A DNA stretch of 64,000 nucleotides from Candidatus Methylomirabilota bacterium (GTDB lineage Bacteria > Methylomirabilota > Methylomirabilia > Rokubacteriales > CSP1-6), in the NCBI GenBank assembly GCA_035315345.1, contig DATFYA010000085.1:2288-66287 (forward strand). The letters are read 5' to 3'. This document shows positions 1-64,000 of the stretch, piece after piece. The notes under the pieces are model-generated. The model did no database searches, was not told the origin of the DNA, and saw only the letters and a program-made list of their open reading frames with translations. The translations under genes were made by a program, and so were the position numbers. Each line of letters starts with the position of its first letter. Position 1 is the first letter of the stretch.

Positions 1-483
1 GCGCTGGTCATCCTGCCCCACCGCGAGGCGGTGGGGGAGCTGTTCGAGGCCCGACGCCTGCTCGAGCCCGCTATCGCGGCCCTCGCCGCCCGCCGGGCGA
101 CCCGCGAGGAGATCTCCGAGATGGAGCGGATCCTCGAGGATCAGGCCAAGGAGGTGGCGGGCGGCCGGACCGGCATGCTGCAGGACACCGCGCTCCACGC
201 GGCCATCGCCAACAGCGCCCACAACCGCGCCATCACCCGGATCGTCAACGCGCTGATGGATCTGCTCACCCAGAGCCGGGAGGAGTCACTGCACACGCCG
301 GGCCGCCCGACGCGGTCGCACGAAGACCATCGGCGCATCCTGGCCGCCGTGCAGCAGCGGGACGAGGTGGCGGCCCACCGGGCGATGCTGGATCATCTGA
401 TCGCGGTCGAGACGCTGGTGACCGGGGCCAAGAGCGACGACCGCGACGCCGGGGCGGGGCGGAGACGGAAGGCGCGATCCTGA
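1..483 (+). CDS. GntR/FadR-family transcriptional regulator, C-terminal (FCD-like) part; 5' end lies outside the window
   Basis: ORF runs in from the window edge. Helical C-terminal domain with motifs typical of FadR/GntR effector domains (…ALHAAIANSAHNRAITRIVNAL…). No N-terminal HTH visible because it is upstream of position 1. Confidence 0.45.
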   Translation, partial: ALVILPHREAVGELFEARRLLEPAIAALAARRATREEISEMERILEDQAKEVAGGRTGMLQDTALHAAIANSAHNRAITRIVNALMDLLTQSREESLHTPGRPTRSHEDHRRILAAVQQRDEVAAHRAMLDHLIAVETLVTGAKSDDRDAGAGRRRKARS

Positions 484-547
484 CGCAGCGCTGAGAAATC
501 CCGTGCGGTGGCCGTTCGTAAGTGCCCGTTGCAGCACGATTAAATCG

Positions 548-576
548 TTGACATCCTCGCCTGAGCGCCCTACCAT
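548..576 (+). promoter_or_regulatory. putative sigma70-type promoter for ppdK (TTGACA-17 nt-TACCAT)
   Basis: TTGACA at 548-553, 17-nt spacer, TACCAT at 571-576, about 80 nt upstream of the ppdK start. Seen directly in the sequence. Confidence 0.4.
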
Positions 577-654
577 CACGTATTGACGCAGGCCCTTGAA
601 CGGGCCTGTGTCCTTTTTCTCTGCGACAGGCAGTGTCGCCCAGGGGGTCCTTGG

Positions 655-3429
655 ATGCCGCGGACGAGCAGTCGAAAGAGCACAGGCCGCGCATCCCGCC
701 CGCCCGCTCGCACCCCGAAGTACGTCTACGCGTTCGCCAACGGCCGGGCCGAGGGCTCGAGCGCCATGCGCGACCTGCTGGGCGGCAAGGGCTGCGAGCT
801 GGCCGAGATGACGAACATGGGCGTGCCGGTGCCACCCGGCTTCACCATCAGCACCGAGGCGTGGGCGGACTACAACGCGGCCGGCAAGAAACATCCTGCC
901 GGGCTGTGGGATCAGGTCATGGTCCACCTGTCCCGCCTGCAGACGGCGGCCGGCAACCGCCTCGGCGACCCCACGCGTCCGCTGCTGGTCTCGGTCCGAT
1001 CCGGGGCGCGCGTCTCGATGCCCGGGATGATGGATACGGTCCTCAACCTCGGCCTCAACGACCAGACCGTGCTCGGGCTGGCCCAGCGCACCCGGAACGA
1101 GCGCTTCGCCTGGGACTGCTACCGGCGCTTCATCACGCTGTTCGGCGACGTGGTCCTGTCCATCGACCGTCGCGCCTTCGACACGCTGCTCGACGCGGCC
1201 AAGCAGCGCGCGGGGGCGAAGACCGACGCCGATCTGCCACCCGACGCGCTGAAGAGCCTCGTCGCCGAGTTCAAGAGCGTCGTCCAGCACAAGACCGGGC
1301 GCGCCTTCCCACAGGATCCCCTGGAGCAGCTGCGTCTGGCCATCAACGCGGTGTTCGATTCGTGGTGGGCCAAGAAGGCGGTCGACTACCGGCGCATCCA
1401 CCGGCTGGCGGACGACTGGGGCACCGCGGTGACGGTGATGGCCATGGTCTTCGGCAATCTCGGGCCGACCTCCGGCACCGGGGTGTGCTTCTCGCGCGAT
1501 CCGTCGAGCGGGGAGCGCCGGTTCTTCGGCGAGTTCCTGGTCAACGCCCAGGGCGAGGACGTGGTGGCCGGCATCCGCACCCCTGAGCCGCTCGACGCGC
1601 TCAAGACGCGCATGCCCGCGGTGTATCGCAAGCTCACCGCGATCAAGGACCGGCTCGAGGCCCACTACCGCAACATGCAGGACATCGAGTTCACGGTGCA
1701 GGAGGGTCGGCTCTACATCCTGCAGACGCGCTCGGGCAAGCGCACCGCCGCCGCCGCGGTGCGCATCGCGGTGGAGATGTTCCGGGAGAAGCGCATCGAT
1801 CGCGACACCGCGCTCCTGCGGGTGGAGCCGGCCTCGCTGCACCAGCTGCTCGTGAAGACGGTGGATCCCCAGGCCCGGTACACCGCCATCGCGAGCGGGC
1901 TGCCCGCCACGCCCGCGGCCGCCGTCGGCAAGGTCGTCTTCGACCCCGAGACGGCGGTGGAGATGGCGCTGCGCGAAGAAGCGGTCATCCTGGTGCGCTC
2001 GGAGACCTCGCCCGAGGACGTGGCCGGCATGCACGCCGCCCAGGGCGTCCTCACTTCTCGCGGCGGTCTCACCTCGCACGCGGCGGTGGTGGCGCGGGGC
2101 TGGGGCAAGTGCTGTGTGGTCGGCGCCGGCGACGTGGTGGTGGACGAGGAGAACCACCTCTTCCGGGCCGGGCGCGCGGTCGTCCGGGAGGGGCAGGTCG
2201 TCACCCTCAACGGGGCCACCGGCGAGGTGATCGTGGGGGCGCAGCCCCTGGTCGATCCCAAGCTCTCCGACGAGTTCCGGGAGCTGCTCGGCTGGGCGCA
2301 CGAGCGGGCGACGACCAGCGTGCGCGCGAACGCCGATACCCCGGCCGACGCGGCCAAGGCGCGTGAGTTCGGCGCGGTCGGCATCGGCCTCGTGCGCACC
2401 GAGCACATGTTCTTCGGCGACGAGCGCATTCCGATCGTGCGCGAGATGATCATGGCCGGCGACGTCCAGTCGCGGAAGAAGGCGGTGGACAAGCTCCTAC
2501 CCTTCCAGCGCGAGGACTTCATCGGCATCCTCCGGGCGATGGCTCCGCATCCGGTGACGATCCGGCTGCTGGATCCCCCGTTGCACGAGTTCCTGCCCAA
2601 GTACAAAGAAGTGCTCGAAGAGTACACGCGACTGGACGCGCGCGGCTTCAATCCCGAGCGGCACGCCGAGCTCGGGGCCGTGAAGGCGCGCCTGGAAGCG
2701 CTGCTCGAGGCGAACCCGATGCTCGGCCATCGCGGATGCCGGCTCGGCATCACGTTCCCCGAGATCTACGACATGCAGGTACGGGCGATCATGGAGGCGG
2801 CCTGCGAGGTGGTCGGGGCCGGCCACCGGGTGGAGCCCGAGATCATGATTCCGCTCACCGGCACCGTGGCCGAGATGAAGCTGACTCGCGAGATGACCGA
2901 TCGAGTGGCGCAGCAGGTCATCGCGGAGACCGGCAAGCGCGTGCCCTACTCGGTCGGCACCATGATCGAGGTGCCGCGGGCGGCCCTGATCGCCGACCGC
3001 ATCGCGGAGTACGCCGAGTTCTTCTCGTTCGGCACCAACGACCTGACCCAGATGACGTTCGGGTACAGCCGGGACGACATCGGCAAGTTCCTGCCGTACT
3101 ACCTCGAGAAGAAGCTGCTGCCGAGCGACCCCTTCGCGGTCCTGGACCAGGAGGGCGTCGGCGAGCTGGTTCGCATCGGCATCGAGCGAGGCCGGAAAGC
3201 GGTGCCGGGCCTGAAGGTCGGCATTTGCGGCGAGCACGGCGGGGAGCCCTCGTCGGTGGAGTTCTGCCACCGCGTCGGGATGACCTACGTCTCGTGCTCG
3301 CCCTACATGGTGCCGGTGGCGTGGCTCGCGGCGGCCCAGGCCGAGATCAAGTGGCCGGGCGAGGGGCCGCCGAAGGCGAGCCGTCCGAGTTCGGCGAGGC
3401 GCAGCCGCAGGCGAGCCGAGCGGATATGA
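655..3429 (+). CDS. ppdK: pyruvate, phosphate dikinase
   Basis: About 925 aa. N-terminal …KYVYAFANGRAEGSSAMRDLLGGKGCELAEMTNMGVPVPPGFTIST… and C-terminal PEP-utilising domain (…GICGEHGGEPSSV…) are textbook PPDK. ORF as given starts at 583; ATG at 655 is chosen as the first Met before the conserved KYVYxF block, so the start is uncertain. Confidence 0.9.
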   Translation: MPRTSSRKSTGRASRPPARTPKYVYAFANGRAEGSSAMRDLLGGKGCELAEMTNMGVPVPPGFTISTEAWADYNAAGKKHPAGLWDQVMVHLSRLQTAAGNRLGDPTRPLLVSVRSGARVSMPGMMDTVLNLGLNDQTVLGLAQRTRNERFAWDCYRRFITLFGDVVLSIDRRAFDTLLDAAKQRAGAKTDADLPPDALKSLVAEFKSVVQHKTGRAFPQDPLEQLRLAINAVFDSWWAKKAVDYRRIHRLADDWGTAVTVMAMVFGNLGPTSGTGVCFSRDPSSGERRFFGEFLVNAQGEDVVAGIRTPEPLDALKTRMPAVYRKLTAIKDRLEAHYRNMQDIEFTVQEGRLYILQTRSGKRTAAAAVRIAVEMFREKRIDRDTALLRVEPASLHQLLVKTVDPQARYTAIASGLPATPAAAVGKVVFDPETAVEMALREEAVILVRSETSPEDVAGMHAAQGVLTSRGGLTSHAAVVARGWGKCCVVGAGDVVVDEENHLFRAGRAVVREGQVVTLNGATGEVIVGAQPLVDPKLSDEFRELLGWAHERATTSVRANADTPADAAKAREFGAVGIGLVRTEHMFFGDERIPIVREMIMAGDVQSRKKAVDKLLPFQREDFIGILRAMAPHPVTIRLLDPPLHEFLPKYKEVLEEYTRLDARGFNPERHAELGAVKARLEALLEANPMLGHRGCRLGITFPEIYDMQVRAIMEAACEVVGAGHRVEPEIMIPLTGTVAEMKLTREMTDRVAQQVIAETGKRVPYSVGTMIEVPRAALIADRIAEYAEFFSFGTNDLTQMTFGYSRDDIGKFLPYYLEKKLLPSDPFAVLDQEGVGELVRIGIERGRKAVPGLKVGICGEHGGEPSSVEFCHRVGMTYVSCSPYMVPVAWLAAAQAEIKWPGEGPPKASRPSSARRSRRRAERI

Positions 3430-3469
3430 GAAGAAGTCACGCTTGCAGCACCCAAAGGAGACAGAAGCG

Positions 3470-5224
3470 GTGAAGCTTTCAGGCGCTCAGATCGTGCTCG
3501 AGTGCATCAAGCGAGAGGGCGTGGATCTCATCTTCGGTCTGCCGGGCGGCGCGGTCCTGCCGATCTACGACGCCCTGTACGACTTCGAAGGACTGCGCCA
3601 CGTCCTGGTACGCCAGGAAGCCGCGGCCGGGCACGCCGCGGAAGGCTACGCGCGGACGTCGGGCAAGGTGGGAGTCTGTCTGGTCACCTCCGGACCGGCC
3701 GCGACGAACCTCGTGACCGCCCTGCAGGACGCGCTGATGGACTCGATTCCGATCGTGGCCTTCACCGGCCAGGTGCCGACGCATCTCATCGGCAACGACG
3801 CCTTCCAGGAGGCCGACAACGTCGGCATCACCCGCTCGGCCACCAAGCACAACTTCCTGGTGAAGGACGGCAAGGATCTGGCGCCGATCATCAAGGAGGC
3901 CTTCTATCTGGCCTCCACCGGCCGGCCGGGTCCGGTCCACGTGGATCTGCCCAAGGACATCCTGGTCAAGGAGTGGACCTTCGAGTACCCGGAGCGCGTG
4001 CACCTGCGCTCCTACAACCCGACCTACGAGGGCCATCCCGGGCAGATCAAGAAGGCGGCCCGCTCGATGGTGCGGGCGAAGCGCCCGGTGCTCTACGTGG
4101 GCGGCGGGGCCATCTCCTCGGACGCCGCGCCCGAGCTGCGCGAGCTGGCCGACCTGACCCAGATCCCGGTGACCCAGACCCTGATGGGGCTGGGAGCGTT
4201 CCCGATGGCGGACCCGCTGTCGCTCGACATGCTGGGCATGCACGGGACCTATTACGCGAACATGGCGGTGCACCACGCGGATTGCCTGGTCGCGGTGGCC
4301 GCGCGCTTCGACGACCGGGTGACCGGGAAGGTCGACGCGTTCTCGCCGAACGCGGAGATCATCCACATCGACATCGATCCCTCGTCGATCTCCAAGAACA
4401 TCAAGGTCGACATCCCGATCGTGGGCGACTGCAAGCGGGTCCTGCGCCGGCTGGTGGAGGCGGTGCGCGAGGAGATGAAGGACGGCGTGCCCGCCGCGGT
4501 GGCGGAGGGCCGGCGGCAGTGGGCGACCCAGATCGCGGAGTGGAAGCGCGACTTTCCCCTGCGCTACGACTGGGACGACGACGTCATCAAGCCCCAGTAC
4601 GTGATCCAGGAGCTGTCGAACCTCACCAACGGCGAGGCGCACGTGGTCACCGGGGTCGGCCAGCACCAGATGTGGGCCGCCCAGTACTACCGCTTCAAGC
4701 ACCCGCGGCGCTGGTGCACCTCGGGCGGGCTCGGCACCATGGGCTACGGGCTGCCCACCGCGATGGGCGTGCAGGCCGCGCATCCCGGCAAGCTGGTGGT
4801 GAACATCGACGGCGACGGCTCGTTCTCCATGAACAGCCAGGAGCTGGCCACCTGCTTCACCGAGAACCTGCCGGTCAAGACCGTCATCATCAACAACAGC
4901 GGGCACGGCATGGTGCGCCAGTGGCAGCGCATCATCTACAAGGAGCGCTTCTTCGCCATCGACCTGCCCGGCATTCCGGACTGGGTGAAGCTCGCGGAGG
5001 CCTACGGGTGCGTGGGTATCCGGGTGACCAAGCCGAGCGAGGTGGTGCCCGCGCTGGAGAAGATGCTGAGCACGCCGGCCCCGGTGGTGATGGACGTGTG
5101 CGTGGACAAGGACGAGTGCGTGTTCCCCATGGTGCCTGCCGGCGGCGCCAACAAGGACATGATCCTCGCCCTCCCCACTCGCGAAGTGAAGGAGAAAGCC
5201 GCCAAGTCCCAAACCGGATTTTGA
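3470..5224 (+). CDS. ilvB: acetolactate synthase (acetohydroxy-acid synthase) large subunit
   Basis: ThDP enzyme, …VKLSGAQIVLECIKREGVDLIFGLPGGAVLPIYDAL…GxGxMG… The track start at 3443 is a TTG. GTG at 3470 is preceded by AAAGGAG and is preferred. Confidence 0.9.
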   Translation: MKLSGAQIVLECIKREGVDLIFGLPGGAVLPIYDALYDFEGLRHVLVRQEAAAGHAAEGYARTSGKVGVCLVTSGPAATNLVTALQDALMDSIPIVAFTGQVPTHLIGNDAFQEADNVGITRSATKHNFLVKDGKDLAPIIKEAFYLASTGRPGPVHVDLPKDILVKEWTFEYPERVHLRSYNPTYEGHPGQIKKAARSMVRAKRPVLYVGGGAISSDAAPELRELADLTQIPVTQTLMGLGAFPMADPLSLDMLGMHGTYYANMAVHHADCLVAVAARFDDRVTGKVDAFSPNAEIIHIDIDPSSISKNIKVDIPIVGDCKRVLRRLVEAVREEMKDGVPAAVAEGRRQWATQIAEWKRDFPLRYDWDDDVIKPQYVIQELSNLTNGEAHVVTGVGQHQMWAAQYYRFKHPRRWCTSGGLGTMGYGLPTAMGVQAAHPGKLVVNIDGDGSFSMNSQELATCFTENLPVKTVIINNSGHGMVRQWQRIIYKERFFAIDLPGIPDWVKLAEAYGCVGIRVTKPSEVVPALEKMLSTPAPVVMDVCVDKDECVFPMVPAGGANKDMILALPTREVKEKAAKSQTGF

Positions 5225-5248
5225 GTCGGAGGAGGCCTCGACGACTCC

Positions 5249-5340
5249 GACGAGCGTCCGCCGCCTGGGGGAGTGCGGGGGCCATGTCGGGGCCCCCGCA
5301 TAAGAAAGAGGGGCGGGTCCGGACGTCCGCCCCCAGCGGG
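5249..5340 (-). repeat. REP/BIME-like hairpin repeat (inverted pair) in the ilvB-ilvH spacer; same family as the 45606-45775 copy
   Basis: The reverse complement of 5249-5305 is …CTTATGCGGGGGCCCCGACATGGCCCCCGCACTCCCCCAGGCGGCGGACGCTCGT…, about 90% identical to 45606-45664. A partial direct-orientation copy (CGGACGTCCGCCCCCAG) lies at 5316-5337. Confidence 0.6.
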
Positions 5341-5394
5341 CAGCCCGGCGCGAATGCAGATCGGGCGTGATCTGGCCGGAAAGGACGGGTTGAA

Positions 5395-5985
5395 GTGGCC
5401 GAAGCAGGGAACATCGAAAAGCATACGATTGCGGTTCTGGTCGAGAACAAGTTCGGGGTGCTCTCGCGCGTGGCGGGGCTGTTCTCGGCGCGCGGGTACA
5501 ACATCGAGAGCTTGTCGGTGGGGGAGACGCTGGATCCCTCGGTCTCCCGCATGACCCTCGTGGTGCGCGGCGACGCCTTCATCATCGAGCAGGTCATCAA
5601 GCAGCTGCACAAGCTGATCGACGTCATCAAGGTCACCGATCTGAGCGAGGAGAATCACGTCGAGCGCGAGATGCTCCTGCTGAAGGTCAACGCGGAGCCG
5701 GCCAACCGGGCGGAGATCCTCCGCCTGGGCGACATCTTCCGGGCCAAGGTGGTGGACGTGACCCCCACGACGTACACGCTGGAGGTCACCGGCGAGGAGT
5801 CGAAGATCGAGGGCATCATCGAGCTGCTGCGGCCTTTCGGTATCCAGGAGATCGTCCGGACCGGGAAGGTCGCCATCGCCCGCGGCCCCAAGACCCGCCT
5901 GCGCAAGATCGAGGAGCGGCTGGGCAAGTCGCGCGAATCGCGGCCGGCCAGCGACGATCCCCGAGTGGTCGGATTCGCGGACTGA
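5395..5985 (+). CDS. ilvH: acetolactate synthase small (regulatory) subunit
   Basis: ACT-domain protein, …[36 protein letters not shown]…, immediately downstream of ilvB. GTG start. Confidence 0.9.
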
Positions 5986-6030
5986 TTCTCCGTCACTGAT
6001 CTCAACGCAGCCAAGAAAGGCAAGAGGACC

Positions 6031-7035
6031 ATGCCGGCCAAGATCTTCTACGACCAGGACGCAGACCTCGGTCTGCTGCGCGGCAAGACCGTCGCGATCA
6101 TCGGCTATGGCAGCCAGGGCCACGCCCACGCGCTCAACCTCAAGGACTCCGGCCAGAACGTGGTGGTCGGGCTCTACAAGGGCTCGAAGAGCTGGACGCG
6201 CGCCGAGAAGGACGGCCTCCGGGTGACCACCGTCAACGACGCGGCGGCCGCCGGGGACATCGTGATGATCCTGCTGCCGGATCAGACCCAGCGGCAGGTG
6301 TTCGAGGAGTCGATCAAGGGCGTGCTCACCAAGGGCAAGATGCTGATGTTCGCCCACGGCTTCAACATCCACTTCAACCAGGTGGTGCCGCCGGCGGACG
6401 TGGACGTGTCGATGATCGCCCCCAAGGCGCCCGGCCACGTGATGCGCGATCTGTTCACCCAGGGCCCGGGGGTGCCGGGGCTGGTGGCGGTGAACCAGGA
6501 CGTGTCCGGCAAGGCGCGTGATCTGGCGCTGGCCTACGGCAAGGGCGTCGGCTGCACCCGCGCCGGGGTCATCGAGACCACGTTCAAGGAGGAGACCGAG
6601 ACCGACCTGTTCGGCGAGCAGACGACGCTGTGTGGCGGCGTCTCGCACCTGATCAAGGCGGCCTACGAGACCCTCGTCGAGGCCGGCTATCAGCCCGAGG
6701 TCGCCTACTTCGAGTGCATGCACGAGATGAAGCTGATCGTGGACCTCTTCTACCAGGGCGGGCTCGCCTACATGCGCTATTCGGTGTCGGACACCGCGGA
6801 GTACGGCGACTACACCCGTGGCCCGCGCATCATCGACGACCGCGCGAAGGCCGAGATGAAGAAGATCCTCGCCGAGATCCAGTCCGGCCAGTTCGCCCGC
6901 GAGTGGGTGCTCGAGAACCAGGCCCATCGCGCCGGTTTCCTCGCCATGCGCAAGCGCGACGCGGATCATCCCATCGAGGAAGTGGGCGGCCGCCTCCGCA
7001 AGATGATGGCCTGGATCAAGCCGCCGCGGGAGTGA
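6031..7035 (+). CDS. ilvC: ketol-acid reductoisomerase
   Basis: …[38 protein letters not shown]…, class I KARI, 334 aa. Confidence 0.95.
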
Positions 7036-7682
7036 TTCCGCTCGGCGCGGAGTCGCGGTTGCGGATCCCGGTAGCCTCCGAGGGCTGGCCCTTCATCCTG
7101 CCGCTCGCGATGGCGGCGTGTATCATGGGTTGGATGGGCTGGTGGGCGGCCGCCGCGGTCTTCGGGGTGGCCGCCCTGGCCTGTCTGGGATTCTTCCGCG
7201 ATCCCGATCGCACTCCGCCCGAGGTGCCGGGAGCCGTGCTGGCCCCCGCCGATGGCCGGGTGATGGCGGTGGTCGAGGCCACGGATCCGTGGGTCGGTCA
7301 GGCGGTGCGCGTCTCGATCTTCCTGTCGCCGCTCGACGTGCACGTCAACCGCTCGCCGATCGCGGGCCTGGTGAAGAACGTGGAGTACGCGCCCGGCCGC
7401 TTCGTGGCCGCGTACCGGCCGGAAGCATCCGAGGAGAACGAGCGGTGCACCGTCAGCCTCGAGGGAGAGACGCGGGTCGCGGTGAAGCAGATCGCGGGGG
7501 TGGTGGCGCGCCGGATCGTGTGCCGGGTGCAGCCCGGTGATCCGCTGAGAGCCGGCGAACGGTTCGGCTTGATCCGGTTCGGCTCGCGCACCGATCTGAT
7601 CGTGCCGCGCGGCACGACCGTGAAGGTCGCGGTCGGAGATCGGGTGCGGGGAGGAGAGTCCGTGATGGGAGTGCTCGGATGA
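7032..7682 (+). CDS. psd: phosphatidylserine decarboxylase proenzyme (short, archaeal/type-II-like form)
   Basis: GTG start overlaps the ilvC stop (GTGA). Membrane anchor plus …[17 protein letters not shown]… with the GS(R/T) self-cleavage motif region typical of PSD. Confidence 0.75.
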
Positions 7683-8509
7683 GACGCCGACATGGTAGCG
7701 ACCCCTCCGGCCGCGGTCCGCGGCGACGGAAGTGGCACGAGCTGCGCGCGCAGCCCCGGCGCGGTATCTTCCTGCTGCCGAGCCTGCTGACCACCGGCAA
7801 CCTGTTCTGCGGGTTCCTCGCCCTCGTCCTGGCCTCCCAGTCGCGCTTCGTCGAGGCGGCGATCTCGCTGTTCGTGGCGATGGTGCTGGACACGCTGGAC
7901 GGCAAGGTGGCGCGCCTCACCAACACCACCAGCCAGTTCGGCGTGGAGTTCGACTCGCTCGCCGACGTGGTGTCGTTCGGCGTCGCGCCCGCGTTCATGC
8001 TGTACGTCTTCGCGCTGGCCCCGCTCGGCCGCGCCGCGTGGCTCGCCGCGTTCCTGTTCGCGATCTGCGGCGCTCTGCGTCTGGCCCGCTTCAACGTGCA
8101 CTCCGGCGTGACCGACCGCCGCTACTTCGTCGGGCTGCCGATCCCGGCCGCCGCCGGCATGGTGGCCTCGGTGGTGCTGCTGCTGGGCGACGACGAGATC
8201 CCGCGCTGGCTCGGGGCGGCCATCGCGGTTGGCACCTACGCGGTCTCGATCCTGATGGTGACCACGTTCCGGTACTACTCCTTCAAGGAGATCGACTTCG
8301 CCCGGCGGCGGCCCGCGAGCGTCCTGGTGCTGGTGGTGCTGGGCGTCCTGATCGTGGCCACGCATCCGCAGTGGTTCCTGTTCCTGCTCTTCTCCACGTA
8401 CGTGCTGAGCGGCCCCACGCGGCCCCTGTGGGCCCGGCGCCGCGAGGTGCTGGGCCTCGCCGCCGACCGCGAGACGGGCGAGGGGCACGAGCGCGAGCGG
8501 AGAGCCTGA
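7679..8509 (+). CDS. pssA: CDP-diacylglycerol--serine O-phosphatidyltransferase (CDP-alcohol phosphatidyltransferase family)
   Basis: ATGA overlap with psd. Signature D-x2-DG-x2-AR-x8-G-x3-D-x3-D present (DTLDGKVARLTNTTSQFGVEFDSLAD). Multi-TM. Confidence 0.8.
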   Translation: MRRRHGSDPSGRGPRRRKWHELRAQPRRGIFLLPSLLTTGNLFCGFLALVLASQSRFVEAAISLFVAMVLDTLDGKVARLTNTTSQFGVEFDSLADVVSFGVAPAFMLYVFALAPLGRAAWLAAFLFAICGALRLARFNVHSGVTDRRYFVGLPIPAAAGMVASVVLLLGDDEIPRWLGAAIAVGTYAVSILMVTTFRYYSFKEIDFARRRPASVLVLVVLGVLIVATHPQWFLFLLFSTYVLSGPTRPLWARRREVLGLAADRETGEGHERERRA

Positions 8510-8518
8510 GGAGACGTC

Positions 8519-9613
8519 ATGGCGACGTACAAGATCGCGGTGCTGCCCGGCGACGGGATCGGGCAAGAGGTCACCCCCGAGGCCCAGAAGGTCCTGCAGG
8601 TCGTCGCGAAGGCCACCGGCATCGGCTTCGAGTTCGAGACCGCGTTGATCGGCGGCTCGGCGATCGACGCCACCGGCCACCCGTTGCCGCCGGCCACGCT
8701 GAGCCTCTGCCAGAGCGCGCAGGCGATCCTGTTCGGCGCGGTGGGCGGCCCCAAGTGGGACGGCCTGCCGCAGGAGCACCGCCCGGAGCGCGGGCTGCTC
8801 GGCATTCGCAAGGAGCTGGACCTCTTCGCCAACCTGCGCCCGGCCACGTGCTTCCCGATGCTGGTGGATGCCTCGCCGCTCAAGCGCTCGGTGGTCGAGG
8901 GCACCGACCTCATGGTGATTCGCGAGCTCACCGGCGGCCTCTACTTCGGCGAGCCGCGCGGCCGCGAGGACTTCGCGGACGGCGGGGCCCGGGCGGTGAA
9001 CACCATGGCCTACACCACCCGGGAGATCGAGCGGGTGGCCCGCGCCGCCTTCGACGTGGCCATGAAGCGCAAGAAGCGCCTGGCCTCGGTGGACAAGGCC
9101 AACGTGCTGGTGGTCTCGCAGCTCTGGCGGGAGGTGGTGACGCGGGTGGCGAAGGACTATCCCCAGGTGGCGCTCGAGCACGTGCTCGTCGACAACTGCG
9201 CGATGGCGCTCGTCCACAAGCCCACCCACTTCGACACCATCGTCACCGAGAACACGTTCGGTGACATCCTGTCCGACGAGGCGGCCATCCTGGCCGGCTC
9301 CATGGGCATGCTGCCTTCGGCCAGCCTCGGCGGCAAGGGGGGGCGCATGGGCCTCTACGAGCCCGTCCACGGCACTGCGCCGGACATCGCCGGGCAAGGG
9401 GTGGCCAACCCGATCGCGGCCATCCTGTCGGCCTCCATGCTGTTGCGCTATTCGCTCGAGCGCGGAGCCGACGCGGACCGGGTGGACGCCGCGGTGCTGG
9501 CCGTGCTGGAGCAGGGCCACCGGACGCGTGACATCCACTCCGCGGGCACCAAGCTGGTGGGCACGGCAGAGATGGGCGACCTCATGGCACGACAGGTCGA
9601 GAAGTCATACTGA
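8519..9613 (+). CDS. leuB: 3-isopropylmalate dehydrogenase
   Basis: …[19 protein letters not shown]… and the C-terminal …[13 protein letters not shown]… block. 364 aa. Confidence 0.95.
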
Positions 9614-9642
9614 TCGATCAGCTATTCGGGGGACACTGAGAG

Positions 9643-10647
9643 ATGGCTTCAGGGCTGGTGGTAGGGGTGGTGGGTGTGACCGGCGCGGTCGGGCAGACCA
9701 CGGTGAAGCTCCTCGAGGAGCGCAAGTTCCCGGTGCGCGAGCTGCGCGCCTTCGCCTCGGCCCGGTCGGTCGGCAAGACGGTCACCTTCAAGGGCGAGTC
9801 GATTCGCGTCGAGGCGGCGGGCCCGGACTCGTTCAAGGGCGTGGAGCTGGCGCTCTTCTCCGCCGGGTCCCAGCAGTCGAAGGAGCTGGCCCCGCACGCG
9901 GTGCGGGCGGGGGCGATCGTGATCGACAAGTCGAACGCGTTCCGCATGGATCCCCAGGTTCCCCTGGTGGTGCCCGAGATCAACCCCCACGCGGTCCGGG
10001 GCCATCGCGGCATCCTCGCGTGCCCGAACTGCACGACCATCGTCACCGTGATGCCGCTGAAGCCGCTGCACGACGCCGGCCGCCTGCGCCGGGTGGTGGC
10101 CACCAGCTATCAGGCGGTCTCCGGCGCGGGTGTGAACGGGGTCGAGGAGCTGCGGAGCCAGACCCTGGCCTGGGCCCGCGGCGAGGGGATCACGCCGCGA
10201 TACTTCCAGCACCAGATCGCGTTCAACGTCATCCCGCACATCGACAAGTTCGCGGACAACGGCTACACCGGCGAGGAGATCAAGCTGGTGAACGAGGTGC
10301 GGAAGATCCTCGAGCTGCCGGACCTGCCGATCTCCCCCACCACGGTGCGGGTGCCCGTGTTCACCGCGCACTCGGTCGCGGTCAACGCCGAGACCGAGGC
10401 GCGGCTCGGTCGGGAGCGCGCCCGCGAGGTGCTCGCCGGCTTCCCCGGGCTCAAGCTGTGGGACGAGCCCGCCGACAACCGGTACCCGATGCCGGTCCTC
10501 GTCGAGGGGCAAGACGACTGCTACGTCGGACGGATCCGCGAGGACCTGTCCATGCCCAATGCGCTGAACTTCTGGGTGGTCGGCGATCAGCTCCGGAAGG
10601 GCGCCGCGCTCAACGGCATCCAGATCGCCGAGCTGCTGATCCGCTGA
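9643..10647 (+). CDS. asd: aspartate-semialdehyde dehydrogenase
   Basis: …VGVVGVTGAVGQ… NAD(P)-binding N-terminus, catalytic …CPNCTTI… 334 aa. Confidence 0.95.
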   Translation: MASGLVVGVVGVTGAVGQTTVKLLEERKFPVRELRAFASARSVGKTVTFKGESIRVEAAGPDSFKGVELALFSAGSQQSKELAPHAVRAGAIVIDKSNAFRMDPQVPLVVPEINPHAVRGHRGILACPNCTTIVTVMPLKPLHDAGRLRRVVATSYQAVSGAGVNGVEELRSQTLAWARGEGITPRYFQHQIAFNVIPHIDKFADNGYTGEEIKLVNEVRKILELPDLPISPTTVRVPVFTAHSVAVNAETEARLGRERAREVLAGFPGLKLWDEPADNRYPMPVLVEGQDDCYVGRIREDLSMPNALNFWVVGDQLRKGAALNGIQIAELLIR

Positions 10648-10654
10648 TCGCCCG

Positions 10655-11446
10655 ATGGGCGAGCCCGGGCGCGCCGTCCGGCTCACGCTCGCCTACGAGG
10701 GCACGGACCTCCACGGCTGGCAGATCCAGCCGGGGCGCGACACGGTCCAGGGGCTCGTCATGGGCGCGGCCGCGCGGGTGCTGGGCGAGCCGGTTCGGGT
10801 GACCGGCGCGAGCCGCACCGACGCCGGGGTGCACGCCCTCCGGCAGGTGGCCAGCCTTGCCACGTCGTCTCCGATGGCGCCGGCGGCCCTGCAGCGGGCG
10901 CTCAACGCCCTGCTGCCGCCGGCGGTGCGCGTGGTCGAGGCGGCCGAGGCGCCCGCGGGCTTCGATGCGCGGCGCTGGGCGCGGGGCAAGCGCTACGCCT
11001 ATCTCATCGACCGCAGCGCGCCGGCCGACCCGTTCCGGCGACGCTACGCGTGGCACGTCCCGTTCCCGCTGGACGCGGGGGCGATGGCGGCCGCGGCGCG
11101 CGCCCTCCGGGGCAAGCACGACTTCTCCGCCTTCTGCGCGGCGGCGGGCCGCGATCGGACGCCGGTCTGCACGATCCGGTCGGTGCGCGTGGTGACGCGG
11201 CGTCGGCTGCTCGCGGTGTGCGTCGCCGGCGACAGCTTCCTTCACCACATGGTGCGCAACATCGTCGGCAGCCTGGTCGAGATCGGCCGGGGCGCGCAGG
11301 GTCCCGGCTGGATCGCGGAGCTGCTGCACGGGCGCGACCGCACCCGCGCGGGTCGCACCGCGCCCGCGCACGGCCTCGTGCTCGTGCGCGTGCTCTACGG
11401 CCCCGTGGACAGAGAGCCGCGCCCGAAGCCCCTTCCTTTATACTGA
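10655..11446 (+). CDS. truA: tRNA pseudouridine(38-40) synthase
   Basis: …RLTLAYEGTDLHGWQIQPG…RTDAGVHA… TruA catalytic Asp motif. Confidence 0.9.
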   Translation: MGEPGRAVRLTLAYEGTDLHGWQIQPGRDTVQGLVMGAAARVLGEPVRVTGASRTDAGVHALRQVASLATSSPMAPAALQRALNALLPPAVRVVEAAEAPAGFDARRWARGKRYAYLIDRSAPADPFRRRYAWHVPFPLDAGAMAAAARALRGKHDFSAFCAAAGRDRTPVCTIRSVRVVTRRRLLAVCVAGDSFLHHMVRNIVGSLVEIGRGAQGPGWIAELLHGRDRTRAGRTAPAHGLVLVRVLYGPVDREPRPKPLPLY

Positions 11447-11583
11447 GGCCGCGCAGCCAGCGACATGCGGACCTACTTTCACGTCAAGGCCGGCCGGCTC
11501 CACGAAGTCAAGGAGGCGCTCCTCGTCGACGGGGCGAGGCCGTCGCGCGGGCGCCTGCTGCCCCGCGAAGACGGAGCACCTCG

Positions 11584-12390
11584 GTGAACGAGGTGCTGTT
11601 CGACGTCGCGCTCACCGCCTACATCCTGGCCGCGGCGGCCTCCATCGGCTCGCTGCTGGGCCGGCGCGATCAGCTCGGGTGGATCGCCCTGCTACTGATC
11701 CAGGCGGGCTGGGTGTGCCACACGGTGGCGGTGATCCTCCGCGGCGTCGAGCTGCGGCGGCTGCCGTTCATGACCATCCCCGAGGTGATCTCGCTCGTGA
11801 TCTGGGCAGTGGTGCTCTTCGATCTCTGGGCGGAGCGGCGCGGGCGCGTCCGCGCGCTGTCCGCCTTCGTGCTGCCGGTGGTCCTGGTGCTGGGGCTCGG
11901 CCTGCCGTCCGGGCTTCGCGCGATCGCGTTCGACGCGCCGGTTCGGAGCGGGTGGATCGCGGTCCACGTGGCGCTGATCCTGATCGGCCTGGCCGCGCTG
12001 GTGCTCAACTTCGGCGGCGCGATCATGTACCTGCTCCAGGAGCGGCAGCTCAAGGCCAAGCGGGCCGGCACCGTCTATCGCCGACTGCCCGCGCTCGAGA
12101 CGCTCGATCGACTCACGGTGGCCACCCTGACCGCGGGCTTCCCGTTCCTCACGGTGGGCCTCCTGCTGGGCGTGCTCTCGGCGCGCCGCGCGTGGGGCAG
12201 CGTGATCGCCTTCGATCCGCTCGCCCTGTTCTCGCTCTTCATGTGGATGGTCTACGCGGTGATCCTGGTCGGCCGCGGGTTGGGGCACTGGCGCGGGCGG
12301 CGCGCCGCCTACTTCTCGATCGCCGGCTTCTGCGTGCTGCTCGCCACCCTCGGTGCCGGCGCCTTCCTCACCGGCCGCCACGGATCCTGA
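11584..12390 (+). CDS. hemX: CcsA-like cytochrome c assembly / HemX-like membrane protein
   Basis: Polytopic membrane protein immediately upstream of hemA, as with hemX in hemAXCDBL operons. GTG start chosen. The long upstream part of the 11050 ORF overlaps truA out of frame. Confidence 0.55.
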   Translation: MNEVLFDVALTAYILAAAASIGSLLGRRDQLGWIALLLIQAGWVCHTVAVILRGVELRRLPFMTIPEVISLVIWAVVLFDLWAERRGRVRALSAFVLPVVLVLGLGLPSGLRAIAFDAPVRSGWIAVHVALILIGLAALVLNFGGAIMYLLQERQLKAKRAGTVYRRLPALETLDRLTVATLTAGFPFLTVGLLLGVLSARRAWGSVIAFDPLALFSLFMWMVYAVILVGRGLGHWRGRRAAYFSIAGFCVLLATLGAGAFLTGRHGS

Positions 12391-12394
12391 CCCC

Positions 12395-13696
12395 ATGAGC
12401 GCTCCCGGCATCCTGTTCGTGGCGGGCATGAATCACCGGACCGCGCCGGTGGCCACGCGGGAGCAGCTCGCCCTCGAGGAAGAGAAGATCCGCGAGATCC
12501 TCTCCGACCTCACCGGCCGCGGGCTCCTCGACGAGGTGATGATCCTCTCCACCTGCAACCGGGTGGAGGTCTACGGCGTCGCCGCGGTGCCGGGTGAGGC
12601 GCGCTCGGCTGCGTTCGGGCGCCTCGGGACCCACCGCGGCGTGTCGTGGCGGGATCTGGAGCCGCTGCTCTACACGGTGACCGGCGACGAGGCCGCGCTC
12701 CACGCGTTCCGCGTCGCGGCCAGCCTCGATTCGATGGTGCTGGGCGAGCCCCAGATCCTCGGCCAGGTGAAGGACGCCTTCGCGCTGGCCCAGTCCGCCG
12801 GCACCGCGGGCCCGGTGCTCCACGCGCTCATGAGCCAGGCGTTCAGCGCGGCCAAACGGGTGCGGTCGGAGACGGAGGTCGGCCGGCTCGCCGTCTCGAT
12901 CTCCTACGCGGCGGTGGAGCTGGCTCGCAAGATCTTCGAGGGCCTCGCGGGCAAGGCGGTCCTGCTGGTGGGCGCGGGCGAGATGAGCGAGCTGGCGGCC
13001 CGGCATCTCGTGGAGCACGGCGCGCTGCCGCTCTACGTGACCAACCGGACGTGGAGCCGGGCTCAGGAGCTGGCCCGCGGCCTCGGCGGCATCGCGGTGC
13101 CGTTCGATCAGCTGGAGGCCACGCTCGGCGTGGTGGACATCGTCGTCACGTCCACCGCGGCCCCGGAGCCGATCGTCACCGCGACGCACGCGCGGGCCGC
13201 GCGGCAGGCTCGCCGCGGCCGGCCGCTCTTCTTCATCGATATCGCGGTGCCGCGCAACGTGGAGGCCGCGGTCAATGACGTGGAGAACGTGTTCTGCTAC
13301 GATATCGACGACCTGCGCTCGGTGGTCGAGGCCAACATCAAGGAGCGGCAGCGCGAGGCCCGGCGGGCCGAGTCTCTCCTGGAGCGCGAAGTCGTGAAGT
13401 TCGCGGAGCGGCTGCAGCACCTCGAGGTCGTGCCCACCATCGTGTCGTTGAGACAGAAGCTGGAGGCGATCCGACGCGCGGAGCTGGCCCGGGCGCTTGG
13501 CCGTCTGCCCGCGGCGGACGAGGAGACGCGCCGGGTGATGGAGAGCCTGAGCCAGTCGATCGTCAACAAGGTGCTGCACGCGCCGATGGTCAAGCTCAAG
13601 GACTCCTCCCGCGCCGGCCACGGCCGCCGCTGGACCGAGATGATCTCCGAGCTGTTCGGGCTGCGCGGTCCCGATCGTCCCGCTCCGGGCGAATGA
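12395..13696 (+). CDS. hemA: glutamyl-tRNA reductase
   Basis: …LSTCNRVEVYG… active-site Cys motif, NADPH domain, about 433 aa. Confidence 0.9.
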   Translation: MSAPGILFVAGMNHRTAPVATREQLALEEEKIREILSDLTGRGLLDEVMILSTCNRVEVYGVAAVPGEARSAAFGRLGTHRGVSWRDLEPLLYTVTGDEAALHAFRVAASLDSMVLGEPQILGQVKDAFALAQSAGTAGPVLHALMSQAFSAAKRVRSETEVGRLAVSISYAAVELARKIFEGLAGKAVLLVGAGEMSELAARHLVEHGALPLYVTNRTWSRAQELARGLGGIAVPFDQLEATLGVVDIVVTSTAAPEPIVTATHARAARQARRGRPLFFIDIAVPRNVEAAVNDVENVFCYDIDDLRSVVEANIKERQREARRAESLLEREVVKFAERLQHLEVVPTIVSLRQKLEAIRRAELARALGRLPAADEETRRVMESLSQSIVNKVLHAPMVKLKDSSRAGHGRRWTEMISELFGLRGPDRPAPGE

Positions 13697-14607
13697 TCCT
13701 GCGGCTGGGCACGCGGGGCAGCCGCCTCGCGCTCGTGCAGTGCGAGGAGGTGGCGGCGGCGCTGCGGGTGCGCGGGGTCGAGACCGAGACGGTGGTCATC
13801 CGGACGTCCGGCGATCGCCTCGCCCAGGTCGCCCTCGCCGACTTCGGCGGCAAGGCGCTCTTCGTGAAGGAGATCGAGGAGGCGCTGCTCGCCGGCACCG
13901 TGGACGTGGGCGTGCACAGCCTGAAGGACATGCCCGCCGAATTGCCCGGCGGACTGGCGCTCGCCGCCTTTCCGGCCCGGGAGGACCCGCGGGACGCGCT
14001 ACTGACCCGGACCGCCGGCGGCTGGTCGGCGCTGCCGACGGGCGCCTCGGTCGGCACCTCCAGCCCGCGCCGGCGCGCGATGGTCCTCGCTCGCCGGCCC
14101 GATCTGCGGGCCGACCCGATCCGCGGCAACGTCGAGACCCGGCTCGAGAAGCTCTCGGTGGGGGCCTATGACGGTATCGTCCTGGCCCTGGCCGGGCTGA
14201 GGCGCCTCGGCGTCTCCCCGCCGCATGTCCTGCCGCTCGACCTCGACGAGTTCGTGCCCGCGGTCGGACAGGGCGTGCTCGCCATCGAAGCCCGTGAAGC
14301 CGACCGGGAAGTGCTTGAACTTCTGGGTCGGCTGGACGACACTCGGAGCAGATCGGAGGCCCTGGCGGAGCGCGCCTTCTTGCGTCGCCTCGGCGCCGAT
14401 TGCCACACGCCGGTGGCCGGCCACGCACGCATGGACCGCGATGAGCTGACCGTGACCGGGGTGGTCACGAGCCTGGACGGTGCCACCGTGCTGCGCGGAA
14501 GCGCGCGCGGATCGGCGTCGGGCGCCGAGCGGCTCGGCCAGGTGGTGGCGGAGGCTCTGCTGGCCAAGGGGGCGAGGACGCTGCTCGATGCGCGCGGCAA
14601 CGGATGA
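13693..14607 (+). CDS. hemC: hydroxymethylbilane synthase (porphobilinogen deaminase)
   Basis: …LRLGTRGSRLALVQ… N-terminus and dipyrromethane cofactor Cys region. ATGA overlap with hemA. Confidence 0.9.
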   Translation: MILRLGTRGSRLALVQCEEVAAALRVRGVETETVVIRTSGDRLAQVALADFGGKALFVKEIEEALLAGTVDVGVHSLKDMPAELPGGLALAAFPAREDPRDALLTRTAGGWSALPTGASVGTSSPRRRAMVLARRPDLRADPIRGNVETRLEKLSVGAYDGIVLALAGLRRLGVSPPHVLPLDLDEFVPAVGQGVLAIEAREADREVLELLGRLDDTRSRSEALAERAFLRRLGADCHTPVAGHARMDRDELTVTGVVTSLDGATVLRGSARGSASGAERLGQVVAEALLAKGARTLLDARGNG

Positions 14608-15412
14608 TCAAGTGACGGCCGAGGCGGGGGCACGTAAACCCCTGGCCGGCAAGGTGGTGCTGATCACCCGCGCCAGGGAGCAGGCCTCGGCCTTCGCCCA
14701 GCTCCTGGAGGCAGCCGGCGCGCACGTCCTCCTCGTTCCCACCATCGCGATCGAGCCGCCCGATTCGTGGGGGCCGCTCGACGCCGCGCTTCGGGGCGAC
14801 TTCTCCTGGGTCGTATTCACCAGCGCCAACGGCGTGGCCATGGTACGCGGCCGCGTCGAGGCGACCGGTCACGGCCGTGCCCTGCTGGAGCGCGCCCACC
14901 TCGCCGCCATCGGTCCCGCGACCGCCGCGGCGCTCGCCGACTGGGGGCTGCGCGCGGAGGCCGTCCCCGAGGAGTTCGTCGCCGAGGCTCTCGTCGATCG
15001 GCTCCGCCCGATGATGACGGCCGGCCAGCGCATCCTGCTCCCGCGGGCCGCCGAGACGCGCGACGTGCTGACGCGCGAGCTGGCCGCGCTGGGCGCTGAC
15101 GTGACCGAGGTCGCCGCCTACCGAACCCGCTTCGCGACCGAGCATGCGCCGGCGCTGCGGGAGGCGCTGGCCGGCGGCCGCGTGGACGTGGTCACGTTCA
15201 CCAGCTCGTCCACGGTGCGGAGCTTCTGCGGGCTGTTCGGCGCCGCCGAGCTGCCGCGCCTGCTCGGCGGCGTCACGGTGGCGTGCATCGGTCCCATCAC
15301 GCGGGCCACCGCGGAAGGGCGCGGGCTCGCGACGCAGATCGTGCCCGAGGAGTACACGATACCGGGCCTGGCCCGCGCCATCGTCGCCCACTTCGAGCCA
15401 GCAAGGAGCTAG
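14588..15412 (+). CDS. hemD: uroporphyrinogen-III synthase
   Basis: HemD-fold protein in the hemC/hemB context (…KVVLITRAREQASAFAQLLEAAGAHVLLVPTIAIEP…). Start is ambiguous: ATG 14588 overlaps hemC by 20 nt, GTG 14621 is the alternative. Confidence 0.7.
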   Translation: MRAATDDQVTAEAGARKPLAGKVVLITRAREQASAFAQLLEAAGAHVLLVPTIAIEPPDSWGPLDAALRGDFSWVVFTSANGVAMVRGRVEATGHGRALLERAHLAAIGPATAAALADWGLRAEAVPEEFVAEALVDRLRPMMTAGQRILLPRAAETRDVLTRELAALGADVTEVAAYRTRFATEHAPALREALAGGRVDVVTFTSSSTVRSFCGLFGAAELPRLLGGVTVACIGPITRATAEGRGLATQIVPEEYTIPGLARAIVAHFEPARS

Positions 15413-15415
15413 CGC

Positions 15416-16399
15416 ATGCCGTTCCCCCTCTACCGTCCCCGGCGGCTCCGCGAGTCGCCGCTGCTCCGCTCCATGGTGCGCGAGACCGCCCTGCGCGTCG
15501 ACGACTTCGTCTATCCGCTCTTTGCGGTGCACGGACGAGGGGTCCGCGAGCCGATCAGCTCGATGCCCGGGCAGTGTCGGCTCTCGATCGACGAATTGCT
15601 GAAGGAGTGCAAGGACGCGGCGTCGATGGGCATCCCGGCGGTGCTGCTCTTCGGACTGCCGCGCGACAAGGACCCCCGCGGGACCGAGGCCTACGCCGAG
15701 GACGGCATCATCCAGCAGGCGGTGCGGGCGGTGAAGGACACCATCCCGGACCTGCTCGTGATCACCGACGTGTGCCTGTGCGAGTACACGAGCCACGGCC
15801 ACTGCGGGGTGGTCGAGGACGGGCGGGTGAAGAACGATCCCACCCTCGAGCTGATCGCGCGCACCGCGGTGTCGCACGCCGAGGCGGGGGCCGACATGGT
15901 GGCGCCGTCGGACATGATGGACGGCCGCGTGGCCGCCATCCGCGAGGGACTGGACGAGGCGGGATTCCCCGAGACGCCGATCATGGCCTACTCGGCCAAG
16001 TACGCCTCCGCGTTCTACGGGCCGTTCCGCGAGGCGGCGGACTCCACCCCGCAGTTCGGCGACCGCCGCTCCTATCAGATGGATCCCGCCAACGCGGTCG
16101 AGGCGATGCGCGAGGTCGCGCTCGACGTGGACGAGGGCGCCGACATCGTGATGGTGAAGCCCGCGCTGCCGTATCTCGACATCATCGCGCGCGTGAAGGG
16201 TGAGTTCGGGCTGCCGGTGGCCGCCTATTCGGTCTCGGGCGAGTACGCGATGCTGAAGGCGGCCGGGCAGCTCGGCTGGCTCGACGAGGAGCGCGCGGTG
16301 CTGGAGGCGCTGACCGGCATCCGCCGCGCGGGCGCCGACATCATCATCACCTACTTCGCCAAGGACGCGGCCCGCCTGATCGAGCAGGGCCGCGCGTGA
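15416..16399 (+). CDS. hemB: porphobilinogen synthase (delta-aminolevulinate dehydratase)
   Basis: …[18 protein letters not shown]…, Cys-rich Zn site ([12 protein letters not shown]), active-site Lys region. Confidence 0.95.
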
Positions 16400-16836
16400 G
16401 GATCTCGGCCAAGGGCGAGTACGCCATCAAGGCGATGGTGGATCTCGCCCTGCACGAGGGCCGCGACCTGCAGCCGATCCAGGACATCGCGGCCCGGCAG
16501 GGCATCCCGCAGCGCTACCTGGAGCAGGTGCTGCTGCAGCTCAAGCGCTCCGGCTTCCTCTACGCCCGGCGCGGCTCGGCGGGCGGCTACCGGTTGAGCC
16601 GGCCCGCCGACAGCATCACGGTGGGGGCGGTGCTCCGCGCGGTCGATGGGCCGACGGCCGGCCCCGATGCCTCGCGCCGCAACGGCGGGCCGGCCGGAGA
16701 GGCGGCGGGCCTTGCCGAGTTGTGGCAGGAGATTGCCGACGCGGTGGCCTCGGTGGTGGACCGGACCACCCTGGAGGATCTCCGCCGGCGCGCCGAGGAG
16801 CGTCGCAGCGCGGCGCGGCCGATGTACCACATCTGA
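16396..16836 (+). CDS. Rrf2-family transcriptional regulator (CymR/IscR-like)
   Basis: …[18 protein letters not shown]…[31 protein letters not shown]…. GTGA overlap with hemB. Sits directly upstream of cysK, as CymR does. Confidence 0.8.
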
Positions 16837-16859
16837 ATCCGAGCAGGGGACACAGGACG

Positions 16860-17807
16860 ATGACGACGACGCGGAAGACGGCCGCGCCGACCCGGCCACG
16901 GCTGGCCGGATCGGTGCTGGACCTGGTGGGCGGCACGCCGCTGGTGCGCCTGAACCGCATTCCCAAGCCGGGCGGCGCCGTCGTCCTGGCCAAGATGGAA
17001 TCGCTCAACCCGGGCGGAAGCGTGAAGGACCGCATCGCGCTCTCGATGATCGAGGAGGCGGAGCGGCGCGGGCTGCTCAAGGCCGGGGCCACCATCGTGG
17101 AGCCGACCAGCGGCAACACCGGCATCGGGCTCGCGATGGTCTGCGCGGTGCGCGGCTACCGCCTCATCCTGACCATGCCCGACGACATGAGCGTGGAGCG
17201 GCAGCGCCTCCTCGCGCGCTACGGGGCCGAGATCCATTTGACTCCGGCCATCGAGGGCATGACCGGGGCGGTCTTCGCGGCGCAGGAGATCTGCCGCGAG
17301 CATCCCGACTACTTCATGCCGCTGCAGTTCGAGAATCCCGCGAATCCGGAGGCGCACCGGCGCACCACCGCGCAGGAGATCCTCGACGCGACCGAGGAGC
17401 GCGTGCACGCCTTCGTGGCCGCGGTGGGGACCGGCGGCACGGTGACCGGGGTCGGCGAGGTCCTGAAGGAGCGCGTGCCCGGCGTCCGGGTGGTCGGCGT
17501 CGAGCCGGCGCGCTCGCCGGTGCTCTCCGGAGGGCGCTTCCGGCCGCACGGCATCCAGGGCATCGGCGCGTCCTTCGTGCCCGGCATCCTGAACCGCTCC
17601 GTGCTGGACGACATCATACAGGTGCGCGACGAGGACGCCACGGCCATGGCGCGGCGTCTCGCCCGCGAGGAGGGGCTCCTCGTCGGCATCTCGTCGGGCG
17701 CCAACGTGTTCGCGGCGTGCCAGGTCGCCGAGACGATGGCGGCCGATCACGTCGTGGTCACCGTGCTGTGCGATACTGGCGAGCGCTATCTGAGCGTCAC
17801 CTTCTAG
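16860..17807 (+). CDS. cysK: cysteine synthase (O-acetylserine or O-phosphoserine sulfhydrylase; CysK/CysM type)
   Basis: PLP fold-II, …GGTPLVRLNRI…ESLNPGGSVKDRIALSMI…TSGNTGIGLA…. 315 aa. CysK versus CysM cannot be decided by eye. Confidence 0.9.
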   Translation: MTTTRKTAAPTRPRLAGSVLDLVGGTPLVRLNRIPKPGGAVVLAKMESLNPGGSVKDRIALSMIEEAERRGLLKAGATIVEPTSGNTGIGLAMVCAVRGYRLILTMPDDMSVERQRLLARYGAEIHLTPAIEGMTGAVFAAQEICREHPDYFMPLQFENPANPEAHRRTTAQEILDATEERVHAFVAAVGTGGTVTGVGEVLKERVPGVRVVGVEPARSPVLSGGRFRPHGIQGIGASFVPGILNRSVLDDIIQVRDEDATAMARRLAREEGLLVGISSGANVFAACQVAETMAADHVVVTVLCDTGERYLSVTF

Positions 17808-17818
17808 GAGAGGCGGCC

Positions 17819-18142
17819 ATGAGTGTCCAGGTCTACATCCCGACGCCGTTCCGCCGCGCGACCAGGAACGCGGACCGGGTCTCCGTGGAGGCGCCCGACG
17901 TCAAGGGCCTGCTCGACGAGCTCGAGGACCAGTTCGGCGGGCTGAAGGGTCTGGTGCGCAACGAGCAGGGCGAGGTCCACCACCACGTCAACATCTACGT
18001 CAACAACGAGGCGATCGAGGCGCTCCAGGGACTCGACACCGCGCTAAAGGACGGCGACGAGGTATCGATCATTCCAGCCCTCGCGGGCGGCGGGCCAGCC
18101 CTCGCGGGCGGCGGGCCGGCCCTCGCGGTGGGACGGGGCTGA
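17819..18142 (+). CDS. MoaD/ThiS/CysO-family sulfur-carrier protein with repeated C-terminal extension
   Basis: Beta-grasp carrier, …VNIYVNNEAIEALQGLDTALKDGDEVSIIPALAGG…, followed by GPALAGGGPALAVGRG. AGGAG RBS 8 nt upstream. The 3' end carries a 21-bp tandem duplication. Confidence 0.65.
   Translation: MSVQVYIPTPFRRATRNADRVSVEAPDVKGLLDELEDQFGGLKGLVRNEQGEVHHHVNIYVNNEAIEALQGLDTALKDGDEVSIIPALAGGGPALAGGGPALAVGRG
18081..18139 (+). repeat. 21-bp tandem duplication (about 2.7 copies, GCCCTCGCGGGCGGCGGGCCA-like) forming the 3' end of the CysO-like gene
   Basis: AGCCCTCGCGGGCGGCGGGCC / AGCCCTCGCGGGCGGCGGGCC / GGCCCTCGCGGTGGGACGGGGCTGA read directly from the sequence. It encodes PALAGGG-PALAGGG-PALAVGRG. 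Confidence 0.8.
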
Positions 18143-18152
18143 CCGCGCCCGG

Positions 18153-18614
18153 ATGATCCTCACGTCCGACGAGCTGCAACGGGTGCGCGCTCAGGCGGTG
18201 ACGGAGTACCCGGCGGAGTGCTGCGGCGTTCTCCTGGAGCGGACCTCACCCGAGCCGGACCGGCTCCTGATGCCCTGCCGCAACATCCAGGACGAGCTGC
18301 ACGCCAAGGACCCGGTGCGCCACTCGCGCGATTCCCGCACCGCCTACTTCATCGATCCCAAGGACCTGCTGGCCATCGGCCGGCGCGAGGGGCAGGGCTA
18401 CCGCGTCGCGATCATCTATCACTCCCACATCGACACCGGGGCCTACTTCTCGGCGACCGACCGGCAGAACGCGCTCATCAACGGCGAGCCCGCCTATCCC
18501 GACGCGGTCTACGTCGTGCTGTCGGTGGTGGACCGCCGCGTGGACGACGTGGCCGCGTTCGTCTGGGACAAGTCCGCGCGCGATTTCGCGCCGACCGACT
18601 TCACGCCCTCCTGA
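18153..18614 (+). CDS. JAMM/MPN+ (Mov34) metalloprotease, Mec+/QbsD-like
   Basis: E-x(n)-HSH-x7-S-x2-D zinc motif (…[18 protein letters not shown]…), 153 aa, immediately after the sulfur-carrier gene. Confidence 0.75.
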
Positions 18615-18618
18615 TCGC

Positions 18619-19899
18619 GTGACCGGCTCCGACGATCTCTTCGAGCGCGCCCAGCGCCTCATGCCCGGGGGCGTCAACAGCCCGGTGCGGGCGTTCCGCG
18701 GCGTGGGCGGGGCCCCGTTCTTCGTGGCCCGCGGGGACGGGGCCCGCGTGTTCGACGTCGACGGCCGCTCCTACGTCGACTTTCTCGGCTCGTGGGGGCC
18801 GCTGATCCTCGGGCACGCGGCGCCGGCGGTGGTGGAAGCGCTGACCGAGGCGGTGCGCCGCGGCACCAGCTACGGCGCACCCACGCCGGGCGAGGTGGAG
18901 ATGGCCGATCTCATCGGCCGCGCGGTGCCGAGCATGGAGATGGTGCGGCTGGTCTCGTCGGGCACCGAGGCCGGGATGAGCGCGATCCGGCTCGCCCGCG
19001 GCGCCACCGGGCGCGACTTCATCATCAAGTTCGACGGCTGCTACCACGGCCACGCCGACAGCCTGCTCGTGAAGGCGGGGTCCGGCGGCGCCACCTTCGG
19101 GGTGCCGGACAGTCTCGGCGTGCCGCCCGCGTTGGCCGCGCTCACCCTGACGGTCCCGTTCAACGATCTGGACGCGGTCCGACGCCAGCTCGAGGCGCAT
19201 CCCGAGCAGGTGGCGGCGGTGATCGTGGAGCCGGTGGCCGGCAACATGGGCGTGGTCCCGCCCGCCCCCGGATTCCTCGCCGGCCTGCGCGACCTGACCG
19301 CGCGGCACGGCAGCCTGCTCATCTTCGACGAGGTGATCACCGGGTTCCGGGTCGCGTGGGGCGGCGCGCAGGCCCGTTACGGCGTGCGGCCGGACCTGAC
19401 CTGCCTCGGCAAGATCATCGGCGGGGGACTGCCGGTGGGCGCCTACGGCGGCTCGCGCCGCATCATGGAGCGGGTGTCGCCGCTGGGCGGCGTCTACCAG
19501 GCGGGGACGCTCTCCGGGAACCCGCTCGCGGTGGCGGCCGGCCTCGCCACGCTCCGCGCGCTGCAGACGCCCGGCACGTACGAGCGGCTGGAAGCCCTCG
19601 GCGCGCGTGTCGAGCGCGACGTGGTCGAGGCGGCCCGCGCGGCGGGCGTTCCGGTGACCGTGAATCGCGTCGGCTCGATGCTGACCGTCTTCTTCACCGA
19701 CGGCCCGGTGACCGACTATAGCTCCGCCAAGCGCGCCGACACCACTCGGTACGCGCGCTACTTCCACGCGATGCGAGAGGGCGGCGTGTTCCTGGCGCCC
19801 TCGCAGTTCGAGGCGGCCTTCGTCTCGCTCGCCCATCGCGACGAGGACCTGGCGGAGGCGGCCCGCGCCGGCCGCGAAGCGCTCCAGAAGGTCCGCTAG
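18619..19899 (+). CDS. hemL: glutamate-1-semialdehyde 2,1-aminomutase
   Basis: …[20 protein letters not shown]… class-III aminotransferase with PLP lysine region. GTG start. Confidence 0.95.
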
Positions 19900-19911
19900 C
19901 CTCGCAGAGTA

Positions 19912-19941
19912 TTGACACTTCGTTTTTTCACGTGATAGGGT
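19912..19941 (+). promoter_or_regulatory. putative promoter upstream of the act-like operon (TTGACA -35, weak -10)
   Basis: Perfect TTGACA at 19912-19917. Possible -10 GATAGG/TAGGGT 16-18 nt downstream. Sits in a 170-bp AT-richer spacer. Confidence 0.3.
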
Positions 19942-20069
19942 TCACAAGGCTGGAGCCCGGACACGCGTCGAAGAACCACCGGTCTTCATCCACGGCACGC
20001 CTCAGAGCGGGAGAGCACGTCCAGCGGGGGGCTGCGTCACCTGCCAATGCGAGTTGGGCGGAGGAGTGG

Positions 20070-23000
20070 ATGAGTGTGATGGATCGCCGGTCGTTCTTCA
20101 AGATCGTCGCCACCACCGGCGCCGCGGCGGCGACGGGCGGCTGCGGACCATCGGCAGGAACGCTCCTCCCCTACGTCGTCCCTCCCGACAACATCGTCCC
20201 CGGCGTACCGGCATATTTCTCGACGGTGTGCCGCGAGTGCCCAGCCGGATGCGGCCTCATCGCCAAGAACCGCGACGGCCGCGTGATCAAGCTCGAGGGC
20301 AACCCGGATCATCCGGTGAACACCGGCGCGCTCTGCATCCGCGGTCACGCTGGACTGCAGGCGCTCTACCATCCCGATCGGTTCCGCGGCGCGCTGGCGA
20401 AGGGCCAGCCGGTCGCCTGGGACGACGCCGAGAAGCAGGTGGCCGACAAGATCGCCGCCCTCGCCGGCGGCAAGCAGGGCGGGCGCATCGCGATCGTGAG
20501 CGGGCTCGAGACGGGAAGCCTCGGCCGGCTGATGGACGAGTGGGTGCGGCTGGTGGGCGCGCGTCCGCGTATCTCGTACGAGCCGCTCGCCTACGAGGCG
20601 GTGCGGGCGGCGAACCGCATCACGTTCGGACGGGACGCGATACCGGAGTACGCGATCGGCGAGGCTGCGTACCTGGTGTCCTTCGGCGCCGACTTCCTGG
20701 AGACGTGGCTGTCGCCGGTCGCCTACACCGCCGACTTCTCGCGCATGCACGCGTTCTACCAGGGGCGCACCGGCACCTTCGTGCACGTCGAGCCCCGGGC
20801 GTCGATGACCGCTGCCAACGCGGACGAATGGGTGCGGAACGCGCCGGGCACCGAGGGGCTGCTCGCCCTCGCCATGCTCAAGGTCGTCGTGGACGAAGGG
20901 CTCGCGACGGGCGGCGGCGATCCGAACACGCTGCGCTCGGCGACCCGCTCGGCGGACGTGGACGCGGCCGCGTCGGCCTCCGGCGTGCCCGCCGACACGA
21001 TCCGACGGGTCGCGCGGGACCTGGCGCGCTCGAAGGCGGGCCTCGTCGTCGGTGGCGGGATGGCCGGCGCCGGCTCCAGCAGCACGGACACGCTGGTCGC
21101 GATCAACCTGCTCAACGTGGCGATCGGGGCGGTGGGCCCCCGCGTCCGCTTCGGCTCGGCCTCGGCCTTCGGGCGCGCGAATCCCTATTCCGACATGGTG
21201 GCGCTGACCCAGGCGATGGCGGGCGGGCAGATCGACGTGCTGGTGCTGGTCGACGTCAACCCGGTGTATGCGATGCCTGCGAAGTCGGGCTTCGCCGACG
21301 CGCTCGGCAAGGTGCCGCTGGTCGTGGCCCTCGCGAGCCGATCGAGCGAGACGACGGCGCGCGCCGCGGTGGTGCTGCCGACCCTGCATCCGCTCGAGTC
21401 GTGGGGCGACTATTCGCCGCAGGAGGGCGTGCTCGGGCTCCTGCAGCCCGCGATGGGGCCGGTGCTGATCGAGGGCAAGCCGGTCCAGGCGAAGAACCCC
21501 GGCGACATCCTCTTGAGCGTGGGCCGTCAAGCCCTGCGGCTCGAGGAGGGCAAGGGCCCGCTGCCCTGGCCGACCTTCCGCGATTTCCTCACGGAAGAGT
21601 GGCAGAAGATGGCGCGGGCCCAGGGCAGCGCCGAGCCGTTCCCGGCCTATTGGGAGGCGGCGCTCCGGCGGGGTGGAGTGTGGCGGAACGTCCCGCCGAG
21701 CCCGATGAGCTTGCGGCCGGAGGCCGGTCGGGTTTCGGCCGCGCCCGCGCGGCTGGACGGCAACGGCTCCCACGTGCTCCTCGTGTATCCGTCGAGCCGC
21801 TTCTACGACGGCCGTGGCGCGGACCGGGCATGGCTGCAGGAAGCGCCGGACCCGATGACCCAGGTGAGCTGGGACGCCTGGGTCGAGGTGCCAACCGAGA
21901 CGGCGACCCGGATGGGGATCCGGCGCGGCGACCTGCTCACCCTGACCTCGCCGAACGGCGCGATCGAGCTGCCCGCCTATCCGACCGATCTCGTGCACCC
22001 CGGGGCGGTGGCGGTGCCCATGGGACAGGGGCGCAAGCTGTCGGGTGCCTATGCGGCCGGGACGCCGTCGACGGCGGCCAGCAACCCGCAGCCCAGCACG
22101 TTCCTGAACGTGGGAGCGAATCCCGTCGATCTCCTCGGGTCGACGCCCGATCCCGCGTCGGGTGGTCCCATCTACCTCGGCGTGAAGGTGTCGCTGGCGC
22201 AGACCGGAGGGCGGCGCGCCCTCGCGGTGCCGCAGGCCACGTTCGATCAGGACGAGCGCGAGCTCGCGCAGTACGTGGGCCTCACCGCCGCCCGCGAGCT
22301 GGACCTGCGCGGACGGGCCCCGGCCGACGCCAGTCATCCGAGCATGTATCCGCCGATGAAGTACGCCGAGTACAAGTGGGGCATGACGGTGGACGTGGAC
22401 CGCTGCACCGGCTGCTCGGCGTGCGTGGTCGCCTGTCAGAGCGAGAACAACGTCCCGGTGGTGGGACGCGAGCAGGCGGCCTACGGGCGCATCCAGCACT
22501 GGCTGCGGCTGGAGCGCTGGCAGGAGGGCACCGCCGCGCAGCCGCTCAACATGTTCATGCCGATGTTCTGCCAGCACTGCGAGGTGGCGCCGTGCGAGCC
22601 GGTGTGCCCGGTCTACGCGGCCTACCACACCCGGGAGGGCCTGAACGGGCAGGTCTACAACCGGTGCGTGGGCACGCGGTACTGCGGCAACGCGTGCCCG
22701 TACCACGTCCGGCGCTTCAACTGGTTCAACTACACGTGGCCGGCCCCGCTCGACCAGCAGCTGAATCCGGACGTGACGGTGCGCGAGGCCGGTGTGATGG
22801 AGAAGTGCACGATGTGCCTGCAGCGCATCGTGGCCGCCAAGGCGCAGGCGCGCGATGACGGGCGGGCGGTGCGCGACGGCGACATGCAGACCGCCTGTCA
22901 GCAGACGTGCCCGACCCGCGCGATCACCTTCGGCAACCTGAAGGACGCCAACGCGGAGAGCGCCAAGCTGGCGCGGTCGCCCCGCGGCTACCACGTGCTC

Positions 23001-23096
23001 GGGGAGATCGGGACCCAGCCCAGCGTGACCTATCTCAAGAAGGTCGTGCGCACCGAGCCCGCCGGCGGCCACAAGGCCCCCGGAGGCCACGCGTGA
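20070..23096 (+). CDS. actB: alternative-complex-III-like subunit ActB (Tat-exported molybdopterin-oxidoreductase-like domain fused to a 4x[4Fe-4S] ferredoxin domain)
   Basis: GGAGGAG RBS. Twin-arginine signal MDRRSFFKIVATTGAAAA. N-terminal half molybdopterin-oxidoreductase-like. C-terminal half has CxxCxxCxxxC clusters (CTGCSACVVACQSE…, CQHCEVAPCEPVCP…, CVGTRYCGNACP…). About 1008 aa. Confidence 0.7.
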   Translation: MSVMDRRSFFKIVATTGAAAATGGCGPSAGTLLPYVVPPDNIVPGVPAYFSTVCRECPAGCGLIAKNRDGRVIKLEGNPDHPVNTGALCIRGHAGLQALYHPDRFRGALAKGQPVAWDDAEKQVADKIAALAGGKQGGRIAIVSGLETGSLGRLMDEWVRLVGARPRISYEPLAYEAVRAANRITFGRDAIPEYAIGEAAYLVSFGADFLETWLSPVAYTADFSRMHAFYQGRTGTFVHVEPRASMTAANADEWVRNAPGTEGLLALAMLKVVVDEGLATGGGDPNTLRSATRSADVDAAASASGVPADTIRRVARDLARSKAGLVVGGGMAGAGSSSTDTLVAINLLNVAIGAVGPRVRFGSASAFGRANPYSDMVALTQAMAGGQIDVLVLVDVNPVYAMPAKSGFADALGKVPLVVALASRSSETTARAAVVLPTLHPLESWGDYSPQEGVLGLLQPAMGPVLIEGKPVQAKNPGDILLSVGRQALRLEEGKGPLPWPTFRDFLTEEWQKMARAQGSAEPFPAYWEAALRRGGVWRNVPPSPMSLRPEAGRVSAAPARLDGNGSHVLLVYPSSRFYDGRGADRAWLQEAPDPMTQVSWDAWVEVPTETATRMGIRRGDLLTLTSPNGAIELPAYPTDLVHPGAVAVPMGQGRKLSGAYAAGTPSTAASNPQPSTFLNVGANPVDLLGSTPDPASGGPIYLGVKVSLAQTGGRRALAVPQATFDQDERELAQYVGLTAARELDLRGRAPADASHPSMYPPMKYAEYKWGMTVDVDRCTGCSACVVACQSENNVPVVGREQAAYGRIQHWLRLERWQEGTAAQPLNMFMPMFCQHCEVAPCEPVCPVYAAYHTREGLNGQVYNRCVGTRYCGNACPYHVRRFNWFNYTWPAPLDQQLNPDVTVREAGVMEKCTMCLQRIVAAKAQARDDGRAVRDGDMQTACQQTCPTRAITFGNLKDANAESAKLARSPRGYHVLGEIGTQPSVTYLKKVVRTEPAGGHKAPGGHA

Positions 23097-24445
23097 GCGC
23101 TCCTCCGGCCGGCGCCGCGCAGCCCACGTGGGCCGACGTCAACCACGATGTCGACCGGACGCTGCTGACCGCGGGTAACACCTACTTCGCGTGGATGACG
23201 CTCATCGCGCTCATCCTCGCCGCCGGCGTGGCCGCGTGGGCCTGGCAGATCTGGGTCGGCTTGGGCGCGGCCGGTATCCGGACGCCGCAGATGTGGGCGC
23301 TCTACATCACCAACTTCGTGTTCTGGATCGGTATCGGCCACGCGGGCACGCTGATCTCCGCCATCCTGTATCTCTTCCGGGCGAAGTGGCGCACCTCGAT
23401 CTACCGGGGCGCGGAGGCCATGACCGTCTTCGCGGTCATGACCGCGGGGCTGTTTCCGCTGATCCACGTCGGGCGCATGTGGTTCGCCTACTGGCTCATG
23501 CCCTATCCGAACCAGCGCTACCTCTGGCCGAACTTCAAGTCGCCCCTCATCTGGGACGTGTTCGCGATCTCGACCTATCTGACCATCAGCGTGGTCTTCT
23601 TCATCGTGGGCCTCGTGCCGGACATCGCGGCGATCCGCGACCGGTCCACCGGGCTCAAGCGGAAGGTCTTCGCGGTCTGCGCGCTCGGCTGGGAGGGGAG
23701 CGACTGGCAGTGGCGGCACTACCGTCGCGCCTACGGACTGCTCGCCGCGCTGGCGACCCCCCTCGTGCTCTCCGTGCACAGCGTGGTGTCGTTCGACTTC
23801 GCGATGGCCCTGATCCCCGGCTGGCACTCGAGCCTGTTCGCCCCGTTCTTCGTGGACGGAGCCATCTTCTCGGGCTTCGCCATGGTGCTGATCCTCATCA
23901 TCCCCATGCGCGCCGTGTTCGGCTGGCACGCCTACATCACCGACCGGCATCTGGACGCGATGGCCAAGCTGACCCTGGTCACCAGCCTGGTGCTGACCTA
24001 CTTCTATCTCTGCGAGTCGGGCACCGCGTGGTACAGCGGCGAGGTGTACGAGCGGGCGTCGCTCTTCGCGCGGGCCTTCAAGGCCTACACGTTCACCTTC
24101 TGGCTGCAGTACATCTGCAACTCGCTGATCCCCCTCGTGCTCTTCTGGCGGAAGGCGCGGACCAACCTGGTGATCCTGTACGTGGTGTCGATCTTCGTCC
24201 TCATCGGCATGTGGCTCGAGCGATTCAACATCATCGTCCCCGGTCTGGGCTATGACTTCTATCCGTACACGTGGGGCGTGTACCTGCCGCGCGTCGTGGA
24301 CACCACGATCACGGTGGCCTCCTTCGCGTGGTTCTTCCTGCTGTTCCTGGGCTTCATCCGCGTGATGCCGTCGCTGTCGATCGTGGAGGTCAAGGAAGTC
24401 TTGCCCCATCCGCTCAAGCACGGCGCCCATGGAGGCCATCACTGA
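23093..24445 (+). CDS. actC: NrfD/PsrC-family polytopic membrane subunit (ActC-like quinol-interacting subunit)
   Basis: GTGA overlap with actB. About 10 predicted TM helices, NrfD-like. Confidence 0.7.
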   Translation: MSAPPAGAAQPTWADVNHDVDRTLLTAGNTYFAWMTLIALILAAGVAAWAWQIWVGLGAAGIRTPQMWALYITNFVFWIGIGHAGTLISAILYLFRAKWRTSIYRGAEAMTVFAVMTAGLFPLIHVGRMWFAYWLMPYPNQRYLWPNFKSPLIWDVFAISTYLTISVVFFIVGLVPDIAAIRDRSTGLKRKVFAVCALGWEGSDWQWRHYRRAYGLLAALATPLVLSVHSVVSFDFAMALIPGWHSSLFAPFFVDGAIFSGFAMVLILIIPMRAVFGWHAYITDRHLDAMAKLTLVTSLVLTYFYLCESGTAWYSGEVYERASLFARAFKAYTFTFWLQYICNSLIPLVLFWRKARTNLVILYVVSIFVLIGMWLERFNIIVPGLGYDFYPYTWGVYLPRVVDTTITVASFAWFFLLFLGFIRVMPSLSIVEVKEVLPHPLKHGAHGGHH

Positions 24446-24953
24446 GATGGCGACCGCCAACGTGCTCGGGGTGTTCGCGCACGTCGACACCACGCTCCAG
24501 GCCATCCGGGACCTGCGGGCCAAGGGCTTCGGGGACCTGACCGTCTACACCCCGGTTCCGGTGGAGGAGATCGAGGAGGAGGTGGAGAGTGTCCGCCCCG
24601 TGTCCTCGGTCCGGCTCTTCACGCTGGTCGGCGGCCTCACCGGCACCGCGACCGGCTTCTTCCTGACGATCTGGACCTCGCTGAAGTGGGAGCTGCTCAC
24701 CGGCGGGAAGGCGGTCGTGTCCATCCCGCCCTTCATCATCATCGCCTTCGAGCTGACCATCCTCCTGGGCGGGCTGGCCAGCGCCCTCGCCATCCTGGTC
24801 CTGGGACGCCTGCCGAAGCTGCGGCCGTCGGCCACCTACGATCCGCGCTTCACCCTGGATCGCTTCGGGGTCGCGGTGGCGTGCCCGGCCGACAAGGTGG
24901 ACTCGGTGAGCTCGGTGCTGTCCGGCGCGGGCGCGGAAGAGGTCCGGCGATGA
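24429..24953 (+). CDS. actD: ActD-like small membrane subunit (DUF3341 family)
   Basis: 174 aa, two TM helices, N-terminal …ANVLGVFAHVDTTLQAIRDLRAKGF… resembles DUF3341. Position fits ActD. Confidence 0.55.
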   Translation: MEAITEMATANVLGVFAHVDTTLQAIRDLRAKGFGDLTVYTPVPVEEIEEEVESVRPVSSVRLFTLVGGLTGTATGFFLTIWTSLKWELLTGGKAVVSIPPFIIIAFELTILLGGLASALAILVLGRLPKLRPSATYDPRFTLDRFGVAVACPADKVDSVSSVLSGAGAEEVRR

Positions 24954-25456
24954 TGAAGTGGGTGTTCGTGCTGTCGCTGCTGGTGGTGGGGGCCTTCGGC
25001 GGCTGGCTCGCGCTGAACGTGGTGCACTGGTGGCAGACCGACATGTTCCACACGCAGCGGGTGATGCCCGGCGAGGCGGCCTACTCGATGCCGACCGGCA
25101 GCCTTCCGCGCAACGGCGGCCAGATGTACTACTCGCCGGCGGATCGTGATGCCGCCGCGGCCCGGCGCAATCCGATCGCGGCCACCACCCAGTCGGTGAG
25201 CCGCGGCGGAGAGCTCTTCGCGATCTACTGCACGCCGTGCCACGGGGCCAGCGGCAAGGGTGACGGCCCCGTGTCCACGAAGTTCGTCCCGCCGGCCGAC
25301 CTCACGAACCCGGAGCTGCAGAAGGTCCGCACCGATGGGTACTGGGAGAGCTACCTGAGCGTCGGCGGCGCGGTCATGCCCTCGTACGGCGAGGCCCTGA
25401 CGCCCGACGAGCGGTGGGCGATCGTGAACTACGTGCGAACGCTGGCCAAGAAATGA
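24950..25456 (+). CDS. actE: monohaem c-type cytochrome (ActE-like)
   Basis: Signal/anchor then a single CTPCH haem-binding motif with downstream Met. ATGATGA overlap with actD. Confidence 0.65.
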   Translation: MMKWVFVLSLLVVGAFGGWLALNVVHWWQTDMFHTQRVMPGEAAYSMPTGSLPRNGGQMYYSPADRDAAAARRNPIAATTQSVSRGGELFAIYCTPCHGASGKGDGPVSTKFVPPADLTNPELQKVRTDGYWESYLSVGGAVMPSYGEALTPDERWAIVNYVRTLAKK

Positions 25457-26598
25457 GCGCGAACACGACCGTGTCGGCCGCTCCGGTCCCGCGCGTGCCC
25501 CAGCCGCTGCTGGTCCTGCTGGCCGCCCTCGGGATCGTCGCCTTCCTCTACGGCATCACCCAGGGCCAGCCGCTCCGGACCTGGATGATCTACCTGATCA
25601 ACCTGCTGTTCTGGTCGAGCCTGGCCATCACCGGGCCCGCCATCGCCGGCATGATCCAGGTGACGGAGGGGCGCTGGTCGCCCACCATCAAGCGGATCGC
25701 GCTGACGACCGCCGGCTTCCTGCCGGTGTCGTTCGTGCTCTTCCTCGTGCTGTTCGCGGGGCGGGCGGTCCTGTACCCGTGGGTGAGCCATCCGCTGCCC
25801 AACAAGGCGGCCTGGCTGAACGTGCCGTTCATGTCGCTGCGCATCGGCATCGGCGTGCTGCTGCTGTACTGGGTGGCCATGCGCTACACCAAGGCGGTGT
25901 TCGCGGCCGACCAGGCCGGCATCCCGGCCGAGGTGGGCAACGACCGGCTGATGCGGCTCAGCACCATCATGCTGATCCTGTACGTGGTGGTGCTGTCGCT
26001 CTGGGGCTTCGACCTCATCATGTCGCTCGATCCCATCTGGTACAGCGGCCTGCTCGGCGGCTACTACGTGGTGAGCTCGATGTACACCGGCTTCGGCCTC
26101 GTGACCTACCTCACGCTGCGCTACAACCAGGCGGGCGTGACCGCGGTCGCCCCGAAGGCCATCCAGGACGTCACCAAGCTCACGTTCGCGCTGAGCATCG
26201 TGTGGATGTACTTCTTCTTCTCGCAGTACCTGATCATCTGGTACGGCAACGTGCCGAACGAGACCCGCTTCTTCGTGCTGGGCTTCCTGCAGCAGCCGTG
26301 GGGGCGCCTGGCCTGGGCCATCTTCATCGTCGGCTGGCTGATCCCGTTCTCGTATCTGCTCAAGCGCCTCACCGGGCGGCCTCCCACGCGGCACAAGGTC
26401 CTCACCGTGATCCTCTGGATGGGCTGGATCGCGATCTTCTTCGAGCGGGTGCTCGTCGTCTCGGTGTCCCTCAAGCAGACCGCGATCCCGCACGGCATCA
26501 TCGAGGTCCTGGTCACGCTCGGCTTCTTCGCGCTGTTCATGCTGAGCCGCACCTGGTTCCTCGCTCGCTACAAGCCGGTCCTGAACCTGTCCCGGTAG
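25453..26598 (+). CDS. actF: polytopic membrane subunit (ActF-like, NrfD-related)
   Basis: ATGA overlap with actE. About 10 TM helices. Final gene of the cluster. Confidence 0.55.
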   Translation: MSANTTVSAAPVPRVPQPLLVLLAALGIVAFLYGITQGQPLRTWMIYLINLLFWSSLAITGPAIAGMIQVTEGRWSPTIKRIALTTAGFLPVSFVLFLVLFAGRAVLYPWVSHPLPNKAAWLNVPFMSLRIGIGVLLLYWVAMRYTKAVFAADQAGIPAEVGNDRLMRLSTIMLILYVVVLSLWGFDLIMSLDPIWYSGLLGGYYVVSSMYTGFGLVTYLTLRYNQAGVTAVAPKAIQDVTKLTFALSIVWMYFFFSQYLIIWYGNVPNETRFFVLGFLQQPWGRLAWAIFIVGWLIPFSYLLKRLTGRPPTRHKVLTVILWMGWIAIFFERVLVVSVSLKQTAIPHGIIEVLVTLGFFALFMLSRTWFLARYKPVLNLSR

Positions 26599-26640
26599 GT
26601 CGGGCCGCGGGCGGAGCGGCCGCGCGGTAGAATACGCGGC

Positions 26641-27867
26641 GTGATCTCCGTCGAAGAGGCCCTCGACCGCATTCTCTCCCGCGTGGCGCCGCTGGGCGAC
26701 GAGCGCGTCGCGCTCCCCCAGAGCCTCCACCGCGTGCTCGCCGAGGACATCGACAGTCCGCGCGACATGCCGCCCTGGCCGGCCTCCTCGATGGACGGCT
26801 ACGCGCTTCGCAGCGACGACACCGGCGCGGCCGCCGCCAGGTCTCCCGCCCGCCTGGCGGTGGCCGGGCGCGTGCCGGCGGGCGCCATGGCCGAGCGCCC
26901 GCTCCGGGCCGGCGAGGCCTTCCGGATCTTCACGGGGGCGCCGCTACCCGAGGGCGCGGACTCGGTGATCCCCCAGGAGGACGTCACCGAGGAGGGCGGC
27001 GCGCTGCTGGTGCCCCGCCCCGTGAGCGCCGGCGACTTCGTGCGCCCGCGCGGTGAGGACATGACGCGGGGCGATCGGGTCCTCGAGCGGGGGCGCGTGC
27101 TCAGCGCCGCCGACATCGGCCTGCTCGCCACCGTCGGGCGGGCGCGGGTGAGCGTGATCCGTCGGCCGCGCGTCGGGATCCTGTCCACCGGCGACGAGCT
27201 GGTGGATCTGGGCGGGCGCATCGGTCCCGGTCAGATCCCGAACTCCAACAGCTACTCGCTCGTGGCCCAGGTGCTCGAGGCCTTTGCCGAGCCGGTGAGC
27301 CTCGGCATCGCGGGGGATCGCCTGGAGGATATCGAGGGTCGGCTGCGCTGGGGGCTCGGGTGCGATCTGGTGATGTCCTCCGCCGGCGTCTCGGTCGGCG
27401 AGCACGACTTCGTGAAGGACGCGCTGGCCCGTCTCGGCGCCGAGCAGCATCTCTGGCTGGTGGACATGCGTCCCGGAAAGCCGATCGCGTTCTCCACGAT
27501 CCCGCAGGACGGCAAGGCCGCGCTGGCCCTCTTCGCGCTGCCGGGCAACCCGGTCTCCGCCATGGTGACCTTCGAGCTGTTCGTGCGCCCCGCCCTCCTC
27601 CGCATGGCCGGGCACTCGCGCCTGCAGCGGCCGACCATCACCGCGCACGCGCTCGCCGCGATCAAGAACGGCGACAGCCGCCGCGGCTATCTGCGCGTGA
27701 CCCTCACGCCCGACGGCGACGGCTATGGCGCGCGCCTCACCGGCACGCAGAGCTCGGGCGTCCTCCGCTCGATGGTCGCCGCCGACGGCCTCGCCGTCGT
27801 CCCCGGCCGCACGACGATAGAGCCGGGCCAGCCCGTGAAGGTGATCGTCCTCCGGCAAGGCCTGTAG
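26641..27867 (+). CDS. moeA: molybdopterin molybdenumtransferase
   Basis: …SVEEALDRILSRV…PWPASSMDGYAL… and the GGTG-like motif (…STGDELV…). 408 aa. GTG start. Confidence 0.9.
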   Translation: MISVEEALDRILSRVAPLGDERVALPQSLHRVLAEDIDSPRDMPPWPASSMDGYALRSDDTGAAAARSPARLAVAGRVPAGAMAERPLRAGEAFRIFTGAPLPEGADSVIPQEDVTEEGGALLVPRPVSAGDFVRPRGEDMTRGDRVLERGRVLSAADIGLLATVGRARVSVIRRPRVGILSTGDELVDLGGRIGPGQIPNSNSYSLVAQVLEAFAEPVSLGIAGDRLEDIEGRLRWGLGCDLVMSSAGVSVGEHDFVKDALARLGAEQHLWLVDMRPGKPIAFSTIPQDGKAALALFALPGNPVSAMVTFELFVRPALLRMAGHSRLQRPTITAHALAAIKNGDSRRGYLRVTLTPDGDGYGARLTGTQSSGVLRSMVAADGLAVVPGRTTIEPGQPVKVIVLRQGL

Positions 27868-27900
27868 CACCTCAGCGCGCGGAGCGGGAGGGGCCGGCGG

Positions 27901-28032
27901 CGGGGCGGGGTGGTGGCTCGCGGACCACGAGGCGCGATCTCGTCTCGACGGGGTAGCAGTTCCCATTCTGGGAGGCGAGGCTCCTGGCGATCGTTGGCAG
28001 GAACGGGTCCGTCGAGCCACCACCCCGCCCCG
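27901..28032 (+). mobile_element. MITE-like palindromic element, copy 1 (132 bp; 20-bp perfect terminal inverted repeats CGGGGCGGGGTGGTGGCTCG / CGAGCCACCACCCCGCCCCG)
   Basis: Terminal inverted repeats, subterminal CGGACC/GGTCCG and an internal hairpin TCCCATTCTGGGA, all read directly. No ORF of its own. Confidence 0.6.
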
Positions 28033-28065
28033 CCGCCGGCCCCTCCCGTTCGCCCTTGGGCGGCG

Positions 28066-28135
28066 TCAGGATTTGCGGAGGAACATCCACCAGAGTGTGA
28101 GGCAGGCGCCGGCGCACATCGATTCGAAGGTCAGG
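28066..28135 (-). repeat. duplicated copy (about 90% identity) of the 3' end of yeeE/yedE (last about 23 codons plus stop)
   Basis: 28066-28135 matches 28457-28530 (…AGGCTCCTGACCTTCGAATCGATGTGCGCCGGCGCCTGCCTCACACTCTGGTGGATGTTCCTCCGCAAATCCTGA on the minus strand). It encodes …LLTFESMCAGACLTLWWMFLRKS*. Confidence 0.7.
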
Positions 28136-28148
28136 AGCCTGCCGGCGG

Positions 28149-28228
28149 TGGGGCGGGGAGTGGCTCGCGGACCACGAGGCGCGATCTCGCCTCGACGGGG
28201 GTAGCAGTTCCCATTCTTGGAGGCGAGG
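28149..28228 (+). mobile_element. MITE-like element, copy 2 (left half only, about 80 bp)
   Basis: GGGGCGGGGAGTGGCTCGCGGACCACGAGGCGCGATCTCGCCTCGACGGGGGTAGCAGTTCCCATTCTTGGAGGCGAGG equals the left arm of copy 1. It ends abruptly at the duplicated moeA tail. Confidence 0.55.
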
Positions 28229-28257
28229 TGATCGTCCTCCGGCAGGGTCTGTAACAC
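28229..28257 (+). repeat. duplicated copy of the last 9 codons plus stop of moeA
   Basis: TGATCGTCCTCCGGCAGGGTCTGTAACAC versus moeA 27842-27870 TGATCGTCCTCCGGCAAGGCCTGTAGCAC. Confidence 0.7.
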
Positions 28258-28286
28258 TCCAGCGGGAAGGGCGGGAGGCGGGGCCG

Positions 28287-28419
28287 CGGGGCGGGGTGGT
28301 GGCTCGACGGACCCGTTCCTGCCAGCGATCGCCAGGAACCTCGCCTTCCAGATTGGGAACTGCTACCCGCGAGGAGACGAGATCGCGCCTCGTGGTCCGC
28401 GAGCCACCACCCCGCCCCG
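28287..28419 (-). mobile_element. MITE-like element, copy 3 (133 bp, inverted relative to copy 1, about 90% identity)
   Basis: Same 20-bp terminal inverted repeats. The interior is the reverse complement of copy 1 with a few substitutions. Confidence 0.6.
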
Positions 28420-28456
28420 CGGCCCCGCCTCCCGCCCGTTCTCGCCGGCCGTGCGC

Positions 28457-29467
28457 TCAGGGCTTGCGGAGGAACATCCACCAGAGGGTGAGGCAGGCGC
28501 CCGCGCACATGGAGGCGAAGGTCAGGAGGCTGCCGACGGCGAGCGTCGCGGAGTTGGTGAGGCCCTGGTTGATGTTGCAGCCCTCGGCGACGAGCGCGGC
28601 CGCCCCCATGAGGAGTCCGCCGCCGAAGATCTTCGCGAGACTCGAGGCGGGGGGCCACTTCCAGGCGAACGTGCCGGTGGTCCAGGCCGCGATGAACGCG
28701 CCGACGGGCACGCCGAGGGCCATCAGCATGCTCCAGGTCACGCGGTTCGGGTAGCCGACCATCGGGTAGGTGAGGAGGTGGCCGGTGTTGGCTGCGAACG
28801 TGATGCCCACCGGGTGATCGCCGAGCGCAGATGCCCACCAGCCGACCACGATCATCACGCCCACCGCGGCGCCGGTGGCCGGCCACCGCCACGTGCCGTG
28901 CTCGGGCTCGCGGCGCCCGCGACGGAGCCAGATCGCGCCCAGCACGAGCAGCCCGGCGATCACGATCCACGGGGAGACGCCGGTGACGCCGGGCAGCGTG
29001 ACCGCGCCGCCGTCTCCCAACGAGATGACCGGTCTCTGCAGCATCGTGCGGATCGGCGCGAGGACGCCGATACCCGCGGTGGTGGCGCCGATCGCGAAGC
29101 CCACGAGGACGACCAGTGCGCCGGCCGCGCCCTCGCCGATCCGGTACCAGGCGCTGCCCGGGCAATCGCCCGCCAGGATCATTCCGACCCCGAACAGCGC
29201 GCCGCCCACGATGTTGGAGACCCACCGCAGGGGCCGTAGCGGGATCTCGACCAGCCCGAGCGCCTCGATGATCTGAACGCCGACCATCGCCACCAGCGCG
29301 GCGAGGACATAGGCGCGCAGGATGTTGCCGTCGCGCATGAGGACGGCGTTGGAGAGGGCGCGAGTCAGGCAGAACCCGCCGCGCTGGGTGACATAGCCGA
29401 AGACGAGGCCGACGGACAGCGCCGAGACGAACAGCATCCAGGACAGGTCGTCCATCGCGCCGCTCAT
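28457..29467 (-). CDS. YeeE/YedE-family (DUF395) sulfur-compound transporter, TsuA-like
   Basis: Two-repeat polytopic protein with the conserved Cys motifs (…RGGFCLTR… and …AEGCNINQG…). Start among several in-frame Met (29494, 29467, 29455). Confidence 0.8.
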   Translation of the reverse strand: MSGAMDDLSWMLFVSALSVGLVFGYVTQRGGFCLTRALSNAVLMRDGNILRAYVLAALVAMVGVQIIEALGLVEIPLRPLRWVSNIVGGALFGVGMILAGDCPGSAWYRIGEGAAGALVVLVGFAIGATTAGIGVLAPIRTMLQRPVISLGDGGAVTLPGVTGVSPWIVIAGLLVLGAIWLRRGRREPEHGTWRWPATGAAVGVMIVVGWWASALGDHPVGITFAANTGHLLTYPMVGYPNRVTWSMLMALGVPVGAFIAAWTTGTFAWKWPPASSLAKIFGGGLLMGAAALVAEGCNINQGLTNSATLAVGSLLTFASMCAGACLTLWWMFLRKP

Positions 29468-29544
29468 GCTAACGGAACCGCAAACGGCAGTCAAAGTCTC
29501 GTGAAAATTGACTTTTCGAGAAGCGAGGTGGTACGGTCTGGGCC

Positions 29545-30339
29545 ATGTCGTCCCGCCCCACCGTTCTGGCCTGGCTCGGTATCCTCGCGGTGGCGACAGC
29601 CGGCTGCGGCTCCGCGGAGAAGGCGCGCCGGGAGGCCGAGATGGCCGCGCTCGTCAAGCAGGTGGAGGAGCTGCGCAAGGGCCAGGAGCAGACGAGCAAG
29701 GACGTGGCCCGCCTGGCCGGTGAGCTCAAGGCCCTGGACGCGCAGGCCGCGTTCCTGGTGGGCGAGACGAAGACCTCCGCGCAGGAGCGCGAGCAGATGA
29801 AGGGCGCCGTCCAGCAGCAGGACGAGGCGGTGCGCTCGCTGCGCTCGGCGCTGGAGGAGACCAACCAGAAGGTGGCCGCGCTCAGCGTGCCGCCGCCGGC
29901 CGCGCCCCCTCCGAAGCCGACGGCGCCGTCGGGCGGCCGCGACGTCACCCCCGAGAAGCTGTACGCCCAGGCGATGACGAGCTTTCGCGCGGAGGAACAC
30001 GGGCAGGCGGTGCTCGAGTTCACCGAGCTCATCGACAGGTTTCCCAAGCACGCGCTCGCGGCGAGCTCGCAGTACTGGATCGGCGAGGCCTACTATCGGC
30101 AGCGCGACTTCAACCAGGCGCTGACCGAGTTCCAGAAGGTGCCCGATCTCTATCCCCAGAGCGCGCCCGCGGCCGAGTCGCTGCTGAAGGTCGGCCTGTG
30201 CTACCGCGCGCTCCACGACGTGCCGCGCGCCCGCGAGACGTGGCAGCAAGTGCTCAAGTCGTATCCGAAAAGTGACGCGGCGGCGCAGGCCCGCACGCTC
30301 ATCTCCTCGCTCGGAGCTTCCGGTCGCCCGGCGCGGTGA
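29545..30339 (+). CDS. YbgF/CpoB-like periplasmic lipoprotein (coiled-coil plus TPR)
   Basis: Signal peptide with lipobox (AVATAGC). N-terminal coiled coil. C-terminal TPR block (…SSQYWIGEAYYRQRDFNQALTEFQKV…LLKVGLCYRAL…). Confidence 0.65.
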   Translation: MSSRPTVLAWLGILAVATAGCGSAEKARREAEMAALVKQVEELRKGQEQTSKDVARLAGELKALDAQAAFLVGETKTSAQEREQMKGAVQQQDEAVRSLRSALEETNQKVAALSVPPPAAPPPKPTAPSGGRDVTPEKLYAQAMTSFRAEEHGQAVLEFTELIDRFPKHALAASSQYWIGEAYYRQRDFNQALTEFQKVPDLYPQSAPAAESLLKVGLCYRALHDVPRARETWQQVLKSYPKSDAAAQARTLISSLGASGRPAR

Positions 30340-30354
30340 CCGGCTCCGGCCGTT

Positions 30355-30382
30355 TTGACCCATTCCGGTCGTCCGGTATACT
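30355..30382 (+). promoter_or_regulatory. putative sigma70 promoter for dprA-topA (TTGACC-16 nt-TATACT)
   Basis: TTGACC at 30355-30360 and TATACT at 30377-30382, directly read. Confidence 0.45.
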
Positions 30383-30414
30383 GAACCGCACGTTGCAAAT
30401 TTTCATCCAAAGAC

Positions 30415-31350
30415 GTGAGGACGACGATACACGTGATGCGTGAGGCTCTCCACGACGACACGCTGCGCACGCTCGGGCGCGAGGACGCGGAGTATCCCGC
30501 GCTCCTGCGTCCGGTGCCGACCGCGCCCGCGTCGCTGCACGTGCGCGGTCGTCTCGTCGACGGCGACGCGCTCGCGGTCGCGCTGGTGGGCTCGCGCCGC
30601 GCCACGCCGTACGGGCTCGCGGTGGCCGAGACCATGGCGGCGGACCTCGCCGCGCGCGGCGTGACCGTCGTGAGCGGGCTCGCGCGCGGCGTGGACAGCG
30701 CCGCGCACCGCGGCGCGCTGCGGGTGGGCGGGCGCACCATCGCGGTGCTGGGCTCGGGCGTCGACTCCGTGTATCCGCCGGAGAATCGGCGGCTCGCCGA
30801 CGAGATCGCGCGGCAGGGCGCGCTGCTGTCGCAGTTTCCGTCGGGCACCCCGCCGCTGCCGCAGAACTTCCCCACGCGCAACGCGGTGATCGCGGGGCTG
30901 TCCCTGGCGGTGGTGGTGATCGAAGCGGCCGAGCGCAGCGGCTCGCTCATCACCGCGCGGCTGGCCGCCGAGCTGGGTCGGGAGGTCCTCGCGGTGCCGG
31001 GGCGGGTGACTGCGCCGGAGAGCCGCGGGGCCAACCGGCTGATCCAGGACGGTGCCGCGCTCGCGCTCGGCTGGGAGGACGTGGTCGCGGCCCTTCCCGA
31101 CCGCTGGAAGACCTGCGTTGACACGGCGGCGAGCATGACATCCGCGGCGACCGGGCCGAGCGAGACGGACGACGAGTCGAACCGGGTCATCCTGTCGCTG
31201 CTGGGGGAAGATCCGGTCGACATCGACCGCGTGATCGAGCGGAGCGGGCTCGGCGCGGCGCGGGTCTCGGCGACGCTGCTCGACCTCGAGCTGAGCGGTC
31301 GCGTGCGTCAGATCGAGGGCAAGCGGTTCGTCCGCGCGGTCCTCGGATAG
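30415..31350 (+). CDS. dprA: DNA-processing protein DprA (Smf)
   Basis: Rossmann-like DprA domain (…VVSGLARGVDSAAHRGAL…AVLGSGVDSVYPPENRRL…GTPPLPQNFPTRNAVIAGLS…). Start either 30415 or ATG 30436. Confidence 0.85.
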   Translation: MRTTIHVMREALHDDTLRTLGREDAEYPALLRPVPTAPASLHVRGRLVDGDALAVALVGSRRATPYGLAVAETMAADLAARGVTVVSGLARGVDSAAHRGALRVGGRTIAVLGSGVDSVYPPENRRLADEIARQGALLSQFPSGTPPLPQNFPTRNAVIAGLSLAVVVIEAAERSGSLITARLAAELGREVLAVPGRVTAPESRGANRLIQDGAALALGWEDVVAALPDRWKTCVDTAASMTSAATGPSETDDESNRVILSLLGEDPVDIDRVIERSGLGAARVSATLLDLELSGRVRQIEGKRFVRAVLG

Positions 31351-31358
31351 GAGAAACG

Positions 31359-33611
31359 GTGGCCAAGCGAGGATTGGTGGTGGTGGAGTCGCCCACCAAG
31401 GTCAAGACGATCCAGAAGTATCTGGACGGCAAGTACGTCGTCAAGGCCTCGATGGGACACGTCCGCGATCTGCCCAAATCCAAGCTCGGGGTGGACGAGA
31501 AGAAGGGCTTCAAGCCCGAGTACAAGGTGCTTCCCGCCAAGAAGAAGGTCCTCGACGATCTGAAGAAGGCGGCCGAGAAGGCCGACTCGCTCTACATCGC
31601 GACCGACCCCGACCGGGAAGGCGAGGCCATCGGCTGGCACCTCGCCCACGAGCTCGGCATCAGCAAGTCCAAGACGCACCGGATCATGTTCAACGAGATC
31701 ACGGAGCGCGCGGTGAAGGCCGCCTTCCTGCATCCGGGGAAGATCGACTCCAACAAGGTCAACGCCCAGCAGGCGAGGCGCGTGCTCGACCGGCTGGTCG
31801 GCTACAAGCTGTCGCCCCTGCTGTGGGAGAAGATCCGCCGCGGCCTCTCGGCCGGACGCGTGCAGTCGGTGGCGGTGCGCCTGATCACCGAGCGCGAGCG
31901 CGAGATCGCCGCGTTCGTGCCGGTGGAGTACTGGTCGCTTCACGCCCGGCTCAAGGGCAAGAACCCGCCCGACTTCACCGCCACCCTCAAGGAAGTGGAG
32001 GGCCAGAAGGCCGACCTGCCCAACGAGGCCGCCACCATGGCGGTGATGACCGGGCTGCACGGGGCGGCCTGGACCGTGAAGTCGGTGACCCGCGGCGAGC
32101 GGCGGCGGAATCCGGCGCCGCCCTTCATCACCTCGACGCTCCAGCAGGACGCGAGCCGCAAGCTCCACTTCAGCGCCAAGAAGACGATGATGCTGGCCCA
32201 GCAGCTCTACGAGGGCGTCGAGCTCGGCGAGGAGGGCGCGGTCGGCCTCATCACCTACATGCGCACCGACGCGGTGCGGGTGGCCGCCGAGGCCCAGGAG
32301 GAAGCGCGCCAGTGGGTGACCGGCCGGCTGGGTCGCGAGTACCTGCCCGACGCGCCGCCGGCCTACCGAGCCAAGAAGAGCGCGCAGGAGGCCCACGAGG
32401 CCATCCGTCCGAGCGCGGTGGAGCGCGAGCCCAAGGTAATGGCCCGCTTCCTCAATCGAGACCAGCTGGCGCTCTACCGCCTGATCTGGGAGCGCTTCCT
32501 GGCCAGCCAGATGCTGCCCGCGGTCTACGACACGGTGGCCGCCGACATCCAGGCCGGCGCCTGCCTCTTCCGGGCGCAGGGCTCGACGCTGAAGTTCGCC
32601 GGGTTCACCGCGGTCTACGTCGAATCGCGCGAGGCCACCGACGAGACGCCCGAGGAGGAAGCGGAGGCGGTGGTGCCTCCGCTCACGGTGGGAGAGATCC
32701 TGAAGCTGCTCGCTCTCGACCCCAAGCAGCACTTCACCCAGCCCCCGCCGCGCTACACCGAAGCCTCGCTGGTGAAGGTGCTGGAGGAGCGCGGCATCGG
32801 CCGCCCGTCCACCTACGCGCAGATCCTCGGCACGATCCAGGACCGCGGCTACGTGCGCCGCGAGCGCGGCACGCTCTTCCCGACCGATCTGGGGGTGCAG
32901 GTCACCGATATGCTGGTGCCGCACTTCCCCGAGGTCATGGACGTCGAGTTCACCGCGCAGCTCGAGGAGTCGCTCGACAAGATCGAGGAGGGCGACGCCG
33001 ACTGGGTGGAGACGGTCGAGGCCTTCTACAAGCAGTTCTCGCGCGACCTGAAGGCGGCGGGCAAGAAGATGGAGAACGTCAAGGTCGGGGTGGACGCGGG
33101 GCAGGAGTGCCCGGACTGCGGCAAGCCGCTGCTCGAGAAATGGGGGCGCTTCGGCAAGTTCCTCGCGTGCTCGGCGTATCCCGATTGCAAGTTCACCAAG
33201 GACCTGGGTGGCGGGCGCGAGCGGCCCGCCGACGAGCCCACCGACGAGATCTGCCCGACCTGCAGCCGACCGATGGTGATCAAGCACGGTCGCTTCGGGA
33301 AGTTCATCGCCTGCTCGGGCTATCCCGAATGCAAGACCACCAAGCCGATCACCCTCGGGATCACGTGCCCGCAGCCCAGCTGCGGCGGTCAGCTGGTGGA
33401 GAAGCGGACCCGCAAGGGCAAGACCTTCTATGCCTGCACCAACTACCCCACCTGCACATTCGCGGTCTGGACGCGGCCGGTCCCGGAGCCGTGCCCCAAG
33501 TGTGCGGCGCCGTTCCTGACCGAGCGCATCGCGCGCGGCGGCAAGATCACCCGGCAGTGCATCCGGGAGGAGTGCGGCTACAAGCAGGAAGTGGCTCCCA
33601 CGGTCGCGTGA
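31359..33611 (+). CDS. topA: DNA topoisomerase I
   Basis: TOPRIM N-terminus (…LVVVESPTKVKTIQKYLG…), active-site Tyr region, three C-terminal Cys4 zinc ribbons. Confidence 0.95.
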   Translation: MAKRGLVVVESPTKVKTIQKYLDGKYVVKASMGHVRDLPKSKLGVDEKKGFKPEYKVLPAKKKVLDDLKKAAEKADSLYIATDPDREGEAIGWHLAHELGISKSKTHRIMFNEITERAVKAAFLHPGKIDSNKVNAQQARRVLDRLVGYKLSPLLWEKIRRGLSAGRVQSVAVRLITEREREIAAFVPVEYWSLHARLKGKNPPDFTATLKEVEGQKADLPNEAATMAVMTGLHGAAWTVKSVTRGERRRNPAPPFITSTLQQDASRKLHFSAKKTMMLAQQLYEGVELGEEGAVGLITYMRTDAVRVAAEAQEEARQWVTGRLGREYLPDAPPAYRAKKSAQEAHEAIRPSAVEREPKVMARFLNRDQLALYRLIWERFLASQMLPAVYDTVAADIQAGACLFRAQGSTLKFAGFTAVYVESREATDETPEEEAEAVVPPLTVGEILKLLALDPKQHFTQPPPRYTEASLVKVLEERGIGRPSTYAQILGTIQDRGYVRRERGTLFPTDLGVQVTDMLVPHFPEVMDVEFTAQLEESLDKIEEGDADWVETVEAFYKQFSRDLKAAGKKMENVKVGVDAGQECPDCGKPLLEKWGRFGKFLACSAYPDCKFTKDLGGGRERPADEPTDEICPTCSRPMVIKHGRFGKFIACSGYPECKTTKPITLGITCPQPSCGGQLVEKRTRKGKTFYACTNYPTCTFAVWTRPVPEPCPKCAAPFLTERIARGGKITRQCIREECGYKQEVAPTVA

Positions 33612-33634
33612 GGAGTCGTCCGGATCCGTCGGCC

Positions 33635-34507
33635 ATGGACGCGGCGGTCGGCTCGTTTCTCGAGTACCTGGGCGCCGAGCGCGGCGCCTCGCCTCACACC
33701 CTCCGCAGCTACGCGGCCGACCTGACCGAGTTCACCTCGTTCCTCGCCGCCGAGAGGATCGACGGGCTCGCCGGGGCCGATACCCGCGCGATCCGCGCCT
33801 TCCTCGCGCAGCTGCACCGGCGGCGTCTCGCCAAGGCCACCATCGCGCGCAAGCTGGCCGCGGTGCGCAGCTGCTTCCGTTTCTTCGCCCGGCGCGGTGT
33901 CCTCGAGGTCAATCCGGCGCGGCAGGTGCGGAGTCCCCGGCTCGGACGGCGGTTGCCGTCGGTCCTGCCCAAGGACGAGGCCGCCCAGCTGCTGGACGCC
34001 GCGCCCGAGCCCACCGCGGCCGGGGCGCGGGACCGCGCCCTGCTCGAGCTGCTCTACGCGAGCGGACTGCGCGTGGCCGAGGGCTGCGGCCTCGACCTCG
34101 ACGACGTCGACGGGGCACGCCGCACCGTGCGGGTGCTGGGCAAGGGCGACAAGGAGCGCGTGGTGCCGGTGGGCGAGACCGCGCTGGAGGCCCTGGACGC
34201 CTACCTCGCCATGCGCGGGCGGCAGCGTGGGCCGCTCTTCCTCAACGCGCGGGGCGGACGGCTCACCCCGCGCAGCGCGCATCGCATCGTGAAGCGGCTG
34301 GCCCGGCGGGCCGGCATCACCCAGCGGGTGACGCCGCACACGCTCCGTCACAGCTTCGCCACCCACATGCTGGGCGAGGGCGCCGATCTGCGGCTGATCC
34401 AGGAGCTGCTCGGCCACCGCCGCCTCTCCACGACGCAGCGCTATACCCACGTGAGCCCGGAGCACCTCATGCGGGTGTACGATGCGGCGCATCCCCGAGC
34501 GACCTGA
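33635..34507 (+). CDS. xerC: tyrosine recombinase XerC/XerD family
   Basis: Phage-integrase fold with R…HxxR…Y catalytic residues (…[12 protein letters not shown]…[15 protein letters not shown]…). The ORF's long 5' extension overlaps topA in another frame and is rejected. Confidence 0.85.
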
Positions 34508-34529
34508 CGAGGAGCGTTTGAGCGCCACG

Positions 34530-35092
34530 ATGTCCGAAGACCCCGGGCGGATCCATCCGGCCGGCGCGATCCACGCGACCACCGTGGTCTGCGTGCGCCA
34601 CCGCGGTCGAATCGCGGTGGCCGGCGACGGCCAGGTGACCTTCGGCCAGACCATCATGAAGGCGGGCGCCCGCAAGGTCCGCAAGATGCATCACGACCGT
34701 GTGCTCGCCGGCTTCGCGGGCGCGGCCGCCGACGCCTTCACTCTCTTCGCCCGGTTCGAGGCCAAGCTGGAAGAGCACCGCGGCAACCTGGCCCGGGCCG
34801 CGGTGGAGCTGGCGAAGGAATGGCGGATGGACCGCGTCCTGCGCCGGCTGGAGGCGCTGCTCGCGGTGGCCGACACCGAGTCGACCTTCATCGTGTCCGG
34901 CACCGGCGACGTGATCGAGCCCGACGACGGGCTCGTGGGCATCGGCTCGGGCGGACCCTTCGCCCTCGCGGCGGCGCGGGCCCTCTGCGCCCACTCCACG
35001 CTGGAGGCGCCCGAGATCGCCGAGCAGTCCCTCCGCATCGCGGCGGGCATCTGCGTCTACACCAACGACCAGATCACGGTGCTGACCCTCTG

Positions 35093-35093
<1 letters not shown>
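34530..35093 (+). CDS. hslV: ATP-dependent protease subunit HslV (CodW-like, with N-terminal extension before the TT catalytic dyad)
   Basis: …[31 protein letters not shown]…GSGG… near-identical in pattern to HslV/CodW. First in-frame ATG lies 18 codons upstream of the Thr-Thr. Confidence 0.85.
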
Positions 35094-36454
<1,361 letters not shown>

Positions 36455-36469
36455 AGGACGAGCGCGGCC

Positions 36470-37342
36470 ATGGCGAACCCGGAGCTGATTGAGCGGGCCG
36501 AGGTCCTGATCGAGGCGCTTCCCTACATCCGCGCCTTCCAGGGCAAGACCCTCGTGATCAAGTACGGGGGCGCGGCCATGGAACAGGCCGACCTCAAGGA
36601 GCAGTTCGCCAAGGACGTCCTGCTGCTGCGGCTGGTCGGCATCCGCCCGGTGATCGTGCACGGGGGCGGGCCGCAGATCGGCGCGCTCATGAAGCGGCTC
36701 GGCAAGGAGCCGCGCTTCGTGGGCGGCATGCGCGTCACCGACGAGGAGACGGTCCAGATCGTGGAGATGGTGCTGGTCGGCAAGATCAACAAGGAGATCG
36801 TCGGCCTGATCAACCTCCACGGGGGCCGCGCGGTGGGGCTCTCCGGCAAGGACGCGAGCCTCCTGCGGGCCCACAAGCGCCTGCACCGCATGCCCGACGG
36901 TACCTCGGCCGACATCGGCCTGGTCGGCGAGGTGGAGTCGGTGAATCCCGAGCCCATCCGTCTCCTCGAGGAGAACGGATTCATCCCGGTGATCGCGCCG
37001 ATCGGAGTCGGCGCGGAGGGCGAGACCTACAACATCAACGCGGACCTGGTGGCGGGCGACGTGGCCGCGGCCCTGTTCGCGGAGAAGCTGATCCACCTCA
37101 CCGACGTGACCGGCATCAACGGGGAGGACGGCCGGCTGGTCTCCACGCTGACCAAGCGCGAGGCGGAGCGGCTGATCAAGGCGGGCGTCATCGACGGCGG
37201 CATGCTGCCCAAGGTGGAATCGTCGCTGCGGGCGCTGACCGGGGGAGCCCAGAAGGCCCACATCATCGACGGCCGCGTCCCCCACGCGATCCTCCTCGAG
37301 GTGCTCACCAAGGAAGGAATCGGGACGGAGATAGTTTTGTGA
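36470..37342 (+). CDS. argB: acetylglutamate kinase
   Basis: Amino-acid kinase fold, …KTLVIKYGGAAM…VIVHGGGPQI…. Confidence 0.95.
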   Translation: MANPELIERAEVLIEALPYIRAFQGKTLVIKYGGAAMEQADLKEQFAKDVLLLRLVGIRPVIVHGGGPQIGALMKRLGKEPRFVGGMRVTDEETVQIVEMVLVGKINKEIVGLINLHGGRAVGLSGKDASLLRAHKRLHRMPDGTSADIGLVGEVESVNPEPIRLLEENGFIPVIAPIGVGAEGETYNINADLVAGDVAAALFAEKLIHLTDVTGINGEDGRLVSTLTKREAERLIKAGVIDGGMLPKVESSLRALTGGAQKAHIIDGRVPHAILLEVLTKEGIGTEIVL

Positions 37343-37343
37343 G

Positions 37344-37427
37344 CCGCAGCCGAAGGCGAGGCGAACGCATTTGAAAGAGCAGTTTCCGGTCGCATCGCCG
37401 CAGCGAGGCGAACGCATTTGAAAGAGG
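37344..37427 (+). repeat. imperfect direct repeat (about 31-36 bp x 2, GCCGCAGC(CGAAG)GCGAGGCGAACGCATTTGAAAGAG) in the argB-argD spacer
   Basis: Copies at 37344-37379 and 37397-37427, separated by 17 nt. The second copy supplies the argD Shine-Dalgarno (GAAAGAGGGG). Confidence 0.6.
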
Positions 37428-37438
37428 GGCGAGAGCAC

Positions 37439-38641
37439 ATGACCGATACGAAGACCCTGATCGAGTGGGCGGACAAGCACCTGATGACCACCGCCAAGCG
37501 CAACCCGGTGGTGCTGGTACGCGGCGAAGGCGCGCGAGTCTGGGACAGCGACGGCAAGGAGTATCTCGATTTCACCGGCGGCATCGCGGTGACCGCGCTC
37601 GGCCATTCCCATCCCAAGGTGGTGGGGACCATGCGCGAGCAGGCGGCCACGCTGCTCCACGTGTCGAACCTGTTCTACATCCCGCAGCAGACCCAGCTCG
37701 CCAAGCTGCTCTGCGACCACTCCTTCGCGGATCGGGTGTTCTTCTCCAACTCGGGCGCGGAGGCCAACGAATCCGCGATCAAGCTCGCGCGCAAGTGGGC
37801 CAAGGAGCACGGGGCCAGCGACCGCGGCGACATCATCACGATGCGGGGCGGCTTTCACGGGCGGACCCTCGCCACCGTCACCGCCACCGCCCAGGAGAAG
37901 TACCACCACGGCTTCGAGCCGCTGCCCGGCGGGTTCAAGTACGTGCCCTTCAACGATCTCCGCGCGGTCGAGCGCGCCATCGACAGCCACACCGCCGCGG
38001 TGATGGTCGAGCCCATCCAGGGTGAGGGCGGCGTGAACATCCCGGACGACGGTTACCTGCCGGGCCTCCGCAAGCTCTGCGACGCGGCGGGCATCCTGCT
38101 GGTGCTCGACGAGATCCAGACCGGGATGGGCCGCACCGGGCGCCTGTGGGCCTACGAGCACTCGGGGGTGGAGCCGGACATCATGACGCTGGCCAAGGCC
38201 CTGGCCAACGGCGTCCCCATCGGGGCTACCCTCGCCACCGAGAGCGTGGCCTCTGCGTTCACCCCCGGCACCCATGGCTCGACTTTCGGCGGCAATCCGT
38301 TCGCCACCGCGGTCGGGCTGACCGTCTTCGCCACTCTCATGGAGGAGCGCCTGCCCGAGCGCGCGGCCAGCATGGGCCGTCTCCTGCGGGAGCAGCTGGA
38401 GGCGGTGCGGGCGCGGCACCCGAAGGCGGCGACGGCGGTGCGGGGACGGGGGCTGCTGGTGGGCATGGACCTGGTGCCGCCGGTCGGGGACGTCATCACC
38501 GCCTGCCGTCAGCGGGGCCTCCTGCTGCTGAGCGCGGGCGACAACACGCTGCGGCTCGCGCCCCCGCTGGTGGTGGACGAGGCCTCGATCAAGCGCGGGA
38601 TGGAGATCATCGACCAGGCCCTCGCCGGCTTCGCACGGTGA
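37439..38641 (+). CDS. argD: acetylornithine aminotransferase
   Basis: Class-III PLP aminotransferase (…LDFTGGIAVTALGHSHPKVV…), in the arg context. Confidence 0.9.
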   Translation: MTDTKTLIEWADKHLMTTAKRNPVVLVRGEGARVWDSDGKEYLDFTGGIAVTALGHSHPKVVGTMREQAATLLHVSNLFYIPQQTQLAKLLCDHSFADRVFFSNSGAEANESAIKLARKWAKEHGASDRGDIITMRGGFHGRTLATVTATAQEKYHHGFEPLPGGFKYVPFNDLRAVERAIDSHTAAVMVEPIQGEGGVNIPDDGYLPGLRKLCDAAGILLVLDEIQTGMGRTGRLWAYEHSGVEPDIMTLAKALANGVPIGATLATESVASAFTPGTHGSTFGGNPFATAVGLTVFATLMEERLPERAASMGRLLREQLEAVRARHPKAATAVRGRGLLVGMDLVPPVGDVITACRQRGLLLLSAGDNTLRLAPPLVVDEASIKRGMEIIDQALAGFAR

Positions 38642-39551
38642 AGCACTTCCTGTCGATCCGGGATCTGGCGCGCGAGGACCTGCCGCGCCTCTTCGCGCAG
38701 ATCGCCCTGCTCAAGGCCAAGACGAAGGCGCGCGACCGAGCGACCCCGCTTGCCGGCCGTACCCTCGCCCTGATCTTCGAGAAGCCGTCGCTGCGCACGC
38801 GGGTCACCTTCGAGGTGGCAATGACCCAGCTCGGCGGCGCCGCGGTGTACCTGTCGGCGCAGGAGATCGGGATGGGCACGCGCGAGTCGGTGCCCGACGT
38901 GGCCCGCAACCTCTCGCGCTGGGTCGACGCGGTGGCCGCCCGCGTCTTCGCCCACCGTACGCTCGAGCAGCTCGCCGAGCACGCCTCGATCCCGGTGATC
39001 AGCGGGCTCTCCGACCTCGAGCATCCCTGTCAGGCCCTGGCCGACTTCTTCACGCTGTGGGAGCGCGGGATGGACCTGGCCAAGCTCCGCCTGGCCTGGG
39101 TGGGCGACGGCAACAACGTCTGCAACTCGCTCCTGCTGCTGGGCTCGATGCTCGGCACCACCGCGGTGGTGGCAACCCCGCCCGGCTACGAGCCGGACGC
39201 CCGGGTGCTGGAGACGTGCCGCGAGCTGGGCGGGCGCGTTCGGCTCACCACCGAGGCGCCCGAGGCCATCGAGGACGCCGACGTGATCTACACCGATACC
39301 TGGATCAGCATGGGGCAGGAGGGAGACCGCGAGCAGCGGCTCGAGGCCTTCCAGCGCTATCAGGTCAACGATCGCCTCCTCGGCTTCGCCCCCGGTGATG
39401 CTCTCGTCATGCATTGCCTGCCCGCCCACCGCGGGGAGGAGATCACCGACGCGGTCCTGGACGGCCCGCGCAGCCTGATCCTCGAGCAGGCCGAGAACCG
39501 CCTGCACGCGCAGAAGGCGATCATCCTGAGCCTGCTGGGTGGGGACCAATC

Positions 39552-39555
<4 letters not shown>
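38638..39555 (+). CDS. argF: ornithine carbamoyltransferase
   Basis: STRTR carbamoyl-phosphate motif (…[12 protein letters not shown]…) and HCLPA ornithine motif (…[11 protein letters not shown]…). GTGA overlap with argD. Confidence 0.9.
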
Positions 39556-40760
<1,205 letters not shown>

Positions 40761-40774
40761 ACGGCCGCTCCTCG

Positions 40775-41536
40775 ATGCGGGTGCACGTGGCCCTGAGCCC
40801 GGCCGAGTTCCCCGAGGCGCCGCTGTCGGGGCGGACCGCGCTCGCCATCGACGTGCTGCGCGCGACCTCCGCCGCGGTGGCCGCGTGCGAGGCGGGGTGC
40901 CACCGCCTGGTCGCGGTGGCCGACGCGGAGGCGGCGGAGGCGTTCGCGGCGGCCGACGGCGCCGACACCGTCCGGGCCGGGGAGCGCGGGGGCGAGCCGC
41001 TGACCGGCTTCGATCTGGGCAACTCGCCCGCCGAGTTCACCGCCGAGTCGGTGGGCCGGCGCACCGTGGTGCTGACCACCACGAACGGCACCGCCGCGAT
41101 GCTCGCCGCCTCCGGTGCCGCGGCCGCCGGGCTCGCCGCGCTCACCAACGTCAGCGCGGCGGCCCGCTGGGCTCTCGCCGAAGGCCGGGACGTCTCGATC
41201 CTGTGCGCCGGCGACAGCGGCGCGCTCTCGCTCGAGGACGTGGTGTGCGCGGGCCTCCTGGTGGCGCACCTGTCCGGATCGGGGGTAACCACGCTGTCGG
41301 AGGGCGCGGCGACCGCGCTGGCCCTCGGCCGGTACTACGGGGGGCGGCTCGACCGGCTCGCCGAGGCCTCGCCGTGGGCCCGCCGGCTCGCCCGGCAGGG
41401 CCGCGGCGCCGACGTGGCCGCGTGCCTGCGCGCCGACGTCAGCGACGTGGTGCCGGTATTCGCGGCGGGCGGGTTCGTGCCGCAACGGGTCGCGTCGAGC
41501 GGCCTGGCCGTGGCCCGTCCGGAGGGGGGCTCGTGA
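40775..41536 (+). CDS. 2-phosphosulfolactate phosphatase (ComB) family protein
   Basis: About 253 aa, …LAIDVLRATSA… N-terminal motif typical of the ComB family. Function in bacteria unknown. Confidence 0.55.
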   Translation: MRVHVALSPAEFPEAPLSGRTALAIDVLRATSAAVAACEAGCHRLVAVADAEAAEAFAAADGADTVRAGERGGEPLTGFDLGNSPAEFTAESVGRRTVVLTTTNGTAAMLAASGAAAAGLAALTNVSAAARWALAEGRDVSILCAGDSGALSLEDVVCAGLLVAHLSGSGVTTLSEGAATALALGRYYGGRLDRLAEASPWARRLARQGRGADVAACLRADVSDVVPVFAAGGFVPQRVASSGLAVARPEGGS

Positions 41537-42108
41537 ATCTGCCCATCGCGCTCACCCTGTTCCGCATCGTCCTGGTGCCCCTCATCATGGTGTTCCTGAT
41601 CTCGTCCTCCCGGGTGAGCGTGCTCATCGCCGCGGTGATCTTCGTGGCCGCCTCGCTCACCGACTGGCTGGACGGCCGCATGGCGCGCCGCTGGAACCAG
41701 GTCACCCGCCTCGGGACCCTGCTCGATCCGGTCGCGGACAAGCTGCTGGTGGCCGCCGCGCTGGTGTCGCTGGTCCACGTGGAGATGCTCGCGGCGTGGA
41801 TGGCGGTGGTGATCATCGGCCGCGAGCTGGCGGTCACCGGCCTGCGCGGAGTGGCGCTGTCCATGGGCACGGTGGTGCCCGCCTCCTCCCTCGGGAAGGC
41901 GAAGACGGTGTCGCAGTACGTGGCCATCACGGTGCTGATCCTCGAGAAGGGCGTCTCCCCGGACCTCGAGATCTTCCACCTGATCTCGCGCGGCGTGCTC
42001 TGGATCGCGCTGGCCTTGACCGTGATCTCGGGCGTCGACTACTTCTACCGGTTCTTCCTCCACACCAACCCCAAGGATCTCGTGAAGGACAAGGAACGAT
42101 GGCCCTGA
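41533..42108 (+). CDS. pgsA: CDP-diacylglycerol--glycerol-3-phosphate 3-phosphatidyltransferase
   Basis: GTGA overlap with upstream gene. CDP-alcohol phosphatidyltransferase motif DWLDGRMARR…G…D…D. Confidence 0.85.
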   Translation: MNLPIALTLFRIVLVPLIMVFLISSSRVSVLIAAVIFVAASLTDWLDGRMARRWNQVTRLGTLLDPVADKLLVAAALVSLVHVEMLAAWMAVVIIGRELAVTGLRGVALSMGTVVPASSLGKAKTVSQYVAITVLILEKGVSPDLEIFHLISRGVLWIALALTVISGVDYFYRFFLHTNPKDLVKDKERWP

Positions 42109-42701
42109 CCGTGCTCGGCCTGGTGGCCGCATACCTGATCGGGGCGATCCCGATCGGCTTCCTGGTGGCCCGCGCCGCCGGCGGCACCGATATCCGCCGC
42201 TCGGGGAGCGGCAACATCGGCGCCACCAACGTGCTGCGCACCCTCGGTCGCGGTCCCGCCGTGCTGACGCTGGTCGGCGACATCGTCAAGGGCTACCTGG
42301 CGGTGGCCGCGGCGCGGGCCATCGGCACCGAGGCCTGGTCGGCGGCGGGGGGGGCGGTCGCCGCGGTGGCCGGCAACTGCTGGCCGCTGTTTCTCGCCTT
42401 CCGCGGGGGCAAGGGGATGGCCACCGGCCTGGGCGCCTTCCTTGCGGTGGTGCCCTGGGCGGTGGCCCCGGCCGCGGTGCTGTGGCTGGGGGTGACCTCG
42501 CTCTCGCGATACGTCTCGCTCGCATCGATCCTGAGCTGCTTGAGCCTGCCCCTGGCCGCCGCGCTCCTCGGCTACCCGCGCCACTCGGTGGTGGCGGCGG
42601 CGCTCGTGGCCCTGATCATCACGTGGCGCCATCGCGAGAACATCACCCGCCTGGCCAGCGGCACCGAGCATCGCCTGGGCGACCGCGCGCGCGCCGCGTG
42701 A
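42099..42701 (+). CDS. plsY: glycerol-3-phosphate acyltransferase PlsY
   Basis: …LIGAIPIGFL…GSGNIGATNVLR…. About 200 aa, multi-TM. Confidence 0.85.
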   Translation: MALTVLGLVAAYLIGAIPIGFLVARAAGGTDIRRSGSGNIGATNVLRTLGRGPAVLTLVGDIVKGYLAVAAARAIGTEAWSAAGGAVAAVAGNCWPLFLAFRGGKGMATGLGAFLAVVPWAVAPAAVLWLGVTSLSRYVSLASILSCLSLPLAAALLGYPRHSVVAAALVALIITWRHRENITRLASGTEHRLGDRARAA

Positions 42702-43738
42702 GCATCCCCCGGGGCGATCAGGCCGGGCCGGCGCCGGTGGCCGTGCTCGGCGCCGGAAGCTGGGGCACTGCGCTCGCCATGCATCTGGCACGCGGCGGCG
42801 GCCCGGTGCGTCTCTGGGCGCGCGACCCGGAGCTCGCCGCGTCCATGCGGGCGAACCGCGAGAACTCGCGCTATCTGCCCGGCCTCGTGCTATCCGACGG
42901 CATCCGGGTGAGCGCGGATCCGACGGATGCACTTGCCGATGCTGCGATCGTCCTGCTCGTCGTGCCCTCTCACTTCGTGGACGGCATCCTGGATCGGGTG
43001 GGGTCGGCCATCCCGGCGGAGGCGGTGGTCGTGTCGGCCACGAAGGGCCTCGAGCCCCGCCAGGGTCTGCGCATCTCCGAGCTGGTCGCGCGACGGCTGC
43101 CGGGCCACGCGCTGGCGGTGCTGTCGGGTCCCTCGTTCGCTCGCGAGGTCGCCGAGGGGCGGCCGGCCGCCCTGGTGATCGCCTCCGACGACGAAGCAGT
43201 GGCCGCCGATCTGCAGCGTCGGCTCGCCGGCCCGGCGCTACGCTTGTATACCAACCGCGACGTCATCGGCGTGGAGCTGGCCGGCGCGCTGAAGAACGTG
43301 ATGGCCATCGCCACCGGCCTGGTGGACGGGCTCGAGCTGGGGGAGAACGCGCGGGCCGCCCTGATCACCCGCGGGCTGGCCGAGATCGTCCGGCTCGGGG
43401 CGGCCCGCGGCGCCCAGCCGACCACGTTCGCCGGCCTCGCGGGCCTGGGCGACCTGGTGCTGACCTGCACGGGCTCGCAAAGCCGCAACCACGCGCTGGG
43501 GCGCGCGATCGCGCGGGGGCATTCGCTGCGGGCCGTCGAGGCGGGCACGCCGATGGTGGCCGAGGGCGTGCGCACCGTGTCGTCGGCGCTGCGGATGGCC
43601 CGCGAGGCCGGGATCGCCATGCCGATCTGCGAGGAGGTGGCCGCGGTGCTGTTCGACGGCAAGCCCGTGCCGGACGCGCTGGCGTCGCTGCTGGCCCGCG
43701 AGCCGCGGCCCGAAGAGGAGCGCGCGCGCCATGCCTGA
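42698..43738 (+). CDS. gpsA: NAD(P)H-dependent glycerol-3-phosphate dehydrogenase
   Basis: …VAVLGAGSWGTALA… dinucleotide fold. GTGA overlap with plsY. Confidence 0.9.
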   Translation: MSIPRGDQAGPAPVAVLGAGSWGTALAMHLARGGGPVRLWARDPELAASMRANRENSRYLPGLVLSDGIRVSADPTDALADAAIVLLVVPSHFVDGILDRVGSAIPAEAVVVSATKGLEPRQGLRISELVARRLPGHALAVLSGPSFAREVAEGRPAALVIASDDEAVAADLQRRLAGPALRLYTNRDVIGVELAGALKNVMAIATGLVDGLELGENARAALITRGLAEIVRLGAARGAQPTTFAGLAGLGDLVLTCTGSQSRNHALGRAIARGHSLRAVEAGTPMVAEGVRTVSSALRMAREAGIAMPICEEVAAVLFDGKPVPDALASLLAREPRPEEERARHA

Positions 43739-44744
43739 GCTGCGGCGCGATCCGATCGTCGGCCGCTGGGTGATCATCTCCACCGAGCGCTCCCGTCGGC
43801 CTTCGGACTTTGCGCCGGCTCCGCGGCGACGGAAGGGGGGGCCCTGCGTGTTCTGCGGAGGCCAGGAGCACCGCACGCCCGACGAGGTGTGGGCGCTCCG
43901 CCCCGGGCGCGGGGAGGCCAACACGCCGGGCTGGCTGCTGCGCGTGGTCCCCAACAAGTTCCCCGCGCTGCGCATCGAGGGCGAGCTCGAGCCCTCTGCG
44001 GAGGGCATGTTCGACCGGATGAACGGGATCGGGGCCCACGAGGTGATCGTCGAGTCGCCCGACCACGACGCGGTCATCGAGCAGCTGCCGGTGCCGCACC
44101 TGGCCGAGGTGTTCCGGGCCTATCGCGACCGGATCAACGACCTGGCCAAGGACCCGCGGCTCGAGTACGTGATGGTGTTCAAGAACCACGGCGATCCCGC
44201 CGGGGCCTCACTGGAGCACACCCACTCCCAGCTCATCGCCACGCCGGTGGTCCCGCTGATGGTCGAGGAGGAGCTGGCCGGGGCCCTCCAGCACTTGAAG
44301 CTTCGGCAGCGGTGCATCTGGTGCGACATCATCCGCCAGGAGCGGCAGGCCCGGACGCGGATCGTATTCGAGCACGACGGCTTCGTGGCCCTCGCCCCCT
44401 TCGCCCCCCGCTTCCCGTTCGAGACCTGGGTGCTCCCGGCGGCCCACCGGTCCCGCTACGAGGAGACGCCGGCCGAGGCGCTCACCGGCCTGGCCACCGT
44501 GGTGGCCCGCGTGCTCGGCCGCATGCGGACGTTCCTGGATGACCCGCCGTACAACTTCATGCTCCACAGCGCGCCCCTCCGCCGGCCGGCCCTCGACCAT
44601 TTCCACTGGCACCTCGAGATCATTCCGAAGCTCACGCGGGTCGCGGGTTTCGAATGGGGGACGGGCTTTTTCATCAACCCGACGCCGCCCGAGGAGGCAG
44701 CGAAATACCTGCGCGGAGAGACCCCGCAACCGCCCGTAAGTTGA
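43731..44744 (+). CDS. GalT-family (galactose-1-phosphate uridylyltransferase-like) HIT-superfamily nucleotidyltransferase
   Basis: Zn-binding …CVFCGGQEH… and His-x-His-x-Gln active site (…EHTHSQLIA…). 337 aa. Substrate not inferable. Confidence 0.7.
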   Translation: MPELRRDPIVGRWVIISTERSRRPSDFAPAPRRRKGGPCVFCGGQEHRTPDEVWALRPGRGEANTPGWLLRVVPNKFPALRIEGELEPSAEGMFDRMNGIGAHEVIVESPDHDAVIEQLPVPHLAEVFRAYRDRINDLAKDPRLEYVMVFKNHGDPAGASLEHTHSQLIATPVVPLMVEEELAGALQHLKLRQRCIWCDIIRQERQARTRIVFEHDGFVALAPFAPRFPFETWVLPAAHRSRYEETPAEALTGLATVVARVLGRMRTFLDDPPYNFMLHSAPLRRPALDHFHWHLEIIPKLTRVAGFEWGTGFFINPTPPEEAAKYLRGETPQPPVS

Positions 44745-44769
44745 CACTACGCAAGGCTTTTGTTACAGT
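44741..44769 (+). promoter_or_regulatory. putative promoter of the tRNA cluster (TTGACA-17 nt-TACAGT)
   Basis: TTGACA at 44741-44746 (overlapping the GalT-like stop) and TACAGT at 44764-44769, about 30 nt before tRNA-Gly. Confidence 0.45.
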
Positions 44770-44799
44770 CCGAAGCTGGTTCTGTGACAGGTGAAATTC

Positions 44800-44874
44800 G
44801 CGGGAATAGCTCAGTGGTAGAGCACAACCTTGCCAAGGTTGGGGTCGCGGGTTCGAATCCCGTTTCCCGCTCCA
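44800..44874 (+). tRNA. tRNA-Gly (anticodon GCC)
   Basis: Cloverleaf by eye. Acceptor GCGGGAA/TTCCCGC, anticodon loop TTGCCAA, T-loop GGTTCGAATCC, 3' CCA encoded. Confidence 0.9.
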
Positions 44875-44885
44875 TATGACTGAAG

Positions 44886-44961
44886 GGCGGCGTAGCCAAG
44901 TGGCTAAGGCGGAGGTCTGCAAAACCTCTATTCAGCGGTTCGAATCCGCTCGCCGCCTCCA
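44886..44961 (+). tRNA. tRNA-Cys (anticodon GCA)
   Basis: Acceptor GGCGGCG/CGCCGCC, anticodon loop CTGCAAA, T-loop GGTTCGAATCC, CCA encoded. Confidence 0.9.
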
Positions 44962-44990
44962 ACTTGGCAGGCGGTCCAGCGATCGGATTG

Positions 44991-45078
44991 CCGGGGTGGC
45001 GGAACTGGGAGACGCGGCGGACTTAAAATCCGTTGGTCCGCAAGGGCCGTGGGGGTTCGATTCCCTCCCTCGGCACCA
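44991..45078 (+). tRNA. tRNA-Leu (anticodon UAA), class II with long variable arm
   Basis: Acceptor GCCGGGG/CCTCGGC (one G-U), anticodon loop CTTAAAA, long variable stem-loop, T-loop GGTTCGATTCC, CCA encoded. Confidence 0.85.
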
Positions 45079-45113
45079 GAGGTGAAGCGCACTCAAGCAC
45101 GGAGGCAAACAAG

Positions 45114-45569
45114 GTGGAGACCTTGAAGGTAGTCCGGAAGACCTTCACGATGTTGAGCGAGAAACGGACACAGGTCCTGGACATCACCAAGCAGATCCGG
45201 GACATCGTGCTGGGCGCCGACATCAAGGAGGGCATCATTCTGGTCAACTCCCTCCACACCACCTGCGCCCTGTTCGTGAACGAGTTCCAGGGAGCCCTCG
45301 TCGAGGACCTCAAGACGATGATGGATCGCCTGGTCGCCGACGATGCCGGCTACAAGCACGACGACCCGCGCTTCTCGGACTGCGAGCGGGGCAACGCGTC
45401 CTCCCACCTCCGTGCCGCCCTGCTGGGGAGAAGCGTGGCGGTCGGCATCAGCGGTGGCGAGCTGTCGCTCGGCCGCTTCCAGTCCATCCTCTTCGCCGAG
45501 CTCGACGGGCCGCGGACCCGGAGCATCGACATCCAGATCATGGGCGTCGGGCCAGCGGGGGGGAACTGA
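45114..45569 (+). CDS. YjbQ-family (UPF0047) secondary thiamin-phosphate synthase-like protein
   Basis: …KTFTMLSEKRTQVLDITKQIRDIV…SHLRAALLGRSVAVGISGGELSLGRFQSI… matches the YjbQ fold. GTG start with GGAGG RBS chosen; ATG 45150 is the alternative. Confidence 0.7.
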   Translation: METLKVVRKTFTMLSEKRTQVLDITKQIRDIVLGADIKEGIILVNSLHTTCALFVNEFQGALVEDLKTMMDRLVADDAGYKHDDPRFSDCERGNASSHLRAALLGRSVAVGISGGELSLGRFQSILFAELDGPRTRSIDIQIMGVGPAGGN

Positions 45570-45605
45570 GGGCTTCTGCAGTCAGTCGTTTGAATCTTTA
45601 GGCTC

Positions 45606-45775
45606 TATCTTATGCGGGGGCCCGGAAATGGCCCCCGCACTCCCCCAGTCGGCGGACGTTCGTAGGCCCCCGCACTCCCCCAGTCCGCGGACGTTCGTAG
45701 GCCCCCGCACTCCCCCAGTCCGCGGACGTTCGTAGGTCCCAGCAATCCCCCGGGGCGCGGACTCTTCGCGGCGGT
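45606..45775 (+). repeat. REP-like hairpin (TGCGGGGGCC-7 nt-GGCCCCCGCA) followed by a 35-bp tandem array (3 perfect copies plus 1 degenerate copy)
   Basis: Unit GCCCCCGCACTCCCCCAGTC(G/C)GCGGACGTTCGTAG at 45631-45665, 45666-45700, 45701-45735. Degenerate fourth copy to about 45774. Same family as 5249-5340. Confidence 0.8.
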
Positions 45776-45882
45776 TTCGGTCTGCGGCTTCGGTTTGTGG
45801 TTTTGGCTCCTTCTCCCCGAGCGTCTTCCGCTGGTGCTCCGGCCGGTGGGGGCCGGTTGGGCGTGATAGACTGACGCGCAGT

Positions 45883-47604
45883 ATGTCCTGGAAGCTCAAG
45901 AAGAAGGCCCAGACGCTCGTCGCCTCCGAAGAGGGTGTGATCCACAAGGAATGGGGCGGTCGTGTGTCGATCGCGCTGGTGTACCCGAATACCTATGCGG
46001 TCGGGATGTCCAACCTCGGCTTCCAGACCATCTACGACCATCTGAACGCGCTGCCGCAGGTGGTGTGCGAGCGGGTCTTCTTTCCGGATCCCGAGGATCT
46101 GGACGAGCACGTCCGGACCGGGACGCCCCCGTTCTCGCTGGAGTCGCAGCGTCCCTTGACCGACTTCGACCTCGTGGGCTTCTCCATCACCTACGAGGGT
46201 GACTACATCAACACGGTGCGTCTGCTCCGCATGGCCGGCCTGCCGGTGCGGGCGGCGGACCGGGGGCCCGGCGATCCGGTGGTGATGATGGGCGGGGTCT
46301 GTGCTTTCTCGAACCCGGAGCCCATGGCCGCCTTCATGGACTTCGTGGTGGTCGGGGAGGGGGAGGAGGTCGTCCGCGAGATCGTCGACGCCTGGAGCGC
46401 GAGCGGAGCCGACGGCGACCGCGACGGGCAACGGAGCCGCTTCATCGAGCGCGTGAAGCCGCTGGTCGGAGTGTACGTGCCCGACGCCTACCGGGTCGAC
46501 TACGGTGCGGAGGACCTGATCGCGTCGGTCGAGGCGGTCGAAGCGGGTGTCCCGGCGCTGGTGCTCAAGCGCCGCCTGAAGGACGTCAATCGCTTCGAGA
46601 CCCGCTCGGCGCTCAAGACGCCGCGGGCCGAGTACGGCCACATGGAATTGCTGGAGGTCGGCAAGGGATGCGGCCGTGGCTGCCGGTTCTGCCTCGAGGG
46701 CCAGGTGTACCGGCCGGTGAGGCACCGGAGCCTCGACGCCCTCCGCGAGTCGGTGGCGCGCATCGCGAAGGAGTCCAAGCGCATCGGGCTGGTGGGGGCC
46801 TGCGTCTCCGACTACCCGTGGATCGGGGAGCTGATGAAAGTGCTGGAGGAGAACGGGGTGGAGGTGTCGATCTCCTCGCTCCGCGCCGACAGCCTCACCG
46901 AGGACCTGGTCGCCTCGCTGCAGCGCGGCGGTCACCGGACCCTCACGATGGCGCCGGAGGCGGGCACCGAGCGGCTGCGCGCGGTGGTGCGCAAGGCGAT
47001 CACCGACCAGCAGCTCTACGAGGCCTGCGAGCTGCTGCGGCGGTACGGGATCCCGAATCTCAAGTGCTACTTCATGATCGGGCTCCCCACCGAGACACGC
47101 GAGGACGTGGAGGCGATCCCGGACCTCGCGGCCCGTCTGCTGGAGCGCCTGCAAGTCCTGGGGCCGGACGGCCATCCCTTCGGCAAGCTGACCCTGTCGG
47201 TCTCGTCGTTCGTGCCCAAGCCGTGGACGCCGTTCCAGTGGGCGCCGTTCGACGATCCGCGCGCCCTCGAGGACAAGCTCGACCTGATCAAGCGCGCGGC
47301 GCGCCGGCTCGACACGATCCGGGTGGTGCACGAGAACCCGCGGGAGGCCGCGCTGCAGGCCCTGCTGGCGCGCGGCGATCGGCGGGTGGCCGACTTCATC
47401 GAGCTGGCCGCGGGCCTCGACGGTGACTGGCGGCGCGCGCTCCGGGAATGGGACCGCGACCCGAGCGCGTACACCCGGCGCCCGCGCGCGACGACCGAGA
47501 TCCTGCCGTGGGATCACTTCGACGTCGGGGTCAAGAAGGCCGGCCTCCTGCGCGAGTGGGAGCGAGCCTGTCAGACCGCCGCGCCGGCGGCGGCCTCGGG
47601 ATAG
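45883..47604 (+). CDS. radical SAM protein with N-terminal B12-binding-like domain (TIGR03960-like, uncharacterised family)
   Basis: N-terminal …[28 protein letters not shown]… and radical-SAM cluster CGRGCRFC (Cx3Cx2C variant region …[14 protein letters not shown]…). 573 aa. Confidence 0.65.
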
Positions 47605-47609
47605 CCGCG

Positions 47610-47915
47610 ATGGCGTCCGTGATGGTGGCCAGGGTCGCGGAGGTGCCGCCCGGTCAGGCCCGCGTGGTGCAGGCCGGGGTGAAGACACTCGCGCTGTTCA
47701 ACGTGGATGGCGCCTTCCACGCCATCGACAACGCCTGCCCCCACCGCGGCGGGCCGCTGGGCGACGGCGACCTGGACGGACGGCTCGCCATCTGCCCGTG
47801 GCACGGCTGGCGCTGGGACGTGACCACCGGAGCCAACGCCAACAACCCCGCGGTGAAGATCGCGTGCTTCCCGACCCGGGTCGAGAACGGCGACGTCTAC
47901 GTGGAGCTGCCGTGA
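47610..47915 (+). CDS. Rieske [2Fe-2S] domain protein (NirD/small-ferredoxin type)
   Basis: CPHRGG…CPWHGW cluster-binding boxes. 101 aa. Confidence 0.75.
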
Positions 47916-48925
47916 TCCGCGACACGTTCGATCGGCCCCTGCGCAACCTGCGGCTATCCGTGACGGATCGCTGCAACCTGCGCTGTCAGTACTGCATGCC
48001 GGAGGAGGAGTACGTCTGGCTGCCCCGGGACGACATGCTGAGCTTCGAGGAGATGGGGCAGCTGGTCGACGTCTTCGCCGAGCTGGGCGTGGACAAGGTG
48101 CGCCTCACCGGCGGCGAGCCGCTGCTTCGCCGTGATCTCGACCGCCTCGTGCGCCTGCTCGCGGGCAATCCGCGCCTCCGCGACCTGGCCATGACCACGA
48201 ACGGGGTGCTGCTGGCCGAGCAGGCCGACGCCCTCCGGGCCGCCGGCCTGCAGCGGGTCACGGTGAGCCTCGACACCCTGCGCGAGGATCGCTTCAAGGC
48301 GCTGACCCGTCGCGACACGCACGCGCGCGTGCTCGCGAGCATCGAGGCCGTGTCGGGCTGGCCCGGGCTCAAGCTCGACACGGTGGTCATGCGCGGGATC
48401 AACGACGACGAGCTGGCCGACCTGGTGGAATACGCCGGCCGCGTCTCCGCCGAGGTGCGCTTCATCGAGTACATGGACGTGGGGGGCGCGACCCACTGGA
48501 GCATCCAGCGGGTCGTCTCGCGCGCCGAGATGCTGGCGAGCCTCGGGGCGCGCTACGGGACGATCGTGCCGATCCAGGAGGACTCGTCGGCGCCCGCCGA
48601 CCGCTTCCGCCTGCCGGACGGGCGCGTGTTCGGCATCATCTCGTCCACGACCCAGCCGTTCTGCCGGAGCTGCGATCGCAGCCGGCTCACCGCCGACGGG
48701 CTCTGGTATCTCTGCCTGTACGCGGTGCGGGGGACGGATCTGCGGCAGCCGCTGCGCGCGGGCGCGTCGCGGGAAGACCTCCTGACCCTGATCCGGTCCA
48801 CGTGGCAGGGCCGCCGGGACCGCGGAGCCGAAGCCCGGCTGGCCACGCCGGAGCGCCGTCCGCTGATCCAGATCGGCGAGCTCAAGCGCGATCCGCACCT
48901 GGAGATGCACACGCGGGGAGGCTAG
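47912..48925 (+). CDS. moaA: GTP 3',8-cyclase (molybdenum cofactor biosynthesis protein A)
   Basis: N-terminal CNLRCQYC radical-SAM cluster, C-terminal auxiliary cluster [18 protein letters not shown] (Cx2Cx13C), and C-terminal GG. GTGA overlap with the Rieske gene. Confidence 0.9.
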
Positions 48926-48927
48926 GC

Positions 48928-49632
48928 ATGGCGGACGTACCGGGGGTGGACGTGCGGGAGCGCGGAGCGGGCGGACAGGTCTCCGATCGACGCCTGTTCA
49001 TGCAGCTCCAGGCCTGGAGCGGCTGCGCCGACGGCAAGCCCCTGGTCGCCGCGGTGGAGCGCAGCCGGATCGAGGGCGTGCTCTATCACGACCTGAACGA
49101 CCCGGCCGGCGTGGCGCTCCTCGCCCTGCACGAGGACCCCGCGTTCTTCGCCACCGGGCTCCGCGAGGCGCTGCACGGCGAGCCGTTCGCCTCGCTCCGT
49201 CATCGGCCCGAGCTCACGATGCTCGGTCGCACCTACGCCTCGGGCTTCGAGCCCGACCTGGCCGACTGGCTGCTCGGGCGTCCGCGGCGCACCGTGCTCA
49301 ATCCGGCGTGGCCCTGGGGCATCTGGTATCCCCTGCGCCGGTCCGGCGCCTTCGCCCGGCTCACCCCGCAGGAGCAGGGCGCGATCCTGAAGGAGCACGG
49401 CACGCAGGGGCGGGCCTATGGTGACGCCGACCTCGCGCACGACGTGCGCCTGGCCTGCCACGGCCTCGACACCAACGACAACGACTTCGTGATCGGGCTC
49501 ATCGGCCGGGACCTGCACCCGCTCTCTCATCTCGTGCAGGCCATGCGGCGGACCGCGCAGACGTCTCAGTATCTCCAGAGCCTCGGCCCCTTCTTCGTGG
49601 GGCACGTGCTCTGGCAGAGCGCGCCGCGGTGA
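48928..49632 (+). CDS. chlorite dismutase / HemQ (coproheme decarboxylase) family protein
   Basis: C-terminal half …ILKEHGTQGRAYGD…HGLDTNDNDFVIGLIGRDLHPLSHLVQAMRRTAQTSQYLQSLGPFFVGHVL… fits the Cld-family ferredoxin-like repeat with the proximal His region. Starts 3 nt after the moaA stop. Confidence 0.55.
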   Translation: MADVPGVDVRERGAGGQVSDRRLFMQLQAWSGCADGKPLVAAVERSRIEGVLYHDLNDPAGVALLALHEDPAFFATGLREALHGEPFASLRHRPELTMLGRTYASGFEPDLADWLLGRPRRTVLNPAWPWGIWYPLRRSGAFARLTPQEQGAILKEHGTQGRAYGDADLAHDVRLACHGLDTNDNDFVIGLIGRDLHPLSHLVQAMRRTAQTSQYLQSLGPFFVGHVLWQSAPR

Positions 49633-50027
49633 GCCCGGCGCTCGCTCGTCGCGTCCGTGGCCTGCGCCCGCTCGCGGCGGTCGTCTTGCTGGCCGCGGCG
49701 TGCGGGCTGGCGGGCTGCGCGCCGCTGCCGCCCGCCCGACAGGTGGCCGACATCGGCTTGATCGAGGGGCGCTGGCAGGGCCAGATCAAGTTCGGCTTCG
49801 GCGGCTACCAGCTCTTCTACCCGACGATCTATCCCGACGGACGGCTGGTCGCCTCCTGGGACGGGGTGACGCGGTACGGGCAGGTGACGGTGGGGCCCGG
49901 ACCCACCCGCTTCAGCCTCTACATCTGGAGCGGGAGCCTCGACTACCTGGAGGGCGGTGGTGAGCGGGTGATCCTGATGAAGGAGGACTTCGGCTCCTGG
50001 GACGCGATCGTCCGTCCCCTCAAGTAG
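49629..50027 (+). CDS. hypothetical lipoprotein
   Basis: Signal peptide plus lipobox (LLAAACGLAGC). 132 aa. No recognisable domain. Confidence 0.4.
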   Translation: MSPALARRVRGLRPLAAVVLLAAACGLAGCAPLPPARQVADIGLIEGRWQGQIKFGFGGYQLFYPTIYPDGRLVASWDGVTRYGQVTVGPGPTRFSLYIWSGSLDYLEGGGERVILMKEDFGSWDAIVRPLK

Positions 50028-50517
50028 GGCGGCCGGCCTTCTGCCAGGCGGCCAGGTTGGCCTCGATCTGTCGCGCGTGGATCTCCAGATGCTCGGCGTA
50101 GATCCGCAGCCAGTCCTCGGCGGTATACCGGCCCGAGGCGGTGTGTCGCCCTTCGCGGCGCCAGGCTTCCTCGGGCAGCGTGCGGATCACCAGCGCGGTG
50201 GTGGCGCGGACCGCGCGTACGGTGGCGAGGGCTGGCGGAAGCGGCTGGCCGTGATAGTCGAGCGCCACCGCCCAGACGTTCTCGTCGTAGCCGAGCACCA
50301 GCGGGTCCGGCTCGCACACCACGTAGCGGATGCGCGCGGCGGCGTTGGTCTCGGAATCCGCGCAATGCCAGATCACCTCGTGGGCGGACCACTCGCCGGG
50401 CGCCGGCCGCCACTGCCTCGCCTCGGCGGGCACCGTGGCGATCGCTCGCTCGAGCCGCGCGGGCCCGTCGGCGTATCGCTGGATCAGCTGCGCTCGTTCG
50501 GATCGAGTGAGGGCCAT
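50020..50517 (-). CDS. DinB/YfiT-like (DinB_2 superfamily) four-helix-bundle metalloprotein
   Basis: His triad spacing typical of the DinB_2 fold (…HEVIWHCADSE…, …HLEIHARQ…). 165 aa. Confidence 0.5.
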   Translation of the reverse strand: MALTRSERAQLIQRYADGPARLERAIATVPAEARQWRPAPGEWSAHEVIWHCADSETNAAARIRYVVCEPDPLVLGYDENVWAVALDYHGQPLPPALATVRAVRATTALVIRTLPEEAWRREGRHTASGRYTAEDWLRIYAEHLEIHARQIEANLAAWQKAGRPT

Positions 50518-50519
50518 CG

Positions 50520-51047
50520 GTGATCGCCTCCGTGATCGGTCATCGCGTCCGCTCCCTGGTCGTCGCCGCGGCGGTCCTCGTGACCCTCGTGCCCGCGGCG
50601 GTCGCCCAGGAGGCGCCGCCGGCCGGTCGCGTGGACGCGGCCGGGCTCAAGGCGCTGCTCAACACACTCGGCTATCAGCCCCGGGAGTCGCGCAACGAGG
50701 CCGGCGTGGAGTACGAGATCGTCCTTCGCGCGGCGGACACCCGCGCCATCACCACGCGGGTCACCCTGTCCAAGGACGGTGCGCTGGTGTGGCTGGTGGC
50801 CTGGCTCAAGCGAGTGCCGACGAACCGCACCATCAGCGGCAACGCGGTCCTGGGCATGCTGATCGAGAACGACGCCATCGGCCCGACCCACTTCTCCTAC
50901 AACGAGGGCCGCCGCTGGTTCTTCCTCAACAAGCCGGTCGTCAACGTGGACCTCACCGCCGAGCGGCTGCGCGGCGAGTTCACGCACCTCGGCGCCACGG
51001 TGTCCCGTACCGAGGGCCTGTGGGATCCCGACCGCTGGAAGAAGTGA
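50520..51047 (+). CDS. hypothetical secreted protein (possibly YbjN-like fold)
   Basis: Cleavable signal peptide (…LVTLVPAAVAQE…). 175 aa. Domain call is weak. Confidence 0.35.
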   Translation: MIASVIGHRVRSLVVAAAVLVTLVPAAVAQEAPPAGRVDAAGLKALLNTLGYQPRESRNEAGVEYEIVLRAADTRAITTRVTLSKDGALVWLVAWLKRVPTNRTISGNAVLGMLIENDAIGPTHFSYNEGRRWFFLNKPVVNVDLTAERLRGEFTHLGATVSRTEGLWDPDRWKK

Positions 51048-51054
51048 GCGCGTC

Positions 51055-52503
51055 TCAGGCCAGCGGGGCGGGGAGGTCGGATCGCCCCATGAGGTAGCGG
51101 TCCACGCCGCGGGCCGCGCTCCGGCCATCCGCGATGGCCCACACGATCAGCGACTGGCCCCGCTGCATGTCGCCCGCGGTGAACACCCCGGGCACCGTGG
51201 TCATCCAGTTCTCGTCGCGCTTGACGTTGCCGCGGTCGGTCAGCTCGACGCCCAGCTGCTGCAGCAGGCCCGGCCGCTCGGGCCCGACGAAGCCCATTGC
51301 GAGCAGCACCAGCTCGCAGGGAAGGACGAAGGTGGACCCGGGCACCTCGCGGAACGTCACGCGTCCGCCCTCGCGCACCGTCTCCACCCGCGTCACCTCG
51401 AGCGACTTCACCATGCCTCGCTCGTCACCCAGGAAGCGCGACGTCGAGACCGAATAGACCCGCTCGCCGCCTTCCGCGTGGGCCGAGGAGACGCGGTAGA
51501 TGTTGGGCCACTGCGGCCACGGGTTGTCGGCGGCCCGCTCGTCGGGCGGGCGGGGCAGGATCTCGAGCTGATTGATCCCCAGCGCGGCCTGGCGATGAGC
51601 CGTGCCGAGGCAGTCGGCGCCGGTGTCGCCGCCCCCGATGATGACCACCCGCTTGCCGCGAGCGGTGATGAACTCGCCGTCGGCGATCCGGTCGCCCTCG
51701 CAGCGCCGGTTCTGCAGCGTGAGGTAGTCCATCGCGAAATGGATGCCGCCCAGCTGCCGGCCGGGAATCGGAAGATCGCGCGGGTCGGTGGCCCCGCCGC
51801 AGAGGACCAGGGCGTCGAACTCGCGCCGGAGATCCTCGACCGGCCGGTCCGCCCCGATGTGCGCGTTGGCCACGAAGCGCACGCCCTCGGCTTCCATCTG
51901 GGCGAGCCGGCGGGCCAGGACGCGCTTCTCCATCTTGAACTCGGGGATGCCGTAGCGCAGCAGCCCGCCGATCCGGTCGGCCCGCTCGAAGACGGTGACC
52001 GCGTGGCCCGCCCGCGCCAGCTGCTGGGCGGCGGCAAGCCCCGCGGGGCCGGATCCCACGATCGCCACCGTCTTGCCGGTACGGCGCGCGGCCGGCTCCG
52101 GGACGACCCAGCCCTCCGCGAAGGCTCGGTCGATGATCGACAGCTCGATCCCCTTGATGGTCACCGCGTCGTCGTTGATGCCGAGCACGCAGGAGCCCTC
52201 GCAGGGGGCCGGGCAGAGCGTCCCGGTGAACTCGGGGAAGTTGTTGGTCGCGTGCAGGCGGTCGATGGCCTCGCGCCAGCGGTCGCGGTAGACCAGATCG
52301 TTCCAGTCGGGGATGAGATTGCCGAGCGGACAGCCCTGGTGGCAGAACGGGATGCCGCAGTCCATGCAGCGCGCGCCCTGCTTGCGGAGGGCGTCGGTCG
52401 GCCACGGCAGCATGACCTGCTTCCAGTCGCGGATCCGCTCCTCGACGGGCCGATAGGGCTGCTTGTCCCGCTTGAACTCGATGAAGCCGGTGATCTTGCC
52501 CAT
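51055..52503 (-). CDS. gltD: glutamate synthase (NADPH) small subunit
   Basis: N-terminal 4Fe-4S Cys cluster (CMDCGIPFC…, CPAPCEGSC) plus FAD/NAD(P) Rossmann folds ([14 protein letters not shown]). 482 aa. Confidence 0.9.
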
Positions 52504-52515
52504 TCGCGGGGCGCC

Positions 52516-57108
<4,593 letters not shown>

Positions 57109-57237
57109 CCCGACCGCTTCGCCGGGGTCCCGACTCCGTGTTCCTCGCCTCGACGTCGTCGTCGACCGGCCCGAACTTGTCCCGGAACACTACACGGAGA
57201 ACGACCATTAGCCAAGCACTAAGTAAAAAAACATGAC

Positions 57238-57252
57238 ATTAGCGTTGCTAAT
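57238..57252 (+). promoter_or_regulatory. LysR-type T-N11-A box (ATTAGC-GTT-GCTAAT) in the gltB / LysR divergent spacer
   Basis: Perfect 6-bp inverted repeat with 3-nt centre. An additional ATTAGC half-site lies at 57207-57212. Region is AT-rich relative to the genome. Confidence 0.45.
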
Positions 57253-57270
57253 AGTGGTACGGTCGGGGCC

Positions 57271-58164
57271 GTGAACCTCGAGACGCTGCAGCTCTACTGC
57301 GACGTGGTCCGGCTGCGCAGCATCTCCCGCGGGGCCGCCGCCAATACCGTCTCGCAGTCCGCGGCGAGCCAGGCCATCCAGCAGCTGGAGGCCGAGCTCG
57401 ACGCCGCGCTGCTCGACCGCTCCCGCCGTCCGCTCCTGCCCACCGACCAGGGCCGCGCCTTCTACGACGCCTGCCGGGCGTTGCTCCAGGGATTCGAAAA
57501 GGCGCGGGCCGATCTCGCCGCCTCGCGGGAGCGGGTGGAGGGGACGGTGCGGGTGGCCGCCATCTACTCGGTGGGGCTGCACGACATGAGCCGCCACATG
57601 CAGCCGTTCATGTCCGCGTACCCGCAGGCCCGCGTGCGGCTGGAGTGCCTGCATCCGCACAAGGTGGTCGAGGCGGTCCTGGAGGACGAAGCCGACGTGG
57701 GCATCCTGTCCTACCCGACCGCGTCGCGATCCATCAGCGTGCTGCCCCTCCGCTCCGAGCCGATGGTGCTGGTGGCGCACCCCTCGCACCGCCTGGCTCG
57801 CCGCCGCTCGGTGGCACCCTCGGAGCTGCACGGCGAGAAGTTCGTGGCCTTCGATCGCGATCTGCCCATCCGCCGCGCCATCGACCGGGCGCTCAGGCAG
57901 CAGGAGGTCGCCGTCGACGTGGTGATGCAGTTCGACAACGTCGAGACGATCAAGCAGGCCATCGGCATCAACTCGGGAGTGAGCATCCTGCCCCGGCCCA
58001 CCGTGCTGAAAGAATCCGAGATGCGCACGTTGGCGGTGGTGCCGCTGGGACTCCCCAGCCTGGTGCGGCCGGTCGGCATCATCCATCGACGCGGACGACG
58101 CTTGACGCCGGTGGTCGCCCGCTTCATCGAGCAGCTCCAGCACGCCGGCGACGCGGTGCCGTGA
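57271..58164 (+). CDS. LysR-family transcriptional regulator (GltC-like by position)
   Basis: N-terminal wHTH (…LETLQLYCDVVRLRSISRGAAANTVSQSAASQAIQQLE…) plus LysR substrate-binding domain. Divergent from gltBD. Confidence 0.85.
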   Translation: MNLETLQLYCDVVRLRSISRGAAANTVSQSAASQAIQQLEAELDAALLDRSRRPLLPTDQGRAFYDACRALLQGFEKARADLAASRERVEGTVRVAAIYSVGLHDMSRHMQPFMSAYPQARVRLECLHPHKVVEAVLEDEADVGILSYPTASRSISVLPLRSEPMVLVAHPSHRLARRRSVAPSELHGEKFVAFDRDLPIRRAIDRALRQQEVAVDVVMQFDNVETIKQAIGINSGVSILPRPTVLKESEMRTLAVVPLGLPSLVRPVGIIHRRGRRLTPVVARFIEQLQHAGDAVP

Positions 58165-58251
58165 GGCCCGGCCGCCGCGTCCTGGCCGTGGTACCGTAGT
58201 CCACGTGAGCGGTCCGCGCGTCCACTCCGCGCGCCGCCGAGGAGAGATGAC

Positions 58252-59403
58252 ATGACCCCGCACCCGGCGCCGCCGCCCGACGCTGCCGCGTCCTTGATCA
58301 TCGCGGCCAGCGAGGCCGACTCGAATCTCTACTACGCGTGCCGCTTCCTGGCCCCCGACGCCTTCGTCTACCTGCAGGTCGACGGGCGCCGGATCCTGGT
58401 CATGTCCGACCTCGAGGTCGACCGGGCCCGGGCCCAGGCTCGAGTGGACGAGGTGCTCTCCCTCTCGGAGTGGGACGCCAAGGCGCGCCAGCGCTGGCCC
58501 CAGCCAAAACTGACCGACACGGTCAGCCTGCTGCTCGAGGACTACGGGGTGAAGGCGGTCGAAGTGCCCGGGGACTTTCCGCTCGAGCTGGCCGACCGGC
58601 TTCGCGAGCGGGGCGTCACGGTCACCCCGCGGCCCAGCCCGTTCCTGCCCGAGCGCCTCGTCAAGACTCCGGAGGAGGTCGCGGCGATCGAGGAGACCCA
58701 GCGCCACACCGAAACCGCGCTCGAGGCCGCGCTGCAGGTGCTGCGGGAGAGCGTCATCCGGGGCGACCAGGTGCTCTACAAGGGCCGTCCGCTCACCTCG
58801 GAGGATCTCAAGAAGACGGTGAACGTCTCGCTGATGGAGAACGACTGCATCGCCGAGCACACGATCATCGCCTGCGGCGACCAGGGCGTCGACCCGCACA
58901 ATCAGGGTACCGGACCGATCCGTCCCAACGAGGGCATCATCTTCGACATCTTTCCGCGCTCGTCGACCAGCCGCTACTACGCGGACATGACCCGCACGGT
59001 CGTCAAGGGCAGGGCGTCCGACGAGCTCCGCCGGCTCTACGACGCGGTGCTGGCGAGCCAGCTGCGGGGCATCGAGCTGATCAAGAACGGCGCCTCCGGC
59101 GGGGCCATCCACGCCGAGGTGAACCGGACCCTGGAGTCACGCGGTTACATGACCGGGGTGGTCAACGGGCGCAACCAGGGGTTCTTTCACGGCACGGGTC
59201 ACGGCGTCGGGCTGGACATCCACGAGCTGCCGCGGATCAGCCGGCTCGACTACGAGCTCCGGACCGGCCACGTGGTGACCGTCGAGCCCGGGTTGTACTA
59301 CCCCGGGAAAGGGGCGGTGCGCATCGAGGACATGGTCCTGGTCGAGGCCGCCGGCTGTCGGAACCTCACGCGGTCACCGAAGATGGAGCTGCTCGAGCTC
59401 TAA
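58252..59403 (+). CDS. M24-family metallopeptidase (Xaa-Pro aminopeptidase / prolidase-like)
   Basis: Pita-bread fold metal ligands (…DMTRTV…HGTGHGVGLDIHE…VEPGLY…EDMVLV…). Confidence 0.85.
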   Translation: MTPHPAPPPDAAASLIIAASEADSNLYYACRFLAPDAFVYLQVDGRRILVMSDLEVDRARAQARVDEVLSLSEWDAKARQRWPQPKLTDTVSLLLEDYGVKAVEVPGDFPLELADRLRERGVTVTPRPSPFLPERLVKTPEEVAAIEETQRHTETALEAALQVLRESVIRGDQVLYKGRPLTSEDLKKTVNVSLMENDCIAEHTIIACGDQGVDPHNQGTGPIRPNEGIIFDIFPRSSTSRYYADMTRTVVKGRASDELRRLYDAVLASQLRGIELIKNGASGGAIHAEVNRTLESRGYMTGVVNGRNQGFFHGTGHGVGLDIHELPRISRLDYELRTGHVVTVEPGLYYPGKGAVRIEDMVLVEAAGCRNLTRSPKMELLEL

Positions 59404-59537
59404 GCGATAACCTTGCTTCTATTCAGGCATTTGGGTAGCATGACCTGGGAGTGTCACGCCTCTGATCGCGGGTTTCCGAGCCGTGGATGACCGGAGCCAC
59501 TCCGCCTGGATGCTGACCGCCGAAAGGATATCTAGAG

Positions 59538-61402
59538 ATGAGTGACAGCGTCGCCACGCCGGTTGCGAAGAAGCCTCGCCGCACTCTCACGCGTGCCGTG
59601 ATCCGCTTCGCGGGAGACTCCGGTGATGGCATGCAGGTGACGGGCGAGCAGTTCACGACCGAGGCGGCGTGGGCGGGCAACGACATCTCGACGCTGCCGA
59701 ACTTCCCGGCCGAGATCCGGGCCCCCGCCGGGACGCTGTTCGGAGTGTCGAGCTTCCAGCTCCAGTTCGGCAGCCAGCGCGTGTACACCCCGGGCGACCA
59801 GCTGGACGCGCTGGTGGTCATGAACCCCGCCGCCTTCAAGGTGCACCTGCCCGACCTCAAGCCGGGCGGCCTGCTGATCGTCAACCCGGCCGCCTTCGAC
59901 CAGCGCAACCTCGAGAAGGCGGGCTACGCCACGAGCCCGCTCGAGGATCCCGCGCTCGGCGAGAAGTACCGGCTGCATCAGGTCGACATCGCCGGCCTGA
60001 CCAAGAAGGCGCTCGATGACCTGCCGCTGAACGCGAAAGAGAAGGACCGCTGCAAGAACTTCTTCGCGCTCGGCCTCGTGTCGTGGATCTACACGCGCCC
60101 GCTCGAGCCGACCCTGGATGCGATCCAGAAGCGCTTCGCCAAGCGCCCCGAGTTCGTCGAGGCCAACATCCGCGCGCTCAAGGCCGGCCACGCCTTCGGC
60201 GAGACCGCCGAGATGTTCGCCGAGCACTACGGCGTCGAGCCGGCCGAGATGGCGCCCGGCGTCTACCGCAGCATGACCGGCAACCGGGCGCTGGCCTGGG
60301 GCCTGCTCGCGGCGGCGGAGCGCACCAAGATCCCGGTGATCTTCGGGGCGTATCCGATCACGCCGGCCAGCGACATCCTGCACGAGCTGGCGCTGCACAA
60401 GCGGTTCCGGATCCGCACCTTCCAGGCCGAGGACGAGATCGCGGCGGCCACCGCGGCGATCGGGGCCTCGTTTGGCGGCTGCATCGGCGTGACCGCCTCG
60501 AGCGGTCCCGGCATCGCGCTCAAGGGCGAGGCGATCGGCCTCGCGGTCACCGCGGAGCTGCCGCTGGTGGTCTTCGACATCCAGCGCGGTGGCCCCAGCA
60601 CCGGGCTGCCCACCAAGACCGAGCAGGCCGACCTGATGCAGGCCCTCTATGGTCGCAACAGCGAATCACCAGTCGTGGTGATCGCTCCGGCCACGCCGGG
60701 CGATTGCTTCTACATCGCCTACGAGGCGGTGCGGCTGGCCGTCAAGTACATGGTGCCGGTGATGGTGCTCTCCGACGGATATCTGGCCAACGGCTCGGAG
60801 CCCTGGCTGATCCCGGACCCGAAGAGCTTGCCCGACATCCCGCTCGAGTTCCGGACCGAGCGCGAGGGGTTCTTCCCGTACCTGCGCGATCCGGCGACCC
60901 TGTCGCGGCCGTGGGTGCGTCCGGGGACTCCCGGCCTGGAGCATCGTATCGGCGGCATCGAGAAGCAGGACGTGACCGGCAACATCTCCTACGATCCCGA
61001 GAATCACGACCACATGGTCCGCACCCGCGCCGAGAAGGTGCGGCGGGTGGCCCAGGAGATCGCGCCGCTCTCGATCAACGGCCCCGCCGCCGGCGAGGTG
61101 CTGGTGGTCGGCTGGGGCGGGACCTACGGCGCGATCACCGCGGCGGTCGAGGAGGCGCAGGGCGAGGGCAAGGCGGTGGCCTCGGTCCACCTGCGCTACC
61201 TGAATCCGCTGCCCCCGGATCTCGGCCACATCCTGCGTCAGTATCGTCGGGTGCTGGTGCCCGAGATCAACAGCGGGCAGCTGGTGCGGATCCTGAGAGC
61301 CGAGTACCTGGTCGACGCGGTGGGATTCAACCGGGTGCGCGGCCTGCCGCTCGCGAGCCAGGAGATCTACGAAGCGATCAACCAACTGCTGGAGGCCAAG
61401 CG

Positions 61403-61406
<4 letters not shown>
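59538..61406 (+). CDS. korA: 2-oxoacid:ferredoxin oxidoreductase alpha subunit (fused gamma/alpha; KorA-type)
   Basis: N-terminal gamma-like domain (…IRFAGDSGDGMQVTGEQF…) followed by the alpha domain. 622 aa. Confidence 0.85.
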
Positions 61407-62434
<1,028 letters not shown>

Positions 62435-62462
62435 TCCGGCGCCCCGCCGCCCGCTTGAAGAT

Positions 62463-62498
62463 CACCGGCCCTCTCGACGAGGGCCGGTGGTATTTTCT
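62463..62498 (+). terminator. Rho-independent terminator after korB
   Basis: 11-bp GC stem CACCGGCCCTC / GAGGGCCGGTG, 5-nt loop, followed by GTATTTTCT. Confidence 0.7.
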
Positions 62499-62518
62499 GA
62501 GCCGGTGACATTCCCGCC

Positions 62519-63964
62519 ATGCCCCTGAGTCCCCGGGTCCTCCGCGAGCTGGAAGCCATCCTCGGCTCCCGCGGCCTCGTCCTCTCCCGCGAGGGGTTGC
62601 TCACCTACGAGTGCGACATGCACACGTTCTACAAGGGCGCGCCCGAAGCGGTGGTACTGCCCGAGTCCGCGGAGCAGGTGGCCGCGGTGGTGCGCCTGTG
62701 CCGCCGGGAGCGGGTCCCGGTCGTGCCGCGAGGCTCGGGCACCGGGCTCATCGGCGGCGCGATGGCGTCCGCGGGCGGGGTCATGGTCTCGATGACGCGG
62801 ATGAACCGCATCGTGGAGCTCGACTTCCCGAACCGCTGCGCCACCGTGCAGCCCGGGCTCATCAATCTGTGGCTGAGCCAGGCCACGCGGGAGGGCGGCT
62901 ACTTCTTCGCCCCGGATCCGTCGAGCCAGATGGTGTCCTCCATCGGAGGCAACGCGTCGACCAATGCCGGTGGCCCGCACTGCCTCAAGTACGGCATCAC
63001 CGTCAACCACGTCCTGGGCCTCGAGGTCGTCACGGGGGCGGGGGAGCTGGTGCGGCTGGGCGGCAAGACGCACGAGCGGCCCGGCTACGATCTGACCGGG
63101 GTGATGGTGGGCGCCGAGGGCACGCTCGGACTGATCACCGGAGTGATCGTGCGGCTCACCCACCTGCCGGAATCGGTGAAGACCATCCTCGCGTCGTTCC
63201 CCACCATCGAGGACGCCTCCGAGACGGTCTCCGCGATCATCCGGGCCGGCATCATCCCGGCGGCCCTCGAGATGCTCGACGAGGTCGTGATCCGGGCCAT
63301 CGAGGAGGGGATCCACGCGGGTTATCCGAAGGGAGCCGGCGCGGTGCTGCTCATCGAGCTGGACGGCCCCGCCGCGGAGATCGAGGCGCAGGCGGCGCCG
63401 ATCGAGGCGATCTGTCGAGACCACCTGGCGCTCGAGATCCGGATCGCGCGCAGCGAGGCGGAGCGCGCGCTGCTCTGGAAGGGACGGAAGGAGGCGGCCG
63501 GCGTGTTCGGCCGGCTCACGCCCAACTGGCTGCTCCAGGACGCGGTGGTGCCGCGCTCCCGGCTCCCCGAGATCATGCGCGAGCTGCAGGCGATCGGCGC
63601 GCGACACGGGGTGGTCATCGCCAACGTCTTCCACGCCGGCGACGGCAACCTGCATCCGCTCATCTGCTACGACGACCGGAAGCCCGGCGACCTCGAGCGG
63701 GCCAAGCACGCCAACGAGGACCTGCTGCATGCCTGCCTCCGCCTCGGCGGCAGCGTCACCGGCGAGCACGGGGTGGGCCTCGACAAGTGCGAGAGCCTGC
63801 CGCTGCAGTTCGCGGAGGCCGATCTCAACTTCATGGCTCGGCTGCGTCGCGCGTTCGACCCGGACTCGATCATGAATCCCGGCAAGCTCCTGCCGTCGCA
63901 CCCGGCGTGCGGGGAGGGCTTTCGCCCCGCCGCGCGCCCGCTGCCCACCGGCACCTGGATCTGA
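62519..63964 (+). CDS. glcD: FAD-linked oxidase (glycolate oxidase GlcD / D-lactate dehydrogenase family)
   Basis: FAD-binding PCMH domain (…VVPRGSGTGLIGGA…) and C-terminal oxidase domain (…HAGDGNLHP…). 481 aa. A further GTG-initiated ORF begins at 63967 and is cut off by the window end. Confidence 0.85.
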   Translation: MPLSPRVLRELEAILGSRGLVLSREGLLTYECDMHTFYKGAPEAVVLPESAEQVAAVVRLCRRERVPVVPRGSGTGLIGGAMASAGGVMVSMTRMNRIVELDFPNRCATVQPGLINLWLSQATREGGYFFAPDPSSQMVSSIGGNASTNAGGPHCLKYGITVNHVLGLEVVTGAGELVRLGGKTHERPGYDLTGVMVGAEGTLGLITGVIVRLTHLPESVKTILASFPTIEDASETVSAIIRAGIIPAALEMLDEVVIRAIEEGIHAGYPKGAGAVLLIELDGPAAEIEAQAAPIEAICRDHLALEIRIARSEAERALLWKGRKEAAGVFGRLTPNWLLQDAVVPRSRLPEIMRELQAIGARHGVVIANVFHAGDGNLHPLICYDDRKPGDLERAKHANEDLLHACLRLGGSVTGEHGVGLDKCESLPLQFAEADLNFMARLRRAFDPDSIMNPGKLLPSHPACGEGFRPAARPLPTGTWI

Positions 63965-64000
63965 GCGTGGCCGTCTCCGCCCCGGCGCTGCACCACGCCC

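Follow-up and report, generated by a model that had tools for sequence, protein, structure and literature searches.

Four closely spaced genes in a stretch of 64,000 nucleotides from a Candidatus Methylomirabilota bacterium (the window) encode a radical SAM protein, a Rieske protein, MoaA and a relative of the chlorite dismutase (Cld)/HemQ proteins. Their arrangement raises the question whether they form a self-contained cofactor-tailoring cassette, as the first-pass annotation had proposed, or were merely inherited side by side. We consider it fairly probable that the operon is a gene order inherited within the Rokubacteria (Methylomirabilota), in which separate cofactor-biogenesis genes are combined without a dedicated pathway.

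Operon architecture

All reading frames lie on the + strand, and a direct reading of the junctions gives spacings of 5, -4 and 2 nt, exactly as first described. More specifically, the radical SAM and Rieske genes are separated by a 5-nt gap (TAG-ccgcg-ATG), the Rieske gene and moaA overlap by 4 nt (GTGA), and moaA and the cld-like gene are separated by a 2-nt gap (TAG-gc-ATG) with GGGGAGG just 5' of it. The GC content at the third codon position amounts to 0.90-0.98 and tracks exactly the four frames. The description as a co-directional, tightly coupled unit was thus correct, but its limit to four genes was not: a lipoprotein gene with coding GC3 overlaps the stop codon of the cld-like gene by 4 nt (GTGA) and the unit therefore consists of five genes:

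45883..47604, + strand: radical SAM gene, 573 aa; TIGR03960 type with a B12-binding-like N-terminal domain, without DUF2344
47610..47915, + strand: Rieske-type [2Fe-2S] gene, 101 aa; small soluble protein, PF00355
47912..48925, + strand: moaA, 337 aa; GTP 3',8-cyclase, TIGR02666
48928..49632, + strand: cld-like gene, 234 aa; divergent member of the Cld/ChdC superfamily, PF06778
49629..50027, + strand: fifth gene, predicted lipoprotein, 132 aa; recognised by its ORF, GC3 phase and GTGA junction

The genes are almost certainly co-transcribed, to judge from their layout. Neither intrinsic terminators nor consensus sigma-70 promoters were found within positions 45400-50700, a weak test at 70% GC.

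The region upstream of the radical SAM gene

The spacer between yjbQ and the radical SAM gene contains the following elements:

45614..45638, + strand: GC-rich hairpin GCGGGGGCC-N7-GGCCCCCGC downstream of yjbQ; may act as a terminator-like or regulatory stem
45630..45762, + strand: 35-bp tandem repeat, 3.8 copies (TRF: period 35, 92% matches)
45864..45872, + strand: putative extended -10 element TGATAGACT, located 10 nt 5' of the radical SAM ATG

The hairpin is invariant in an alignment of the spacer with six close relatives and is base-paired in the minimum free energy fold; the fold of the entire spacer is not significant (z = -1.18). The 35-bp repeat is a duplication product of the hairpin's 3' arm and flanking sequence. 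It is found nowhere else in the window, with 0 chance matches expected. The repeat unit has one short match in each of the relatives L004, L005 and L007-L009; the match in L006 is longer and lies on the opposite strand. Closer to the start codon a GT(G/A)TAGACT block is (nearly) invariant over seven aligned spacers, whereas the flanking sequence is not. The consensus promoter scan gave no match. The operon is probably transcribed from a promoter of its own just 5' of the radical SAM start codon, with TGATAGACT as the putative -10 element, whose distance from the ATG would imply a near-leaderless transcript.

A riboswitch (for Moco or cobalamin) 5' of the operon was considered and rejected: a search of the whole window against Rfam at the gathering threshold returned only three tRNAs, and a permissive scan of positions 45500-45950 returned one sub-threshold Yfr1 match, the sole Rfam match of the hairpin (E 0.35).

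Family assignments

The four family calls made at first sight are supported by profile scores (PF19864, PF04055 and TIGR03960 for the radical SAM protein, PF00355, TIGR02666 and PF06778 for the others), including the calls of an unambiguous MoaA, a radical SAM enzyme of an uncharacterised family and a Cld/HemQ relative that is no standard HemQ. MoaA scores 343.5 bits against TIGR02666 (cutoff 284.05), residues 3-322 covering model positions 2-335, and its translation contains the N-terminal CxxxCxxC, the C-terminal auxiliary Cys triad and the Gly-Gly end (...HTRGG). By its sequence it is the canonical first-step enzyme of Moco synthesis, GTP 3',8-cyclase. None of its usual partner genes adjoins it, as first stated; in the window as a whole the only other gene of the Moco pathway identified is one of the MoeA family, at 26641-27867.

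The radical SAM protein combines matches to PF19864 (Radical_SAM_N2; 163.9 bits) and PF04055 (80.6 bits) with a near-miss against TIGR03960 (444.7 bits, cutoff 462.3; residues 11-565 on model positions 12-582), and its cluster motif CxxxCxxC is present as CGRGCRFC. It is accordingly classed with the widespread, uncharacterised TIGR03960-type family. Searches of the literature on TIGR03960, TIGR03936, DUF2344 and PF19864 yielded nothing relevant. The Rieske protein scores 71.4 bits against PF00355 (gathering cutoff 20.3) and has the ligands CPH(x16)CPWH in its translation. The 132-aa lipoprotein has a lipoprotein-like signal ending in LAGC and no match in NCBIfam.

The Cld-like protein

PF06778 (Chlor_dismutase) matches the C-terminal half of the Cld-like protein only (44.7 bits, cutoff 25), and Pfam detects nothing in the N-terminal domain. 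The scores stay well below the equivalog cutoffs for HemQ (33 versus 235 bits for the actinobacterial model NF042928, 24.6 versus 253 for NF008913). The AF2 model (pLDDT 86, pTM 0.85) has the two-domain ferredoxin-like (alpha+beta barrel) fold of Cld and ChdC, and its top Foldseek matches are HemQ/ChdC structures (probability 1.00, TM 0.65-0.71). A profile of the family detects ChdCs at E-values of 2e-8 to 1e-6 and true Clds only at 0.03-1, over 40 residues.

The identity to solved ChdCs is only 14-20% and alignment by sequence is confined to the C-terminal half. There, Y134 (WYPLRR) and H157 (EHG) align with the FYPM/VYPF and (A/D/E)HG motifs of 1VDH, LmChdC and CdChdC; we take the corresponding reference sites to be the catalytic Tyr (Y145/Y147 in Firmicutes, Y135 in C. 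diphtheriae) and the proximal His. Both residues are invariant in alignment A2, which holds the closer family members, and in the wider set Tyr134 is lost only in one probably frameshifted member. Invariant in A2 as well are Asp172 and Arg174, a pair without a described counterpart in ChdCs. Asp172 aligns, approximately in this strand, to Gln187 of LmChdC (Listeria HemQ), which presumably occupies the position of the distal Arg of Cld. In addition, the clade has its own invariant motifs, DVRLxCHGLD, DNDFVIGL and LGPFFVG, and a fusion to the PCP_red domain occurs in the family (PF08369, whose name refers to protochlorophyllide reductase). The protein lacks a signal peptide and is apparently cytoplasmic.

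By profile and fold, then, the Cld-like protein belongs to a divergent clade of HemQ/ChdC relatives, and it is a probable coproheme decarboxylase-like haem protein. Its connection with haem is based on these matches, on the aligned Tyr and His, on the PCP_red fusion and on the ccm operon of Terriglobia described below. HemQ has been reported from Acidobacteria and Planctomycetes (PMC5095920) and ChdC functions in some diderm bacteria (PMC7611857).

Genomic contexts outside the Rokubacteria

The Cld-like clade comprises 133 clusters (50% identity, E < 1e-30) and is common in uncultured diderm phyla, where its members are annotated merely as "chlorite dismutase family protein". In Terriglobia the cld-like gene is the last of the cytochrome c maturation operon (ccmE-F-H-A-B-C), and the protein therefore probably serves in haem synthesis or haem handling. 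In an Elusimicrobia locus (L053) a DUF420 gene, presumably linked to haem-copper oxidase assembly, lies two genes downstream. Chorismate synthase provides yet another, unrelated context in other phyla. A neighbour-joining (NJ) tree places 37 loci beyond the clades of the Rokubacteria/NC10 and of the ccm-linked Terriglobia next to them. These loci carry the label Acidobacteriota, Elusimicrobiota, Planctomycetota or Myxococcota, and in none of them does the cld-like gene have any of the partners beside it; the same holds for several Rokubacteria/NC10 loci.

An all-against-all clustering of the flanking ORFs of 83 loci revealed no neighbour families recurring across phyla, only lineage-local clusters; the biggest one outside the Rokubacteria covered 10 of 45 loci, and almost all of these bear the label Vicinamibacteria or unclassified Acidobacteriota. 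The families that do recur next to the cld-like gene are unrelated housekeeping genes. Among the selected neighbours annotated by Pfam or by eye, no adjoining hemY/cgoX, hemH/cpfC or hemE was identified; hemA, hemC, hemD, hemB and hemL are found in the same window as the operon.

These contexts could also be read as those of a haem-binding chaperone, a trafficking or a peroxidase-type protein that passes haem to Ccm, for instance, and is no haem-synthesis enzyme at all. Both the position at the end of the ccm operon and the nearby DUF420 gene are compatible with such a role, the protein has diverged greatly from the curated HemQ models, and the invariant Asp172/Arg174 seems to recall the distal pair of DyP peroxidases. 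However, the Tyr that aligns with the radical-site residue Y135 of CdChdC is invariant in A2, the best matches in sequence and in fold are ChdCs, and the last place in a ccm operon would suit a terminal haem synthase equally well. We regard such a role outside haem synthesis as unlikely. A similarly small chance is given to the view that the proteins of Rokubacteria, Acidobacteriota, Elusimicrobiota, Planctomycetota and Myxococcota form an uncharacterised phylum-spanning clade with a chemistry or role other than that of known ChdCs, teamed with the TIGR03960-type radical SAM enzyme in Rokubacteria. A diderm-type terminal haem synthase feeding Ccm and an Asp/Arg-assisted peroxidase-like haem protein are examples of such divergent roles.

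Linkage and background synteny

Loci with the cld-like gene, in 80 genomes, were collected by seeking relatives with the alignment A2 and were inspected with about 8 kb of flank on each side. Of the 80 genome loci, 33 have the radical SAM gene directly upstream; two metagenome loci with the same linkage bring the number to 35. In the NJ tree of the Cld-like proteins all 35 fall in a single Rokubacteria clade, and the sister loci in NC10 (L041 and L042) are unlinked. MoaA is present in 32 of the 35, the Rieske gene in 12 and a lipoprotein homologue, at the equivalent position, in 10; yjbQ is likewise found upstream in 12. The Rieske gene is an insertion specific to one subclade. The radical SAM-MoaA-Cld trio thus occurs in 32 loci, and the radical SAM-Cld pair without moaA in three more (L028, L032, L039). 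The neighbourhood does recur, as had been asked of a genuine system, but the full four-gene set is limited to 12 related loci of one Rokubacteria clade.

Moreover, the functionally unrelated gltD is kept in 26 of 26 testable syntenic loci, and galT in 20 of 25. The conservation of the apparent cassette is therefore that of the background synteny. With an origin in a single clade, a Rieske gene in 12/35 and MoaA in 32/35 loci versus gltD in 26/26, no co-occurrence in independent lineages above this background and no shared neighbours in other phyla, the idea of a self-contained cassette is not supported. Tight junctions of 1-4 nt are kept in the distant Rokubacteria L001, L003 and L085. Together with the persistence of the radical SAM-Cld pair after loss of MoaA, they may reflect selection for co-expression beyond inertia.

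This persistence is the basis for a narrower proposal, which we consider improbable: the radical SAM and Cld-like proteins would form a functional pair in Rokubacteria, and moaA and the Rieske gene would be passengers inserted between them. In one version the pair would modify a tetrapyrrole side chain or catalyse a terminal haem step that is alternative or oxygen-independent. Besides the direct adjacency, in three cases without an intervening moaA, the proposal can appeal to a Myxococcota locus (L064) where a TIGR03960+DUF2344 fusion is encoded 2.3 kb from the cld-like gene, on the other strand. Unlike that protein, the Rokubacteria radical SAM enzyme lacks DUF2344, and no gene for this domain was found among the neighbours of L001, L003 and L085. 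On the other hand, the linkage has one phylogenetic origin and is absent from the NC10 sisters and from all other phyla except for L064, whose own sister (L079) does not have it. Furthermore, TIGR03960-type proteins are far more widespread than the Cld-like clade, and the synteny of gltD is conserved equally well. DUF2344 is the usual partner domain of TIGR03960, and the idea that the Cld-like fold is related to it was rejected (hhalign probability 0.9%).

That all four or five genes constitute one novel cofactor pathway, for a variant Moco precursor or a modified tetrapyrrole, is very unlikely in spite of the tight translational coupling, the full set in 12 related loci and the two uncharacterised products. 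The Rieske gene is missing from 23 of the 35 syntenic loci and moaA from three, MoaA scores as a canonical equivalog, and other phyla have the cld-like gene alone or in the ccm, chorismate synthase and DUF420 contexts. The potential of a Rieske centre is much higher than that of radical SAM clusters, which makes it a thermodynamically poor reductant for their [4Fe-4S] centre and speaks against the Rieske protein as electron carrier in such a pathway.

The genes cld and moaA are reportedly adjacent in the perchlorate reduction genomic island. That the present pair is likewise a chlorite dismutase next to moaA, of the kind seen in (per)chlorate-reduction islands, is highly improbable and was rejected on profile scores and context: Clds are matched at E-values of at least 0.03 versus 1e-8 for ChdCs, an invariant Asp takes the position of the Listeria HemQ Gln at the presumed distal-Arg site of Cld, a signal peptide is lacking, and no pcrAB- or clrABC-type reductase was seen among the neighbouring genes (translations inspected by eye). 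In favour of this identity are the Pfam family name and the treatment of both genes in a study of that island (cld mentioned 5 times, moaA 6 times; PMC4623255).

Proposed roles and significance

We return to the reading of an inherited gene order. The locus is a translationally coupled, co-directional operon of five genes, for the radical SAM, Rieske, MoaA, Cld-like and lipoprotein products. MoaA would supply molybdenum cofactor synthesis with 3',8-cH2GTP. The Cld-like protein would be a His-ligated protein of the cytoplasm that binds haem or coproheme and represents a divergent ChdC/HemQ-like clade; most likely it would perform, or assist in, the final reaction of coproporphyrin-dependent haem synthesis by means of the conserved Tyr (WYPLRR) and the conserved proximal His (EHG). 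The Rieske and lipoprotein genes would be later, subclade-specific additions. What the analysis shows directly is the gene structure, the families, the fold, the conserved residues and the phyletic pattern of the linkage; that the genes are co-transcribed, that the promoter lies where proposed, that the Cld-like protein decarboxylates coproheme and that the products do not share a pathway are conclusions we infer.

As a system the operon is of minor importance, since what looks like a cassette is an arrangement specific to one lineage, whose genes can each be explained separately. Its value is modest and rests on the uncharacterised Cld-like clade and the unstudied radical SAM family. The former is well conserved and yet escapes the curated HemQ models; if it is the terminal haem synthase of these phyla, reconstructions of the haem pathway in Rokubacteria and Acidobacteriota need it. 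Its place at the end of the Terriglobia ccm operon suggests a connection of haem synthesis with cytochrome c maturation that can be tested. Should the radical SAM and Cld-like proteins indeed work together in Rokubacteria, the orphan TIGR03960 family would gain its first functional context.

Comparison with known systems

The closest known relatives of the Cld-like protein are the ChdC/HemQ proteins of Listeria monocytogenes (5LOQ), Corynebacterium diphtheriae (6XUC) and Thermus thermophilus (1VDH). They share the fold (TM 0.65-0.71), a similar length, the Tyr of YP(L/M) and the His of (E/A)HG, whereas the low identity (14-20%), the score of 33 versus 235 bits and the invariant motifs of its own set the Cld-like protein apart. 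The radical SAM protein resembles the TIGR03960 family in its PF19864 N-terminal domain, radical SAM core, CxxxCxxC motif and coverage of nearly the whole model. However, members of that family are often fused to, or encoded beside, a TIGR03936/DUF2344 protein, and here DUF2344 is found neither in the protein nor nearby. MoaA is like canonical MoaA (TIGR02666) in its full-length equivalog score, both [4Fe-4S] motifs and the Gly-Gly end; its gene differs in setting, as it sits between unrelated genes without adjoining moaC, moaD or moaE. Finally, the locus has in common with the perchlorate-reduction island (pcrABCD-cld with moaA) a Cld-family gene beside moaA, but it differs in the absence of reductase genes, in the ChdC-like nature of its protein and in a gene order that is specific to its lineage.

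Organization of the operon

The radical SAM, Rieske, moaA and Cld-like genes (the last for a 234-aa protein of the superfamily of chlorite dismutases, Cld, and coproheme decarboxylases, ChdC or HemQ) occupy exactly the plus-strand positions assigned to them in the first-pass annotation. That annotation missed a fifth gene, which follows directly.

Genes of the operon, identified by ORF and coding GC3
45883-47604, plus strand, radical SAM gene
47610-47915, plus strand, Rieske gene
47912-48925, plus strand, moaA
48928-49632, plus strand, Cld-like gene
49629-50027, plus strand, lipoprotein gene (132 aa, signal of the lipoprotein type ending in LAGC)

The window has a GC content of about 70%, and its protein matches carry the names Methylomirabilota or Rokubacteria. 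In the four-ORF region the GC3 by frame is 0.90-0.98 and changes phase exactly at the proposed borders, so that the four ORFs are genuine genes, unlike the spurious long ORFs often met in GC-rich DNA. Reading the junctions base by base returned the spacing of 5, -4 and 2 nt on which the original operon call had been founded: the radical SAM and Rieske genes are separated by 5 nt (TAG-ccgcg-ATG), the Rieske gene and moaA overlap by 4 nt (GTGA), and moaA and the Cld-like gene are 2 nt apart (TAG-gc-ATG), with a Shine-Dalgarno-like GGGGAGG run just upstream. The lipoprotein gene overlaps the Cld-like stop, also by 4 nt via GTGA. Such junctions suggest that the five genes would be co-transcribed and translationally coupled. 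The unit is bounded at its 3' side by a convergent DinB/YfiT-like gene (50020-50517, minus strand); a secreted-protein gene and gltD/gltB lie downstream on the opposite strand.

Upstream of the operon comB-like, pgsA, plsY, gpsA and galT-like genes precede a tRNA cluster, after which comes yjbQ. The long ORF at 45033-45569 overlaps tRNA-Leu, so that the true start of yjbQ should lie farther downstream, near 45150. The spacer that separates the radical SAM gene from yjbQ measures 313 nt.

Features upstream of the radical SAM gene
44800-45078, tRNA-Gly(GCC), tRNA-Cys(GCA) and tRNA-Leu(TAA), between galT and yjbQ
45614-45638, GC-rich hairpin, conserved in an alignment with six close relatives
45630-45762, tandem array, 3.8 copies of the 35-bp unit GGCCCCCGCACTCCCCCAGTCCGCGGACGTTCGTA, within the 313-nt spacer
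45864-45872, block TG(A/G)TAGACT (TGATAGACT in the window), invariant in the alignment, its end 10 nt upstream of the radical SAM start codon

The related loci L004, L005 and L007-L009 contain a single short match to the 35-bp unit, beside the conserved hairpin, and L006 contains one of 64 nt on the opposite strand; the array thus looks like a recent local expansion. The TG(A/G)TAGACT block is kept in seven aligned spacers, while the rest of the spacer sequence diverges. On this conservation it may represent a putative extended -10 element, which would yield a near-leaderless mRNA. An Rfam search of the window and a permissive scan of the upstream region revealed no riboswitch 5' of the operon.

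The Cld-like protein

The Cld-like protein matches the Pfam family Chlor_dismutase with 44.7 bits, in its C-terminal half only, and falls far below the curated HemQ equivalogs (33 and 25 bits versus cutoffs of 235 and 253). It was therefore classed outside HemQ, as a divergent relative. An AlphaFold model with 11 family members as input (pLDDT 86, pTM 0.85) displays the full two-domain fold, and its top PDB matches are the ChdCs of Listeria, Geobacillus, Thermus, Corynebacterium and Streptomyces (TM 0.65-0.71, 14-20% identity). In profile alignments Tyr134 (WYPLRR) coincides with the FYPM/VYPF tyrosine of the ChdCs and His157 (EHG) with their (A/D/E)HG histidine, known from the ChdCs as the radical site of catalysis and the proximal ligand of the haem, respectively. 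Both residues are invariant across the family alignment A2. Together with what other lineages show (below), these data identify the family as haem or coproheme proteins. A haem-handling, non-enzymatic or peroxidase-like role is an unlikely alternative; most economically, the family is read as a divergent ChdC, in which His157 would bind coproheme and Tyr134 would serve the oxidative decarboxylation of the propionates. True chlorite dismutases rank just below the ChdCs in fold, yet the family profile finds them only at E >= 0.03, as against 2e-8 to 1e-6 for the ChdCs, and a chlorite dismutase is barely credible here.

At the level of representatives the family comprises 133 clusters at E < 1e-30. 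Its domain also occurs in natural fusions (representative proteins P0129, P0153, P0121 and P0151) with an aldo/keto reductase, a PCP_red domain (PF08369, which takes its name from protochlorophyllide reductase) and a Clp_N domain. HemQ has been reported from Acidobacteria and Planctomycetes (PMC5095920), and ChdC is active in "some diderm bacteria" (PMC7611857, PMC10427985).

Terriglobia have a cytochrome c maturation operon, ccmE-ccmF-ccmH-x-x-ccmA-ccmB-ccmC-(47 aa), that ends with the Cld-like gene; each x stands for one unknown gene. The operon is located at 1043-8696 in L043 (Pfam) and at 109-8720 in L084 (precomputed Pfam), and the clustering of flanking ORFs puts neighbours of ccmB and ccmC size into L036, L038 and L047 too. 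With the gene in this position, the terminal synthesis of haem, or its handling, may be connected with the Ccm system. Elsewhere, a DUF420 protein is encoded two genes downstream (L053, Elusimicrobia), the Cld-like gene precedes chorismate synthase (L064, Myxococcota, and its unclassified sister L079), or the neighbours are GNAT, ferredoxin, exonuclease and amidase genes (Vicinamibacteria).

The accompanying proteins

The profile matches bore out the family calls made at first pass for all four proteins. The radical SAM protein, described there as having a B12-binding-like N-domain, scores 163.9 bits with PF19864, 80.6 bits with PF04055 and, over nearly the whole model, 444.7 bits with TIGR03960, an uncharacterised B12-binding radical SAM family, slightly below the cutoff of 462.3. 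By these scores it belongs, close to the threshold, to an orphan family; a domain search found no DUF2344 domain in it, and a literature search on the TIGR03960-type family returned nothing relevant. The Rieske protein (PF00355, 71.4 bits; ligands CPH...CPWH) has the sequence of a standard small Rieske, an ordinary family member. Judging by redox potentials, a Rieske protein is unlikely as the reductant of radical SAM clusters. MoaA exceeds the TIGR02666 cutoff (343.5 versus 284 bits), carries the two Cys motifs as well as a GG at its C-terminus, and is by sequence canonical, again an ordinary family member; it would cyclise GTP for Moco synthesis. The lipoprotein matches no NCBIfam family, and 10 related loci have a homologue at the equivalent position.

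The early haem-synthesis cluster hemA-hemC-hemD-hemB ... hemL is found at 12395-19899 (NCBIfam). When the translations were read by eye, moaC, moaD, moaE, hemE, hemY and hemH were not seen in the window. The same reading placed a CcsA-like membrane protein in front of hemA, and an Rrf2 regulator with a cysK / ThiS-like / JAMM trio (CysO-type sulfur-carrier) between hemB and hemL. At 20079-27867 it revealed alternative complex III-like genes (a fused molybdopterin-like and 4Fe-4S ActB, NrfD-like ActC, ActD, cytochrome c ActE and ActF). After these comes a MoeA/Glp-family gene (26641-27867; about 350 bits in NCBIfam, below all equivalog cutoffs).

Conservation of the gene association

Scanning one genome per species gave 80 loci with Cld-like relatives, which, together with three metagenome loci, were compared with the window proteins by tblastn. 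The counts refer to the 35 loci that have the radical SAM gene directly upstream of the Cld-like gene.

Partner genes in the linked loci
MoaA between radical SAM and Cld-like genes, 32/35
radical SAM gene abutting the Cld-like gene without MoaA (L028, L032, L039), 3/35
Rieske gene, 12/35
yjbQ upstream, 12/35
lipoprotein gene, 10/35
gltD retained, 26/26 with enough flank
galT retained, 20/25 with enough flank

The comparison with the functionally unrelated flanks is decisive: gltD and galT match MoaA in conservation and surpass the Rieske gene, which is probably a late insertion. A neighbour-joining tree computed from the Cld-like proteins unites the 35 linked loci, without exception, in a single clade, Rokubacteria, in which even the distant members L001, L003 and L085 keep tight junctions (overlaps of 1-4 nt, gaps of 1-2 nt); the sister loci from NC10 (L041, L042) are unlinked. 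Four unlinked loci nested inside the clade (L013, L023, L037, L044) look like relocated or duplicated copies. Three of these (L023, L037, L044; about 6400-8700) form a subclade outside the radical SAM-moaA context and may represent a paralogue; their divergently oriented neighbours, read by eye, resemble an FAD-dependent oxidoreductase/halogenase-like gene and a class V aminotransferase gene.

Outside the Rokubacteria/NC10 and ccm-linked Terriglobia clades the tree has 37 loci, with the labels Acidobacteriota, Elusimicrobiota, Planctomycetota or Myxococcota, and in none of them was an adjacent radical SAM or MoaA partner detected. The nearest cases were weak: L064 has a TIGR03960+DUF2344 fusion 2.3 kb away on the opposite strand, which its sister locus L079 lacks, and L081 has a MoaA-like gene (38% identical) about 7 kb off. 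Clustering of all flanking ORFs yielded no neighbour family common to several phyla.

The main alternative to five products with separate jobs is a functional radical SAM-Cld pair with moaA as a passenger, which we consider unlikely. The self-contained cofactor-tailoring cassette of four genes proposed in the first-pass annotation fared worse: with its linkage confined to one clade, gltD and galT equally conserved and no partners across phyla, it is very improbable. We prefer the reading that each of the five products would do its own job.

The taxonomic labels of some syntenic contigs are discordant (Dormiibacterota, Verrucomicrobiia, Nitrosocosmicus, Binatia); with 70-89% identity and identical synteny, these contigs are probably mis-binned Rokubacteria. 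Eight mislabelled-looking contigs (L004, L005, L011, L013, L023, L030, L035, L038) have Rokubacteria-type Cld-like genes at 66-89% identity, with full synteny in L004, L005, L011, L030 and L035; their MAG labels also include Acidoferrum, Sulfotelmatobacter, Gemmatimonadales and Acidimicrobiia, and Nitrosocosmicus is an archaeon. Contamination during the binning of public MAGs is the probable cause.

In two Rokubacteria loci with MoaA and without the Rieske gene (L085/L086, 8735-9160) the Cld-like gene is followed, after 27 nt, by one for a PNPOx-like FMN-binding protein (PF01243/PF12900). The superfamily of these proteins includes haem-degrading and biliverdin-reducing enzymes.

Comparison with known systems

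The operon and family calls of the first interpretation thus stand, and the cassette does not. Taken by itself the operon is no new system; what is new is a lineage-specific arrangement of genes whose kinds are known. Its value lies in the orphan radical SAM family and in an uncharacterised ChdC-like clade with a ccm linkage. With the known ChdCs the Cld-like protein has the fold in common and would probably share the mode of working, although it stays outside the curated HemQ families.
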